Shown here: positions 1 to 30,570 of the stretch, in pieces
Layout of the letters: the number at the start of each line of letters is the position of its first letter
Numbering within the stretch: the first letter of the stretch is position 1
From: Candidatus Sungbacteria bacterium RIFCSPHIGHO2_02_FULL_52_23
GTDB taxonomy: Bacteria > Patescibacteriota > Minisyncoccia > Sungbacterales > HO2-52-23
Direction: 5' to 3'
Length of the DNA: 30,570 bases
Assembly: GCA_001820655.1 (NCBI GenBank)
Contig: MHQM01000025.1
Coordinates: forward strand, 1 to 30,570
Notes under the pieces: model-generated
Database searches by the model: none
Told to the model about the DNA's origin: nothing
What the model saw: only the letters and a program-made list of their open reading frames with translations
Translations under genes and position numbers: made by a program

Positions 1-175
1 CATGCAGGCCTTCTGCAGACGGATACGGAAACATCATGAGATTATAAAAAGGTTTACCTGCCGAAGCCTTAGCGAAGGCAGGGTTTTTTGCACGTTCAAA
101 ATCCGGCTCATACGTTTTTTGAGCCAGCCATTTTTTCTGCCACTTGGCCTCAATTTTCTTCGGATCGTAGCGCAT
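1..175 (-). CDS. leuS: Leucyl-tRNA synthetase, N-terminal part (runs off the left edge; not in the ORF track)
   Basis: Hand translation from ATG at 175: MRYDPKKIEAKWQKKWLAQKTYEPDFERAKNPAFAKASAGKPFYNLMMFPYPSAEGLH. The IEAKWQKKW and MFPYPS.EGLH (start of HIGH motif) segments are the LeuRS N-terminus. Confidence 0.93.
   Translation of the reverse strand, partial: MRYDPKKIEAKWQKKWLAQKTYEPDFERAKNPAFAKASAGKPFYNLMMFPYPSAEGLH
56..85. repeat. REP-like palindrome inserted in frame in leuS
   Basis: CCTGCC-GAAGCCTTAGCGAA-GGCAGG (57-82). Removing 30 nt restores ...RAKKPFYNL... Confidence 0.7.
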
Positions 176-177
176 TA

Positions 178-1077
178 CTAAATATCGAAGATTTTCCTTG
201 CATTCTCCGTCGTCATTTGCGCTGTCGTCTCGTACGACAGTGTCTTCAATTCCGCAAGCTTACGCGCGGTCTCCACGATATACGCAGGTTCGTTGCGGCG
301 GCCTCGGTGGGGCACAGGCGTGATGTAAGGAGCATCCGTCTCCAAAACAATCCGCTCTATCGGTATATAGCGTACCACCTCGTCATAGTCGCGGGCAAAC
401 GTGATCACGCCTCCGAAAGAAAACGAAAAACCAAGATCAAGGAGTGCTCGCGCATCATCTACAGTGCCTGCGAAGAAATGGATAACTCCAGAATGAGCGT
501 TTAGCGTAGAGCGTTTAGCGTTTAGCACGGTGATCAGATCCGCAAATGCGTTGCGGCAGTGGATCATCAAGGGTTTCTTTACTTCTTGCGCAAGTTCAAT
601 TTGCGCGCGGAACGCGCGCTCCTGCTTGATTCTTGATTCCTGATTCGTGCTTCTATAGTAATCCAGACCGCATTCGCCGATTGCCACAACCTTCGGGTCT
701 TGGGCAAGCTTTTTGTAATATTCAAAATCAAATTCCTCTCCACGCGACGTAAACCCCTTGTCACCTGTCGCTTGTTGCTTGTCGCTAATGTCTAGTTCCT
801 GTGCGTCGTGATACGACCTTTCCGTATGCACCGGATGGAGACCCACCGAGGCGTACACGCCCTCCATGTATTGATGCGCTGTCTCCACTGATGCCTCCGA
901 TGTATCGCGCTGGGTGCCGACATTCACCATCCAGACGCCCGCATCCAGCGCGCGCCTGATCACCGCATCTTTATCTTCCGCATATGCGGCAAACTGCGTA
1001 TGAGTATGGACATCAAAAAGAAATGGAGCGCTGCTCCGATCCTGACGAGCCACTGATGATTCTACAAAATTATCCAT
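178..1077 (-). CDS. tatD: TatD-family metal-dependent hydrolase/DNase
   Basis: Motifs DVHTH, GLHP, GECGLDY, IHCR, ETDAPY, RRNEP. Start placed at ATG 1077; the track start 1113 is also possible. Confidence 0.92.
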   Translation of the reverse strand: MDNFVESSVARQDRSSAPFLFDVHTHTQFAAYAEDKDAVIRRALDAGVWMVNVGTQRDTSEASVETAHQYMEGVYASVGLHPVHTERSYHDAQELDISDKQQATGDKGFTSRGEEFDFEYYKKLAQDPKVVAIGECGLDYYRSTNQESRIKQERAFRAQIELAQEVKKPLMIHCRNAFADLITVLNAKRSTLNAHSGVIHFFAGTVDDARALLDLGFSFSFGGVITFARDYDEVVRYIPIERIVLETDAPYITPVPHRGRRNEPAYIVETARKLAELKTLSYETTAQMTTENARKIFDI

Positions 1078-1703
1078 CTGAAATGAGAATACGGCCGAAG
1101 ATATTGGAAACAAGGCAATACTGCTAACATAGAATACCCACTTGCAGGCCGAGAAAATCCAATGAATTGATCATCTGGGAGAGCAACTATTCTACCCACA
1201 GTACCGGTAGCGGGTCCAATAACTGATCTATTTTCACGTGCAAAAAAGAGACAAGCAGGCCTTGTTTGAATCGGAGGTTTTTTGCCTTCACTGTTTGGCT
1301 CGCTTGGTATCTGGAAACTGTCTTCCAGATACATTATTTGTGTTGACGTTCCGACAAGAGAAGTGATGATCGGTTTTCCACCACCAATCCATTGAGGCAC
1401 TAATGGGAAAATGATCAGTGGAAAAAGATAAATCCAGTAAGTAAAAACGAGCGCATACCGAAAATATCGCCAATCCAAGATACGGGTAATGAAAATGAAA
1501 CGCAGATAAAAGTAGAAGCATACGACCGCTAATATCCCAGCCGATATAAATTGCGTCCGAAGAAGATTGAATTCGAAAAGCCCGAAATTGGTGAGGAATC
1601 TGTTCCAAACTGCAAAGCCGGCTACATACACACATGCAAGTGCCAACGGCCAAAATCCTATATATTCTTTCGCAGTATCCCCAATTTTCTTCAGTCCGGA
1701 CAT
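1062..1703 (-). CDS. Hypothetical multi-pass membrane protein
   Basis: Open frame with about 3-4 hydrophobic segments, visibly AT-richer than the flanks. No family recognised; start uncertain (1703 or 1742). Confidence 0.6.
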   Translation of the reverse strand: MSGLKKIGDTAKEYIGFWPLALACVYVAGFAVWNRFLTNFGLFEFNLLRTQFISAGILAVVCFYFYLRFIFITRILDWRYFRYALVFTYWIYLFPLIIFPLVPQWIGGGKPIITSLVGTSTQIMYLEDSFQIPSEPNSEGKKPPIQTRPACLFFARENRSVIGPATGTVGRIVALPDDQFIGFSRPASGYSMLAVLPCFQYLRPYSHFRWIIL

Positions 1704-1761
1704 AAGCTCAAGGCATAGAAAAGTTCTACGCCGTTTTTCCATTTATAGCTTCTACTCAGTC

Positions 1762-2001
1762 TTATGCCCGCGCAGGAGCGAAAGATCTGCGCAACGATAA
1801 CGGAAGGAGTTTTGATGCCTGCTTGAGAAAGCGCGATACCTTCAGTATCTCAAAATACACGGGGGTGCCGTCCGGGCTGAAATGCACGATTGCGTCACCC
1901 ATCTCGGCCGCGTATTCAATCGGCTTATGACTTGCCTCAATACGAAGTACGTCCGCTTCCGGTTCGTAACTCATCTTAATTTGTTTTTTATGATTTGCCA
2001 T
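1762..2001 (-). CDS. DUF2283-like protein (putative antitoxin)
   Basis: MSYEPEADVLRI...GDAIVHFSPDGTPVYFEIL matches the DUF2283 pattern (YD.E.D.L.I...G...EIL). The start overlaps the stop of the upstream toxin fragment. Confidence 0.8.
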   Translation of the reverse strand: MANHKKQIKMSYEPEADVLRIEASHKPIEYAAEMGDAIVHFSPDGTPVYFEILKVSRFLKQASKLLPLSLRRSFAPARA

Positions 2002-2062
2002 ATTGGATTTTCCGGCCGGGGTAGAATGTAACCACCACTTTATCATCGCCTGTTTCTTTATA
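1988..2062 (-). pseudogene. 3' fragment of a DUF4258-like (RelE/BrnT-fold) toxin gene split by the IS
   Basis: Translates as YKETGDDKVVVTFYPGRKIQYGKS* and joins in frame to the 5' fragment (4141-4328) when the IS and one TSD copy are removed. Confidence 0.85.
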
Positions 2063-2105
2063 GGGAATGTCTTAGCTAAAGGTAGGGGTTATCCACGGGA
2101 AGCTA

Positions 2106-2133
2106 TTGACAGGATTTACGGCGGTGATACACT
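2106..2133 (+). promoter_or_regulatory. Sigma70-type promoter inside the IS left end
   Basis: TTGACA (2106-2111), N16, TACACT (2128-2133) with a TGn extension, 32 nt upstream of the transposase ATG. Confidence 0.55.
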
Positions 2134-2165
2134 ACCCATATAAAGGTAGTGAATAAATCACCGCT

Positions 2166-3032
2166 ATGAATATCATCCAGATCTACAAACGCTTTCCTGC
2201 CCAAAAAGATTGCCTTGCGCATTTAGAAGCCGTCCGGTGGAAAGAGAGCATCGTCTGCCCCTATTGTAGCTCAAAGAGGATTACCTCTATGGTAAAGGAG
2301 CATCGGCATCACTGCAATGCCTGTAATACTTCTTTCGGCGTTACGGTACACACTATTTTTCATAAAACAAAACTTGATCTGCAAAAGTGGTTTTTAGCTA
2401 TCTCTCTGGTGTTAAACGCCAAAAAGGGTGTCAGTGCGCGGCAACTGGCGCGAGACATTGAAGTGAACAAAAATACAGCGTGGTTTGTACTTATGCGTAT
2501 ACGAAAGGCCATGCGCGAAGATGGCGACTTGCTTGAAGGTATTGTAGAGGCGTATGAAACGTATGTGGGCGGTAAAAATCGCAACAAACACAACGATAAG
2601 AAAACAAAGGGCGGACAAGGACGAAGTACTAAAGACAAGACGCCCGTGTTCGGGCTCGTTAAGAGAGGAGGTAAGGTACATGCCCAAAAAGTCAGTAGAG
2701 TCAGCGCAAGTACGCTCCAGTATCTTATCAGGCAGAACGTGAAGAAAGGATCGCATATTATGACAGATGAGTGGGGTGCGTATTTCGGTCTTGAAAAGCG
2801 AGATTATCAGCATACGACAGTGAATCATGGTACAGGTCAGTATGTAATTGGGGACGCACATACGAATACCATAGAGAGCTTTTGGGCGCTTCTGAAACGT
2901 GGGATTATGGGACAGTATCATCACGTTAGCGCAAAGTATCTGGACCGCTATGTGGACGAGTTTTGTTTCCGACACAATAACCGAGGAAATGACGACATAT
3001 TTGCGTTGTGTATTGAAAAGAGCGTTACATAG
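2166..3032 (+). CDS. IS1595-family (ISXO2-like) DDE transposase, first catalytic Asp substituted
   Basis: N-terminal Zn ribbon CPYC..CNAC, HKTKLDLQKWF, VEAYETYVGG (canonical VEADETY), MTDEWGAY, HTNTIESFW, YLDRYVDEFCFRHN. Confidence 0.93.
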   Translation: MNIIQIYKRFPAQKDCLAHLEAVRWKESIVCPYCSSKRITSMVKEHRHHCNACNTSFGVTVHTIFHKTKLDLQKWFLAISLVLNAKKGVSARQLARDIEVNKNTAWFVLMRIRKAMREDGDLLEGIVEAYETYVGGKNRNKHNDKKTKGGQGRSTKDKTPVFGLVKRGGKVHAQKVSRVSASTLQYLIRQNVKKGSHIMTDEWGAYFGLEKRDYQHTTVNHGTGQYVIGDAHTNTIESFWALLKRGIMGQYHHVSAKYLDRYVDEFCFRHNNRGNDDIFALCIEKSVT

Positions 3033-3069
3033 AGCGGACCACCCAATCTAACTCTTAAATAAGCCACTT

Positions 3070-3933
3070 ATGGAGAAAAATATACCTAAAGCATGGGGAA
3101 GCGGACCAATAACCCTTAACGGAGTGGAAATACACTGTGCCGTTCTTGAAGATGGAACTCCTATTTTGAATAAGGGAAGGATGATGAAGGCATTGGGACG
3201 TGCGTGGAGAGGGAAAAGTAGAAGCGATAAACCTACTTTCATTGGAGCGATAAACTTGCAACCTTTCATCAGGCCTGAATTGGGGGAGTTACTCAAGGGG
3301 GTTAAATTTTTTGATGGCGGACGCCTTGCAACAGGATATGATGCAAAGATACTGCCTATGATTTGCCGTGTGTATAGGGACGCGGAACGGGCAGATGTCC
3401 TAACACCCAATCAATTACCAACAGCGCGAGTTTGCGAAACGATGGCAGATGCTTTCTCGGCAGTCGGCATTACTGCTCTGATCTATGAACAACTCGGATA
3501 CGAGAAATTCAAGCATCCCGAGGCGTTCAAGATGCTCATTGAAAGTTATCTTGAGGCAGAAGTCCGCAAGTGGATGAAGGAATTTCCCGATGAATTGTTT
3601 TATCAAATGGACCGGATATACGGTAATCAACCAACTACTTCCCGAAATAGACCTCAGTATTACGCCAAGTTTATACGAAAGTATATCTACGAGCCATTTG
3701 AAAAAGGTGAGGTATTAAAACTACTTGACGCGAGAAATCCCCAAAACGAAAAAGGGACGAGAAAATATCGTCATCATTCACTTACCAGTGAAAAGGTAGG
3801 ATTGCCAGCACTCCGTTCTCAAATCTGGCAAGTTATAGCCACGCTTAAAATATCCGCCAATAAAACAAAGTACGAAAATAATTATGCTCGGATGATGGGG
3901 CAAGCATACCAAGCCGACTTATGGGATAGCTAA
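3070..3933 (+). CDS. P63C-domain protein (IS cargo)
   Basis: C-terminal KWMKEFPDELFYQMDRIYG...RPQYYAKFIRKYIYEP resembles the phage P63C domain; N-terminal I.CAVLEDG motif. Confidence 0.75.
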   Translation: MEKNIPKAWGSGPITLNGVEIHCAVLEDGTPILNKGRMMKALGRAWRGKSRSDKPTFIGAINLQPFIRPELGELLKGVKFFDGGRLATGYDAKILPMICRVYRDAERADVLTPNQLPTARVCETMADAFSAVGITALIYEQLGYEKFKHPEAFKMLIESYLEAEVRKWMKEFPDELFYQMDRIYGNQPTTSRNRPQYYAKFIRKYIYEPFEKGEVLKLLDARNPQNEKGTRKYRHHSLTSEKVGLPALRSQIWQVIATLKISANKTKYENNYARMMGQAYQADLWDS

Positions 3934-3965
3934 TGACAGGGATAGTAGTATGCTATACTAAGAAA

Positions 3966-4109
3966 ATGAATATCTATACTACAATCTTTGGAGTATCCGT
4001 GGTCGTTCTTCTCTTTATGATCATGCAGACCTTACAGAAGATAGCTAAACACTTACAAGATTTACGGGATGATTTGAATGGCAATAGTGAATATGAGAGT
4101 GAGGAATAA
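3966..4109 (+). CDS. 47-aa single-TM small protein (IS cargo; not in the ORF track)
   Basis: MNIYTTIFGVSVVVLLFMIMQTLQKIAKHLQDLRDDLNGNSEYESEE*, ending just before the right TIR. Confidence 0.5.
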   Translation: MNIYTTIFGVSVVVLLFMIMQTLQKIAKHLQDLRDDLNGNSEYESEE

Positions 4110-4140
4110 TTTAACCCCTACCTTTAGCTAAGACATTCCC

Positions 4141-4328
4141 TCTTTATATACTACGCGCAGCACACGTGTTTTGTCAAAACTCCGTTGCGCGATTTTCAAG
4201 GGCATGCGCGAATAATCAATTATCTCCGGAGCGGTAACAGCGCGGATCACTGCAGATTTTGGGATCACGACGCCGTGCCTCCAGAGAATAGTGAACTTTT
4301 CTAGCGCGTGTTTGGTAAAATGAATCAT
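4141..4328 (-). pseudogene. 5' fragment of the DUF4258-like toxin gene
   Basis: MIHFTKHALEKF...RVLRVVYKE; the ATG overlaps the metG stop (ATGA). It ends prematurely in the IS right end (GMS*). Confidence 0.85.
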
Positions 4329-5803
4329 GGGAGCCGCGGGAAGAGATTCCCGCGCTTTTGAATTTTTACGGTATCGTCGTCAACTATGATCTGCTCGCGA
4401 ACCTTGTCTGCAGTTTCAGGGATAAAAGGCGTGATAAATTCCCGTATCGCATCTACGAGGATACCTGCGTTGGCAATAATCTTCCGAAGCGCTGCAGGAT
4501 CGTCTTTGAGCGTCCACGGCTTGGTGTCGTTGATGTATTTGTCCGCTGTGGCGATCAGCTCCCACACGGCTCCGAGAGCCTCGCTGAAACGAAACTCTGC
4601 GCATGTCTTTTCATACGCCTCGCGCACGCGCGCGATCTCCCGCGCGATTGCATCGTCGGGCGCGATCTGCGGCATCGGGCTCACTTTTTCTCCAAGTGTC
4701 GCCACGCGCGCTATGAGATTACCAAGACCGTTTGCCAGATCGCCGTTGTAGCGCGCCTCAAACTTCTCATAGCTGAAATCTCCGTCCTCATACGCGGGTA
4801 TCTCGCGCAGGAGATAATACCGCACGGCATCCGTACCATATTTATCCACCAGTGCAAAAGGATCCACGACGTTACCGGCACTTTTTGACATCTTGGCACC
4901 CTCCACGGTGATAAAGCCCTGAATGAGAATCTGCCGCGAGTTGGGCAGATCGGCAGACATCAGCATCGCCTGCCACATGGCGCTCTGCTGGCGGAGATTG
5001 TCTTTGCCTGCAATCTGCATGCCGGGCCAAAATCTGCGGAAATTCTTTTCGTCTTCCGGCCAGCCGAGAGTGGAAATATAATTCACCAGCGCGTCAAACC
5101 AGACGTACATGACGTGATCCGGATCGTCCGGTACAGCCACTCCCCACGGCATCTTGGCTTTCAGGCGCGAGATTGAGAAATCCTGCAGGCCATCCGAGAC
5201 AAATCTCCTGATTTCATTGAGCCGGTGCTCGGGTACGACCAAAGCGGCGTCTGCGGCGTAGAGTTCAAGCAAAGGCTCCTGATAGCGGGAAAATCTGAAA
5301 AAATAGTTTTCTTCCTCAATGATCTCAAGCGTAAGGTTTGGATGGATCGGACATGCGCCGTCCACAAGCTCCGACTCGGTTTTTTCAAGCTCACATCCGA
5401 CGCAGTATTTCACGCGATAGTTTTTTTTGTAAATATCGCCCGCCTTGTCGCACCGCCGCCAAAATTCCTGCGCCGCGGCTTTGTGATGCACATCGGTCGT
5501 ACGGATAAAATGCGTATAGCTTAGATTGAGCGCCGACTTCAGGCGGTCAAACTTCGCCGCGTATTCGTCCACATACGCCTGCGTGTCTTTTTTCTCATCC
5601 AGAGCTTTGCGCCATATTTTCACGCCATGCTCGTCCGTGCCGGTATTGAAGACCACTTCTTCTCCGCGCGCGCGATGCAAACGCGCGATCACATCCGCTT
5701 TGACGATCTCCAAAGCGAATCCGATATGCGGATCGGCGTTTACATACGGCAGTGTCGTCGTGATGTAAAACGCGCCCGATTTTTTATCTGTTGTTTCATT
5801 CAT
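4325..5803 (-). CDS. metG: Methionyl-tRNA synthetase
   Basis: FYITTTLPYVNADPHIGFA (HIGH), TGTDEHG, YVWFDAL, KMSKS. Start placed at ATG 5803. Confidence 0.96.
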   Translation of the reverse strand: MNETTDKKSGAFYITTTLPYVNADPHIGFALEIVKADVIARLHRARGEEVVFNTGTDEHGVKIWRKALDEKKDTQAYVDEYAAKFDRLKSALNLSYTHFIRTTDVHHKAAAQEFWRRCDKAGDIYKKNYRVKYCVGCELEKTESELVDGACPIHPNLTLEIIEEENYFFRFSRYQEPLLELYAADAALVVPEHRLNEIRRFVSDGLQDFSISRLKAKMPWGVAVPDDPDHVMYVWFDALVNYISTLGWPEDEKNFRRFWPGMQIAGKDNLRQQSAMWQAMLMSADLPNSRQILIQGFITVEGAKMSKSAGNVVDPFALVDKYGTDAVRYYLLREIPAYEDGDFSYEKFEARYNGDLANGLGNLIARVATLGEKVSPMPQIAPDDAIAREIARVREAYEKTCAEFRFSEALGAVWELIATADKYINDTKPWTLKDDPAALRKIIANAGILVDAIREFITPFIPETADKVREQIIVDDDTVKIQKRGNLFPRLP

Positions 5804-5866
5804 GAATTGCTGGCAGTCAAGACTATGCCTCACGCATGAGCTCATCAGCTCCGCAGACATTACACC

Positions 5867-6065
5867 AGACCTACTGATTAAATATTATTCACCTCCGATG
5901 TCCAGATTTCGGAGACGGGGCATCCCGCTATGCGGGAACGCTTCGCGTCTGTACTACGACTTTGCAAAAATTACTCAACATATACGCCGTATATGTCTCA
6001 TAATTTTTGCAACACTCGCACGAAATCTGAACATCTCGTAACGAAACTATTTAATCAGTAGGTCT
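5867..6065. mobile_element. MITE-like palindromic element, copy 1 (with a nested 40-bp insert)
   Basis: 18-bp TIR AGACCTACTGATTAAATA (5867-5884 / 6048-6065) flanked by ACC on both sides. The body aligns to the reverse complement of copy 2. Confidence 0.8.
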
Positions 6066-6097
6066 ACCGTTTTAATATGCGACACGAAGCCCAAACG

Positions 6098-7141
6098 CTA
6101 TTCGGGGATCAGCGCGCGTTTTTTCTTGTCCCAGTCATTGAGAAGCTCGGCTGCGATCGCCGTCAGAGGCACTGCAAGCAAAATACCGAAGATGCCTCCG
6201 AGCCTGCCGCCGATGAGAAGTGCGAGCACCACGACCAGAGGACTCAAGCCGACAGTGCGGCGCATGACGACAGGCACAATGACGTGCGACTCAATCTGCT
6301 GGATTGCAACATAGAGCGCGATTGTGGCAAGTCCGAGAAACGGAGACGTCAGCAGTGCGGTAGCGACGACAGGCACTGCGGCAAGGATCGGCCCCACGAT
6401 TGGAATGATCTCAAAGATGCCCGCGATCAGCGCGAAGAAAAACGCGTGCCGTACGCCAAGAAGCGTCAGGCCGAAAAAGATCAGCACGCCGACGAGCGTA
6501 CCCAGAAGCATCTGTGTCCTCAGCCATTTGCCGAGCTTTTTCTGTGACCGCTCCCAGAGATCAAGCATGTACGGCTCATAGGCAAGCGGCATCATGAGCC
6601 GCAGGAAATTCTCAATTCCCTTTTCCTGTGCCGCCAGATAAAAAGAAAACACCAAGACGAGGACAAAAGAGAACACGCCTCCGAACGCGGCAGAGGCCGC
6701 GCTCAAAAATCCGTCCGCAAGCCCGCCGAAGCGCTCAAACGCAAAATCAAATCCTCCGCCGATGTCCGGCGCAAAGAGGGAGAAAACCGGCAGCTGTCCC
6801 ACCTGATTGAGCCCAAGGTGCGCCTGCGCCACGAGGGACGGATACACGGCCGCAAATCCGCGCAGTTCTTCCAGAAGCAGAGGCACGATAAAATATGCAA
6901 GCCCCGCAACGCCCGTCGCAATCACAAGGTAAATCAGCACGACGGCAAGAATCCGCGGCAGACTCCGGTCCGTCATCCACGTAATCGCAGGCTGGAGAGC
7001 GGACGCAATGATCACCGCAAAGAACAGTGCGGCGATGATATCAAGCACAAGATAAAGCCCGACAAGCAAAAGCACTACGGCAAAAAACCGCAGTATCGTA
7101 AGCGTCGGGATAGAAATATGCTGGAGATCTCGTGCAGGCAT
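6098..7141 (-). CDS. AI-2E (PerM-like) family transporter
   Basis: Multi-TM protein with GIFEIIPIVGP, IQQIESHVIVPVVM and VGLSPLVVVLALLIGG..GIFGILLAVP motifs. Confidence 0.9.
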   Translation of the reverse strand: MPARDLQHISIPTLTILRFFAVVLLLVGLYLVLDIIAALFFAVIIASALQPAITWMTDRSLPRILAVVLIYLVIATGVAGLAYFIVPLLLEELRGFAAVYPSLVAQAHLGLNQVGQLPVFSLFAPDIGGGFDFAFERFGGLADGFLSAASAAFGGVFSFVLVLVFSFYLAAQEKGIENFLRLMMPLAYEPYMLDLWERSQKKLGKWLRTQMLLGTLVGVLIFFGLTLLGVRHAFFFALIAGIFEIIPIVGPILAAVPVVATALLTSPFLGLATIALYVAIQQIESHVIVPVVMRRTVGLSPLVVVLALLIGGRLGGIFGILLAVPLTAIAAELLNDWDKKKRALIPE

Positions 7142-7148
7142 ATTTTGA

Positions 7149-8420
7149 TTATAGCTCCTTTAAGATGCGTTCAAAAGGAGCGCGATCGCGGGCGGGCCCT
7201 ATCATAGCAAGATTGAGAGCCTCGGGACGGATCATCTCGCGCGATACCGCCAGGATATCTTCAGGCGTCACTGCGTCAATCTTCGCAAACACTTCATCAA
7301 TCGTCTGGGGCTTGCCTGTCAGCATCTCTTCTCCCCCGATGAAATTTGCCACCGCATTAGACTGCTCAAGGCCGATCAATGTCGTGCCACGCATATAGTC
7401 TTTGACGCGCTTGAGCTCGGCCGCCGAAACCGGCTCCACAGTCATGCGTTTATATTCCTCCAGAGCCGCACGGATCGTCTTTTCCACATTGGCGTGATCC
7501 ACGCCAGCATACGTCACCAGATACCCGCGATTTGAGTATGACTCGTGTGCTGTCATCACGGTGTATGCCAGGCCAAGTTTGTCGCGGATGCGATCCCACA
7601 TGCGGGCGCTCCACGATCCTCCGAGCAAAGCCGCGAGCACTTCTGCGATATAGCGTTTCGGATGATTCGCGTCATATCCACGGAATCCGAGCGTGATATG
7701 CGTCTGATCGGTCTCTTTGTACTCAAGGTCAAGCCCGATGCCGTTTTGCGTATCGCGTACCGCGGGCTTGGTCCGCATGGGCGAGGCCGATCGCAGATCG
7801 CCGAAAAGCTCGCGCGCACGGGCAACCGTAGCGTCCTGGTCAAAATTGCCCGCGATCACGATCGCGGTGTTGGACGCGACATACTGGTGCGTGAAGTAAT
7901 TGGCAAAATCATCGCGCGAAAGCGCGCGGATCACTTTTTCCTCGCCGATGACGTCCCATCCGGCCGGCTGGTCTCCGTACAGGAGCCGCTCCCACACCCA
8001 CCAGACGAAGAGAGTTGGCGTGTCGCGGTCTTTGTGCATCTCCTCTATGATCACCTGCCGCTCGCGATTGATTTCTTCCTCCGCCAAAAGAGAGTTTTTG
8101 TAGATATCGGCGAGCAGGTCAAGCGACTGGTCAAGGTATGTTTTCGCGGCCTTGATGTGATAGCCCGTGATTTCATGGCTCGTAAACGCATTGGAGATAG
8201 ACCCCATGCCGTCAAGCTCGTGTTTGATTTCGTCGGGCGTAGGGCGATTCTTCGTGCCCTTGAAAAACATGTGCTCCAAAAAATGCGAGATGCCTCCAAT
8301 CTCCCGCGCCTCATAGTCAGACCCCGTGCCACAAAGCACCAGTACCGTCACGGTATTGGTCCCCACCATGGGGGCCGTAATAATCCGCAATCCGCTTTCT
8401 AATGTAGTTTTTTTAAACAT
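7149..8420 (-). CDS. M16-family zinc peptidase (pitrilysin-like)
   Basis: HFLEH inverted zincin motif, NAFTS, GLAY. Start placed at MFKKTTLESGL (8420). Confidence 0.92.
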   Translation of the reverse strand: MFKKTTLESGLRIITAPMVGTNTVTVLVLCGTGSDYEAREIGGISHFLEHMFFKGTKNRPTPDEIKHELDGMGSISNAFTSHEITGYHIKAAKTYLDQSLDLLADIYKNSLLAEEEINRERQVIIEEMHKDRDTPTLFVWWVWERLLYGDQPAGWDVIGEEKVIRALSRDDFANYFTHQYVASNTAIVIAGNFDQDATVARARELFGDLRSASPMRTKPAVRDTQNGIGLDLEYKETDQTHITLGFRGYDANHPKRYIAEVLAALLGGSWSARMWDRIRDKLGLAYTVMTAHESYSNRGYLVTYAGVDHANVEKTIRAALEEYKRMTVEPVSAAELKRVKDYMRGTTLIGLEQSNAVANFIGGEEMLTGKPQTIDEVFAKIDAVTPEDILAVSREMIRPEALNLAMIGPARDRAPFERILKEL

Positions 8421-8745
8421 AGTATTGCAAATAAAGGATATTGCGACCGCAGGGTTGAACGCGCTTCGCGCGTACTGACCCGCCACAAGCCGCGGGATAT
8501 TGACCCTTTTGATGCGTCGTCGCTCGAGAGAAGCGTAAGCAAGCTCACATTTCTCTCTTTGCTCGCCGCAATAAGTTGAAAGAAATCGCGTCTGTCAGAA
8601 AAAACGCAAGCCGTGCAACAAAAGGATAGCATGCGGCGAAGGACTTGCACAATATCATTTTTTGTGGCACAAATCCTGAATCAGACGCTTTGAATCTTAT
8701 GCGTCCGAAGGAAGTCGTTCCCTGACAATTTATATCATCTCCCCG

Positions 8746-8753
8746 AAAGGAGG
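8746..8753 (+). promoter_or_regulatory. Strong Shine-Dalgarno site of the cas12 gene
   Basis: AAAGGAGG 6 nt upstream of the GTG start at 8760. Confidence 0.75.
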
Positions 8754-8759
8754 CGCATC

Positions 8760-11327
8760 GTGGACAACGCGAATAAGCCCAGTACCAAATCCTTGGTCAA
8801 CACGACTCGCATCAGCGATCACTTTGGGGTAACTCCCGGGCAGGTCACGCGCGTATTCTCTTTTGGCATAATACCGACAAAGAGACAATACGCCATTATA
8901 GAACGGTGGTTTGCCGCGGTAGAGGCCGCGCGTGAGCGACTCTATGGAATGCTCTATGCGCATTTCCAAGAAAATCCCCCTGCCTACCTGAAAGAAAAAT
9001 TTTCGTACGAGACATTTTTCAAAGGCAGACCCGTACTTAACGGCCTCCGTGATATTGATCCCACGATCATGACATCTGCCGTTTTTACGGCACTACGGCA
9101 CAAGGCCGAAGGCGCGATGGCCGCATTCCACACCAACCACCGACGGCTTTTTGAGGAAGCCCGGAAGAAAATGCGGGAATACGCCGAATGCCTGAAGGCC
9201 AATGAGGCATTGCTCCGGGGTGCGGCGGACATAGATTGGGACAAAATTGTCAACGCCCTGCGTACCCGCCTCAATACCTGTCTGGCACCCGAGTACGATG
9301 CGGTGATTGCGGATTTTGGCGCACTGTGCGCATTCCGGGCGCTCATTGCAGAAACAAACGCTCTAAAAGGCGCGTACAACCACGCGCTCAATCAGATGCT
9401 TCCCGCTCTTGTGAAAGTGGATGAGCCGGAAGAAGCCGAGGAGTCGCCCCGTCTCCGATTCTTCAATGGGCGGATCAACGACCTTCCGAAATTTCCCGTT
9501 GCCGAGCGCGAGACGCCGCCGGATACCGAGACGATCATCCGGCAACTGGAAGATATGGCGCGGGTCATACCGGACACTGCCGAAATCCTCGGCTATATCC
9601 ATCGCATAAGGCATAAAGCCGCGCGCCGGAAGCCCGGAAGCGCCGTACCGCTACCCCAACGCGTCGCTCTCTACTGTGCGATCCGCATGGAAAGGAATCC
9701 CGAAGAAGATCCGTCAACGGTCGCCGGGCATTTCCTCGGCGAAATTGATCGGGTATGCGAAAAGCGCCGTCAAGGACTTGTCCGCACGCCTTTTGACAGC
9801 CAGATCAGGGCAAGATACATGGATATCATCTCTTTTCGCGCGACGCTCGCGCATCCTGACCGGTGGACCGAGATCCAGTTCCTCCGGAGCAATGCGGCAA
9901 GCAGAAGAGTACGCGCCGAGACAATATCGGCCCCGTTTGAAGGGTTTTCATGGACGAGCAACCGGACAAATCCCGCGCCTCAGTACGGCATGGCGCTTGC
10001 CAAAGACGCTAATGCTCCGGCCGATGCCCCGGAGTTGTGTATCTGTCTTTCTCCATCATCTGCCGCATTCTCTGTCAGAGAAAAAGGAGGAGATTTGATC
10101 TATATGAGACCGACCGGCGGCAGACGAGGCAAAGACAATCCGGGCAAAGAGATCACCTGGGTACCCGGATCTTTTGACGAGTACCCCGCATCCGGTGTAG
10201 CACTGAAACTCCGCCTTTATTTCGGCAGATCACAGGCGCGCAGAATGCTCACCAATAAAACGTGGGGCCTCTTGTCGGATAATCCGCGCGTATTCGCCGC
10301 CAACGCCGAGCTGGTGGGAAAAAAAAGAAATCCCCAAGACCGGTGGAAGTTATTCTTCCATATGGTAATCAGCGGACCTCCTCCGGTGGAGTATCTGGAT
10401 TTCTCCTCCGATGTGCGTTCCCGGGCCCGAACCGTCATCGGGATAAACCGCGGCGAGGTCAATCCGCTTGCCTATGCCGTGGTGTCTGTAGAGGATGGCC
10501 AAGTGCTTGAGGAGGGTCTTCTCGGCAAAAAAGAGTACATAGACCAGTTGATAGAGACCAGACGCCGGATCAGCGAGTACCAATCCCGCGAACAAACCCC
10601 GCCCCGCGATTTACGCCAGAGGGTCCGGCATCTGCAGGATACGGTTTTGGGAAGCGCCCGGGCAAAGATCCATTCGCTGATCGCATTCTGGAAGGGTATC
10701 CTCGCGATAGAACGGCTGGATGACCAGTTCCATGGCAGGGAGCAAAAGATTATTCCCAAAAAGACCTACCTTGCCAATAAAACGGGCTTTATGAACGCGT
10801 TGAGTTTTTCCGGCGCGGTCCGCGTTGACAAAAAAGGCAACCCATGGGGAGGTATGATAGAGATTTATCCGGGCGGCATTTCCCGCACCTGCACACAGTG
10901 CGGAACCGTCTGGCTTGCGAGGCGACCGAAAAATCCCGGACACCGCGACGCCATGGTGGTCATTCCCGATATCGTGGATGATGCGGCCGCAACGGGGTTT
11001 GACAACGTGGATTGCGATGCAGGCACTGTGGATTACGGGGAACTTTTTACGCTCAGTAGAGAGTGGGTCCGGCTGACTCCGCGTTATAGTCGCGTCATGC
11101 GGGGGACATTGGGAGACCTTGAACGGGCGATCCGGCAAGGAGATGATCGCAAGAGCAGACAAATGCTCGAGCTTGCGCTTGAGCCGCAACCGCAATGGGG
11201 GCAGTTTTTTTGCCACCGATGCGGATTCAACGGACAGTCCGACGTGCTGGCCGCGACCAATCTGGCGCGGCGCGCCATATCTTTGATCAGGCGCCTGCCG
11301 GATACTGATACTCCCCCAACCCCTTGA
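8760..11327 (+). CDS. Type V CRISPR effector, CasX/Cas12e-like, 855 aa, RuvC-I D>N (probably nuclease-dead)
   Basis: C-terminal split RuvC: VIGINRGEVNP (N563; CasX has IG(V/I)DRGENIP), LAIERL (E651), SRTCTQCG...FFCHRCG Zn fingers, QSDVLAATNLARR (D828). A CRISPR array lies 213 bp downstream. Confidence 0.88.
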   Translation: MDNANKPSTKSLVNTTRISDHFGVTPGQVTRVFSFGIIPTKRQYAIIERWFAAVEAARERLYGMLYAHFQENPPAYLKEKFSYETFFKGRPVLNGLRDIDPTIMTSAVFTALRHKAEGAMAAFHTNHRRLFEEARKKMREYAECLKANEALLRGAADIDWDKIVNALRTRLNTCLAPEYDAVIADFGALCAFRALIAETNALKGAYNHALNQMLPALVKVDEPEEAEESPRLRFFNGRINDLPKFPVAERETPPDTETIIRQLEDMARVIPDTAEILGYIHRIRHKAARRKPGSAVPLPQRVALYCAIRMERNPEEDPSTVAGHFLGEIDRVCEKRRQGLVRTPFDSQIRARYMDIISFRATLAHPDRWTEIQFLRSNAASRRVRAETISAPFEGFSWTSNRTNPAPQYGMALAKDANAPADAPELCICLSPSSAAFSVREKGGDLIYMRPTGGRRGKDNPGKEITWVPGSFDEYPASGVALKLRLYFGRSQARRMLTNKTWGLLSDNPRVFAANAELVGKKRNPQDRWKLFFHMVISGPPPVEYLDFSSDVRSRARTVIGINRGEVNPLAYAVVSVEDGQVLEEGLLGKKEYIDQLIETRRRISEYQSREQTPPRDLRQRVRHLQDTVLGSARAKIHSLIAFWKGILAIERLDDQFHGREQKIIPKKTYLANKTGFMNALSFSGAVRVDKKGNPWGGMIEIYPGGISRTCTQCGTVWLARRPKNPGHRDAMVVIPDIVDDAAATGFDNVDCDAGTVDYGELFTLSREWVRLTPRYSRVMRGTLGDLERAIRQGDDRKSRQMLELALEPQPQWGQFFCHRCGFNGQSDVLAATNLARRAISLIRRLPDTDTPPTP

Positions 11328-11352
11328 CAAGATAGCGGGATTAAGCTATCTT
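11324..11352 (+). promoter_or_regulatory. Promoter overlapping the cas12 stop codon, containing an inverted repeat
   Basis: TTGACA (11324-11329), N17, TATCTT (11347-11352). The inverted repeat AAGATAGC/GCTATCTT (11329-11336 / 11345-11352) overlaps both boxes. Confidence 0.65.
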
Positions 11353-11358
11353 CTTCCC

Positions 11359-11515
11359 CAAGCTCCTTATATAAGTAGTATCCATATAGAGGGGCCCATT
11401 GGCCGCTTTAAAATCGTTTCAACGGCCAATCCCCCGACCGGATTACCGGTCGGGTATAAAAGCTTCCTCTCATGAAAAGAGCCCTGTCTTCCTCGCGGAG
11501 ATAGGGCTCAAAAAA
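11359..11515 (+). ncRNA. Candidate tracr/scout-like RNA
   Basis: Non-coding stretch between effector and array with three hairpins (11398-11430, 8 bp; 11433-11454, 9 bp perfect; 11479-11509, 13 bp with 2 G-U) and short repeat-complementary segments. Boundaries and strand are inferred. Confidence 0.5.
11479..11509 (-). terminator. Possible intrinsic terminator for minus-strand transcription
   Basis: 13-bp stem followed on the minus strand by TTTT. On the plus strand it is followed by an A-run, so it is not a plus-strand terminator. Confidence 0.4.
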
Positions 11516-11540
11516 TTTAATGCTTGATGATCATATTCTC

Positions 11541-11764
11541 GTTTACACACTCCCTCTCATAGGGTGGCTCTTAGACGGGGCTGCTCATTACGGCTGTTGG
11601 GTTTACACACTCCCTCTCATGAGGTAACTCTTGGACTAGGCGTATCCAAGGCAACCTCGCATGTTTTTACATACCCCCTCTCATGGGATGGCTCTTAGAC
11701 GACCTCTTGGCTTCGGGGAACCTCCTGTTTACACACTCCCTCTCATGGGGGATGGCTCTTAGAC
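11541..11764. CRISPR. Degenerate CRISPR mini-array: 4 repeats (36, 36, 36, 38 nt), 3 spacers (24, 28, 26 nt)
   Basis: R1 11541-11576 GTTTACACACTCCCTCTCATAGGGTGGCTCTTAGAC; R2 11601-11636; R3 11665-11700; R4 11727-11764. Spacers 11577-11600, 11637-11664, 11701-11726. Orientation not resolved. Confidence 0.92.
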
Positions 11765-11893
11765 AGCGCCTTGAGCCTATCAAAGAGCTTTTGGGAATGT
11801 AGCGCAAAAGAATATTGAGCGCAAGAGACGCATAAAGACCAACATTTCCAGAAAGTTGGCAACGCAATGATTTATAAATCCAAATCTGCACGG

Positions 11894-13249
11894 CTATTGC
11901 GTAGCGTTTGAGATTGATCCCTTTCTTTTTTCTGCTAAAAACCTGGCCAATGCCGGCACAGCTATGCGCTCCTGTTTTGCCGTATCGCGATCGCGGACGG
12001 TTACAGTGTCGTCTTCCAATGTCTGATAATCCACGGTGATACAGTAGGGCGTGCCGATCTCGTCCTGCGCATAATAACGCTTGCCGATATTGCCGCGCGC
12101 GTCCCATGCGATACTGAATCCCCCTGCTTTGAGTTCCTTGTACACCTCGCCTGCCTTTTCCACGATCTGCGGACGGTTTGATACCAGAGGAAATACTGCG
12201 GCTTTGTAGGGCGCCAGGCGTGGCGGCAGTTTCAGATATACGCGCTTTCCTTTTTCGCTTTCCTCCTCGCGATACGCTTCAAGCAGTACCGCAAGCACTG
12301 TACGATCCACGCCCCATGTCGGCTCAATCACGTGCGGATAAAACGAATCTTCTCCTTCTTCGCGATACGGCGGCTCCTTGAAGTGATTTTTGAGGTCAAA
12401 GTCGCCGCGGTATGCGAGGCCATACAGTTCTTTTTTGCCGAACGGAAAGTCATACTCAAAATCCACCGTGCGTTTGGAGTAGTGCGCGCGCTCCCCGTCC
12501 GGGACTTCCAACTCATGCACACGCTCCATCGCGATCCCCATATCACTGATCCACGCGCGCATTTCGTTGAGCCAGTGCGCAAAATGGTCTTCCCATGATG
12601 CCTCGCGGACAAAATATTCTATCTCCATCTGCTCAAATTCGCGGGAGCGGAAGATAAAGTCGCGCGGGGTGATTTCGTTGCGGAATGCTTTGCCGATCTG
12701 CGCGATACCAAAAGGCAGAGTACGGCGCATGGTGTCCGTGATATTTTTGAAATTCACAAACATCCCCTGTGCGGTCTCGGGGCGCAAGTATGTCTGGCTT
12801 GCCGAATCCTCCACCGGGCCGACAAATGTGCGGAAAAGAAGATTGAAATTCCGCGCTTCGGAAAAATCTGCGCCCTCCGCCGCCCGGCCGTGCTCCCGCG
12901 CGTAATGTCCCGTCCATTCGTCTGTCTGATCGGCGCGAAAACGCTGATGGCATTTTTTGCACTCTACCAGAGGATCGGTAAATTCGCCGACATGGCCCGA
13001 TACTTCCCATACTTTCGGATTCATCACGATTGCAGTATCAATCCCCACCATGTCGTCGCGGGCACGCACAAATCTCCGCCACCACATTTCTTTGATGTTG
13101 TTTTTGAGCTCCACGCCCAAAGGCCCATAGTCCCAGGTACCGGCAAGCCCGCCGTATATCTCGGAAGCGGGAAAGACAAAGCCGCGCCGCTTGGCCAGGC
13201 TCACAATCTTTTCCATTGATACCGATGCATCTTCTGCGGCTTTGCTCAT
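11894..13249 (-). CDS. glyQS: Glycyl-tRNA synthetase, alpha2 (homodimeric) type
   Basis: KRRGFVFPASEIYGG, YLRPETAQG, FRNEITPRDFIFRSREFEQMEIE, HVIEPTWGVDR, DEIGTPYCITVD. Confidence 0.96.
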   Translation of the reverse strand: MSKAAEDASVSMEKIVSLAKRRGFVFPASEIYGGLAGTWDYGPLGVELKNNIKEMWWRRFVRARDDMVGIDTAIVMNPKVWEVSGHVGEFTDPLVECKKCHQRFRADQTDEWTGHYAREHGRAAEGADFSEARNFNLLFRTFVGPVEDSASQTYLRPETAQGMFVNFKNITDTMRRTLPFGIAQIGKAFRNEITPRDFIFRSREFEQMEIEYFVREASWEDHFAHWLNEMRAWISDMGIAMERVHELEVPDGERAHYSKRTVDFEYDFPFGKKELYGLAYRGDFDLKNHFKEPPYREEGEDSFYPHVIEPTWGVDRTVLAVLLEAYREEESEKGKRVYLKLPPRLAPYKAAVFPLVSNRPQIVEKAGEVYKELKAGGFSIAWDARGNIGKRYYAQDEIGTPYCITVDYQTLEDDTVTVRDRDTAKQERIAVPALARFLAEKRKGSISNATQ

Positions 13250-13267
13250 AAATAGATGCGTTTTGGC

Positions 13268-15175
13268 CTATTCCACGACATACCAGTCTTTTGGACCCGT
13301 CGCCGTATCATCATGCAGTTCCGTGGTAAACGCGTCAATACGCGCCTTGATGTCCTGTCCGGTAAACATGTCCTTGCCCGTAAAGTCCGCCTCATGCACC
13401 AGTGTCAGAGGTTTGCGGATATCGCTTGGCGCAGGGACGATGGACACCTGAAACGCGACAGTGCGCGACTGCGTCAGCACGCCTGTGCCTGCCGCCAGTC
13501 GCCCGAGACGCCAGCGCACTTCGCTCGCCGATTCGCTATAGGAGATATCGGCATCGCCCGGATACGTAGCACTCTCCCATCTGACATTGGGCGGCAGGCG
13601 CGCGACAAGTTCGCCGTTTTCTATCGCATTGGTAAAATTCCTTGCTTCCCAGATGATCACATATGTCGTCTTCTCGCCCTGCCGCGGCGGCAGAGGCCCA
13701 CTGTTTGCAATGGGAGACGCGCGAAAAACAGCGCGTCCGGCAAACAAAGCGATCGTCGCCACTTTCAACTGCGCCGTATCATCGGGGCTTAGTTTTGCGC
13801 CCGCAAGCTCCTGTGGCAAATTGGGGGTACTGATGGATGCATGCGCCCGGAGCGTCAGGTTGGTATCTGCCGATGTGCGCATCGTGGGACGCTTTTGCGT
13901 GGGAAACGAAAGGCGCAATTCTCCCGACTGTCCGGGTAAGACCTGGCGCAAAGCTTCAGTCCCGCCCGGGCCCCATATGACAGCCCCCATACGCGCATCA
14001 AAGGCTCCGCCGCTTGCGACAGTCATACTCGCCAAGTCCGCAATACTACCCTCAATGCGCGCCTGCACCGATACGTTTCGTACGGTGACCGCACTGCGGT
14101 TTGCGTACTCCACGATAACCTCCGCATTCTCGCCCGGAGTCAATACTCCGTCGCGCATGCCGTTGATCCGCGTCGTCAGCAGAAACGGAGAGGACGAAAG
14201 CGTCACTTCCTCGGTGGCCTCCCGCCATAGTCTCCATTCTTTCGTACGCTCATCAAAAAATCCCAGGCCCGCGCGAAGCGCATTTACCTCGCCGCCCATA
14301 CCGTCAAAAGCGCCCATGATGACAATCTTGTCTTCTTTGCCAGGCTCAAGCGTACCTATTTTCCAAAATAACTCTCCCACTGCGGCCTTGGGCGTAGCGC
14401 TCTCCATCTTAAACCCCGGAGGGAGATCTATTCGGAGCCATACGTCGCCAAACGGAATTTGGGAGCGCGAACTGTACCGCAGAGTCATCTCCGTCTTCTG
14501 CCGCGGATCTATGCGCGGCAAGGTTTCCCAAAAAAGTGCCAAGGGAACGCTCGCGATCGTAAATTTCTTTGACGAAGTGAACGAAAAACGCGCGCTCAAG
14601 CGCTCCGGGCGATACAAGAGAGTCACTTCCACATTTTGTCCCTCACGCTCGGCGCCAAAGAATCTCACCGTGATCTCTTTTGTCTGAACCTCGCCTGCGG
14701 CAATAGTCCCGATATGCTCAACCATGCGCGGCGTACCCAGCGGCGCAAATCCCACATCGTTTTTTATGAGCGTCCCTGCGGGGACGCCGATCGCAAGCTG
14801 TACGTCTTCTAAAGCGGCCTTGGAAGCATTGCGTATCGTCACCGGAATAGTCACCGCCTCCCCCGCTTCAATAAAATCACGGCCGCCGATCACGATCTGG
14901 GCCTCCTGCCGGTCGGCGCCAAGATAGAGATATACAAATACTCCGGCTCCGGCAAGAAAAATAGCCGCCGCCCCGATCAGAAGAAACAGGCTCGTACGAA
15001 AAGAAAACATGGGTCTAGCAGGCAAAGATTCGCCTTCCTCGTCTTTCTCGCTCCAGTCGCTCGGCACGCGCCGCCCCAAGGGCGTCAGCGGAAACCGCCG
15101 CTTTCTACGGCCGGTAAGCTCCGTGTCTTCCGCGGCACCATACAATCCCTCTTGTAATTCATCAAGCCGTCCCAT
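13268..15175 (-). CDS. Membrane-anchored hypothetical protein with predicted beta-sandwich (DUF11/Ig-like) repeats
   Basis: One TM segment near residues 62-84, then beta-rich repeats (W.IG.L.PG, T..I..R.N, LPPNVRW). No catalytic motif recognised. Confidence 0.7.
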   Translation of the reverse strand: MGRLDELQEGLYGAAEDTELTGRRKRRFPLTPLGRRVPSDWSEKDEEGESLPARPMFSFRTSLFLLIGAAAIFLAGAGVFVYLYLGADRQEAQIVIGGRDFIEAGEAVTIPVTIRNASKAALEDVQLAIGVPAGTLIKNDVGFAPLGTPRMVEHIGTIAAGEVQTKEITVRFFGAEREGQNVEVTLLYRPERLSARFSFTSSKKFTIASVPLALFWETLPRIDPRQKTEMTLRYSSRSQIPFGDVWLRIDLPPGFKMESATPKAAVGELFWKIGTLEPGKEDKIVIMGAFDGMGGEVNALRAGLGFFDERTKEWRLWREATEEVTLSSSPFLLTTRINGMRDGVLTPGENAEVIVEYANRSAVTVRNVSVQARIEGSIADLASMTVASGGAFDARMGAVIWGPGGTEALRQVLPGQSGELRLSFPTQKRPTMRTSADTNLTLRAHASISTPNLPQELAGAKLSPDDTAQLKVATIALFAGRAVFRASPIANSGPLPPRQGEKTTYVIIWEARNFTNAIENGELVARLPPNVRWESATYPGDADISYSESASEVRWRLGRLAAGTGVLTQSRTVAFQVSIVPAPSDIRKPLTLVHEADFTGKDMFTGQDIKARIDAFTTELHDDTATGPKDWYVVE

Positions 15176-15206
15176 GAATTGAAACCATAAATACTGTTAG
15201 ATTCTA

Positions 15207-15695
15207 TCATACCGCGTCGTCATATGATTTGCCATCGTCATCGCCGTCGCCGTGCCCGAGACACAAAGACAGGTTCGTATCAAATTCTTTGCGAAACAGC
15301 GCCTCGGCATCCTCGGAGAACTCGTGGCTATCAAGCGCGCGAAACGCGGCATCCGCAAGACGCCAGAGTGCAGGATCGCGTTCTCCCGCAAAACAATGCT
15401 CATCTAGGCGCGCCGCCACATATGCTGCCAGGCGCAGAGTCGCATCGCGCGAGCGCATCCGCTCGCCGAAGCGCACCAGAGACGCTCCAATGAGCTTCTC
15501 GCCGTGGCGCGCGCTTATCAGCCGCACCACGCTCAAAGAAAACGGCTCCAGATGCCCGCGCAGTTTCGCTTCATTTTTGCGTATCCCTTGCGCGCGCGCG
15601 ACTACTTTGCCGAAATCCCTCGTATACAACGCATACAAGACATCAGCCTCTCCGATATCAAGTTTTTTTAAGACAAATGCGTCGGTAGCATGCAT
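15207..15695 (-). CDS. recO: DNA repair protein RecO (short form)
   Basis: AFVLKK.DIGEAD..YALYTRDFGKV...AQGIRK...KLRGHLEPF matches the RecO N-terminal OB fold. Confidence 0.88.
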   Translation of the reverse strand: MHATDAFVLKKLDIGEADVLYALYTRDFGKVVARAQGIRKNEAKLRGHLEPFSLSVVRLISARHGEKLIGASLVRFGERMRSRDATLRLAAYVAARLDEHCFAGERDPALWRLADAAFRALDSHEFSEDAEALFRKEFDTNLSLCLGHGDGDDDGKSYDDAV

Positions 15696-15698
15696 GAT

Positions 15699-16364
15699 CT
15701 AAGAAGATATCTTCCGCCGCTTTCTATGCGTCTTTTTTTGCAAATATCCCCGCGGATTCACGGTTACAAACACCGAGTACCCGGTGTACGCCGCGCTGAC
15801 CACTGTCAGGAAAAGCACGCAGGCGACGATGAATCCCCGCGTCTGCGGCAGAAAGAATGAACTCTGCGGCATGATACCAAGCGACGCGACAATCGTAAAA
15901 AGCGACAAAATCACGGAGACTTTGAGGTACTCCAGGATGAGCGCGCGGCTGTTGAGTGATACCTCTATCTTATTCGCTTTTTCCTGCAGGTACAGATAAA
16001 TCTCCCGGCTGTTGGACGATACGATGCCGTACTCCTCGTCCGTCATCCGGTCAAACACTTCCACAAGCTCCGCATGACGCGGCAGTTCCAATCCGAGCTC
16101 GCTTCTTTCAGGATCCATGGTCGCCAAAAATTTTTGCAGATCACGCAGTATCTCCCGACTGCTCTGCTCGTTTAGCTCGGCAATCGTAGCATCGGTCGCG
16201 GCAAGCAGGCATCTTTTCATGCGCGGAATATCGCGGCCAAGCAGTCGGTCTATCTCGCCGATCCGGTAGATGACAAACGCGACCACCAGTGCTACCAGCG
16301 CCCCGAGCGTCTGCGGAATAGCGCTCAAGGTAAAAAACCAGAAATTCAGGTCTTGCATATACAT
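15699..16364 (-). CDS. Hypothetical membrane protein (about 3 TM)
   Basis: Open frame tightly packed between ileS and recO, with an N-terminal and two C-terminal hydrophobic helices. Confidence 0.65.
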   Translation of the reverse strand: MYMQDLNFWFFTLSAIPQTLGALVALVVAFVIYRIGEIDRLLGRDIPRMKRCLLAATDATIAELNEQSSREILRDLQKFLATMDPERSELGLELPRHAELVEVFDRMTDEEYGIVSSNSREIYLYLQEKANKIEVSLNSRALILEYLKVSVILSLFTIVASLGIMPQSSFFLPQTRGFIVACVLFLTVVSAAYTGYSVFVTVNPRGYLQKKTHRKRRKISS

Positions 16365-16367
16365 ATA

Positions 16368-19300
16368 TTATGCCGCTAAAATCCCGATCCACAGCTTCTC
16401 GCCGTCAAGATCGGACTCGCGCTCAAGCTTGTATACTTTTTTGCCGCCTGCTTTCAGTTCCGCGGCATTGGTATCTTTTTTGATCTCCCGCTCCCATCTT
16501 ACCAGAATCGCGGCAATACGCTCACTACCCATGATCTGGCATCGCACTTTTTCACCCGGCTTCATACCAAGCTCGCGACGCATATCCTGTACCGTCCGCA
16601 CAAATTCCCGCACGATTCCTTCCTCTTTGAGTTCCGGCGTCATTACAATGTCCAGTTTTATCTCCTCGCCGAAAGCAATCTCTTTGACATTTACCTCATC
16701 CTTTATCAACCGTAGCACCTCTTCCTTCCCCCTTAATTCTTGATTCTTAATTCTCAATTCTCGCAGGGGCTGACGCACTTTGATCCCCGCTTCCGCCCGC
16801 AATTTCAAAGCCGCCGCGACAATAGCACGCACAGCTTCCATATCTTTTATAATTCCTGATTCCCCTGCCCCCACACCAAAATTTGGTGTGGGGGTGAACT
16901 TCTTGATTCCTGCTTCTATTTTAGGCCACGGCCGCAGATGCACACTTTCCTCTTTCAATCCCATTTTTTTGCGCAATCCCCGATAGACGGCCTCGCTGAT
17001 AAACGGCGCAAAGGGCGCAGATAGTTCCGCAAGCGTCAGTAGTACTTGTGCCATCACCGCCGCGGCTTCATTTTTTTCCTGCGCATTTTCCGGATGCTGG
17101 AATCTGCGACGCGATCGACGCACATACCACTGCGAAAAGTCATTCACCGCAAACTCATCAATCACCCGCGCAGCACCCACCAGATCATACTTATCCAACT
17201 TATCTGTCACATGCCCGACAAGCAGATTCAGGTCTGCCATGATCCATTTATCCAATACATTCGTATTTTTCGTTTTTCGTTTTTCGTTTTTCACTTTCTT
17301 TACGTACGTATCAAAAAACACAAACGTATTCCAAAGCGTTGCCACAAATCCGCGCGAGCGCAGAGCCACGTCTTTTTCATCAAACCTTTTCGGCTCGCCC
17401 GGCCCATTGATCGTAAAAAAATACCACCGGAGCGCATCCACACCGTATTTATCCATCATCTCCTGCGGGCTTACGACATTGCCTTTGGACTTGGACATCT
17501 TTTGTCCTTTGGCATCCAGTACATGCCCAAGCGAGATCACGTTTTTGTATGGCGCTCCGCGCCCCAGCAGAGTGGCAACCGCAAGCATGCTATAAAACCA
17601 TCCGCGCGTCTGATCCACGGCTTCCGAAATGTAATCCGCTGGAAACGCCAACCCGTCATTGCGAGGACGCAAAACGCCCGTAACAACCCTATGAGATCGG
17701 GTCTCATAGGGTAAAAACGGATAATGATTTTGAGCAAATGGCATGGCTCCCGAGTCAAACCACACGTCAGCAACTTCCGGCGTACGGCGCATGACGCCGC
17801 TACAGGAAACGCAATCAAACTTTATCTCATCCACATACGGCCGATGCAGATCCACTTCTTGTGCCGCATCATGCGGCAGTTTGCCCGAGCGTTTTTTTAA
17901 TTCATCGCGCGAGCCGATCACCTCAATTTCGCCACACTTGTTGCACTTCCATATGGGCAAGGGCGTCCCCCAATACCGCTCGCGCGAAAAGCACCAGTCG
18001 CGCACGTCTTTGAGAAACTCGCCAAATCTCCCGTGCTTCAAGTGCTCTGGCGTCCAATTGGTGGTCTCATTATTTGCAAGCAGTTCCTTTTTTACGGCAG
18101 TCGTCTTCACCCACCAGGCCTTGCGCGCATAATACAAAAGAGGCGTATCGCACCGCCAGCAATGCGGATATTCATGCGGGTACGGCTCTTGATGGAAAAT
18201 CTTATCACCGAGTATTCGGATTATTTCCGCTTCTGTTTTTTGTTTATCTTCTCGCGTCGCGATAGACCACCCACTTAAACTTTCCACCTCTTTAACAAAA
18301 TGTCCTGTCTCGTCCACCGTATGAAATTTCGGCAATCCGACTTGCTGTCCCAGACGATAGTCATCCTCTCCGTACATCACCGCGGTATGCACCACGCCTG
18401 TGCCGTCGTTGGCACTTACGAAATCGGCAGGATATATTTTATACGCCGTTTTTGAATTTCTGAATTCCGGCACATCAAAAAGCGGTTTATATTTTTTTCC
18501 GATTACATCCTCTCCCCTAAAAATCTCTACAATGTCGTACACTTTACCTCGCCATAAATAAGAATTTTCGCCGGGAATATCTCTCATCTCTATAGCAGTT
18601 TTGAAAAAAATGTCTTTCGCGATAATGTGCATCTCTGAAAGTGGACGCGGTCGTGATTCTTCTCCCTCTGCGACATGATCAAACTCTCGGCTCCACTTTA
18701 CTTTCAGATAGTCAAGTGTTGGCTTCACCGCCAATGCGACATTTCCCGGTAGCGTCCACGGCGTCGTGGTCCATGCCAAAATATAGGTTTTGTCGTCCGT
18801 GACAAAATCGCCGATTTTTTGATTCGGCTCCAACTCGAACTTCACATACACCGCCGTATCTTCCACTTCCTTATATCCAAGTCCGACTTCATGCGACGAA
18901 AGCCCTGTCTGACAACGTGGGCACCACGGCACGACTTTGAAATCCTCGTACAGCAATCCTTTTTTGTAAAATTCCTTGATGATCCACCAGAGCGTCTCTA
19001 TATATGACGTCTCGTACGTAATGTAGGGGTTTTTGAGATCAATCCAAAATCCCATCCGTTTTGTCAGGCGCTCCCACTCTTCTTTATATTCCCATACCGA
19101 GCGCTTGGCATCCGCGTTGAATCTCGCAATGCCGTAGTTTTCAATATCGTGCTTGGTCTTAAATCCGAGCTTTTTCTCTACCTGTATTTCTACCGGAAGC
19201 CCATGCGTATCCCATCCCGCGCGGCGCGGCACGTCAAATCCCCGCATGCTTTTGTAGCGCAGTACCGCATCCTTAAAAGCCCGCGCTTCCACATGGTGAA

Positions 19301-19463
19301 TACCTGGCATGCCGTTTGCGGTCGGCGGCCCCTCATAAAAGACAAAGGGCTTTTTGCCTTTGTTTTTTTTGAGGGATTTTTCAAAAACTTTTTTCTCCTC
19401 CCAGAACTTCAGAATCTCCTCCTCCCGCTCCGGAACATTCAATTGTCTATTGTGCTCGTACAT
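16368..19463 (-). CDS. ileS: Isoleucyl-tRNA synthetase (type 2, eukaryote/archaea-like)
   Basis: FYEGPPTANGMPGIHH, AWTTTPWTLPGN, DWCFSRERYWGTPLP, DQTRGWFY, KMSKS. Confidence 0.96.
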   Translation of the reverse strand: MYEHNRQLNVPEREEEILKFWEEKKVFEKSLKKNKGKKPFVFYEGPPTANGMPGIHHVEARAFKDAVLRYKSMRGFDVPRRAGWDTHGLPVEIQVEKKLGFKTKHDIENYGIARFNADAKRSVWEYKEEWERLTKRMGFWIDLKNPYITYETSYIETLWWIIKEFYKKGLLYEDFKVVPWCPRCQTGLSSHEVGLGYKEVEDTAVYVKFELEPNQKIGDFVTDDKTYILAWTTTPWTLPGNVALAVKPTLDYLKVKWSREFDHVAEGEESRPRPLSEMHIIAKDIFFKTAIEMRDIPGENSYLWRGKVYDIVEIFRGEDVIGKKYKPLFDVPEFRNSKTAYKIYPADFVSANDGTGVVHTAVMYGEDDYRLGQQVGLPKFHTVDETGHFVKEVESLSGWSIATREDKQKTEAEIIRILGDKIFHQEPYPHEYPHCWRCDTPLLYYARKAWWVKTTAVKKELLANNETTNWTPEHLKHGRFGEFLKDVRDWCFSRERYWGTPLPIWKCNKCGEIEVIGSRDELKKRSGKLPHDAAQEVDLHRPYVDEIKFDCVSCSGVMRRTPEVADVWFDSGAMPFAQNHYPFLPYETRSHRVVTGVLRPRNDGLAFPADYISEAVDQTRGWFYSMLAVATLLGRGAPYKNVISLGHVLDAKGQKMSKSKGNVVSPQEMMDKYGVDALRWYFFTINGPGEPKRFDEKDVALRSRGFVATLWNTFVFFDTYVKKVKNEKRKTKNTNVLDKWIMADLNLLVGHVTDKLDKYDLVGAARVIDEFAVNDFSQWYVRRSRRRFQHPENAQEKNEAAAVMAQVLLTLAELSAPFAPFISEAVYRGLRKKMGLKEESVHLRPWPKIEAGIKKFTPTPNFGVGAGESGIIKDMEAVRAIVAAALKLRAEAGIKVRQPLRELRIKNQELRGKEEVLRLIKDEVNVKEIAFGEEIKLDIVMTPELKEEGIVREFVRTVQDMRRELGMKPGEKVRCQIMGSERIAAILVRWEREIKKDTNAAELKAGGKKVYKLERESDLDGEKLWIGILAA
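16868..16894. repeat. 13-bp perfect palindrome in frame inside ileS
   Basis: CCCCCACACCAAA-A-TTTGGTGTGGGGG, encoding TPTPNFGVG. Confidence 0.75.
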
Positions 19464-19519
19464 ATGATCTATGCTACAGTATTAGGCCTAACTTCTCAAA
19501 AATCAAGAAATGATTTCTA

Positions 19520-19556
19520 TCAACAAAAAATAGACGATCGTCTATTTTTTTGTTGA
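19520..19556. promoter_or_regulatory. Long palindrome (operator-like or element end), upstream of ileS
   Basis: TCAACAAAAAATAGACGATCGTCTATTTTTTTGTTGA; the core 19525-19550 is a perfect 26-bp palindrome. Confidence 0.7.
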
Positions 19557-19557
19557 T

Positions 19558-20103
19558 TTAAGATACTCTACCGATTGTCCCTTGCTCGCGGACGCTAAAG
19601 ATGTGTACCTTGCCCGCCAACGCCAAATCATCCAACAACGTAATAAAACTCACAGGGAGAGGACAATCACCTATCCACACACTTTTTTGAAAATGGCGAA
19701 AGCCGCACGTGATCAGCTCCGCACGCACGGCAGTTCGTTTTTGCCGTTCCCGTTCGGGGATATCAAAAATAACAAGTCGTGTAATTCCGTCACTTACGTT
19801 ATTTTCTATATTTGCTTCCACCTGATCTACCCGCGCTCTTCCCGCAGGCGACAAACGCCATTTCGCGTTTTTTCTGCCACCCATTCGGACAATCAATCCT
19901 TCTCGTTGCAAGCGCCACAAAATCGTCGATACCGTATGACGAGTAATTTTTCTTGACCGTTCCAAACCGAGCAGAGGACGCCACATATTGGCATAAGAAT
20001 ACTTTCTTGGGAAAAATGCGCCCAACGTCGCTTCACCAAGACCTCCTAAAATCTCAAGCGTCGCACGACCAATAGAGTATTTCTTTTCCTCCTGGTTTTT
20101 CAT
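19558..20103 (-). CDS. PaaX-like transcriptional regulator (wHTH plus Cas2-like domain)
   Basis: TILWRLQREGLI...WRLSPAG (wHTH) and RLVIFDIPERERQKR..VR.EL...GF...QKSVWI (PaaX central, Cas2-like domain). Confidence 0.8.
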   Translation of the reverse strand: MKNQEEKKYSIGRATLEILGGLGEATLGAFFPRKYSYANMWRPLLGLERSRKITRHTVSTILWRLQREGLIVRMGGRKNAKWRLSPAGRARVDQVEANIENNVSDGITRLVIFDIPERERQKRTAVRAELITCGFRHFQKSVWIGDCPLPVSFITLLDDLALAGKVHIFSVREQGTIGRVS

Positions 20104-20129
20104 ATCTCCATCATACTTTAAAATCTATA

Positions 20130-20165
20130 TCAACAAAAGATAGACGATCGTCAATAAATTGTTGA
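20130..20165. promoter_or_regulatory. Second, imperfect copy of the palindrome, upstream of the PaaX-like gene
   Basis: TCAACAAAAGATAGACGATCGTCAATAAATTGTTGA, sharing the TCAACAAAA, GACGATCGTC and TTGTTGA blocks with 19520-19556. Confidence 0.7.
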
Positions 20166-20200
20166 GATAAATCTGCTACCACCTCTCTTCATCCATACAG

Positions 20201-21841
20201 TTACATCTCCTCCAGAGTTTCAATACCGAGGAGGTTGAGGCCGCGTGCAAGCGTGATCGCCGTGGCGGAGACGAGTGCTAAGCGGAGATTCTTTTTGTCT
20301 GCATCTTCTTCCTGCATGACGGGGCGCGCGTGATAAAATTCGTTTGCGGATTTTGCAAGATTATAGAGGTACGCCGCGAGGACATGCGGAGAGTATATGG
20401 CGAGCGCGTCTTCAATGGCCTCCGGGAAGCGGAGTATCAGCACTGCAAGATGCCGCTCAAGCGCATCCATCTCCACATTTGTATCGGCGATTTGTAATTT
20501 GTAATTTGTAATTTGTAATTTTCGTAAGATACTTTTCAGTCGCGCATACGTGTATTGCAGGTATGGACCGGAATCCCCTTGAAATGTCACGGACTTATCA
20601 AAATCAAAAATGATATCACTTCCGATATTTTGTCTAAGGATGGAGTACTTTATGGAGGCCATAGCCACGGCCTCATCGGTATTCTCCGGCAAACGATTTT
20701 TGACTTCTTGAATCAGCCATTCAGCGGTGATGACGTCCCCGGTACGAGAAGACATCTTGCCCGAAGATAGGCGAAGCATACCGTGCGGGATATGGCGGGT
20801 ATGTGCGGCGACATCTGGCATTATCAACTCCATTACCTTTAGCAAAACCTTAAAGTAGTCCGTGATTTCGTTGCCAGTCACGATAAGCGAGAAGTCAGGA
20901 TGATAAAGTCGGAATTTCTCCTGATTGAGACCAAGCTCCTTGGTTTCATATGTCGGCAGGCCGTGCGAATTGACAAAGACACGGGTATGAAGATTATATT
21001 TCTCGCCTCTAAAGACTATTGCGTTTTCGCTTTGTTCAAAAATCTCGGGGTGCTTTCGAACGATTTCCAGACCTTTAGGTCCCATCTCACTCTCAAAAAA
21101 GTAATGGACGAATTTCGTCCCGAGCCGCGCATATATCTTCTCGAAATAATCCAAGCTACCCCGTCTGCCATCTTGGTAGAGTTTGTTGATCTCCGGATCA
21201 CTACGGTCATATATTTTTCTATTAATTGCCTCAATTTCTCCTTTAGCTTCCGGATTAGTACGATAGGCTCCGGCACCTGCGACATAGGCAGGCCCCAAGT
21301 AGCTTTCGCCTTTTTGCATGCCCCAAACAGCCATGGCGATATGAAGTCCGATGTCGCCCTGCCAATTCACACGCAGAACATTCGCCCCGATAATTTCATG
21401 GAGACGCGCAATAGACTCTCCAATGGCGTTTGACATGAGATGGCCGATGTGGAATTGCTTAAACGGATTCGGGTCCGTGTATTCAACCATCACGGTCTTA
21501 CCGCGGCCTATATCACTTGCGCCCCATGTATCGGCACTTTCCAATACTTGCCCAAGCATATGCAAGGCCATACTATCTTTGAGAAAAAAATTGATGAAGC
21601 CGGGTTTTGCAACTTCTATCCTGCCAATCAATTCATGCTCGGCAATCGCACTTTTTATCCGTTCAGCGACTTCCATTGGATTGACGCGCGCGATTTTTGC
21701 CACAACCATAGCGGCATTAGTCGCATAATCCCCATGCGCCGGATTCTCCGGCGGGGCTATGGAAAAATCGGGCGCATCTACCACGCCAAATTCATGGGTA
21801 ACAGCATCCCGTATCAAAACGTATATTTTCTCATGCATCAT
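20201..21841 (-). CDS. argS: Arginyl-tRNA synthetase
   Basis: HGDYATN, VEYTDPNPFKQFHIGH, KMSSRTG, GDSGPYLQYTYAR, GIETLEEM. Confidence 0.96.
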   Translation of the reverse strand: MMHEKIYVLIRDAVTHEFGVVDAPDFSIAPPENPAHGDYATNAAMVVAKIARVNPMEVAERIKSAIAEHELIGRIEVAKPGFINFFLKDSMALHMLGQVLESADTWGASDIGRGKTVMVEYTDPNPFKQFHIGHLMSNAIGESIARLHEIIGANVLRVNWQGDIGLHIAMAVWGMQKGESYLGPAYVAGAGAYRTNPEAKGEIEAINRKIYDRSDPEINKLYQDGRRGSLDYFEKIYARLGTKFVHYFFESEMGPKGLEIVRKHPEIFEQSENAIVFRGEKYNLHTRVFVNSHGLPTYETKELGLNQEKFRLYHPDFSLIVTGNEITDYFKVLLKVMELIMPDVAAHTRHIPHGMLRLSSGKMSSRTGDVITAEWLIQEVKNRLPENTDEAVAMASIKYSILRQNIGSDIIFDFDKSVTFQGDSGPYLQYTYARLKSILRKLQITNYKLQIADTNVEMDALERHLAVLILRFPEAIEDALAIYSPHVLAAYLYNLAKSANEFYHARPVMQEEDADKKNLRLALVSATAITLARGLNLLGIETLEEM

Positions 21842-21860
21842 GCGCCCACTCTATCAAATT

Positions 21861-21889
21861 TTGCAGAAAACAAAAGACCTGCCTACAAT
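21861..21889 (+). promoter_or_regulatory. Probable smpB promoter
   Basis: TTGCAG-N17-TACAAT, 15 nt before the smpB ATG. Confidence 0.5.
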
Positions 21890-21904
21890 GGACACTATTC
21901 CACT

Positions 21905-22351
21905 ATGTCAGACCTTGCCGTCAACCGCCGCGCTACTTTTGACTACGAAATCATTGAAACATATGAGGCTGGTATCGCATTGCAGGGTTTTGAAGTAAAA
22001 GCCGTCAAAGCAGGGCGCATGAATCTGGCAGGCACGTTTGCCATCATCCGCGGGGATGAGGCATGGCTCGTCAATGCGTCCATTTCCCCATACCAGAGCG
22101 GCAATACGCCCGAAAAGTATGACCCCACGCGGCCGCGGCGGCTCCTCCTGCACAAAAAAGAGATCAAAGAGCTGATCGGAGCTACAGCCGAAAAAGGATT
22201 GACAATTGTGCCTTTAAAGGTGTACGCTGTACGCAATCGGATCAAGATCGCAATCGCTCTTGCACGACACAAAAAGAAAGCCGACAAACGCGAGACGATC
22301 AAGCGGCGTGAATCCGATAGAGAGATCCAACGAACTTTGAAATGGGGATGA
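21905..22351 (+). CDS. smpB: SsrA-binding protein
   Basis: NRRATFDYEIIETYEAGIALQGFEVKA, RPRRLLLHKKEI, KKKADKRETIKRRE. True start is ATG 21905, not the track's 21440. Confidence 0.96.
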   Translation: MSDLAVNRRATFDYEIIETYEAGIALQGFEVKAVKAGRMNLAGTFAIIRGDEAWLVNASISPYQSGNTPEKYDPTRPRRLLLHKKEIKELIGATAEKGLTIVPLKVYAVRNRIKIAIALARHKKKADKRETIKRRESDREIQRTLKWG

Positions 22352-22741
22352 CTGGCTTCGACGGGGATGAAAACGCCTGCAATCGGGCCGAGGACGCAGA
22401 GACACTCGTAAAACCCTCTGCAAACCAATACGTGCAAACGTATCTGAAGGCGCTGTAGCGGTTTCCGCCGACTTGTTCGGTGGTGCCGTGCGCGCCCCCG
22501 CATTTGCCTAATTTTTAGATAAATGCCATCCGTCTTTGGCGTTCGGGCTGAAGATTCACGGGTGTCATACTCCCGAACTTGATTCGCGGCATTTCGGGGC
22601 CGCGCGTGACACCTACCGGAACCCGGGACGGACTTTTTTGCTGAAATTCTATTTCCGCTCCGGCACAACAATTTCAGCTACGCCCGTAGCGATTGCCCGC
22701 GCGATTATTTTCGGACGAGGGTTCGATTCCCTCCATCTCCA
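22344..22741 (+). ncRNA. ssrA: tmRNA
   Basis: 5' GGGGATGACTGGCTTCGAC pairs with 3' CATCTCC-A; T-arm GAGGGTTCGATTCCCTC; tag ORF at 22434-22511; CCA not encoded. Confidence 0.93.
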
Positions 22742-22768
22742 TATCATACTTCTGTTTCTCGTTTAAAA

Positions 22769-23290
22769 ATTAATCAGAATATCATCCAACGAAGATACCG
22801 TATCAATCAGTGGATCCGTACCTCGCCGATCCGCGTCATCGGATCGGACGGCAAGAATCTCGGCGTTCTGGAAACGGCCGAGGCGCTCCGTATAGCGCAG
22901 GAGCAAGGGTTTGATCTCATTGAGATCTCGCCTACCGCTACTCCGCCTGTATGCCGAATCATGGATTTCGGCAAATTCAAGTACGAGCGCGAGAAGGGAG
23001 AGCGCGAGCACGGCAAGAAGCAAAAGGAAGTTGAGATCAAAGGCGTGCGGATCGGATTTACCACAGGTACGCATGATCTTGCGATGCGCGCCAAACAAAT
23101 CGCAAAGTTTCTGGAGGATGGGGACAAAGTACGGGTTGATATGCGTCTGCGGGGCCGTGAAAAAGCTCATGGAGATCTGGCTCTTGCGCGATTCAAAGAA
23201 TTCCTCGCGACGATCCCCGTGGAGTTCACGCTGGAAGCCCCGCCCAAGAGATTCCCCCAGGGATTTATCGCGATACTAAACAAGAAATAA
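22769..23290 (+). CDS. infC: Translation initiation factor IF-3 (non-AUG start)
   Basis: The frame extends upstream of the track's ATG 22961 as RYRINQWIRTSPIRVIGSDGKNLG...GFDLIEISP...PPVCRIMDFGKFKYE. Start is ATT 22769 or ATC 22781/22784. Confidence 0.92.
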   Translation: MNQNIIQRRYRINQWIRTSPIRVIGSDGKNLGVLETAEALRIAQEQGFDLIEISPTATPPVCRIMDFGKFKYEREKGEREHGKKQKEVEIKGVRIGFTTGTHDLAMRAKQIAKFLEDGDKVRVDMRLRGREKAHGDLALARFKEFLATIPVEFTLEAPPKRFPQGFIAILNKK

Positions 23291-23316
23291 TTTTCGAGAT
23301 ACATTTTAAAAATCGT

Positions 23317-23496
23317 ATGAGAAAATCAGTGCTGAAAAGGGTCAAGATCACCGGAACCGGAAAATTGCTTCATCGCAAACCCGGACAAAACCATTTCAAC
23401 GCAAAGGCATCGCGCCGGAGCCAGCTTCGCCGCAGTAAAATGACCGCCTTTACGCCGATACTCGCCAAGAAGATTCATGGATATATAAACCAATGA
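23317..23496 (+). CDS. rpmI: 50S ribosomal protein L35 (not in the ORF track)
   Basis: MRKSVLKRVKITGTGKLLHRKPGQNHFNAK..., 59 aa, between infC and rplT with an ATGA overlap. Confidence 0.92.
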   Translation: MRKSVLKRVKITGTGKLLHRKPGQNHFNAKASRRSQLRRSKMTAFTPILAKKIHGYINQ

Positions 23497-23837
23497 CACG
23501 AGTCAAACGAGGCATCATCGCCCATAAAAGACGGGAAAAAGTCCTCAAGGCCGCCAAAGGCTTCAAGTGGGGACGGAAATCAAAAGAGCGCATGGCGCGC
23601 GAAGCGCTCCTGCATGCATGGAGCCACGCCTATACCGGACGCAAAGAGCGCAAGCGAAGCTTCCGCGCGCTTTGGCAGACACGGATCGGAAGTGCCGCGC
23701 ACGTGGAAGGACTCTCCTACAGCAAGCTCATGGGAGGTCTGAAAAAGAAAGGCATCGCGCTTGACCGCAAAGTCCTCTCCGAGATCGCGGCGGCACATCC
23801 CGAAGTCTTCAAAAAAATCGCCGCAGAGGCAAAATAG
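23493..23837 (+). CDS. rplT: 50S ribosomal protein L20
   Basis: MTRVKRG...VLKAAKGF...RKRSFRALWQTRI...LSYSKLMGGLKK.GIALDRKVLSEIA. Confidence 0.97.
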   Translation: MTRVKRGIIAHKRREKVLKAAKGFKWGRKSKERMAREALLHAWSHAYTGRKERKRSFRALWQTRIGSAAHVEGLSYSKLMGGLKKKGIALDRKVLSEIAAAHPEVFKKIAAEAK

Positions 23838-23852
23838 CGTCGGATATCACCA

Positions 23853-23884
23853 ATCAAAAACCCGCCTACCGGCGGGTTTTTGAT
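23853..23884. terminator. Bidirectional intrinsic terminator between convergent rplT and NUDIX genes
   Basis: ATCAAAAACCCGCC-TACC-GGCGGGTTTTTGAT, a perfect 14-bp stem with U-tracts on both strands. Confidence 0.85.
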
Positions 23885-24327
23885 TTCGCGATCCTATTCA
23901 AAAAAGTATCCGCTTTTTTGAGAATACGCTTCGTCCCCGGATAAAATACTTTTTTGTAGGCATCGGCGTACGGAAGCCACACTCCCCCGATATGCTCACG
24001 CGACAAAGTGATTTTCTTCTCCCGCGTCCTCGCGACAAACCATACCACAAATTTCAGCGTCTTCTTGCCTCGCCACGTATAGATGTACCGCTCACCTGCG
24101 CGGAAGCCCGGAATAATCTTCACATCCCAAAGTCCGCTTTCCTCCGCGATCTCGCGCCGTGCCGCATCCTCCGATGTCTCGCCTTTTTCAATGTGTCCTT
24201 TGGGGAAACTCCAATACTCTTTTGGAGCGGGTCCTTTGCGCGCATGATGCAGGAGAAGATAGCGGCGGCTCCGCCCCGAGCCGCAAAACACAACCGCCCC
24301 CGCAGACCGTTCAATGTGGGCAGTCAT
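23866..24327 (-). CDS. NUDIX hydrolase (Ap4A hydrolase-like)
   Basis: Nudix box [22 protein letters not shown]; ATG 24327 overlaps the polX stop. Confidence 0.88.
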
Positions 24328-26042
24328 TTCAACATTTTTAGCATTTTTTCCACCGGCCATGCGTTGATGATATCTTTTTTCTCGGCCCATCCGCGGCGCG
24401 CTTGTGCGATTCCGTATTCAAGATATTGGAAATGCTTCACGGAGTGCGCATCCGAGTCAATGCTCATCTTCACTCCTGCCGCCACGCATTTGCGGACATA
24501 GTCGTCCTTGATATCCGCGCGCTCCGGATACGCGTTGATTTCAAGCACCGTGCCGGTGCTTTTTGCCGCCGCGATCACCTCATCAATATCAAGCTCTATC
24601 GGCGCGCGGCGCGGGATAAGGCGACCTGTCAGATGAAAGATAATATCCACATGAGGGTTTTCCATCGCGCGGATGACGCGGCGCGTCTGCTCGGCGCGCG
24701 AGAGCTTAAAGTGGCTGTGTACGGCAACCCCCACGACATCGAGTCGTGCCAACACGTCATCGCGGATATCCAAAGATCCGGACGGCCCGATATTCACTTC
24801 AGCGCCCTTCAGTATTTTGAATTTTAGATTTTTCAGTTTCTTATTGATCCGGTCAATCTCTCCCATCTGCTTGATCAGCTTTTTCTCGTCTGCTCCCCCC
24901 GTCATGGCAAGCGACCGCGTATGATCGGTGATCGCGATGTATGAAAGGCCCGCTTCAGCTCCCGCTCGCGCCATCTCCTCAATGGAATTTTCGCCGTCTG
25001 TCCAGTCGGTCTGCACTTGCAGATCGCCGCACACATCATCATAGCCCACAAGATCCGGCAGTTTGCCGCGGCGGGCGGCCTCAATCTCTCCCGTATTTTC
25101 ACGCATTTCGGGCTCTATATAGCGCAAACCGAGTTTCTTATAGAGTTCTTCTTCACTCCTGCCTGCAATAAACTGTTTTCCACGGAATAGACCATATTCG
25201 TTGAGCTTCCATCCTTTTTTAGAGGCATACTCGCGCAACGCCACGTTATGATCCTTGGAACCCGTAAAATAATTGAGCGCCGCACCCCATGACTTTTCCG
25301 GTACGACGCGCAAATCGCAATCAAGGCCGTTTTTCAGACGGACATTTGTTTTGGTAGGGCCGTGCCCGTAGACATGCGCGATAAAGGGCAGGCCGAGAAA
25401 CCGGTCCATGACTTTTTCGGGGTGCTCCGACGACGCCAAAAGATCAATATCCCCGATTGTCTCGCGCCGCCTCCGTACGGACCCTGCGGCCGTCACCCGC
25501 GTCACTTCGGGAAATTTCCCGATCATCGCTGTGATCACGCGGATTTCTGGCATCATCAAGCCAAGCACGCGCAGACCGCCCGACTGCTTCAAAAACTCAA
25601 TGCCTTTCAAAATCTTCTCCTCGGACTTTTTGCCAAACCGTGGAAGCCGGGCGACTTTGCCCGCGCGCGCCGCACGCTCAAGATCCGCGAGCGTACGCAC
25701 GCGCAGTTTCTCCCAAAGCACCTTTATCATCTTCGGCCCCACGCCCTCCACTGCAGTCAGCTCCGCAATGCGGACAGGTATTTTTTTCTTGAGTGCGGCG
25801 TACTCCTTGAAATGCCCCGTCTTTAAAAGCTCCTCAATGTGCCGCGCGATGCCCGCACCCACTCCCGGGATTTCCTCAAGTGCGGCAAGGCCTCCCGCGT
25901 GATATATCTCTTTTACCTCCCGATCAAGCGATTCCACGCCGAGTGCCGCCCTCTCGTAAGCCCGCGGCTTGAACTGCACGTCCTGCATCTCAAAGAGTGC
26001 TGTCATCTCCAAGAGAATTTTTGCGATCTCACTATTGTTCAT
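24324..26042 (-). CDS. polX: DNA polymerase X with C-terminal PHP domain
   Basis: HhH motifs ([16 protein letters not shown]), [31 protein letters not shown], then PHP motifs ITDH and DSDAH. Confidence 0.93.
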
Positions 26043-26060
26043 AGCCGCGGCATACCGGAG

Positions 26061-26699
26061 TTATATTTTCTTTCTTTCAACAAACCGTGAAGCTCCGGAT
26101 GGGACTTTGGGGAGGATATACGGCTTCAAAAATACAAGCATGATCGTGGCGACAAACGTCAGTATCCCCACCATGGGAAATACGGCGCGAAATCCCACGG
26201 ATGCGCCCAATACTCCACCGAGCATCGCGCCGAATGCGGATCCCGCCCCCACGGAAAAACTTGAAAAAAGCGCCCATTCAAAGCCCTCCCGCCCTTTATC
26301 TATATGCCGCGTAAAGATCGCATAAAACGGCGGGATGATCATGGCGTCGGCAATGCCGATGAAGAATTGCAGGAGATACACGTGCAGGATGTTGGTCGCA
26401 AAAAAGTAGAGAGAGATCAGCAGGGCATTAAGCAAGCCTCCTGCGATCATAAAATAAAAATCGTCAATCTCGCCGTGATTTTTATCCACAAAACGCGCTA
26501 CGAAAAGCTGTACGATGGATTTGGTTACCCAATAGACAGTGATCGCAAAACCCACGCTCGCGACGGTCGCCCCCGCAATCTGTGTCGTGATAAATACGGC
26601 ATAGATCGGGGGCAAAAATCCCGCCGCCGCGGTGAGGACAAAATACGCCATCACGATCACGAGAATCACCTGATTAAGCTTCGGAAACCACGATTTCAT
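26061..26699 (-). CDS. Half-size (6-TM) MFS-like transporter
   Basis: 212 aa with about 6 hydrophobic helices and an MFS motif-A-like ARFVDK after TM2. Confidence 0.7.
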
Positions 26700-26720
26700 A
26701 CCGCCATGATATCACACCTG

Positions 26721-26749
26721 TTGCACAGGAACAAAAACAATATTACGAT
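26721..26749 (+). promoter_or_regulatory. Probable msrB promoter (leaderless-type)
   Basis: TTGCAC-N17-TACGAT, ending 6 nt before ATG 26756. Confidence 0.45.
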
Positions 26750-26755
26750 GTAGCC

Positions 26756-27151
26756 ATGGATACACATGACGAGACGTATTGGAAGCAAAAGCTCACGCCG
26801 GAGCAGTATCGCGTCATGCGCGAAAAAGACACCGAAGCGCCTTTTACCGGCACGCTGATCCAGAATCACGAGACCGGCATGTACAAATGCGCCGCGTGTG
26901 GCGCGCCGCTTTTCTCCTCCGACACAAAGTTTAATTCGGGTACCGGCTGGCCGAGTTTTTATGATGTCGTCTCCAAAGGCAACGTAGAAACCCGCGAAGA
27001 CACGAGCTTTGGCATGCGCCGCACCGAAGTCGTGTGTCGCACATGCGGCGGACATCTGGGGCACGTCTTTGAAGACGGACCGAAAGAAAAAACCGGCAAG
27101 CGCTACTGCATCAACTCCTGCGCGCTTGATTTTGCACCGGAAAAAAAATAG
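26756..27151 (+). CDS. msrB: Peptide-methionine (R)-S-oxide reductase
   Basis: [57 protein letters not shown]. Confidence 0.96.
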
Positions 27152-27236
27152 GCCGCAATCGAACCATCGCAGCCACAGGTTTTCCACACCTTGCACACAG
27201 CTTATGCAGTCTCTTCGTCATCACGACAAGACTGCT

Positions 27237-28358
27237 TTATTGCGCGATTCGCACAAGCTCCGCGATGACGCCTGCGATAATCAGGGTATAGATGCCATAG
27301 CTCATCCACGCAGGTATGATGCCGCGGCCATGGTGCTCCTGCCTGATCTTACGCCCCATAAGGAGAAACAGCAGTCCGTCTACGCCAAACGCCATGACAC
27401 CCACGATACTGATGATCGCGATGAAGTTTTGAAATCCGGCAAGGTATAAAAGAAACGGTATGGCAGATGCCGTAAGCCATGCGGCCCGGCGTGGGACAGC
27501 AAGATCAAGCGAGAGCATGGCCTGAAAATTGGCCGAAAGCGCGATAAAAGACGTGAGCACCGCGAGGAACCCTGCCATACTCGCAAAAAGCACGACATTG
27601 CCCCCGACAAGCTGTCCGAGGCCCGCGATCGCATCGGTGCTTGTAGCGCCTCCCGTCACCCCCACGACCGCGTACGCAAAAAAGAAATACAGGACAGCCG
27701 GGATCAAAGAGCCTGCGACAATCGCGGCGCGTACTTTTGCTCTGTCGCGCCCGAGGACGGTTACGAGATCCGGTATGACGGACGCGCCCGAGAGCGCAAA
27801 AAGCAAGACGCCGTATGGCACGAAAAGATTGCTCCAGTGGATGCCCGCAAGACGCAAGGGCGACGCATGGGGTAGTAGCAGAAAAGAGAGTCCCGCAACA
27901 AAAGCGATCTCAAAGACCGTCAGCACTCCATTGATCGCGGCTTCTTTTTTGAGCGGGAAAAACGTCACGAGAGCGACAAAACACGCAAGACCTGACGCGA
28001 GCAAAAAGCCGTCGCCTGCAAGGGCTACCCGCGACACAACCGTCTCCAAAAACACGGAGCCGATGATGAGATACGCCAAAAGCGTGCCGACTGTCCCAAA
28101 AAGTGCTGACGCCCATGACACCAGTGCCGCGCGGCGCCCGAGATGCATGCGGGCGTAGCCCGGCATGCGGTGGAAATGCGGCGTTACAAGCACGATCTCG
28201 CCGTACAGGAGATGCAAGACGAGCATGACGCCCGAAATCACGACAAGCTCTGCCGCCCCGAGCCAAAATCCCGTTTGCGCAAACGAAAAAGGGATGGCAA
28301 ACATCCCCGCTCCGATGATCATCCCCGCAAGCACGAAGACGGCTTTGAAAAAACGCAT
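27237..28358 (-). CDS. Aromatic amino-acid (Trp/Tyr) permease-family transporter
   Basis: N-terminal G.IIGAGMFAIPF, PYGVLLFALSG.S.IP, LTSFIA; about 11 TM segments. Confidence 0.8.
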   Translation of the reverse strand: MRFFKAVFVLAGMIIGAGMFAIPFSFAQTGFWLGAAELVVISGVMLVLHLLYGEIVLVTPHFHRMPGYARMHLGRRAALVSWASALFGTVGTLLAYLIIGSVFLETVVSRVALAGDGFLLASGLACFVALVTFFPLKKEAAINGVLTVFEIAFVAGLSFLLLPHASPLRLAGIHWSNLFVPYGVLLFALSGASVIPDLVTVLGRDRAKVRAAIVAGSLIPAVLYFFFAYAVVGVTGGATSTDAIAGLGQLVGGNVVLFASMAGFLAVLTSFIALSANFQAMLSLDLAVPRRAAWLTASAIPFLLYLAGFQNFIAIISIVGVMAFGVDGLLFLLMGRKIRQEHHGRGIIPAWMSYGIYTLIIAGVIAELVRIAQ

Positions 28359-28359
28359 A

Positions 28360-28518
28360 AGACCTACTGATTAAATAGTTTCGTAGCGAGATGTTCAGAT
28401 TTCGTGCGAGACGAAGCAAAAATTATTCAGCATATACGGTGTATATGTTGAATAATTTTTGCAAAGTCGTAGCCGAAATCTGAACATCGGAGTAGAATAG
28501 TATTTAATCAGTAGGTCT
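28360..28518. mobile_element. MITE-like palindromic element, copy 2 (159 bp)
   Basis: Same 18-bp TIR (28360-28377 / 28501-28518), flanked by ATA on both sides, in opposite orientation to copy 1. Confidence 0.8.
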
Positions 28519-28541
28519 ATAGGTAAAACTGGTACTCCGTC

Positions 28542-29114
28542 CTAATCCTCAATCTTGTCCTTGGCGACGGCTTCCATGACTTTTGCCAGAAGTTTTTTCG
28601 GATCCGAATCAAAAACCACTTTCCCCGTGCCGCGATGCGCTTTTGCGAGCAGCTCTTCAAGCTCGTCTGCTATGCCGCCCGTGCCCGTCAGCACGCCTAT
28701 TGGTTTTTTGTCTTCAAATGCGATGGTAAATTCGTTCAACGTACCCATCCGTCCGCATGTGACGATCACGGCATCAGACGAGCGCGTCAGCAGGAGATTG
28801 CGCCCCGCGTAGCCGAAGCCCGTATAGATGATGATGTCGTGATTATCCAGAGGAAGCTGGTATTTTTTTACATGCTCCACTTCGGACGAAGCCGGGGAGA
28901 GTCCGATAACAAATCCGTTTTCTTCTTTGGCGCCCAGAGCGCCCCACAAGGGCGCGCCGGTTGTAGCCCCCGTCACCAAAACAGCACCTTGGCGCACGAT
29001 CTCGCGGCCAAGTTCTTTGGTCTTTTCAAGCGCATCGGGAGCGCAGTGGCCGGTTTCGGCAGCACCCGAAATGCAGATTTTATATTTGAGATGGATATGC
29101 CGTCCGTCTTTCAT
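28542..29114 (-). CDS. LOG-family protein (TIGR00725-like)
   Basis: ISGAAE, LVTGATTG, VIGLSP, GFGYAGRNLLL.RSSDAVI..GRMGTLNEF. Confidence 0.85.
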   Translation of the reverse strand: MKDGRHIHLKYKICISGAAETGHCAPDALEKTKELGREIVRQGAVLVTGATTGAPLWGALGAKEENGFVIGLSPASSEVEHVKKYQLPLDNHDIIIYTGFGYAGRNLLLTRSSDAVIVTCGRMGTLNEFTIAFEDKKPIGVLTGTGGIADELEELLAKAHRGTGKVVFDSDPKKLLAKVMEAVAKDKIED

Positions 29115-29134
29115 AGTGTCTTTAATACTATAGA

Positions 29135-30466
29135 TTATAGCGTGAACTTCTCCCCGCGCCTAGGGGCGGTGGCGGCTACACCCAGGCGATCCGCAATCTC
29201 CTGCTTGAAGCCAAGCGCTTGTTTCTCCTCGCCCTGTACGACAAATACGTGCTTGAGAGTATCGCGCTTCGGGTCTACAAAAGCATGCAGTTGCGCGTTG
29301 TCGGCATGCGCGGAAAATCCTCCGATCTGCCGCACTTCCGCGCGCACGGGAATCTCCTCATCCATGATCCGCACTTTTTCCGCTCCATCCACCAGCCGCC
29401 TGCCGAGCGATCCTGCAGCCTGATATCCGATGATGAGCAGGACGCTCTTGGGGTCCCCGAGATAGCGGCGCGCGTGATGCAGGATCCGCCCGCCCGTCAT
29501 CATGCCCGAGCCTGCCACGATGACTTTGGGTTGGCGCACGTCATTGATCGTCTTGGATTCGTCCACCGTCAGTGTGAAATGCAGTTCCTTGGAGCGAAAA
29601 AGATGCGGGTGCGCGCGGTACAGCGCCTTGATCTCTTCTTTGTACGCCTCCGGATGGCGCTCGTATACTTCGGTGATCCGTATCGCAAGCGGCGAATCCA
29701 CGTATACGGGCATCTGCGGGATTCTTTTCTGGTGCAGCATTTCGTTGAGCAGGAAAATAATATCCTGCGTGCGCTCGGTCGCAAACGCGGGTATCAGGAG
29801 CGTGCCGCCGCGAAATGCGACATCCTCTACCGCGCGCTCAAGCTTGAGCACCCGCTCCTCTGCGTCTTCATGGAGGCGCGTGCCGTATGCCGATTCGGTG
29901 ATCAGATAATCCAGATCGCCGATCTCGTCGGGCGGCGGCAGTAGGACAGACGGCACGTTGCCCAAATCTCCGGTAAACAGTATGCGCTTGCCTCCGGTCT
30001 CAATATACGCCATGGCAGATCCCAAAATATGCCCCGCATCAAAAAGCGTGAGCTCGGCGTCTTTGATCGTACGGCTGGCGCGGTACGTCATGTCCTCCCA
30101 AAGACCAAATGTCTGCTCAATATCCTTGGCGCTGAAGAGCGCATTCTCTTCGCGCTCGGCCAGATGTAGCGCGTCCTCCAATAGCACGCGCGCGAGCTCG
30201 CGAGTCGCGGAGGTCGCGAGGATCACGCCACGGAAACCCTCATGTACCAGCTTCGGGAGCCTCCCGATATGGTCAATATGTGCGTGCGTGATCACGACCG
30301 CATCAGGCGAGGACGGGTCAAAGCCGAAAGGCTCAAAGTTCATATCCTCAATCTCGCGCGAGCCCTGAAACATCCCGCAATCCACGAGAATTTTTGCGCC
30401 GCCCGTCTCAAGCAGATGACATGCGCCGGTTACTTCTTGTGCACCTCCATGAAAAGAAATTTGCAT
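29135..30466 (-). CDS. MBL-fold metallo-hydrolase, beta-CASP RNA-processing type
   Basis: GGAQEVTGACHL, LVDCG, HAHIDH, AGHILGS, TGDLG, ESAYG, FSAHAD. Confidence 0.92.
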   Translation of the reverse strand: MQISFHGGAQEVTGACHLLETGGAKILVDCGMFQGSREIEDMNFEPFGFDPSSPDAVVITHAHIDHIGRLPKLVHEGFRGVILATSATRELARVLLEDALHLAEREENALFSAKDIEQTFGLWEDMTYRASRTIKDAELTLFDAGHILGSAMAYIETGGKRILFTGDLGNVPSVLLPPPDEIGDLDYLITESAYGTRLHEDAEERVLKLERAVEDVAFRGGTLLIPAFATERTQDIIFLLNEMLHQKRIPQMPVYVDSPLAIRITEVYERHPEAYKEEIKALYRAHPHLFRSKELHFTLTVDESKTINDVRQPKVIVAGSGMMTGGRILHHARRYLGDPKSVLLIIGYQAAGSLGRRLVDGAEKVRIMDEEIPVRAEVRQIGGFSAHADNAQLHAFVDPKRDTLKHVFVVQGEEKQALGFKQEIADRLGVAATAPRRGEKFTL

Positions 30467-30477
30467 AGCTAGATATT

Positions 30478-30570
30478 AGACCTACTGCGTAAAGATTGTT
30501 CTGCTGCAATTTCCAGATTTCGGCTACGACTTTGAAAAAATTATTCAACATATACGCCGTATATGCCTCA
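30478..30570. mobile_element. MITE-like element, copy 3 (cut by the window end)
   Basis: AGACCTACTG start followed by CCAGATTTCGGCTACGACTTTG..AAAATTATTCAACATATACGCCGTATATG, colinear with copy 1 but without its 40-bp insert. Confidence 0.75.

Follow-up and report, generated by a model that had tools for sequence, protein, structure and literature searches.

A stand-alone type V-E Cas12e cassette with asparagine at the RuvC-I position in a Sungbacteria genome

We confirm that positions 8421-11893 of the window (the whole stretch of 30,570 nucleotides analyzed here, from a Candidatus Sungbacteria assembly) form a self-contained minimal type V-E unit consisting of cas12e, a tracrRNA-like region and a four-repeat array. 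Both here (genome G000) and in a sister species (G001) the RuvC-I aspartate of the effector has been replaced by asparagine. The overall explanation that we favor, with modest confidence, is that of an old minimal V-E unit with static guides that would interfere with its targets by binding them.

The locus and its neighbors

The unit fills exactly the gap between the start of an M16 peptidase gene and the stop of glyQS, and the following features are referred to throughout.

2166-3032: IS1595 transposase, the sole transposase, 5.4 kb from the cassette
7149-8420, minus strand: M16 peptidase gene
8421-8759, plus strand: left border and cas12e upstream region, aligned to the sister species and read in sequence
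About 8441-8456, in the left border: degenerate remnant of a glyQS 3' fragment, from direct-repeat comparison
8747-8753: Shine-Dalgarno site AAGGAGG, 6 nt before the cas12e GTG start
8760-11327, plus strand: cas12e (CasX), 855 aa, GTG start
11324-11352, plus strand: promoter-like TTGACA-17-TATCTT overlapping the cas12e stop codon, candidate tracrRNA start
11360-11520, plus strand: tracrRNA-like non-coding region, from conservation, fold and anti-repeat
11397-11430, plus strand: hairpin 1 of that region, with a U-rich loop
11433-11454, plus strand: hairpin 2 of that region
11462-11474, plus strand: anti-repeat core of that region
11479-11509, plus strand: GC hairpin of that region, with TTTTC following on the minus strand
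11541-11764, probably minus strand: CRISPR mini-array, four non-identical repeats of 36-38 nt and three spacers
11765-11893, minus strand: stretch between glyQS stop and array, candidate leader/promoter for an array transcribed on this strand
11894-13249, minus strand: glyQS
11967-11996: right copy of a direct repeat of roughly 30 nt, inside the glyQS 3' coding region

The M16 peptidase gene and glyQS are the neighbors named in the original prediction, and its statement that no transposase or defense genes flank the cassette held as well: PADLOC models run on nine neighboring proteins returned nothing except one weak Cas2 match, and metG, an AI-2E transporter gene and the M16 gene lie between the IS1595 transposase and the cassette. 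Those three genes on one side and glyQS, a DUF11 gene and recO on the other make up the neighborhood. No Tn7-like tnsB, tnsC or tniQ genes lie beside the effector, and RNA-guided transposition of the CAST-like, Cas12k type was rejected on that ground. Of the RNA families in Rfam, none matched the cassette and tmRNA alone matched the window. The host is a CPR bacterium with a genome of roughly 0.7-0.9 Mb.

The Cas12e effector

The 855-aa product is a type V-E Cas12e/CasX protein. It matches the NCBIfam Cas12e/CasX equivalog NF045604 over its full length (E 5e-218, 726 bits against a cut-off of 200 bits, profile positions 2-886) and the PADLOC Cas12e profile at 1409 bits, and its predicted fold (AlphaFold2, pLDDT 82, pTM 0.64) finds Cas12e/CasX structures at all of PDB ranks 1-7, with E from 1e-24 to 2e-16. 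A word-index homology search found no relative beyond the query protein itself, and relatives at 23-35% identity came from an exhaustive HMMER search; a scan of genome contigs gave G001, whose Cas12e is 90% identical, and remote matches only. The distribution is sporadic, with no genome among 400 sampled from the phylum, and one of 60 relatives, above the family cut-off.

The catalytic D-E-D triad of RuvC is not intact, reading N563 (in the motif IGINRGE), E651 and D828. Asp occupies the RuvC-I position in 19 of 19 homologues and also in loci L026 and L030-L032, while the Asn is encoded by AAC in both G000 and G001, and N563 aligns with the site of the engineered D>A change in dVemCas12e. The four zinc-finger cysteines (711, 714, 818 and 821), which are invariant, are retained.

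The tracrRNA-like region and the array

The promoter-like element at the end of cas12e recurs in G001 as CTGACA-17-TATCTT. Downstream of it, positions 11395-11523 differ from G001 at only two sites (about 98% identity), compared with 91-93% identity for coding DNA, and fold z-scores for the tracrRNA-like region are -5.4 and -6.7. The minus-strand repeat and the putative anti-repeat can form a 13-bp duplex with a mean of -26.6 kcal/mol, against -20.6 for shuffled repeats. No U-run follows the plus-strand hairpin at 11479-11509. The distant loci L030 and L032 share the tracrRNA-like layout, and in L030 the anti-repeat extends to 18 of 19 nt by eye.

Parsing of the array repeats by iterative local alignment gave spacers of 24, 28 and 26 nt. 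The array is probably transcribed on the minus strand, with repeats ending in ...AAAC, an orientation of the crRNA that is suggested by an anti-repeat only ~13 bp long together with analogy to L030 and L032. If so, the stretch from the glyQS stop to the array, which aligns to G001 inside a 91% block starting at 11724, may act as its leader, possibly with read-through from glyQS.

The two species differ greatly in array size, with 26 repeats and 25 spacers in G001 against 4 and 3 in G000. All repeats are distinct, both in G000 (4/4) and in G001 (26/26), with mean pairwise identities of 86% and 78% respectively, so that neither genome has an array of near-identical repeats. Only the tracr-pairing core and both ends of the repeat are conserved, the pairing positions being invariant across 30 repeats. 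Spacer 1 of G000 corresponds to spacer 14 of G001 at 23 of 24 positions, and this single difference in 24 nt exceeds neutral conservation (P ~0.01-0.03 at 20-25% neutral divergence). The remaining spacers are unique to one species (24/25 in G001, 2/3 in G000), a pattern that, judged from the sequences, gain and differential loss would explain equally well. The array appears frozen, because all of its repeats differ and one spacer is common to both species.

No other arrays or matching repeats were found in G000 or in G001-G003; a simple CRISPR finder, of a kind that misses degenerate arrays, reported in G000 only a coding 12-nt tandem repeat on contig C28. Protospacers were found neither for G000 spacers 1-3 in IMG/VR, nor for spacer 1 in 62 genomes of the order, nor for the G001 array in G000-G003, and that array has no match elsewhere in G001. 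All spacers compared with G000 gave no protospacer and only chance-level 14-17-mers.

Absence of adaptation genes

The cassette very likely stands alone, without an adaptation module, as the original prediction had proposed from the window, and this extends to the rest of the assembly. Cas1 (PF01867) was not found in G000 (87.7% complete), nor in G001 (92% complete), G002 or G003, and G000 has no second array with matching repeats. The Cas2 matches in Pfam and PADLOC are regulators with wHTH and PaaX_M (Cas2-like) domains, a multi-copy family found also in genomes without cas12e, and the Cas4 match sits in a protein of roughly 420 aa found in all four genomes of the genus; since both occur in genomes lacking cas12e, we rejected them as an adaptation module. 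The canonical V-E association with cas1, cas2 and cas4 is thus present in neither G000 nor G001. Two distant relatives, L030 and L032, are likewise stand-alone units whose repeats differ from one another; efp, integrase/resolvase genes and a wHTH gene lie around them, with no cas1, cas2 or cas4 nearby. This arrangement of effector, putative tracrRNA and short array of non-identical repeats, without adaptation genes, is seen in all four loci with readable context.

Insertion, age and selection

In the distant relative G003 the site is empty, the glyQS stop lying 4 nt from the M16 start; the cassette is therefore an insertion, and the comparison confirms its ends as exactly 8421-11893. In G001 the cassette is collinear and at the same insertion site (8443-8759 aligns at ~90% identity), the difference being an extra AT-rich insert of roughly 750 bp next to M16. 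The right copy of the direct repeat is identical at 29 of 30 positions to the left border in G001 (g1rc 7505-7534), where the left copy abuts the cassette; in G000 the left copy is degenerate.

Between G000 and G001, dS is 0.20 for cas12e and 0.20-0.36 for the flanking genes, and the GC content, GC3 and codon use of cas12e lie within 1 sd of the genome. The insertion is very likely ancient, because two species carry it collinearly, its dS resembles that of the flanks and its codon use is genome-typical. The same three observations argue against a recent acquisition, and the suggested codon-usage check gave no foreign signature. Judged by divergence between the two species, the cassette is not decaying and is still under selection, since cas12e has a dN/dS of 0.23 and the tracr region is so nearly identical. 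Co-transfer of glyQS with the cassette was rejected, GlyRS being 58% identical to its G002/G003 counterparts, much like the neighboring DUF11 protein (57-58%).

Proposed origin and mode of action

We propose that the cassette entered the glyQS/M16 junction in an ancestor shared by G000 and G001, probably through integration at the glyQS 3' end that would have left a duplicated piece of roughly 30 nt at both borders, and that it has been inherited vertically since. No adaptation module is present anywhere in the assembly, and the guide set would therefore be static and drifting. The tracrRNA would be made on the plus strand from the promoter overlapping the cas12e stop codon and the array read on the minus strand, with the repeat core pairing with the tracr anti-repeat; RNase III, which G000 encodes, could process the resulting duplex. 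The Cas12e complex might then interfere as a programmable DNA binder that blocks transcription or replication, in the manner of Cas12m and Cas12c. We favor binding-based interference because the RuvC-I Asp is Asn in a protein that otherwise, like the tracr region, is kept by purifying selection, and from these sequence data we put activity by binding only, instead of double-strand cleavage, at about an even chance. More tentatively, we suggest the fuller picture of a naturally nuclease-dead Cas12e ('dCasX') lineage that arrived on a small integrative cassette targeting the glyQS 3' end and provides binding-only immunity or silencing with frozen, inherited guides in a CPR genome of symbiont size.

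Some nuclease or nickase activity might survive the RuvC-I substitution. That Cas12e is still a working nuclease, in which Asn563 is tolerated or merely weakening, and the locus an ordinary cleaving V-E module that lacks adaptation genes, seems to us unlikely. In RuvC/RNase H-fold enzymes a D-to-N change at a metal-binding carboxylate usually abolishes cleavage, which counts against such a nuclease, as do the invariance of the Asp in every other homologue examined and the choice of this very residue for mutation in dVemCas12e. In its favor are the intact E651, D828 and zinc-finger cysteines, the purifying selection on the effector and the active nuclease of the likewise adaptation-less OpbCas12e (PMC11685505). 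We regard as improbable the view of the cassette as a domesticated regulator, in which a dead Cas12e, using its fixed guides or the tracrRNA itself, would keep partly complementary host genes repressed. Several observations would suit it, namely the RuvC-I substitution, a static array, extreme conservation of the tracr region and the conservation of spacer 1 beyond neutral expectation, but the spacers match the host genome only at chance level, the G001 array finds no match elsewhere in its own genome and array size differs sevenfold between the species.

It is more improbable still that adaptation is supplied in trans, by a cas1-cas2 pair in the unassembled 12% of the genome, with the array still acquiring spacers. 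The incompleteness of the G000 assembly (87.7%) and the many spacers not common to both species leave some room for it. Against this, Cas1 is absent from two independent assemblies, all repeats differ, which is unexpected if each acquisition copies a repeat, one spacer is older than the species split, and L030 and L032 likewise have no adaptation genes nearby. The least probable reading is a non-functional relic heading for loss, which would account for an array down to three spacers, degenerate repeats, a lost catalytic residue and missing adaptation genes; it fits poorly with an 855-codon ORF intact in two species at a dN/dS of 0.23 and dS of 0.20, with ~98% identity in the tracr region against 20-36% divergence at synonymous sites, and with tracr-pairing repeat positions invariant across 30 repeats.

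Relation to known systems

[quoted passage not shown] The original prediction's remark that described CasX loci carry cas1, cas4 and cas2 is out of date, and an adaptation-less Cas12e locus is already published, that of OpbCas12e from an Opitutae bacterium (Li et al. 2024, Nat Commun, PMC11685505). The present cassette resembles the OpbCas12e locus in layout, where the tracrRNA region (putative here) separates cas12e from the array and adaptation genes are missing, and in its compact effector of the type lacking NTSB. It differs in that OpbCas12e has an intact RuvC triad and is an active nuclease, in that all repeats here are different and in its CPR host.

The best matches to the predicted fold are VemCas12e and LesCas12e (PDB 8XYC, 8Y2I) and DpbCasX and PlmCasX (6NY1-2, 7WAY), with TM of 0.52-0.67, and the RuvC/TSL region aligns with VemCas12e by sequence as well. 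These four are tracrRNA-dependent type V-E effectors that share only 12-18% identity with ours over the structural alignment and have Asp at RuvC-I, and their loci, unlike the cassette, have cas1, cas2 and cas4 (PMC11685505, PMC10691335). By analogy, the proposed mode of action would have parallels in Cas12m, Cas12c and Cas12k, type V effectors of different, independently arisen subtypes whose action leaves the target DNA uncut; V-M and V-K loci also lack adaptation genes. Cas12m and Cas12c differ from the Cas12e described here in processing their own crRNA and needing no tracrRNA, while Cas12k works with Tn7-like transposition genes, of which the cassette has none.

This small clade shows the opposite of the stable link described between V-E and cas1, cas2 and cas4, and the effector of this genus remains under selection despite the loss of its RuvC-I aspartate. 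A true natural dCasX would be an independent V-E case of the loss of cleavage seen in Cas12m, Cas12c and Cas12k, a further independent example of CRISPR immunity or regulation that relies on binding alone, and a compact DNA-binding scaffold, naturally optimized and supplied with its own guide RNA. Long-term persistence of a CRISPR unit in a very small genome, without renewal of memory, would also be represented by the locus. The original prediction was silent on the tracrRNA-like region and on the RuvC-I D>N change, both relevant to function.

The ribosome-binding site of cas12e

The original prediction took the perfect AAGGAGG site of cas12e, set against its absence from ileS and glyQS, as a hint of foreign origin. 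The site is there, and ileS and glyQS do lack one in the usual window. Foreign origin itself fits the insertion and the sporadic distribution of Cas12e, while the Shine-Dalgarno site, though unusual for the genome, is weak evidence of origin. The 16S rRNA 3' end is absent from the G000 assembly. In the usual window a Shine-Dalgarno site is missing from all of seven genes (metG, M16, glyQS, DUF11, recO, orf221 and ileS), and strong sites are rare genome-wide, occurring at ~4% of naive first starts compared with 1% in a control window.

A stand-alone cas12e cassette

The cassette of Candidatus Sungbacteria bacterium RIFCSPHIGHO2_02_FULL_52_23 (G000; an assembly of 695 kb in 51 contigs, 87.7% complete, GC ~52%, a genome of CPR/Patescibacteria size; the window is its contig C25) is a 3.47-kb block with the start of an M16 peptidase gene on its left and the glyQS stop on its right. 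It is a genuine, selected, adaptation-less type V-E unit of ancient foreign origin, and most likely a binding-type system that would use a static guide set. Its parts and flanks are:

7149-8420, minus strand: M16 peptidase gene, left flank
8747-8753, plus strand: Shine-Dalgarno sequence AAGGAGG, 6 nt 5' of the cas12e start
8760-11327, plus strand: cas12e, the sole long ORF in the cassette, 855 aa, GTG start
11541-11764: CRISPR array, four repeats of 36–38 nt, spacers of 24, 28 and 26 nt
11894-13249, minus strand: glyQS, right flank

A non-coding stretch of ~200 nt lies between the 3' end of cas12e and the array. The assignment of the 855-aa protein to Cas12e/CasX is secure: it aligns over its full length with the NCBIfam Cas12e/CasX equivalog (E 5e-218, 726 bits, cut-off 200), and the top seven PDB neighbours of its AlphaFold2 model (pLDDT 82, from an alignment of 23 homologues) are structures of VemCas12e, PlmCasX, LesCas12e and DpbCasX. 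Its score of 1409 bits against the PADLOC Cas12e profile suggests that this profile was seeded on the very lineage of the protein, so the family assignment is not new.

Absence of adaptation genes

The original prediction of a cassette without an adaptation module was borne out across the assembly. Cas1 (PF01867) has no match in G000, nor in three further genomes of the genus. Pfam matches to Cas2 occur twice elsewhere in G000 and a third time at 19558-20103 on the minus strand of the window, in proteins of 181–196 aa that score best in Pfam against PaaX_M, a Cas2-like domain found in PaaX regulators. These belong to a wHTH plus PaaX_M family with about six copies in G000 (the window copy and those on contigs C10, C51, C1, C34 and C31) and three to five in genomes without cas12e, and we therefore rejected the Pfam and PADLOC matches to Cas2 as an adaptation gene. 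A Cas4 match was likewise rejected, being a ~420-aa protein found in all four genomes of the genus. The cassette neighbours have no PADLOC match except the Cas2-like one, the cassette repeats are present nowhere else in G000, and a simple array finder detected no canonical CRISPR array outside the cassette in that genome.

It was also correctly predicted that no cas1, cas2, cas4, transposase or defence genes flank the cassette, whose neighbours are M16 and glyQS. The nearest transposase gene lies 5–6 kb away, beyond metG, an AI-2E transporter gene and M16:

2166-3032: IS1595-family transposase, 5–6 kb from the cassette
3070-3933: P63C-domain protein gene, 5–6 kb from the cassette

Both sit in a low-GC patch (1000-4200; 0.43–0.46) that looks like a separate mobile insertion.

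The further claim that described CasX loci carry cas1/cas4/cas2 does not hold for the OpbCas12e locus, which has no adaptation module and whose tracrRNA region separates cas12e from the array (Li et al. 2024, PMC11685505). The window cassette likewise has no adaptation module, and its putative tracrRNA region occupies the corresponding position; a stand-alone Cas12e is thus precedented. Subtype V-E is nonetheless still described as stably associated with cas1/2/4 (Altae-Tran 2023, PMC10691335). The six Cas12e orthologues newly reported with OpbCas12e among them are all active nucleases, and one, CkbCas12e, comes from a CPR bacterium (Li et al. 2024, PMC11685505). Our literature search did not find descriptions of a clade-wide adaptation-less Cas12e layout with non-identical repeats, of a conserved natural RuvC-I substitution in Cas12e, or of a dated insertion at glyQS.

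Insertion site and origin

Cas12e occurs sporadically in this group: besides G000, one of 60 relatives (the sister species G001) and none of 400 genomes sampled from the phylum exceed the family cut-off. Matches to the RuvC part of the profile only, below the cut-off at 54–118 bits, come from ORFs of 1270–1390 aa in family and phylum genomes (G014:C14, G018:C28 and G022:C78, loci L009-L011; G145:C8 and G210:C15, loci L082-L083), which are probably other type V effectors.

G001, whose GlyRS and M16 are 96% and 99% identical to those of G000, has the gene order of the window (glyQS, array, tracr region, cas12e, M16); collinearity extends over the entire region at 89–93% nucleotide identity. G002 and G003, which belong to the same genus but are more distant (~58–64% protein identity), both lack cas12e. 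In G003 just 4 nt separate the glyQS stop from the M16 start, an empty site which confirms the predicted cassette ends at 8421 and 11893. In G002 the junction is filled by ~880 bp with two small ORFs (L019, on G002:C125, 2839-3716). Being empty in one relative, occupied by other DNA in the second and holding the cassette in G000 and G001, the junction is a variable spot and appears to be a hot spot for accessory DNA. The two G002 ORFs look antitoxin-like by eye, with a palindromic MITE-like element alongside; G001 carries an extra AT-rich insert of ~750 bp, absent in the window, between the M16 start and the left border of the cassette.

A direct repeat brackets the cassette. Thirty nucleotides from the 3' coding part of glyQS (11967-11996) reappear on the M16 side in G001 (locus L012, reverse complement, 7505-7534) at 29 of 30 positions, and their left copy in the window (8441-8456) is truncated and diverged. 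This duplicate may be the att-like footprint expected of integration at the glyQS 3' end, by a site-specific event or a single crossover. No integrase gene is left inside the cassette. L032, the homologous cas12e locus on a metagenome contig, is likewise stand-alone and lies near tyrosine-integrase, resolvase and rve-integrase genes (2989-3912, 8408-8992 and 8989-9885), a hint that integrative elements carry this clade.

The insertion is old, since dS of cas12e between G000 and G001 (0.20) is like that of six flanking genes (0.20–0.36), and its GC, GC3 and synonymous-codon likelihood deviate by less than 1 sd from those of 542 long G000 ORFs. The foreign origin first proposed stands as an ancient insertion. 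The Shine-Dalgarno site offered as a sign of it does stand out, a strong site being unusual in G000, yet taken alone it tells little on origin. In G001 the site is weaker (AAGGAGA). Both species retain an unbroken frame of 855 codons at a dN/dS of 0.23, against 0.03–0.07 in the more tightly held housekeeping neighbours and a similar 0.19 in a surface-type DUF11 protein, a pattern that speaks for a cassette maintained and not decaying.

Predicted guide RNAs and the array

All RNA roles given here (tracrRNA, crRNA, strands, promoter) are predictions. The non-coding stretch at 11395-11523 differs from G001 at just two positions and folds far better than shuffled controls (z -5.4 and -6.7) into a hairpin with a U-rich loop, a second hairpin, a single-stranded segment and a GC-rich hairpin. 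The single-stranded segment has a core (11462-11474) predicted to pair without interruption over 13 bp with the repeat read on the reverse strand, and among four strand combinations tracr(+)/crRNA(-) gave the best duplexes (mean -26.6 kcal/mol vs -20.6 for shuffled repeats). In line with this strand assignment, a promoter-like TTGACA-17-TATCTT that G001 retains overlaps the stop codon of cas12e, and contig C51 of G000 carries an RNase III gene. Read in minus orientation the window repeats end in ...AAAC; those of L030, another distant cas12e locus, end in ...AAAAC and those of L032 in ...GCAAC. The window end resembles the canonical ...CAAAG end. A GUUU in the U-rich loop could pair with the ...AAAC end, like the triplex of Cas12e guides in Li et al. 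2024 (PMC11685505).

L030 and L032 have gene, structured RNA with anti-repeat and array in the order seen in the window, with arrays of opposite orientation and five to seven non-identical repeats; by eye, anti-repeat and repeat of L030 agree at 18 of 19 positions. No cas1/2/4 was found near either locus, and the layout is identical in all four clade loci with readable context.

All 4 window repeats and all 26 of G001 are distinct (mean pairwise identity 86% and 78%), with conservation concentrated in GTTT, in CTTAGAC and, between them, in the CCTCTCAT core, the part predicted to pair with the tracr segment. The pattern is in keeping with repeats free to drift wherever neither their RNA partner nor the protein constrains them, and at odds with a fresh repeat copy being made whenever a spacer is acquired. 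Spacer 1 in the window and spacer 14 in G001 agree at 23 of 24 positions, so this spacer is older than the species split; it is more conserved than neutral sites would be (P about 0.01–0.03). None of the remaining spacers is common to both species, which could reflect differential loss or gain. No protospacers were found in G000 or G001, nor for spacer 1 in 62 genomes of the order, nor for the three window spacers in IMG/VR.

A substituted RuvC-I residue

The RuvC-I motif reads IGINRGE in G000 and G001, with the same AAC codon for Asn (N563), where Asp stands in all 19 homologues covering the motif and in the distant loci L026 and L030-L032. The Asn aligns with the engineered Asp-to-Ala site of dVemCas12e; the other two triad residues, E651 and D828, and the four zinc-finger cysteines are retained. 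Loss of a metal-binding carboxylate normally abolishes cleavage in RuvC/RNase H-fold enzymes. The N563 protein may have residual nuclease activity, but the lost RuvC-I carboxylate, together with purifying selection on the cassette, favours a binding-only mode. This would put the protein alongside Cas12m, for which such a mode is reported, and alongside other inactivated type V effectors, for which it is implied (Altae-Tran 2023, PMC10691335).

Other features

Elsewhere in the window lies one further RNA gene:

22344-22744, plus strand: tmRNA gene (Rfam 141 bits; tag peptide by ARAGORN)

On contig C28 of G000 (1221-1500), a coding 12-nt tandem repeat with higher-order periods of 36 and 78 nt encodes a low-complexity protein segment of F-Y-P-G/S type.

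Follow-up and report, generated by a model that had tools for sequence, protein, structure and literature searches.

A compact Cas12e homologue with asparagine at the RuvC-I catalytic position, and its tracrRNA and array, in a Sungbacteria genome

What does a CRISPR effector do for its host when the first catalytic residue of its nuclease domain is replaced? The question is raised by a 30,570-nt stretch of DNA, here called the window, from Candidatus Sungbacteria bacterium RIFCSPHIGHO2_02_FULL_52_23 (contig MHQM01000025.1), an ultra-small CPR bacterium of groundwater. The original prediction, made from the letters alone, saw a CasX-like type V effector with a D>N change in RuvC-I and proposed an RNA-guided repressor or roadblock. 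The features of the gene are as follows.

8746-8753, + strand: Shine-Dalgarno-like AAAGGAGG, 6 nt 5' of the GTG start, read directly
8760-11327, + strand: cas12e-like ORF with GTG start, 855 aa, frame open and intact
10446-10448, + strand: codon AAC of Asn563, at the RuvC-I catalytic position
10710-10712, + strand: codon GAA of Glu651, RuvC-II, retained
10878-10880, + strand: codon ATT of Ile707, in place of a Thr ('TSxxC' motif) that is invariant in the family
11187-11189, + strand: codon CAA of Gln810, replacing a family-invariant Arg
11241-11243, + strand: codon GAC of Asp828, RuvC-III, retained

Identity and family placement of the effector

The 855-aa protein is a homologue of Cas12e/CasX over its full length, by sequence and by fold. 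It matches NCBIfam NF045604 with 726.5 bits (cut-off 200), residues 27-840 lying on positions 2-886 of the 886 in the model. A family profile run against the PDB matches PlmCasX (1e-100), VemCas12e (5e-89), DpbCasX (2e-84) and LesCas12e (7e-82), with near-full-length matches to 7way, 8xyc, 6ny1 and 8y2i. The AF2 model (pLDDT 82.2, pTM 0.65) has only Cas12e among its best seven Foldseek matches, at TM 0.5-0.66. Since its best matches, to families and to structures alike, are without exception Cas12e, the protein is not a member of the Cas12m family. Fold and full-length homology are shared with the compact VemCas12e and LesCas12e, which lack NTSB (PDB 8xyc, 8y2i; PMC11685505). As in Cas12e, the zinc ribbon has an inserted target-strand-loading region and the repeats are of 36 nt, and as in Cas12e relatives a tracrRNA with the same layout of hairpins and anti-repeat lies beside the effector.

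In the phylogeny, the lineage is sister to the Asp-bearing proteins P0009 and P0010, in a compact clade with support 95/98, and its stem branch is two to three times longer than those of its sisters. The Asn lineage is nested among Asp-bearing compact Cas12e proteins and has a long stem; the D>N change is therefore derived and came with a burst of change.

The family score, the PDB and Foldseek matches and the position within Cas12e uphold the CasX-like assignment, and the frame at 8760-11327 is indeed undamaged. The protein is about 130 aa shorter than CasX, as had been noted, when set against DpbCasX (986 aa) or PlmCasX (978 aa), but not against its own clade (816-911 aa), VemCas12e (880) or LesCas12e (899). 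The suspicion that the sequence may be known was correct. An identical protein is already present in NCBI, UniRef, ENA and JGI collections, and a 90%-identical relative is labelled Candidatus Sungbacteria in public collections. A word-indexed homologue search with the 855-aa protein returned the self-match only, and the RuvC fragment 520-720 gave no match. Among genome contigs, the search for related loci found the sister genome only, and among metagenome contigs it found none.

Substituted residues of the RuvC site and selection on the gene

Asn563 lies in the motif IGINRGEVNP (residues 560-569). The family alignment comprises 19 sequences, namely this protein, its 90%-identical orthologue from a sister species and 17 distant relatives. 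All 17 distant relatives carry Asp at the RuvC-I column (IG[IVLM]DRGE), and Asn is limited to this protein and the orthologue. PDB 8xyc contains dVemCas12e, the D576A/E662A/D837A mutant (PMC11685505), and a direct alignment to it pairs N563 with residue 576. The predicted D>N replacement is confirmed at the position of VemCas12e D576, and the triad reads N563-E651-D828 in place of a complete D-E-D.

Asn is found in every cluster member that spans the site: 360-aa and 154-aa ENA fragments, a partial NCBI MAG protein and the 857-aa orthologue. Logan contigs of sequencing runs X1 and X2 span codon 563 with zero differences, these samples possibly being the window's own source. Runs X7 and X13 have no clean coverage of the codon, so confirmation of Asn rests on the independent assemblies and X1/X2. 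Homologues and reads, which had been named as a check, agree on Asn in this lineage, the 17 distant relatives having Asp. A sequencing or assembly error as the source of Asn is rejected, since both the independent assemblies and the sister-species orthologue carry it. Synonymous divergence between the two Asn species is 0.21 in cas12e and 0.24-0.38 in neighbouring genes. An Asn common to two species with such diverged synonymous sites can be explained neither by misassembly nor by recent mutation, the latter having been allowed for originally.

E651, D828 and Cys 711/714/818/821 are invariant in the 19-sequence alignment, in keeping with the first description of these motifs as intact, and the zinc ribbon (CxxC...CxxC), which the target-strand-loading insert splits, is present. 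Two further family-invariant residues near the active site, missed earlier, are replaced (T707I and R810Q), so that Asn563, Ile707 and Gln810 stand where Cas12e has Asp, Thr and Arg. The column of residue 707 is Thr in 17 of 17 other family members. Residue 810, which precedes the second CxxC by 8 residues and the RuvC-III Asp by 18, is Arg in 17/17 others. Both replacements recur in P0014, a 55-59%-identical fragment from another metagenome (sample ERZ27276474, 547-nt contig) whose frame is open. The Ile707 codons are ATT, ATC and ATC in this gene, the orthologue and P0014, the same residue being kept through synonymous changes, and Gln810 is shared with P0006 and P0014 (codons CAA/CAA/CAG). 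By spacing, rather than by alignment or superposition, Q810 would be analogous to R490 of Cas12f, whose Ala mutant does not cleave (PMC8053092).

The cas12e gene is under purifying selection, with a dN/dS of 0.23 between the two species (0.16-0.37 per segment; Fisher P ~1e-23). The overall value of 0.23 indicates that the Asn-bearing protein is functional. Asp-to-Asn changes at the first carboxylate inactivate RNase H-fold nucleases, as in RuvC D7N, RNase HI D10N and integrase D64N. Invariant active-site residues have been lost and selection has nonetheless kept the gene, so the protein probably binds DNA without cutting it. We favour, with moderate confidence, the reading that the effector has been maintained as an RNA-guided binder of foreign DNA with impaired cleavage. 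We infer the loss of cleavage from homology, and likewise the crRNA strand, its processing route, the foreign targets and the silencing.

The same residues bear on whether the protein still cuts. Asn563 could help to hold the metal, or another residue could compensate, and the protein would then be an RNA-guided nuclease or nickase giving cutting immunity as a slow enzyme. We regard this as unlikely. The Asp is invariant in the other family members and is the residue that was mutated to inactivate VemCas12e; replacement also affects two more invariant positions close to the site, one of them putatively analogous to an essential Arg of Cas12f; and the first Asp of the RNase H-fold nucleases that have been studied is generally intolerant of Asn. 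Such an enzyme would, however, account for the conservation of E651, D828, the zinc ribbon and the target-strand-loading insert, which extends to the 55-59% relative, for purifying selection on the RuvC half (dN/dS 0.30-0.37), and for an array that resembles an immune memory of foreign DNA. The retained carboxylates, zinc-ribbon Cys and insert, together with the dN/dS of the RuvC half, weigh against the binding-only reading, and some catalytic or strand-loading function could persist. Also on that side of the balance, the full-length Asn sequences are two only and are close kin.

The tracrRNA, the array and its spacers

The region 3' of the gene contains the following features.

11324-11352, + strand: sigma-70-like promoter TTGACA-17-TATCTT, 10/12 matches, overlapping the cas12e stop; candidate tracrRNA promoter
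11394-11518, + strand: predicted tracrRNA core, with hairpin 1, hairpin 2, TATAAAAG, anti-repeat and hairpin 3
11462-11475, + strand: anti-repeat GCTTCCTCTCATGA, pairing in duplex predictions with the repeats as read on the minus strand
11479-11509, either strand: hairpin 3 with a 13-bp stem, lacking a U-tract after it on the + strand but followed by UUUUC on the minus strand
11541-11764, probably minus strand: CRISPR array of 4 non-identical repeats and 3 spacers of 24, 28 and 26 nt
11541-11576, 11601-11636, 11665-11700 and 11727-11764, probably minus strand: the four repeats of the array
11765-11893, minus strand: putative leader, 95% identical between the two species, placed by the polarity of array differences and the polymorphism in runs X2 and X7

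The 125-nt RNA 3' of cas12e is predicted from its sequence to be a true Cas12e tracrRNA. Compared with the sister species, its core has a single difference in 125 nt, where a stem pair goes from G.U to G-C; the binomial P for so few differences is ~5e-10 at 18% neutral divergence. Elements in identical order lie directly 3' of cas12e at loci L008, L009 and L014. Compensatory changes affect 18/30 consensus pairs, with covariation across five loci. An Rfam scan gave no family matching the tracrRNA region. Both promoter hexamers are unchanged in the orthologue, the spacer between them differing at 3 positions, and the 5' end of the tracrRNA is perhaps near 11360. Hairpin 3 is a possible terminator for converging transcripts.

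The anti-repeat pairs with the 29 minus-strand repeat variants at a mean of 13.0/14 positions, compared with 11.7/14 in the other orientation, and the repeats vary only where wobble keeps the tracrRNA pairing. RNAduplex energies alone left the array orientation unsettled. The minus-strand orientation is based on the count of wobble-compatible positions, homology with canonical tracrRNAs and array polarity. No strong match to a minus-strand sigma-70 promoter was found in the proposed leader.

These conserved elements bear on the idea that the locus is a decaying relic, one whose adaptation genes would have gone first and its catalytic residues next, leaving a pseudogene in the making. The missing Cas1/2/4, the heterogeneous repeats, the shrunken array of the window and the long stem branch would fit such decay. 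We nevertheless find it very improbable, given a frame intact in two species at a dN/dS of 0.23, one tracrRNA change in 125 nt despite a synonymous divergence of 0.2-0.38, the preserved repeat core and tracrRNA pairing, and substitutions that are also present in the open frame of a 55-59% relative.

The repeats were found by a Hamming scan. The array runs opposite to cas12e and the tracrRNA, unlike in canonical Cas12e loci, and no two of its repeats are alike; the array of the orthologue has about 26 heterogeneous repeats, nearly every one different. The Cas12e relative at L014 has 14 identical repeats and spacers of 34-35 nt, as against 24-28 nt here. One spacer is common to the arrays of both species, with 1 mismatch. 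The spacer sets are otherwise almost wholly different, and the differences fall on the leader side of the shared spacer. Runs X2 and X7 contain ~3 copies of the last repeat, with two extra 24-26-nt spacers. The leader end of the array is polymorphic within the species, with leader-proximal repeats that are identical in some populations.

The leader-side differences between species and the polymorphism within one suggest that the array was in use after the D>N change. It is a more tentative possibility that the spacer memory is still updated and protects without cutting, the 24-26-nt spacers having been gained after the catalytic Asp was lost; this draws on the identical leader-proximal repeats in some populations and on the lineage-specific spacers at the leader side. 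The apparent growth of the array counts against the binding-only reading in one respect, in that the Cas1-Cas2 that would explain it was not detected.

None of the 5 spacers of the window lineage and about 25 of the orthologue matches a host genome beyond chance. The best matches to the two genomes are of 16-17 nt with a mismatch (E ~0.5), and in the sister genome (G013) the spacers match only the array itself. Exact scans found no protospacer of five spacers in viral contigs and none of one spacer in metagenome contigs, and the 25-spacer orthologue array gave no protospacer in a phage collection or in 62 genomes of the order. Foreign targeting is thus an assumption, since no search found a protospacer.

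A self-targeting regulator was rejected on the grounds that no spacer, of about 30, matches G000 or G013 beyond chance, which likewise leaves the repression of host genes first proposed without support. The corresponding model is that of TldR and the exapted Cas12f-like transcription factors, also RNA-guided RuvC nucleases that lost catalytic residues and were retained as DNA binders. Those factors lack a CRISPR array and rely on one fixed guide complementary to a promoter of the host, whereas the array here holds multiple spacers that differ between species and lack host matches. Guides that direct the protein to promoters of its own chromosome are quite improbable in our view: the almost wholly different spacer sets are unlike a fixed regulatory guide and match neither genome beyond chance, even if a cassette stably set among housekeeping genes, without adaptation genes and with one spacer conserved between species, would suit a regulator.

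Genomic setting, proposed mechanism and meaning

Housekeeping genes flank the cassette, an M16 peptidase on one side and a class II aaRS on the other, and in a congener without the cassette the two are adjacent. The intergenic region upstream of cas12e is 91% identical to that of the orthologue. No cas1, cas2 or cas4 was found in the window, and Cas1 was detected neither in G000 (87.7% complete) nor in the sister genome. Pfam matches to Cas2 and Cas4 were rejected as adaptation genes, being PaaX-like and generic PD-(D/E)XK proteins. A cas4-cas1-cas2 module is carried by four Asp-bearing relatives. OpbCas12e also has no adaptation module, and its tracrRNA lies between cas12e and the array (PMC11685505).

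As the original prediction stated, there are no Tn7-like genes here, the peptidase and aaRS flanks having no transposition genes beside them. A CAST component of the Cas12k kind was rejected on the same evidence, together with the abutting of the flanks in the congener. A genome-wide TniQ search was also run, and its control itself gave no match. Cas12k resembles this effector in its natural RuvC inactivation, its dependence on a tracrRNA and its arrays, often without a local adaptation module, but is found inside Tn7-like transposons with tnsB, tnsC and tniQ. A guide-directed recruiter, in which the dead effector brings or activates a nuclease, transposase or RNA polymerase encoded elsewhere, is improbable. 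Nuclease-dead type V proteins have recurrently been partnered in this way (Cas12k; Cas12f-like proteins with sigma factors), and the retention of the whole scaffold after loss of catalysis would be expected of one. Against this, no conserved partner gene stands beside the cassette, the housekeeping flanks adjoin in the cassette-less congener, and nothing Tn7-like is nearby.

The RNA-guided, non-cutting binder of the original prediction is therefore kept as the best-supported reading, with two more substitutions, purifying selection, a conserved predicted tracrRNA and a live-looking array now in its favour; its host-gene repressor form is dropped. We propose that a type V-E module of effector, tracrRNA and array, domesticated or streamlined, entered the genome of the ancestor of the two sister CPR species at a site between two housekeeping genes. 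The effector would have given up DNA-cleavage chemistry and been kept as an RNA-guided DNA-binding protein. The + strand promoter that overlaps the end of cas12e would drive the tracrRNA, and the array would be transcribed convergently, on the minus strand, from the leader at 11765-11893. The 13-14-nt anti-repeat would pair with each repeat, G.U wobble absorbing the repeat variation, and the tracrRNA:crRNA duplex would be processed, probably by host RNase III, whose gene is present. The guide loaded on the protein may end in a spacer of ~20-25 nt, PAM recognition leading to an R-loop. With Asn for the metal-binding RuvC-I Asp and Gln for the active-site Arg, cutting would be absent or very poor, and occupancy could interfere with foreign DNA by blocking its transcription or replication, as Cas12m and Cas12c do.

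Cas12m and Cas12c are also compact single effectors with an array, and the proposed crRNA-guided silencing of invaders without cleavage is like theirs. They are separate, distantly related families whose RuvC triad is intact and serves pre-crRNA processing, whereas the triad here is broken and a tracrRNA is used. To our knowledge, all characterised Cas12e/CasX proteins are DNA cutters. The dCasX tools were made by mutating the same Asp that is replaced here.

What is new here comprises T707I/R810Q, the purifying selection, the identity of the predicted tracrRNA and the inverted, polymorphic array; the value of the finding is tempered by a sequence that is already public, an established theme of dead type V proteins and a loss of cleavage deduced from homology. 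If the binding-only reading is true, the protein would be a naturally optimised compact scaffold for CRISPR interference. The locus raises the questions of how binding alone would protect an ultra-small symbiotic bacterium and how an array changes without Cas1-Cas2. Should the spacer memory indeed still be updated, it would mean binding-only adaptive immunity in a minimal CPR genome and a spacer acquisition route that is in trans or new, with a ruler shorter than that of canonical Cas12e loci. With a Cas12e lineage that gave up three active-site residues while selection preserved its protein, tracrRNA and array, type V-E would join Cas12k, Cas12m, Cas12c and TldR among the RuvC effectors repeatedly turned into RNA-guided binders.

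Effector protein and catalytic residues

The effector gene of the window and the residues that set it apart are as follows.

8760-11327, plus strand: uninterrupted cas12e-like ORF, GTG start, 855 aa
6 nt upstream of the GTG start, plus strand: Shine-Dalgarno-like sequence AAAGGAGG
Residues 560-569 of the 855-aa effector: IGINRGEVNP motif
10446-10448, plus strand: Asn563 codon AAC at the RuvC-I position
Residue 707: Ile in place of Thr, within the TSxxC motif that precedes the first CxxC (Thr in 17 of 17 others)
Residue 810: Gln in place of Arg, 8 positions ahead of the second CxxC and 18 ahead of Asp828 (Arg in 17 of 17 others)

The original prediction described the open ORF, the motif and the AAC codon accurately. 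The protein matches the NCBIfam Cas12e/CasX equivalog model end to end (726 bits, cut-off 200), and Pfam gives weak RuvC and TNB signals only. HMMER, run exhaustively over 1.8 billion representatives, identified 31 relatives, including larger proteins of about 960-1000 aa and a compact clade (816-911 aa, 24-35% identity) within which 855 aa is ordinary and not a special feature. A family profile built with its alignment from 19 of these sequences matches all four solved Cas12e near full length (PlmCasX 1e-100, VemCas12e 5e-89, DpbCasX 2e-84, LesCas12e 7e-82), with Cas12a far behind. The seven best PDB matches of an AlphaFold model (pLDDT 82, pTM 0.65) are Cas12e structures. Because these profile and structure comparisons, both suggested in the original prediction, agree with the NCBIfam model, homology to Cas12e is secure. 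The identical protein is already public in databases, as had been suspected, and may also be listed in the patent literature as a CasX homologue from Ca. Sungbacteria. Our full-text literature search found no paper joining CasX or Cas12e with Sungbacteria and none on a natural RuvC-substituted Cas12e.

In the family alignment, the RuvC-I column holds Asp in 17 of 17 distant relatives and Asn only in the effector and P0006, its 90%-identical orthologue. RuvC-II Glu651, RuvC-III Asp828 and the four zinc-ribbon Cys, earlier described as intact, are invariant. N563 aligns pairwise with residue 576 of PDB 8xyc, and the dead mutant of that structure (VemCas12e) is D576A/E662A/D837A (PMC11685505). 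The complete D-E-D triad that functionally defines Cas12e is absent, so by sequence the effector would be a variant of Cas12e and not an ordinary member.

Among 55 columns at least 85% conserved in the other relatives, the Sungbacteria pair departs, besides D563N, at two that show no variation among the 17 others, Thr707 and Arg810. By spacing, the Arg810 position may correspond to Cas12f R490 (10 residues before C500, 20 before D510), which lies in the active site and whose Ala mutant is non-cleaving (PMC8053092). P0014, a C-terminal fragment of only 55-59% identity, is encoded on a 547-nt contig of another, unrelated metagenome and covers the region downstream of RuvC-I; Ile707 and Gln810 are both already in place there, alongside the retained Asp828 and Cys. 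Codons differ across effector, P0006 and P0014 (ATT/ATC/ATC at 707, CAA/CAA/CAG at 810), so both residues were preserved through synonymous change. With Glu651 and Asp828 retained and these three positions replaced, residual nuclease activity of the effector is conceivable, if rather unlikely.

Age and maintenance of the substitution

Asn is present in every cluster member covering site 563, namely two fragments in ENA, a partial protein of an NCBI MAG that carries the label Candidatus Sungbacteria, and the complete orthologue of GCA_964646295.1. Contigs from sequencing runs X1 and X2, possibly the window's own source samples, show no variant at the codon (10446) that had been suggested for checking. 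The P0006 locus is syntenic with the window and belongs to a sister species. Public labels conflict: the sister MAG (L012) is named Candidatus Saccharibacteria and the near-identical partial protein P0003, which comes from a different MAG, Candidatus Sungbacteria.

Synonymous divergence between the two species is 0.21 in cas12e and 0.24-0.38 in neighbouring genes; the dN/dS ratio of cas12e is 0.23 overall (0.16-0.37 by segment) and that of flanking genes 0.03-0.26. Given this ratio and the excess of synonymous change (Fisher P about 1e-23), the Asn-bearing protein has been under purifying selection, which excludes a pseudogene. Sequencing error is excluded by that selection together with the independent cluster members and the orthologue. 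A recent mutation, which the original prediction had allowed for, is also excluded, as the Asn is common to two species this diverged. In a maximum-likelihood tree the pair falls beside Asp-bearing Cas12e relatives, as sister to P0009 and P0010; its stem measures 1.65 substitutions per site versus 0.5-0.9 in the sisters, with compositional heterogeneity flagged.

Genomic setting and adaptation genes

Upstream of cas12e: MetRS, AI-2E transporter and M16 peptidase, housekeeping flank
Downstream of the cassette: class II aaRS, housekeeping flank

Across the order's 62 species genomes, the gene occurs in the window genome and the sister species only. One further congener has the aaRS and peptidase genes directly adjacent, and a third has small unrelated ORFs in the gap and no cassette remnant. 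Based on this distribution and these junctions, the cassette is an insertion restricted to the two species. Between such flanks, recruitment of a partner factor by the effector is an improbable account.

Congener G011 carries roughly 800 nt at the same aaRS/M16-peptidase junction (L025:2830-3700), including two short ORFs of 51 and 82 aa that resemble an antitoxin-type pair; this position seems to act as a hot spot for insertions. The sister locus carries two Pfam-negative minus-strand ORFs (120 and 89 aa; L007:4923-5573) between M16 peptidase and cas12e that the window lacks. Positions 2166-3933 of the window encode an IS1595-family transposase (288 aa) and, after it, a P63C-domain protein (287 aa); according to the original prediction, this insertion interrupts a toxin-antitoxin-like gene.

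Cas1 was not found in the window genome or the sister genome, and cas1, cas2 and cas4 adjoin the effector in each of the four Asp-bearing relatives for which sufficient flanking sequence is available. Matches to Cas2 were rejected as PaaX-type proteins and one to Cas4 as a generic PD-(D/E)XK nuclease. The spurious Cas2 matches are explained by three paralogues (181-196 aa), each containing a PaaX central Cas2-like domain, in the 695-kb window genome (window 19558-20103, minus strand; contigs C31 and C34, L005 and L006). At L010:2163-3491, on a 6.5-kb contig, Asp-bearing P0008 adjoins a ParB_N plus N6/N4 methyltransferase gene and not cas1/2/4, which may be a mobile-element setting of a compact Cas12e. 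That the cassette is a decaying relic, a reading to be set against the selection on its effector, is highly improbable.

Guide RNA and array

Overlapping the cas12e stop codon: predicted promoter TTGACA-17-TATCTT, hexamers conserved in the orthologue, spacer not
11394-11518, plus strand: 125-nt block, tracrRNA, between cas12e stop codon and array
11765-11893, minus strand: putative leader, 95% conserved between the two species

The 125-nt block differs from the sister species by a single base, which turns a G.U pair into G-C in a stem (P about 5e-10 under 18% neutral divergence). Its layout of hairpin, TCCYT, hairpin, GCAYAAAAG, 14-19-nt anti-repeat and terminal hairpin recurs directly 3' of cas12e at three canonical loci (L008, L009, L014), and RNAalifold indicates 18 of 30 pairs maintained by changes on both sides. 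This recurrence and covariation identify it as the tracrRNA of the Cas12e family. The window genome has an RNase III gene.

The anti-repeat complements plus-strand repeats in L014 and L009 and the minus strand in the window, where 13.0 of 14 positions pair across 29 repeat variants versus 11.7 in the other orientation, since variation among the repeats falls at positions where pairing survives as G.U wobble. On the minus strand, window repeats end in an invariant AAAC, as does the canonical relative's repeat; conserved 3' termini of Cas12e repeats are reported in the literature. From pairing and repeat ends, we conclude that the array is inverted relative to canonical loci and would be read from the leader at 11765-11893 toward the tracrRNA gene. 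On the minus strand UUUUC comes directly after hairpin 3, which may serve as a terminator there. A sigma-70 scan of the minus strand gave no good promoter match, a weak point for the inverted array.

The window array has four repeats of 36-38 nt, none alike, with spacers of 24, 28 and 26 nt, and the sister array about 26 repeats, nearly all distinct, with 24-28-nt spacers, whereas the 14 repeats of canonical L014 are identical and its spacers measure 34-35 nt. In the sister array (L007:8785-10366), one unit near 9777 is internally deleted, a 35-nt 'spacer' near 10296-10330 includes a partial repeat start, and the two leader-nearest repeats share an identical 28-nt 3' part. The two species have one spacer in common, with one mismatch; units on its leader side are lineage-specific in both, and the leader-proximal repeat of the window carries a 2-nt insertion that is unique to its lineage. 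The window assembly and X1 carry a single copy of this last repeat (11727-11764). In X2 and run X7 it is present about three times (depth 33-44 versus 14.7), and two extra spacers, one of 26 nt (beginning TAATTTTTTTGTCC) and one of 24 nt (beginning GTGAGAAGTGGC), lie between identical copies, reflecting either recent spacer gain without detectable Cas1-Cas2 or recent unit loss. Together these patterns imply that, once the species had split and hence after D>N, units were gained, or were very recently lost from an array that had itself expanded recently.

Spacers gave no match beyond chance to either host genome and none in the viral, phage and metagenome collections searched. Regulation of host genes by the effector is quite improbable. 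We lean towards a maintained, cleavage-impaired Cas12e that would bind foreign DNA under RNA guidance. This proposed working mode would resemble that of Cas12m and Cas12c, from which the effector would differ as an evolutionary offshoot of Cas12e.

Follow-up and report, generated by a model that had tools for sequence, protein, structure and literature searches.

A Cas12e-family locus of Candidatus Sungbacteria with a natural RuvC-I Asp-to-Asn substitution and a proposed role in DNA binding

Organisation of the effector locus

The window, by which we mean the whole stretch of 30,570 nucleotides analysed here, carries a cas12e/casX-family effector gene located among housekeeping genes and followed by a putative tracrRNA, a CRISPR array and a leader (Table 1). 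The original prediction was confined to the effector gene and did not extend to 11324-11893, where the tracrRNA-like element lies together with a small, degenerate array and its leader.

Table 1 Features of the effector locus, with positions in the window
Feature	Position	Strand	Basis
Shine-Dalgarno AGGAGG, 6 nt upstream of the effector GTG	8748..8753	+	sequence reading
cas12e/casX-family effector gene, 855 aa, RuvC triad N563-E651-D828	8760..11327	+	open ORF, GTG start
Codon AAC, Asn563, RuvC-I catalytic position	10446..10448	+	Asp in 18/18 other homologues
Codon of Ile707, replacing a Thr invariant in 18/18 homologues (TSxTC motif ahead of the first CxxC)	10878..10880	+	
Codon of Gln810, where 18/18 homologues have an invariant Arg	11187..11189	+	
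Candidate tracrRNA promoter, sigma-70-like TTGACA-17-TATCTT, overlapping the effector stop codon	11324..11352	+	consensus match
tracrRNA-like element	11394..11522	+	conservation, shared architecture, covariation, predicted fold
tracrRNA-like hairpin 1	11398-11405 / 11423-11430	+	
tracrRNA-like hairpin 2, followed by an AUAAAAG linker	11433-11441 / 11446-11454	+	
Anti-repeat GCUUCCUCUCAU, 12 nt, in the tracrRNA-like element	11462-11473	+	
tracrRNA-like hairpin 3	11479-11491 / 11497-11509	+	
CRISPR array of 4 repeats that differ from one another, with 3 spacers (24-28 nt)	11541..11764	- (probable)	
Array repeats	11541-11576, 11601-11636, 11665-11700, 11727-11764	- (probable)	
Array leader, bordered by the array on one side and by the stop codon of a minus-strand class II aminoacyl-tRNA synthetase gene on the other	11765..11893	-	

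Searches against NCBIfam indicated that the 855-aa protein matches profile NF045604.1 (Cas12e) over positions 2-886 of 886, with a score of 726.5 bits for a cut-off of 200 bits (E 5e-218); the only other match was a sub-threshold one to Cas12c. An AlphaFold2 model (mean pLDDT 82) was compared with the PDB using Foldseek, and the top seven matches were all Cas12e structures (TM 0.53-0.69), led by 8xyc, 7way, 8y2i and 6ny2 (E 1e-23 to 1e-16). By sequence profile and modelled fold, the protein is a member of the Cas12e/CasX family that lacks the canonical nuclease triad, in agreement with the original description of a CasX-like type V effector. That description also stressed its compactness, which is real but ordinary: Cas12e orthologues lacking the NTSB domain (VemCas12e, LesCas12e and OpbCas12e) have been published (PMC11685505), and the VemCas12e chain has 880 residues. 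The effector sequence is already public, since it is found in NCBI nr and matched by the NCBI CasX profile, and a member of its cluster carries the Ca. Sungbacteria label, in line with the original assignment of the organism. It is presumably also among the sequences listed in CasX patents. In the literature, we found no paper noting the Asn of this effector or testing its function, none linking CasX with Sungbacteria and none describing a natural dead Cas12e.

No cas4-cas1-cas2 adaptation module was found at the effector locus. The search for cas1 found no gene in the genome of the window species (88% complete) or in that of the sister species (92% complete), and the Cas2 and Cas4 profile matches in the genome were weak and fell within non-cas proteins. 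The genome also encodes an RNase III. Annotating every large ORF with Pfam confirmed that the 30.6-kb window holds no Tn7-like genes (tnsB, tnsC or tniQ), as first reported; its sole transposase gene is of the IS1595 type and lies 5.7 kb from the effector. In a check for an empty site, the flanking synthetase of the two other species of the genus was only 60% identical and located on short contigs.

Substitutions at the RuvC active site and their age

The RuvC-I motif of the effector reads VIGINRGEVNP and that of the D-type homologue P0009 reads VIGIDRGEVNP, so that the D/N exchange is the sole difference; this excludes a misaligned motif or a substitute Asp nearby. In a 20-sequence family alignment, column 563 is Asp in all 18 homologues outside the lineage, and Asn occurs only in the window protein and its 90% identical orthologue. 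The predicted D-to-N substitution is thus genuine and unique to the lineage, and the triad is Asn-Glu-Asp instead of the complete Asp-Glu-Asp. A phmmer alignment to PDB 8xyc placed N563 in the column of the Ala engineered in dead VemCas12e ('igiArge'). E651, D828 and the cysteine pairs C711/C714 and C818/C821 are invariant columns and the ORF is open, as had been read from the sequence. Conservation of E651, D828 and both zinc ribbons is not required of a purely structural RuvC domain.

The original prediction named the Asn and no other active-site change. The substitution itself holds, but two further residues that are invariant in the 18 other homologues are also changed, T707I and R810Q. 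Q810 lies 18 residues ahead of the RuvC-III Asp, matching the spacing between Arg904 and Asp922 of PlmCas12e, whose Arg904 has been reported to hold the target strand where cleavage occurs (PMC11547573). Altogether, 13 of 54 family-conserved columns are altered in the effector, T707I, R810Q and A827S among them, or 12 if the count leaves out the start residue, which reads V instead of M because of its GTG codon; the other full-length members have 0-7 such changes. The lineage-specific changes at conserved columns create no acidic residue, a second reason for rejecting a substitute Asp nearby. A 57% identical fragment, P0014, shares I707, Q810 and S827 and keeps D828. The search found no N-type fragments beyond it; the pattern used for the GTDB scan contained the RuvC-I Asp, and that scan therefore covered Asp-bearing variants.

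The identical 855-aa protein is encoded in at least eight separate ENA/Logan assemblies, and the 90% identical orthologue in the sister species (GCA_964646295.1) uses the same AAC codon. Because these independent assemblies and the orthologue share the Asn, it is neither a sequencing error nor a recent event. Comparison of the two orthologues gave 111.8 synonymous and 91.2 non-synonymous changes and a dN/dS of 0.23, indicating that the gene is under purifying selection; neighbouring housekeeping genes have lower values (0.03-0.12). The species split, with Asn on both sides, corresponds to a dS of about 0.2-0.38, and the suggestion of a recent mutation is refuted by this age together with the selection on the gene. 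Between species, dN/dS was 0.30-0.37 in the C-terminal part and 0.16-0.20 in the N-terminal part, a non-significant trend, and divergence from the sister proteins was even across all domains and not concentrated in RuvC; relaxation specific to RuvC is therefore unsupported. In the phylogenetic tree, the Asn lineage groups with the D-type proteins P0009, P0010 and P0011 (support 95/98). A cas4-cas1-cas2 module is present at the P0009 and P0011 loci. The stem branch of the Asn lineage measures 1.65, compared with 0.5-0.9 in its sisters.

In RNase H-fold nucleases both metals are bridged by the first carboxylate, and changing this Asp to Asn (RuvC D7N, RNase HI D10N, integrase D64N) abolishes catalysis while binding is kept. 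The active-site sequence of the effector suggests a loss of cleavage. An enzyme that cuts differently is an unlikely alternative, in which the Asn-Glu-Asp site would have a weak, metal-specific, nicking or RNA-processing activity and the protein would be a slow or altered interference nuclease. The invariance of E651, D828 (also found in P0014) and the four zinc cysteines hints at some remaining metal-dependent activity; the strand flanking N563 is the same as in the active sisters, and the RuvC blocks have diverged no more than the other domains. There is also a parallel in Cas12c and Cas12m, where RuvC works in pre-crRNA processing and DNA is left uncut. However, Asn in place of the bridging carboxylate is the classic dead mutant, laboratory dCas12e was made by changing the same residue (8xyc), and the invariant cleavage-site residues T707 and R810 have been lost as well.

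Guide RNA genes, array and spacer content

The tracrRNA-like element is identical at 128 of 129 positions to that of the sister-species locus (L002), whereas the adjoining stretch 11336-11393 differs by about 17%. Four D-type sister loci have the same architecture directly 3' of the effector gene, and compensatory changes were found in 9 of 15 predicted pairs across the five loci. A candidate tracrRNA with an anti-repeat thus lies beside the effector gene, as expected for Cas12e. Its 3' end is uncertain because, on the plus strand, hairpin 3 precedes an A-run and not a T-run. A second anti-repeat at 11380-11392, proposed under a same-strand model, was rejected as it is not conserved in L002. 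Both hexamers of the candidate promoter are kept in the sister species; the promoter call is a consensus match from a scan that, as a whole, was not enriched relative to shuffled sequences.

The array next to the effector gene, likewise expected for Cas12e, is atypical in the heterogeneity of its repeats, which have a mean identity of 79%. The window locus has 4 repeats, other populations have 6 and the sister species has 26. Despite this divergence, all 29 repeats keep the pairing with the anti-repeat (mean -22.4 kcal/mol, versus -9.3 in shuffled controls). The crRNA is probably read on the minus strand, because the extra spacers of loci L004-L007 lie at the right end of the array, 26 of the 29 repeats pair with the plus-strand anti-repeat and the 8-nt 3' tail is the same as in the sister locus L019. 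This strand assignment is based on comparison with sister loci; duplex folding of the entire intergenic region gave no decision on its own.

Loci L004-L007, which encode the identical protein, have two additional unique spacers at the leader end, and the leader-proximal repeat that flanks them is present as three identical copies. Some populations therefore appear to have gained spacers after the Asn arose. This apparent gain coexists with the result that Cas1 was found in neither genome. The leader is about 96% identical to that of L002 (6 differences). One spacer, with 1 change in 24 nt, is common to both species.

Spacer searches recovered no protospacer or PAM in the species' own genomes, IMG/VR, GenBank phages or JGI metagenomes. 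The 3 window spacers had no second match of at least 14 nt in their own genome (88% complete), the 24 sister-array spacers matched theirs (92% complete) at chance level only (up to 18 nt at high identity, E > 2), and 5 window-lineage and 24 sister-lineage spacers searched with blastn-short against the window genome gave chance matches only. Six exact-core spacer scans of IMG/VR returned 0 matches, and neither array matched any of 50,697 GenBank phages. One 20-nt spacer core had 4 matches in JGI metagenomes, in unrelated contexts, which by a rough estimate is about the chance expectation for a collection of this size; the best (23/24 nt, L058) falls inside an ORF that matched neither Pfam nor PHROG.

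These searches bear on the proposal that the protein represses genes of its host. In this scenario the effector would be a domesticated transcription factor, a dead protein guided to host promoters by old, fixed spacers in the manner of TldR. The setting among housekeeping genes would suit such a regulator, as would the failure to find Cas1 in either genome, the vertical inheritance of the array at a syntenic site with one spacer retained across species, and the very slow turnover implied by the divergence of the repeats. None of the 3 window and 24 sister spacers, however, has an own-genome match beyond chance, at a promoter or elsewhere, and the spacer sets differ strongly (3-5 spacers in the window species versus 24 in the sister species, with one shared), unlike a conserved regulon. 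Host-gene repression is left unsupported, and we consider domestication improbable.

Least probable of all is a relic that has lost its adaptation genes and catalytic Asp and is drifting towards a functionless pseudogene: the missing adaptation genes, the degenerate repeats, the low frequency of the gene in the family (2 of 36 genomes), the long stem branch and a dN/dS above that of the neighbouring genes would fit decay, but both species retain an uninterrupted 2.6-kb frame at the divergence and dN/dS given above, the tracrRNA-like element (99%) and leader (96%) are conserved beside a far more variable stretch, every diverged repeat has retained the anti-repeat pairing block, and unique leader-end spacers were apparently gained after the Asn arose.

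Proposed function and comparison with known systems

Collectively, the sequence data incline us, with moderate confidence, to describe this as a type V-E locus without cas4-cas1-cas2 whose effector was naturally turned into a non-cutting or barely cutting DNA binder. The effector most likely binds without cutting because its cutting site is disrupted by an old substitution and yet the protein, the guide-RNA genes and the array are conserved. In the mechanism that we propose, the tracrRNA would be transcribed from the plus strand just 3' of the effector gene, and its 12-nt anti-repeat would pair with the repeats of a minus-strand pre-crRNA that begins at the leader, beyond the array. The tracrRNA-repeat duplex could be trimmed by host RNases such as the RNase III of this genome. 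The N563/I707/Q810 effector would then take up the guide, locate complementary DNA flanked by a PAM and open an R-loop, and the bound protein would block transcription or replication of its target, as Cas12m does. The targets would most likely be foreign elements. We infer how the RNAs are processed, that binding ends in a roadblock and what is targeted, a roadblock on foreign DNA being our best guess. The broader proposition is that a whole branch of CasX is a heritable, non-cutting, tracrRNA-guided binder that has lost its own adaptation genes and keeps an array of diverged (about 79% identity) yet still functional repeats that occasionally gains spacers over evolutionary time; we regard the case for and against it as evenly balanced.

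CasX/Cas12e is the subject of active genome-editor engineering, and DNA cutting is common to all its characterised members. If the proposal is true, this branch would be a natural form of CRISPRi on a Cas12e scaffold in a CPR bacterium with a minimal genome. It would add to the independent cases of type V nucleases becoming binders, after Cas12k, Cas12m and Cas12c, as the first on this scaffold. For CRISPRi or base-editor fusions, it could supply a CasX that nature has optimised for binding alone. The locus is also a test case for array survival and spacer gain where Cas1 was not found, and its heterogeneous but functional-looking repeats show which repeat positions the Cas12e-tracrRNA complex needs.

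The closest known systems are those of Cas12e, especially VemCas12e, LesCas12e and OpbCas12e (PMC11685505), which resemble the window effector in family, fold, domain order and zinc-ribbon TSL. Although cas4-cas1-cas2 is usual in Cas12e, it is not universal: the OpbCas12e locus lacks the adaptation genes as the window locus does, and in both the tracrRNA gene lies between effector and array. Dependence on a tracrRNA and a single-stranded repeat tail of 8 nt beside the spacer are also shared, as predicted for the window locus. In contrast, the positions of the RuvC-I Asp and of the invariant Thr707 and Arg810 are kept in Cas12e and all three are replaced here, and the eight characterised Cas12e proteins (DpbCas12e, PlmCas12e and six newer orthologues) all interfere with plasmids. 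The array differs as well. Its spacers are 24-28 nt instead of about 34 nt, it is probably inverted relative to the tracrRNA, unlike in known Cas12e, and its repeats are heterogeneous, whereas those of the sister locus L019 are identical. In laboratory dCasX/dCas12e (dVemCas12e, PDB 8xyc) the same residue is changed, to Ala; the change to N563 is natural, kept under selection and accompanied by further active-site changes.

Among other type V proteins, Cas12m (type V-M) protects or silences through RNA-guided DNA binding and not cleavage (PMC11013384). It shares only this proposed mode of action with the window effector and belongs to a different, smaller protein family. The RuvC triad of Cas12m is intact, serving crRNA processing, and no tracrRNA is required; at the window locus, the triad is broken and a tracrRNA-like element is present. 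Cas12k, from type V-K CRISPR-associated transposons, combines an inactivated RuvC with a tracrRNA, as we propose for the window effector, but Cas12k lies beside Tn7-like genes, whereas the window locus has no tnsB, tnsC or tniQ and its effector is of the Cas12e family. TldR proteins, derived from TnpB, are RuvC-dead and work with a single omega-RNA-type guide and no CRISPR array. Like TldR, the window effector is a probably RuvC-dead relative of an RNA-guided nuclease, kept by selection and presumed to act by binding; it differs in its full Cas12e architecture, in having a tracrRNA and an array, and in that no self-target was found for its spacers.

Conserved fold and altered cleavage site of the effector

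Re-reading of the gene upheld the original prediction for the open frame, the Asn-containing RuvC-I motif, Glu651, Asp828 and both CxxC motifs (C711/C714 and C818/C821), all of which are present. Translation starts at a GTG codon six bases 3' of AGGAGG, and the RuvC-I strand reads VIGINRGEVNP, residue 563 being Asn (codon AAC, 10446-10448). Pfam returned sub-threshold matches only (RuvC_1 and Cas12f1-like TNB), and NF045604, the NCBI curated Cas12e/CasX profile, matched the protein end to end with 726.5 bits (cut-off 200). The top sequence match among solved structures was dVemCas12e (8xyc, E 3e-5); in this alignment, the Ala engineered to inactivate that enzyme is aligned to N563. The best 7 PDB matches of an AlphaFold2 model built from 20 family sequences (mean pLDDT 82) were all Cas12e/CasX proteins (VemCas12e, PlmCasX, LesCas12e and DpbCasX; TM 0.53-0.69), followed by Cas12a at a lower TM (normalised by target length). 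The protein is therefore a Cas12e by profile and fold, as the CasX-like identity originally proposed had anticipated. The model is helical in its N-terminal half and lacks the beta-rich NTSB insert, so the protein resembles the NTSB-lacking Cas12e orthologues already published, VemCas12e among them (PMC11685505); its length of 855 residues was correctly reported but, given these orthologues, is unremarkable rather than unusual. It is a non-canonical member of the family because its catalytic triad is altered.

Exhaustive searching of 1.84 billion representatives with HMMER yielded 31 relatives, of which 20 formed the family alignment. Asn occupied column 563 only in the window protein and its 90% identical orthologue P0006, and Asp was found in 18/18 proteins outside this lineage. 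The motif of P0009, an active-type sister, is VIGIDRGEVNP, identical to that of the window protein apart from D/N. A recent D>N mutation, which had been considered possible, was contradicted by the identical 855-aa protein encoded on contigs of at least 8 separate assemblies and by the orthologue from another species of the same genus (GCA_964646295.1, locus L002). This orthologue lies at the syntenic site, between the genes for an M16 peptidase and a class II aminoacyl-tRNA synthetase, and has the same AAC codon; Asn563 is therefore older than the split of the two species. Since that split the effector gene has been under purifying selection (dS 0.21, dN 0.048, dN/dS 0.23), somewhat relaxed compared with neighbouring housekeeping genes (dS 0.2-0.38, dN/dS 0.03-0.12).

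Across the other homologues, 54 columns reached 85% conservation or more; the window protein differed at 13 of these (12 if the GTG start, shown as V in place of M, is disregarded), versus 0-7 for other full-length members. Changes included T707I, within the TSxTC motif, and R810Q, positions that are Thr and Arg, respectively, in 18/18 other homologues, as well as A827S, adjoining the RuvC-III Asp. This Cas12e-family protein therefore combines an Asn-Glu-Asp site with the loss of two more invariant residues. R810 precedes the RuvC-III Asp by 18 residues, the spacing between Arg904 and Asp922 of PlmCas12e, and in a simulation study Arg904 was assigned the role of keeping the backbone of the target strand in place where it is cleaved (PMC11547573). 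I707, Q810 and S827 are shared by P0014, a 153-aa fragment from another metagenome that is 57% identical to the window protein over this region and keeps D828, which makes the altered-site lineage considerably older than the divergence of the two species. Maximum-likelihood analysis grouped the window lineage with the Asp-type proteins P0009, P0010 and P0011 (support 95/98); its stem branch measured 1.65 substitutions per site, versus 0.5-0.9 for these three, and the extra divergence was distributed across all domains.

CRISPR array and guide RNA elements

Features of the effector locus
Feature	Position	Strand	Description
Effector ORF	8760-11327	+	Open frame, 855 residues
Promoter-like site TTGACA-17-TATCTT			Overlaps effector stop codon; both hexamers kept in sister species
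tracrRNA-like element	11394-11522	+	129 nt between gene and array; 1 base differs between species
Anti-repeat GCUUCCUCUCAU	11462-11473		Same sense as + strand repeats
CRISPR array	11541-11764		Directly after effector gene; 4 repeats of 36-38 nt, 3 spacers of 24-28 nt

The array downstream of the effector gene, which the original prediction did not mention, is the sole such array in the window's genome. At the same site, the sister species has 26 repeats (L002:12786-14367) and 24 spacers, with no identical neighbouring repeats and one truncated unit (L002:13777-13828). These repeats had a mean pairwise identity of 79% (range 59-95%), strikingly low, and shared the invariant blocks GTTT, CCTCTCAT and CTTAGAC; the array of the Asp-type sister locus L019 consists of 14 repeats without differences, with spacers of ~34 nt. 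One spacer is common to both species, with 1 change in 24 nt, and the array is therefore vertically inherited and turns over slowly. Four loci encoding the identical effector (L004-L007) have 6 repeats, versus 4 in the window. Their two extra, unique spacers are at the right-hand end, set among three identical copies of the 38-nt repeat found at that end (window 11727-11764; e.g. L004:7115-7280). This pattern is the mark of polarised acquisition beside a leader, and spacers were added after the Asn arose.

The sole base difference in the tracrRNA-like element converts a G-U pair to a G-C pair; about 17% of positions differ in the 58 nt immediately upstream (11336-11393), and the bases immediately downstream are unalignable. 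Its predicted fold consists of two hairpins, a single-stranded stretch made of AUAAAAG and a repeat-like sequence, and a third hairpin. Four Asp-type loci (L019, L014, L015 and L016) have the same layout directly 3' of the effector gene: an 8-bp stem capped by a U-rich loop, then another hairpin, followed by AUAAAAG and a system-specific anti-repeat. RNAalifold identified compensatory changes in 9/15 pairs, and a + strand terminator follows the element in L014 and L015. In L019, anti-repeat and repeat form a duplex of 20 bp, and 8 nt of repeat remain single-stranded beside the spacer. These elements probably represent a tracrRNA family, of which the window retains a full copy. RNase III, the usual partner in tracrRNA-dependent processing, is encoded in the window's genome.

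Since the anti-repeat has the same sense as the + strand repeats, it would pair only with minus-strand repeat transcripts. Four observations agree with transcription of the crRNA from the minus strand: the spacer gain in L004-L007 at the right-hand end, where repeats are identical; the conservation of the ~130 nt that adjoin the array on its right (about 96% identical between species); the 8-nt repeat tail left by the duplex in minus orientation, as in L019 (GUGUAAAC in the window versus ACUAAAAC in L019); and the pairing of tracrRNA(+) with crRNA(-), which was better than the opposite arrangement for 26/29 repeats. Mean pairing energy was -22.4 kcal/mol in this arrangement, versus -19.0 in the opposite one and -9.3 ± 1.8 with shuffled anti-repeats, and the commonest repeat variant forms a G-U pair in the former and a C-A mismatch in the latter. 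The window array, downstream of the synthetase gene and in the same direction as it, thus appears inverted relative to that of L019.

Gene neighbourhood

The effector gene is surrounded by housekeeping genes (aminoacyl-tRNA synthetases, RecO, M16 peptidase, transporter, L20 and tmRNA). No cas1, cas2, cas4 or Tn7-like gene was found among the window's genes, the last in agreement with the original prediction, and neither the window's genome (695 kb, 88% complete) nor that of the sister species (92% complete) had a match to a Cas1 profile. In contrast, cas4-cas1-cas2 genes adjoin all four of the Asp-type relatives P0009, P0011, P0012 and P0013. Weak Cas2 and Cas4 profile matches were ruled out as cas genes, being located in PaaX-like and other non-cas proteins. 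A 181-aa PaaX-like protein (19558-20103, minus strand) has a Cas2-like middle domain (PF20803) and a weak PF09827 match, and two more PaaX-like ORFs elsewhere in the genome (C31, C34) match the Cas2 profile; none of the three is a CRISPR Cas2 gene.

Several other features were recorded. An IS1595-family transposase gene (2166-3032) is followed by one for a P63C-domain protein (3070-3933); the syntenic stretch of the sister genome is without both and has a ParE toxin gene adjoining a 73-aa ORF, possibly its antitoxin. The class I aminoacyl-tRNA synthetase (tRNA-synt_1 family, 16368-19463), which we infer to be of isoleucyl type, is a single 1031-aa frame; its sister counterpart (L002:18953-21863) was called as two neighbouring ORFs (497 and 471 aa), so the gene may be split or frameshifted there, or the assembly may be wrong. 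A 635-aa DUF11/CLIPPER-like protein (13268-15175, minus strand), probably located at the surface, matches the effector in evolutionary rate (dN/dS 0.26 between species). The tmRNA gene (22344-22744, plus strand) encodes the tag peptide ANVSEGAVAVSADLFGGAVRAPAFA, and a SLOG-family (LDcluster4) protein adjoins a beta-CASP metallo-beta-lactamase RNase-like gene (28542-30466, minus strand). A palindromic intergenic element of 115-200 nt (5867-6066, 28357-28519 and 30475-30570) with 18-nt inverted ends, AGACCTACTGATTAAATA ... TATTTAATCAGTAGGTCT, was detected by blastn, complete or in part, well over 40 times, spread over more than 25 contigs of the 695-kb genome. The element resembles a MITE or a REP-like repeat, and its density is remarkable for such a small genome.

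Proposed mode of action and known systems

In RNase H-fold nucleases, the first carboxylate is the ligand that bridges the two catalytic metals, and its replacement by Asn (RuvC D7N, RNase HI D10N, integrase D64N) gives mutants that bind their substrate without cutting it. Laboratory dCas12e is made by altering the residue equivalent to N563. We hypothesize that the effector-guide complex still locates and opens target DNA, leaves it uncleaved and would form a roadblock to transcription or replication like Cas12m, which acts by binding without cleavage (PMC11013384). This reading of the sequences has, in our judgement, slightly better than even chances. The main rival, which we consider rather unlikely, is that Glu651, Asp828 and the zinc ribbons owe their conservation to a surviving activity, be it slow or metal-specific, nicking or RNA-processing.

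A role as a regulator of host genes fits the data less well and is improbable. The window spacers had no second match in their own genome (88% complete), and the 24 sister spacers gave chance-level matches only in theirs (92% complete); host-gene regulation through near-full complementarity is not supported. Six spacer cores had zero exact matches in IMG/VR, and neither array matched GenBank phages. One 20-nt spacer core had four matches in JGI metagenomes, in unrelated coding contexts, the best (23/24 nt) in an ORF of no known family; by an uncomputed estimate, four is about the chance number. Protein, tracrRNA and leader are all maintained by selection, as is the pairing core in each of the repeats, and a decaying relic, which also fits the data less well, is the least probable explanation. 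A small share of the probability is assigned to none of these readings.

The protein sequence is already public and scores very high with NF045604, and a member of its cluster is labelled Ca. Sungbacteria; the protein and the four repeats are presumably listed in CasX patent filings. A literature search found nothing linking CasX to Sungbacteria and nothing on a natural dead Cas12e, which the 2025 CRISPR classification does not mention either. The window locus is not a Cas12k/CAST system and its effector is not a TldR; as a non-cleaving roadblock, the effector would resemble Cas12m and Cas12c, as well as engineered dCasX, in its mode of action.

Follow-up and report, generated by a model that had tools for sequence, protein, structure and literature searches.

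A probable tracrRNA gene of a compact Cas12e (CasX) system in a CPR genome, with a CRISPR mini-array converging on it

How is a CasX relative guided when the RNA encoded beside its gene seems to be devoid of an anti-repeat? This question is raised by a locus of Candidatus Sungbacteria bacterium RIFCSPHIGHO2_02_FULL_52_23, which we analysed within a 30,570-nt stretch of contig MHQM01000025.1 (further referred to as the window). Here a plus-strand cas12e (casX) gene (8760-11327, 855 aa), whose product is the presumed protein partner of the adjoining RNA, is followed by the candidate RNA, a CRISPR mini-array and, on the minus strand, glyQS. The mini-array (11541-11764, minus strand) contains four non-identical repeats of 36-38 nt (11541-11576, 11601-11636, 11665-11700 and 11727-11764). 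An initial annotation, made from the letters alone, had seen in the region 11359-11515 a structured RNA with only short repeat complementarity, resembling the scoutRNAs of Cas12c/Cas12d (described in PMC11127173). Our analysis makes it probable that positions 11360-11509 of the plus strand are instead the tracrRNA of a compact Cas12e system in a CPR genome, and that the array is read on the minus strand, converging on it.

The structured RNA and its conservation among cas12e loci

The region 11359-11515 is indeed structured and folds far below shuffles. On the plus strand positions 11328-11530 reach -76.2 kcal/mol versus -50.5 ± 4.5 kcal/mol for 200 shuffled sequences (z -5.7), none of which was equal, and all three tandem hairpins of the initial annotation are present (11398-11430, 11434-11453 and 11479-11509). 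The minus strand of the same region gives a similar score (z -5.85), and since both strands fold equally well, the fold alone cannot choose the strand.

The tracrRNA would be transcribed from a near-consensus promoter overlapping the cas12e stop codon (11324-11352, plus strand), composed of a -35 box TTGACA (11324-11329), which contains that codon, a 17-nt spacer and a -10 box TATCTT (11347-11352). In a promoter scan of 11100-12000, TTGACA-17-TATCTT was the sole sigma-70-like site, and the start predicted from it, at about 11359-11361, is also the left boundary drawn by the initial annotation. TTGACA is found inside the last cas12e codons in the related loci L002, L007, L008, L011 and L028 as well. 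An 8-bp inverted repeat, AGATAGC...GCTATCT (11329-11352), spans the spacer and the -10 box; L002 has a changed version of it.

The putative tracrRNA would be built, in this order, of a stem closing a U3 loop, a scaffold hairpin, GUAUAAAAG, a 13-nt anti-repeat GCUUCCUCUCAUG and a terminal hairpin. These modules are preceded by a lineage-specific 5' extension of ~35 nt (11360-11397), which holds AGAGGGG and is able to fold back on the molecule's own anti-repeat. Its identity to L002 is 80%, below the 92% of the flanking genes, and distant homologues are devoid of it, their stem beginning right after the -10 box. Stem 1 (11398-11430, with 11398-11405 paired to 11423-11430) closes a 17-nt loop in which two U3 tracts, at 11407-11409 and 11417-11419, are the strands proposed to enter the triple helix. 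The AAAC end of the minus-strand repeat finds its complement in GUUU at 11416-11419. Hairpin 2 (11434-11453; CCGACCGG, loop AUUA, CCGGUCGG) takes the position of the scaffold stem. The conserved A-rich motif (11454-11462) stands directly 5' of the anti-repeat (11462-11474), whose partner in a minus-strand crRNA is CAUGAGAGG(G/A)AG(U/C). The terminal hairpin (11479-11509) would be common to both converging transcripts. Read on the minus strand (11509-11479) it is followed by UUUUCAU and thus is terminator-like for the array transcript; on the plus strand it is followed by A6U3 and, being without a U tract there, might let the tracr transcript read through into the array.

Relatives of the effector were collected by an exhaustive HMMER search (22-35% identity), after which their contigs were read; a word-index protein search with the window Cas12e returned nothing beyond the protein itself, and protein-alignment scans of metagenomes and of genomes added one locus each. 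In L002, L007, L008, L009, L010, L011, L012, L013, L016 and L028 the same element stands directly behind the cas12e stop codon on the strand of that gene, and L014 has a related, longer one. The layout common to this family begins with a TTGACA-type promoter in or just after the last cas12e codons, followed by a stem whose loop contains two U tracts, a locus-specific short hairpin, G(C/U)AUAAAAG, a variable segment of ~13-28 nt and a terminator of A-tract, hairpin and U-tract. The motif, in the form G(C/U)A(U/C)AAAAG, is present in the window, L002, L007, L008, L011 and L016; L028 has GCAUGAAAG, and the versions of L009 and L013 are looser.

Covariation in homologous loci, a check named by the initial annotation, turned out positive. 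In an alignment of nine loci the two helices are 91.7% paired versus 65.7% in shuffles, and their covariation score is 0.632 versus 0.195 (0 of 500 shuffles as high), while controls with the partners slid by 1-3 columns pair in 24-50%. Changes on both sides were noticed in 9 of 13 pairs (6 of 8 in stem 1, where 92.6% of cells are paired across the nine loci, and 3 of 5 modelled in hairpin 2), and at least six G.U cells in the two helices are compatible with the plus strand only. Hairpin 2 is kept in every homologue with a differing stem sequence, e.g. CUCCG/CGGAG, UCCGAG/CUCGG or CCUUUAAG/CUUAAAGG, and the positions of the U tracts are invariant columns of the alignment. A covariance model of the element (R1) recovers all compact-clade loci and matches, with E 1e-3, a locus on which it was not trained (L029), directly after a cas12e-like gene and with the same layout on inspection.

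Conservation is also strong at short distance. L002, from a Saccharibacteria MAG, is a 92%-identical relative; this is the identity of its cas12e and glyQS, the latter differing at 84 of 452 third codon positions, while the RNA core (11394-11509) is identical at 115 of 116 positions. By our own arithmetic such conservation has P ~1e-9 if the core changed as fast as third codon positions, and ~7e-4 if the overall rate is taken. The sole core difference lies in the terminal stem and changes G-C to G.U on the plus strand; on the minus strand it would be a C.A mismatch.

These comparisons bear on the possibility that no RNA gene exists here and that the hairpins between cas12e, the array and glyQS serve only as terminators and regulatory palindromes. 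The terminator-like character of the last hairpin on the minus strand and the equal folding of both strands would agree with it, as would an Rfam search of 11200-11900, which gave nothing above threshold and sub-threshold chance matches only. Such a view is hardly credible for an element that has its own promoter, conserved in distant loci, two covarying helices, invariant single-stranded motifs, a nearly unchanged core and complementarity to the repeat wherever the repeat is known.

Polarity of the array

An identical 855-aa protein is encoded by eight further contigs carrying the window locus (from ERZ27254767, ERZ27254754, SRR2090153 and others, groundwater samples), four of them with six repeats and four with four. 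The two extra units are located at the glyQS end, and repeats R4, R5 and R6 are identical, while the repeats on the tracr side all differ. Identical repeats and gain or loss of units at the glyQS end mark it as the leader end. The two array lengths may reflect either recent spacer gain without a detectable cas1 or loss by recombination. In the six-repeat array (L017:5782-6132, also in L019, L020 and L021, corresponding to window 11541-11764) the extra repeats are identical 38-nt sequences.

The comparison with L002 concerns the same two ends. The flank on the glyQS side is 95.3% identical and borders directly on the youngest repeats, touching the last one in each genome; the stretch from the terminal hairpin to the first repeat is unrelated between the two. 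The only spacer common to both loci (23 of 24 nt) is the tracr-proximal one, and all glyQS-side spacers are unique, which is the pattern expected if the tracr side is the old end. Together, as far as sequence comparison can tell, these relations establish that the leader is on the glyQS side and that the array is read on the minus strand towards the tracrRNA.

Transcription of the array would thus start in the glyQS-side leader (11765-11893, minus strand) and converge on the tracrRNA gene. The leader contains the terminator-like hairpin of glyQS (11859-11839, with UCUUUAU behind it) and, as a weak candidate for a promoter, TTGCGC (11824-11819), 17 nt, TACATT (11801-11796), which was read by eye and is below the scan threshold; both are conserved in L002. 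No strong promoter for minus-strand array transcription was found in the scan of 11100-12000. Relative to the arrays of relatives, the array appears to be inverted. Similarity of the repeats does not decide the orientation: plus- and minus-strand versions are about equally similar to the repeats of L028 and L008, and comparison with the L008, L011 and L028 repeats is ambiguous because of a palindromic core and GTTT...AAAC-like ends.

A protospacer search, intended to give the PAM side as an independent indication of the strand, found no exact IMG/VR match for the two newest spacers and no self-targets in the genome. The array of L002 (6786-8366) has ~26 repeats, all different, with one truncated unit near 7777, and they are nearly constant only at GTTT, CCTCTCAT and CTTAGAC. 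In L028 (3413-3925) the repeats are degenerate and adaptation genes are absent.

Pairing of the anti-repeat with minus-strand repeats

Read on the minus strand, each window repeat runs GUCUAAGAG...CAUGAGAGGGAGUGUGUAAAC and is followed by its spacer; on the plus strand its 3' end is ...CUCUUAGAC. The handle before minus-strand spacers would accordingly read ...GAGAGGGAGUGUGUAAAC, and the alternative before plus-strand spacers ...GGCUCUUAGAC. Pairing was evaluated on 29 natural repeat variants. Four are those of the window, and 25 were taken from L002, whose ~26 repeats all differ from one another.

With the minus-strand repeats the anti-repeat forms a contiguous helix of 13 bp, G.U counted, in 23 of the 29 variants, and of at least 9 bp in all. 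The mean duplex energy of the tracr segment 11454-11483 is -23.3 kcal/mol with minus-strand repeats (z -7.6, 0 of 200 shuffles) versus -13.1 kcal/mol with plus-strand repeats (z -2.4, 4 of 200 shuffles). Among the 377 cells of the 13-nt block, 311 are Watson-Crick pairs, 58 are G.U and 8 are transversion mismatches, with no transition (C.A-type) mismatch, and at all seven variable positions of the block the variation goes in the direction that permits wobble pairs. Past the block nearly all cells are mismatched, which gives the helix a sharp end at position 16. At the level of sequence, this restriction to G.U changes over 29 variants shows that RNA-RNA pairing with transcripts of the minus strand has been selected for. 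AAA is present in none of the 29 plus-strand repeats, while 28 of the 29 minus-strand repeats end in AAAC, which has the same place relative to the spacer as AAAG/AAAC in relatives.

In the proposed guide a minus-strand repeat would pair with the anti-repeat through CAUGAGAGGGAGU, and the final 8 nt of the repeat, with the invariant AAAC at their end, would directly precede the spacer. As in solved Cas12e guides, by analogy, this AAA would be sandwiched between the two U3 tracts, giving a triple helix.

The statement of the initial annotation that there is no long anti-repeat holds for plus-strand repeats only, as minus-strand repeats form the 13-bp helix with 11462-11474. The array had been read on the wrong strand, hence the apparent lack of an anti-repeat, GCUUCCUCUCAUG being a sense copy of the plus-strand repeat, and the anomaly of a CasX relative seemingly without this part disappears. 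The same annotation had pointed to the right solution in passing, by noting that CCTCTCATGA (11466-11475), identical to repeat R2, would be an anti-repeat if crRNAs came from the minus strand; with G.U pairs the match extends to 13 nt.

Its two other short matches, AGAGGGG (11388-11394) and AAGAGCC (11477-11483), are likewise located where it had put them. They led to the picture of a scout-like RNA that touches plus-strand crRNAs by two 7-nt patches, AGAGGGG/(U/C)CCCUCU and AAGAGCC/GGCUCUU, in an architecture unlike CasX. Plus-strand transcription of the array by read-through would be possible past a hairpin without a U tract, and the plus-strand duplexes are, as given above, mildly better than shuffles. 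[quoted passage not shown] AAGAGCC reaches 7 bp with no more than 5 of 29 repeats; most of it belongs to the terminal, terminator-like stem, and the part of the repeat opposite to it is variable. No plus-strand repeat has the AAA that a Cas12e triple helix requires, the effector is a Cas12e and not a Cas12c or Cas12d, and the RNA is homologous to tracrRNAs with anti-repeats of 13-28 nt, all of which makes the scout-like picture very unlikely. What stands of it is a structured guide-partner RNA associated with the effector, in our reading a tracrRNA; the scout-like nature does not agree with a Cas12e effector and a 13-bp helix.

Co-folding with each repeat orientation, also proposed by the initial annotation, gave a divided result. 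The segment duplexes favour the minus strand, whereas RNAcofold of the whole tracrRNA with one crRNA does not discriminate between the two orientations (gains of -10.8 versus -10.4 kcal/mol), because the 5' extension masks the anti-repeat. An RNAduplex scan of the window with the whole repeat did not single out the spacer region, equally strong chance duplexes being given by GC-rich coding regions.

Complementarity of the anti-repeat is present in every locus with a known repeat. The complete locus L011 (cas12e, RNA, cas4-cas1-cas2 and an array of identical repeats) has a segment, UAUCUAUUUAGAAAAGG, that is a perfect complement to 17 nt of the repeat, which goes on with GACACUAAAAC before the spacer; its tail CUAAAAC is complementary to GUUUUAG of the tracr loop. 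In L028, which consists of cas12e, RNA and array without adaptation genes, the anti-repeat has 17 nt with one mismatch, and the repeat tail is AGCACUAAAAC. The anti-repeat of L008 is 17 nt with one mismatch, that of L007 13 nt, and those of L013, L014 and L009 are 14-28 nt; in these five loci complementarity was determined to a partial first repeat at the contig end.

In the canonical CasX-type locus L025 the protein has 973 aa, the repeat ends in ATCAAAG, and CUUUGAUA faces the repeat tail UAUCAAAG. The anti-repeat of this locus has only ~9 nt and comes after GGGAAAG, in the place of the AAAAG motif, so a short anti-repeat is normal for CasX. R1 did not reach this locus in the covariance search, the sequence similarity being too low, and the tie to the experimentally studied tracrRNAs is therefore one of shared layout and of motifs read by eye. 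The claim of an architecture unlike CasX has to be abandoned, as the layout is that of 10 other cas12e loci, with two U3 tracts and A3, and the helix is not shorter than that of L025.

The relatives also speak to another explanation, in which the RNA is a tracrRNA relic, or a natural single guide that lets a nuclease-impaired Cas12e act as a regulator on repeat DNA or a fixed site without crRNA. The ~20-nt segment after AAAAG, followed by a terminator, is guide-like, and the 3' segment of the RNA is a sense copy of the repeat. The effector has an Asn in RuvC-I, adaptation genes are missing and the repeats are all degenerate. We find this explanation unlikely, however, since the corresponding segment is a plain anti-repeat in every relative, no other genomic site matches the segment beyond chance matches of 14-15 nt, the variation of the 29 repeats is of the G.U-only kind, and units have recently been gained or lost in the array. 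One concrete form of it, a complete single guide with a fixed 20-nt guide in which AAAAG acts as the CasX repeat 3' end, was rejected: the crRNAs of L011 and L028 bring their own ...CUAAAAC tail, and the guide has no genomic target.

The 5' extension (11360-11397) deserves separate mention. The predicted MFE fold pairs 11383-11395 with 11462-11474 and so closes the whole molecule, a pairing that is less good in L002. In this model CAUAUAGAGGGGC, which resembles CAUGAGAGGGAGU, would make the extension a built-in mimic of the crRNA repeat, and the tracrRNA would be self-masked, or similar to a single guide, until the extension is processed or displaced. We regard it as a doubtful proposal of low probability; if true, it would mean a regulated or crRNA-independent state of a nuclease-impaired Cas12e.

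Under the tracrRNA reading the locus would provide a guide design for a compact Cas12e of an ultra-small bacterium, with a ~21-nt handle, a 13-nt anti-repeat and two U3 tracts facing A3. The 29 natural repeats amount to a free mutational scan, in which the 13-nt block and the AAAC end must stay pairable and G.U is tolerated, and such a map of pairability may be useful for engineering compact Cas12e guides.

The effector and known guide systems

The cas12e product matches NF045604, the NCBIfam equivalog of Cas12e/CasX, over its full length with 726 bits (E 5e-218; cut-off 200), as compared to 15 bits with the Cas12c model (cut-off 250), and its nearest solved structure is dVemCas12e (8xyc). In RuvC-I an Asn replaces the catalytic Asp (10440-10442, region of codon 561): the motif is GINRGE, as opposed to G(I/V/L)DRG(E/N) in 12 relatives. 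Alignment with the catalytic residues of these relatives shows that the RuvC-II Glu (IERLD) and the RuvC-III Asp (QSDVLAA) are kept. The enzyme is probably impaired in cleavage. The dual RNA of crRNA and tracrRNA, once processed, would load this effector with its Asp-to-Asn change. No Cas1 was found in the genome assembly, which is 87.7% complete. Weak Cas2-family matches (24 bits) occur at G000:C31:4729-4839 and G000:C34:3899-4015, inside ORFs of 189-200 aa.

Cas12e guides combine one bulged repeat/anti-repeat stem with a triple helix of 3 bp, formed by three repeat adenosines held between two U3 tracts of the tracrRNA, and only two subtypes, Cas12e and Cas12k, have been grouped as having guides with a long repeat/anti-repeat stem plus a triple helix (PMC11246509). 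Among Cas12e orthologues the 3' ends of repeats are conserved, and the OpbCas12e locus is without adaptation genes and has its tracrRNA gene between cas12e and the array (PMC11685505), just as the window locus. Like the tracrRNAs of DpbCas12e, PlmCas12e, VemCas12e and LesCas12e (PMC11685505, PMC11246509), the window RNA adjoins cas12e in a locus with a CRISPR array. With Cas12e tracrRNAs it has in common the two U3 tracts towards the 5' part, the anti-repeat that follows an AAAG-type motif in the 3' part, and a scaffold hairpin separating these two elements; the minus-strand repeat, as in Cas12e, ends with A3 and one base before the spacer, giving a handle of ~21-22 nt (13 paired and 8 in the tail). 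Unlike in known Cas12e loci, the array converges on the tracrRNA gene and does not run in the same direction, the U-tract loop is closed directly by a stem made within the tracrRNA, the repeats end in AAAC rather than AAAG and all differ from one another, the RNA has the ~35-nt 5' extension and the effector has the RuvC-I Asn. For this member of the tracrRNA family, the convergent array, the 5' extension and the hypervariable repeats are the only real peculiarities.

The scoutRNA of Harrington et al. 2020 is reportedly a small structured RNA beside a type V effector, needed together with the crRNA. The window RNA is also small, structured and beside a type V effector, and its complementarity is short on the strand assumed by the initial annotation; it differs in its Cas12e-family effector, in having a 13-bp helix and a proposed triple-helix strand instead of a few paired nucleotides, and in a fold of the Cas12e tracrRNA family. 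Cas12k (type V-K) is naturally nuclease-dead, and in this respect the window effector may be similar; Tn7-like genes are absent from the window locus, however, the profile clearly identifies its effector as a Cas12e, and its RNA is far shorter than that of Cas12k. Some Cas9 tracrRNAs are encoded antisense or convergent to the array, in type II systems, where the duplex has 25-40 bp and a triple helix is absent. The window anti-repeat similarly resembles a repeat copy on the strand opposite to crRNA transcription, yet it belongs to a type V system with a 13-bp helix and a proposed triple helix.

Two further kinds of repeated sequence were noticed elsewhere in the window. A self-complementary, MITE-like element of ~160-200 bp with AGACCTACTG...CAGTAGGTCT ends is present in three copies (5867-6066, 28357-28519 and 30475-30570), and two copies of a 33-nt sequence (19513-19545 and 20123-20155, 88% identical), each with a TAGACGATCGTCTA palindrome, flank an ORF of 181 aa.

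Follow-up and report, generated by a model that had tools for sequence, protein, structure and literature searches.

A CRISPR array in which all four repeats differ and the spacers measure only 24-28 nt raises the question of what the array does and of what has kept its repeats recognisable. The original prediction for this locus was an old array kept for fixed targets, regulatory or directed against mobile genetic elements, with a hairpin inside each repeat preserved through drift. The material considered here comprises the window (the whole stretch of 30,570 nucleotides that contains the array), the genome to which it belongs, a sister species of the same genus (G001) that carries the cassette in the same synteny, and further Cas12e loci.

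The locus and its host

The window is one entire contig of a 695-kb genome (51 contigs, 52% G+C, 87.7% complete), whose host is an ultra-small groundwater CPR (Sungbacteria-like) bacterium with a genome of ~0.7 Mb. The cas12e cassette is set among housekeeping genes, these being the genes for an M16 peptidase and a class II aminoacyl-tRNA synthetase, which neighbour the cas12e locus, and those for IleRS, RecO and tmRNA, the last of which is the sole Rfam match at gathering thresholds.

8760-11327, plus strand: cas12e (CasX-like), 855 aa, stand-alone, matched by NCBIfam and PADLOC profiles
22344-22744, plus strand: tmRNA gene, full length (Rfam RF00023, 140.9 bits)

The array itself, at 11541-11764, consists of four repeats (36, 36, 36 and 38 nt; 4/4 distinct) and three spacers (24, 28 and 26 nt), with a regular unit period of 60-64 nt. 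Its elements are given here on the strand that is argued for below.

11541-11576, minus strand: repeat R1, 36 nt, last repeat in the inferred reading direction
11577-11600, minus strand: spacer S1, 24 nt, common to the sister species
11601-11636, minus strand: repeat R2, 36 nt, which would guide S1 in the minus reading
11637-11664, minus strand: spacer S2, 28 nt, without counterpart in the searches made
11665-11700, minus strand: repeat R3, 36 nt, with a plus-strand start TTTT that gives a crRNA-sense end ...AAAA
11701-11726, minus strand: spacer S3, 26 nt, with marginal likeness to spacer 18 of G001
11727-11764, minus strand: repeat R4, 38 nt, leader-proximal in the inferred reading direction
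11765-11863, minus strand: inferred leader, near-identical in the sister species

The predicted coordinates, the unlikeness of the four repeats and the spacer lengths of 24-28 nt were all confirmed, and so were the identity of the first 20 nt of R1, R2 and R4 and the conservation of the plus-strand end CTCTT(A/G)GAC. The regular period, the absence of other copies of these repeats from the 695-kb genome in a script pattern search, the presence of an array in the sister species and the existence of independent metagenome contigs that match 11122-11755 without any difference establish that the array is genuine and not a product of chance. The leader differs from that of the sister species at 2 of its 99 nt (98% identical), while the region overall is ~10% different. 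The first 28 nt of this inferred leader, which have no second copy in the window's own genome, also find an 89% match at G001:C8:9355-9382 (E 0.004).

A Cas12e effector with an altered RuvC site

The protein is recognised by the NCBIfam Cas12e/CasX equivalog NF045604 (726.5 bits against a cut-off of 200, E 5e-218) and by the PADLOC Cas12e model (1410 bits); its nearest solved structure is that of dVemCas12e (8xyc), and a word-index protein search with the effector returned only its own cluster. The RuvC D-E-D triad is not intact, since one of the three catalytic carboxylates is replaced: the RuvC-I motif reads GINRGE (N563), where 17/17 full-length homologues have G[IVLM]DRG. Two further substitutions, T707I and R810Q, give I707 and Q810 at positions where 17/17 homologues have T and R. 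The RuvC-II Glu (E651), the RuvC-III Asp (D828) and both CxxC pairs are kept. The orthologue of the sister species (90% amino-acid identity) is an intact gene with the same Asn at RuvC-I. RuvC-fold nucleases in which the RuvC-I Asp is changed to Asn lose their cutting activity or keep little of it. Guided binding without cleavage is proposed on the grounds of this Asn, of the changes to I707 and Q810 and of the purifying selection under which the gene stands: the effector probably binds DNA without cutting it, and it may keep some residual nuclease activity. The locus is thus a candidate for a natural 'dCasX', equipped with as many as 25 guides, in a genome of 0.7-0.9 Mb.

Substitutions at three family-invariant positions (N563, I707 and Q810) also speak for a decaying relic, in which adaptation has been lost, the nuclease has mutated, the array is shrinking and the repeats mutate freely, with nothing left functional. 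Against such decay, cas12e is intact in both species and shows a dN/dS of 0.23 over a dS of 0.20 between the window and G001; the genes next to it have values from 0.03 to 0.19.

A predicted tracrRNA gene between cas12e and the array

The 213 nt that separate cas12e from the array hold a promoter-like site, two stems, an anti-repeat and an 11-bp hairpin, which together make up a predicted tracrRNA gene.

11324-11352, plus strand: promoter-like TTGACA-17-TATCTT, which spans the stop codon of cas12e; putative promoter of the tracrRNA
11394-11515, plus strand: predicted conserved core of the tracrRNA, near-identical in the sister species and with a layout common to L011
11398-11405 / 11423-11430, plus strand: first tracrRNA stem, 8 bp, with a 17-nt loop carrying GUUU (11416-11419)
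11433-11441 / 11446-11454, plus strand: second tracrRNA stem, within the conserved core
11462-11474, plus strand: 13-nt anti-repeat GCTTCCTCTCATG, complementary to the repeat core as read from the minus strand
11479-11509, minus strand: 11-bp hairpin followed by UUUU (11478-11475), as read from the sequence

The promoter-like site is the only sigma-70-like site called within 11200-12000, and both of its hexamers are kept in the sister species. In L011, one of two metagenome contigs (L011 and L013) that carry a Cas12e of the same subclade at 31-32% identity, the sequence TTGACA-17-TAGATT stands at the equivalent position with respect to the end of the gene. The layout that follows is also matched in L011, with an 8-bp stem and 17-nt loop, a 3'-proximal anti-repeat and a hairpin, and in both contigs the promoter, the tracrRNA, the anti-repeat and the 3' tail of the repeat are arranged after cas12e as they are in the window. 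Between the two species, the tracrRNA core (~11394-11518) has a single substitution in ~125 nt, placed in the stem of the hairpin at 11479-11509, against a regional dS of 0.2-0.38, and the 35 nt before the core and the 25 nt after it diverge freely.

The transcript may start near 11359. The stretch from this predicted start to the conserved core, 11359-11393, differs between the two species at ~8 of its 35 positions, for which reason the functional tracrRNA may begin only near 11394 or may have its 5' end processed off. The hairpin at 11479-11509, which is followed by UUUU on the minus strand only, would act both as the terminator of the pre-crRNA and as the 3' hairpin of the tracrRNA; it has only four U after it and was not called by a simple terminator scan. 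A repeat-like element in direct orientation at ~11453-11488 was considered as a degenerate fifth repeat and rejected, as it is the anti-repeat of the tracrRNA. Right after the cas12e stop codon, between the promoter hexamers, lies an 8-bp inverted repeat (AAGATAGC / GCTATCTT, 11331-11354) with one mismatch in the sister species, which could be an operator or the terminator of cas12e.

Reading strand of the array and constraint on the repeats

The anti-repeat resembles the repeat on the same DNA strand, so the array would be transcribed in the direction opposite to that of the tracrRNA. This can be examined by counting pairs over the repeats of the window and G001. When they are read from the minus strand, 23 of the 30 repeats form 13/13 pairs with the anti-repeat (mean 12.7) and all non-Watson-Crick pairs are G·U. 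When they are read from the plus strand against a supposed tracrRNA of the minus strand, none of the 30 does so (mean 10.7), and the same positions turn into C·A. The difference between the two counts has a Wilcoxon p of 6e-7, computed on repeats that are not independent of one another. The same asymmetry is found in L013 (16-17 of 17 pairs against 10-12) and weakly in L011. When whole repeats were set against the whole tracrRNA with RNAduplex, the minus reading gave -26.5, the plus reading -20.9 and shuffles -20.5 kcal/mol, although this program draws messy long-range duplexes and the explicit count over 13 bp is the cleaner test of the strand.

The comparison with relatives points the same way. 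In L011 and L013 one strand carries both anti-repeat and array, and the repeats have the form GT(C/A)T...AAAC or ...CAAC; it is the minus strand of the window that gives a reading of this GT(C/A)T...AAAC type. The plus-strand start GTTT (TTTT in R3) then becomes a repeat end ...AAAC that adjoins the guide and is complementary to the GUUU in the tracrRNA loop; the counterpart of this contact between tail and loop in L011 is CUAAAAC against GUUUUAG. The UUUU that follows the hairpin on the minus strand only and the leader-like conservation of the 99 nt to the right of R4 are in keeping with this reading too. The array thus appears to be transcribed from the minus strand, where no consensus promoter was called within 11200-12000, and to converge on the plus-strand tracrRNA; the strand of the crRNA, the ends of the RNAs and their processing are likewise predictions from sequence. 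A test based on the asymmetry of G·U pairs can orient tracrRNA-dependent arrays whose repeats vary, and it needs no RNA data. Repeat finders or readers that expect identical repeats and follow rules based on a GTTT start would mis-call this array and its strand and, with them, all of its guides.

The plus-strand reading that underlay the original prediction is thus probably wrong, given full pairing with the anti-repeat in 23 of 30 repeats on one strand and in none on the other. Since the pairing works only on the minus strand, the conserved first 20 nt represent the 3' part of the repeat, beside the guide. The supposed variable 3' arm and the CTCTT(A/G)GAC block become its 5' part, upstream of the 13-bp duplex; the earlier observation stands in so far as the differences do fall mainly between the two conserved blocks.

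The internal CCCTC/GGG hairpin, proposed as the feature preserved by drift, was not borne out. A central hairpin of 3-7 bp can be drawn in most repeats, and yet the mean folding energy is no stronger than that of shuffled sequences, either on the plus strand (-6.05 against -3.9 kcal/mol, z -1.0) or on the minus strand (-5.67 against -4.8 kcal/mol, z -0.4), and z falls below -2 in only 2/30 and 1/30 repeats, respectively. A tracrRNA-independent hairpin repeat of the Cas12a kind was rejected for the same lack of a significant fold, and because the supposed 5' arm is the core that pairs with the tracrRNA. To judge by these counts, what drift maintains is the pairing of the repeat core with the tracrRNA anti-repeat, not a stem within the repeat. 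The general expectation of a genuine but non-standard array, with repeats that have drifted under a constraint of RNA pairing, was correct.

Repeat divergence in the sister species

28674-30254 of G001:C1 (L006): G001 array, syntenic with the array of the window

This array occupies the same site and takes up ~1.6 kb of a 0.9-Mb genome. It holds 26 repeats, 26/26 of them distinct, and 25 spacers, which are mostly 25-26 nt long and, apart from two of 32 and 35 nt, lie between 24 and 28 nt. Unlike repeats thus characterise the lineage and are no quirk of the four-repeat array. R1 differs from G001 repeat 14 at 3/36 positions and is taken as its orthologue because both flank a shared spacer, and the rare variant ...TAACTC.TGGAC is common to R2 and G001 repeat 15. 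Among the 24 G001 repeats of exactly 36 nt, the mean pairwise identity is 79%. The variation is confined to ~14 positions, at which the common variants are mostly transitions, and ~22 of the 36 plus-strand positions (1-4, 7, 10, 13-19, 23-25, 30-32 and 34-35) are essentially fixed. Thirty natural repeat variants, for which a single tracrRNA and a single compact Cas12e presumably suffice, reveal the positions of the repeat that are needed, and amount to a natural mutational scan of use for guide design in a family that is already employed in genome editing.

Further aspects of the relic explanation can be weighed here. In its favour are the small number of spacers remaining in the window (three, where the sister species has 25), the repeats that are all unlike and the fact that no targets were found. 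In opposition to it, the repeat changes spare ~22 positions and keep a strand-specific pairing with the tracrRNA, synonymous sites in the surroundings have diverged far more than the tracrRNA core and the leader, and G001 has retained a 1.6-kb array in a streamlined 0.9-Mb genome. The dN/dS of cas12e (0.23), the conservation of the tracrRNA and leader and the strand-specific constraint on the repeats together argue that the system is not a dead relic, and this explanation is held to be improbable.

Serial copying from the leader would lower the similarity of the repeats with distance, and no such gradient was detected along the 26 units of the G001 array (Spearman 0.04, permutation p 0.7). Units 4, 9, 12, 16 and 24, which are not adjacent, have identical spacer-side 12 nt; the leader-side 15 nt are identical between units 3 and 12, as they are between units 13 and 18. 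With identical half-repeats recurring in non-adjacent units, the variants look mosaic rather than tree-like, and such recurrence is not predicted by simple independent drift. Additionally, unit 17 is a truncated repeat of 27 nt (G001:C1 29237-29263), and the 35-nt 'spacer' 25 (28710-28744) ends in the partial repeat start GTTTACGCCC; both look like scars of deletions or of faulty joins within the array. The Cas12e query found nothing in G002 and G003, two genomes of the same genus that are 86-91% complete; with no Cas12e seen in two of the four genomes, the cassette is not universal in the genus.

Adaptation genes and repeat uniformity

No Cas1 was found in the genome of the window (87.7% complete) or in the three other genomes of the genus, the four being 86-92% complete, and no cas4-cas1-cas2 module was found in the Cas12e locus of the window. 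Weak Pfam matches to Cas2 and Cas4 elsewhere in the genome correspond, respectively, to PaaX-type proteins (PaaX_M) and to a 414-aa generic PD-(D/E)XK protein (PDDEXK_1). The genome has three PaaX-type paralogues with a Cas2-like central domain (PF20803), none of which adjoins the array:

19558-20103 of the window, minus strand: PaaX-type paralogue with PF20803, source of a weak Cas2 Pfam match
1189-1740 of contig C31 (L001): PaaX-type paralogue with PF20803, likewise
1399-1986 of contig C34 (L002): PaaX-type paralogue with PF20803, likewise

As candidates for an adaptation Cas2 these proteins were rejected. Both array-bearing genomes are incomplete (87.7% and 92%), and cas1 and cas2 could lie on unbinned DNA.

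According to the ordinary view, spacer acquisition copies the leader-proximal repeat and in this way keeps the repeats identical. Among six Cas12e loci compared, a small sample whose members are not phylogenetically independent, the repeats are all distinct in the four where no cas1, cas2 or cas4 was found nearby (4/4 in the window, 26/26 in G001, 6/6 in L011 and 5/5 in L013), whereas they are uniform in the two that carry cas4-cas1-cas2 between cas12e and the array (8 identical repeats in L009 and 34 of 36 identical in L010). This contrast supports the notion that acquisition keeps repeats identical, without proving it.

Spacer sharing, turnover and targets

The spacers of the two species are shared only in part. 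S1 corresponds to G001 spacer 14 at 23/24 nt (alignment score 22, against 2.1 ± 1.6 for shuffles), S2 has no counterpart among the G001 spacers, and S3 is marginally like G001 spacer 18 (score 7.5, against a maximum of 6.5 in 200 shuffles). The window has 3 spacers and G001 has 25, and the shared S1, which in the minus reading is the leader-distal spacer of the window, has a copy in G001 that is preceded, from the leader, by 11 private spacers and followed by 13 more.

In the host genome, no off-array match of at least 14 nt was found for the spacers of the window, and their longest internal match averages 11.68 nt, compared with 11.69 nt for shuffled spacers; self-targets were not found in G001-G003 either. 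The 20-23 nt cores of S1-S3 have no exact match in IMG/VR, and a blastn comparison of both arrays with collections of phages and plasmids yielded chance-level matches only (E 0.7-9), so that no target above chance emerged from the searches proposed at the outset. Six single matches to a repeat-core pattern in IMG/VR, none of them in an array, were taken as chance.

These data bear on the original explanation, namely a fixed-target array that regulates host genes or a resident element, is read from the plus strand and keeps its hairpin by compensating drift. The conservation of 23 of the 24 nt of S1 between species with a synonymous divergence of 0.2-0.38 would agree with it, as would the central hairpin of 3-7 bp that most repeats allow. 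However, just one of three spacers is shared, the arrays number 4 and 26 repeats, and extra spacers occur at the R4 end elsewhere (see below), which does not suit an array kept for fixed targets. A regulatory role is left without support by self-matches that are no longer than those of shuffled spacers, the hairpin is not significant against shuffles, and 0/30 plus-strand repeats pair fully with the complement of the anti-repeat. This explanation is largely refuted and must be considered very improbable; targeting of mobile genetic elements is possible.

Three metagenome runs from three studies contain short contigs, recruited at a likeness of at least 85% and with no repeat differences flagged, in which position 11764 is joined back to 11726/11727. 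In X5 and X8 the joint runs across the same 24 letters, and in X9 across 26 letters that are different from these. Taken at face value, the joints indicate that other strains carry additional units at the R4 end, and they may come from related strains with longer arrays. Extra spacers between repeats apparently identical to R4 look like recent acquisition, which sits badly with an absence of adaptation and raises the question of how the array renews itself when no Cas1 or Cas2 is found.

An explanation that takes this literally holds that the array still gains spacers at a low rate at the R4 end, through an integrase acting in trans (encoded on unbinned DNA, by a mobile element or in another cell line) or by some other mechanism, with acquisitions that are rare relative to the mutation rate. 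Besides the joints in X5, X8 and X9, it draws on the leader-distal position of the only shared spacer, with the 11 private spacers to its leader side in G001, and on the relatives at 31-32% identity, whose quite different repeats and spacer lengths indicate that arrays have been renewed within the clade. It has to contend with four genomes of the genus that lack a detectable Cas1 and in which the Cas2 and Cas4 matches are of the PaaX and PD-(D/E)XK types, and with assembled repeats that are all distinct and show no gradient of similarity from the leader. Furthermore, the joints in short contigs may stem from strains with longer arrays, and differential loss explains the same data: what is known of the spacers is compatible with such loss from a long ancestral array and with polarised gain alike. 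Low-rate acquisition is therefore a possibility to be kept in mind, although a minority one.

Proposed mechanism

The explanation that is considered probable, taking all the evidence together, is that of a stand-alone type V-E cassette with an array read from the minus strand, whose repeats drift in the absence of adaptation while keeping their pairing with the tracrRNA, whose effector acts by binding only, and whose spacer content is not frozen. The cassette would consist of cas12e, the tracrRNA gene and the array. Transcription of the array would proceed on the minus strand from the leader at 11765-11863, with R4 first, and stop at the hairpin 11509-11479 and its UUUU. The core of each repeat, ~CAUGAGAGG(G/A)AG(U/C), would pair with the anti-repeat at 11462-11474 in a 13-bp duplex, with a second, probable contact between the AAAC at the 3' end of the repeat and the GUUU in the 17-nt loop of the tracrRNA.

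Without adaptation, nothing would re-copy the leader-proximal repeat, so that each repeat would drift alone, and selection would keep only those features that the tracrRNA and Cas12e need. The changes seen within the duplex are transitions, by which a Watson-Crick pair gives way to G·U or is restored. The spacer content is not the same in the two species, nor among strains that occur together, and the differences lie chiefly towards the leader; the guides would direct DNA binding without cutting, thereby silencing foreign targets.

A bolder proposition, which is doubtful and offered only tentatively, is that this CPR lineage of Cas12e has become a non-cutting binder whose array is renewed at the leader end though neither genome encodes Cas1-Cas2. 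If it were true, acquisition would take place in trans or by a new route, and variation at ~40% of the repeat positions would be tolerated because a single tracrRNA reads all variants through wobble pairing.

Comparison with known type V systems

By its effector and its tracrRNA, the locus is of type V-E. Canonical members of this type include DpbCas12e, PlmCas12e and the compact VemCas12e and LesCas12e (PMC11685505), and type V-E has been described as stably associated with cas1/2/4 (PMC10691335). The window shares with them, L009 and L010 included, the effector family, a tracrRNA with a 3'-proximal anti-repeat, repeats of 36-37 nt and a repeat 3' tail beside the guide. Absent from it are the adaptation module, uniform repeats (all are distinct), the repeat end ...ATCAAAG (...GUAAAC in the window, against the canonical ...AUCAAAG in RNA), spacers of ~30 nt or more and an intact D-E-D triad, the RuvC-I Asp being Asn; additionally, its array faces the tracrRNA. 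The shortness of the spacers, emphasised in the original prediction, is real in relation to the 29-46 nt of the two canonical loci L009 and L010, although those of L013 also measure 23-27 nt.

The OpbCas12e locus is similar, as it is reported to have no adaptation module and to carry a tracrRNA gene between cas12e and the array (PMC11685505). It differs in that OpbCas12e is reported there as an active nuclease that interferes with plasmids, and in that the text consulted speaks neither of unlike repeats nor of a mutated active site (PMC11685505).

Arrays without adaptation genes of their own are known elsewhere in type V. Cas12c is a binding-only effector with such an array. RNA-guided binding together with an array lacking its own adaptation genes has also been described for Cas12k (CAST) and Cas12m, and alteration of the catalytic site is listed for Cas12a, Cas12k, Cas12f, V-M and some V-U groups, but not for Cas12e (PMC10691335). 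By analogy, the present cassette would resemble Cas12k, Cas12m and Cas12c in its array without adaptation genes and in the binding-only action proposed here, whereas those effectors belong to other Cas12 lineages and here one of three catalytic carboxylates is replaced.

A literature search for Cas12e in Sungbacteria, for unlike repeats in type V arrays and for a mutated Cas12e active site found no description. What is new here is the sister array of 26 units that are all different, the map of constraint on the repeat, the strand test based on G·U pairs, the contrast between loci with and without adaptation genes and the evidence of spacer turnover.

Close parallels are found in L011 and L013, where cas12e likewise stands alone, accompanied by a tracrRNA and a short array; the repeats are unlike, their variants keep a wobble-tolerant pairing with the anti-repeat of their own locus, and in L013 the spacers are of similar length. 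Both differ from the window in having kept the RuvC-I Asp and in having the array on the strand of the tracrRNA, and the spacers of L011 are ~35 nt long.
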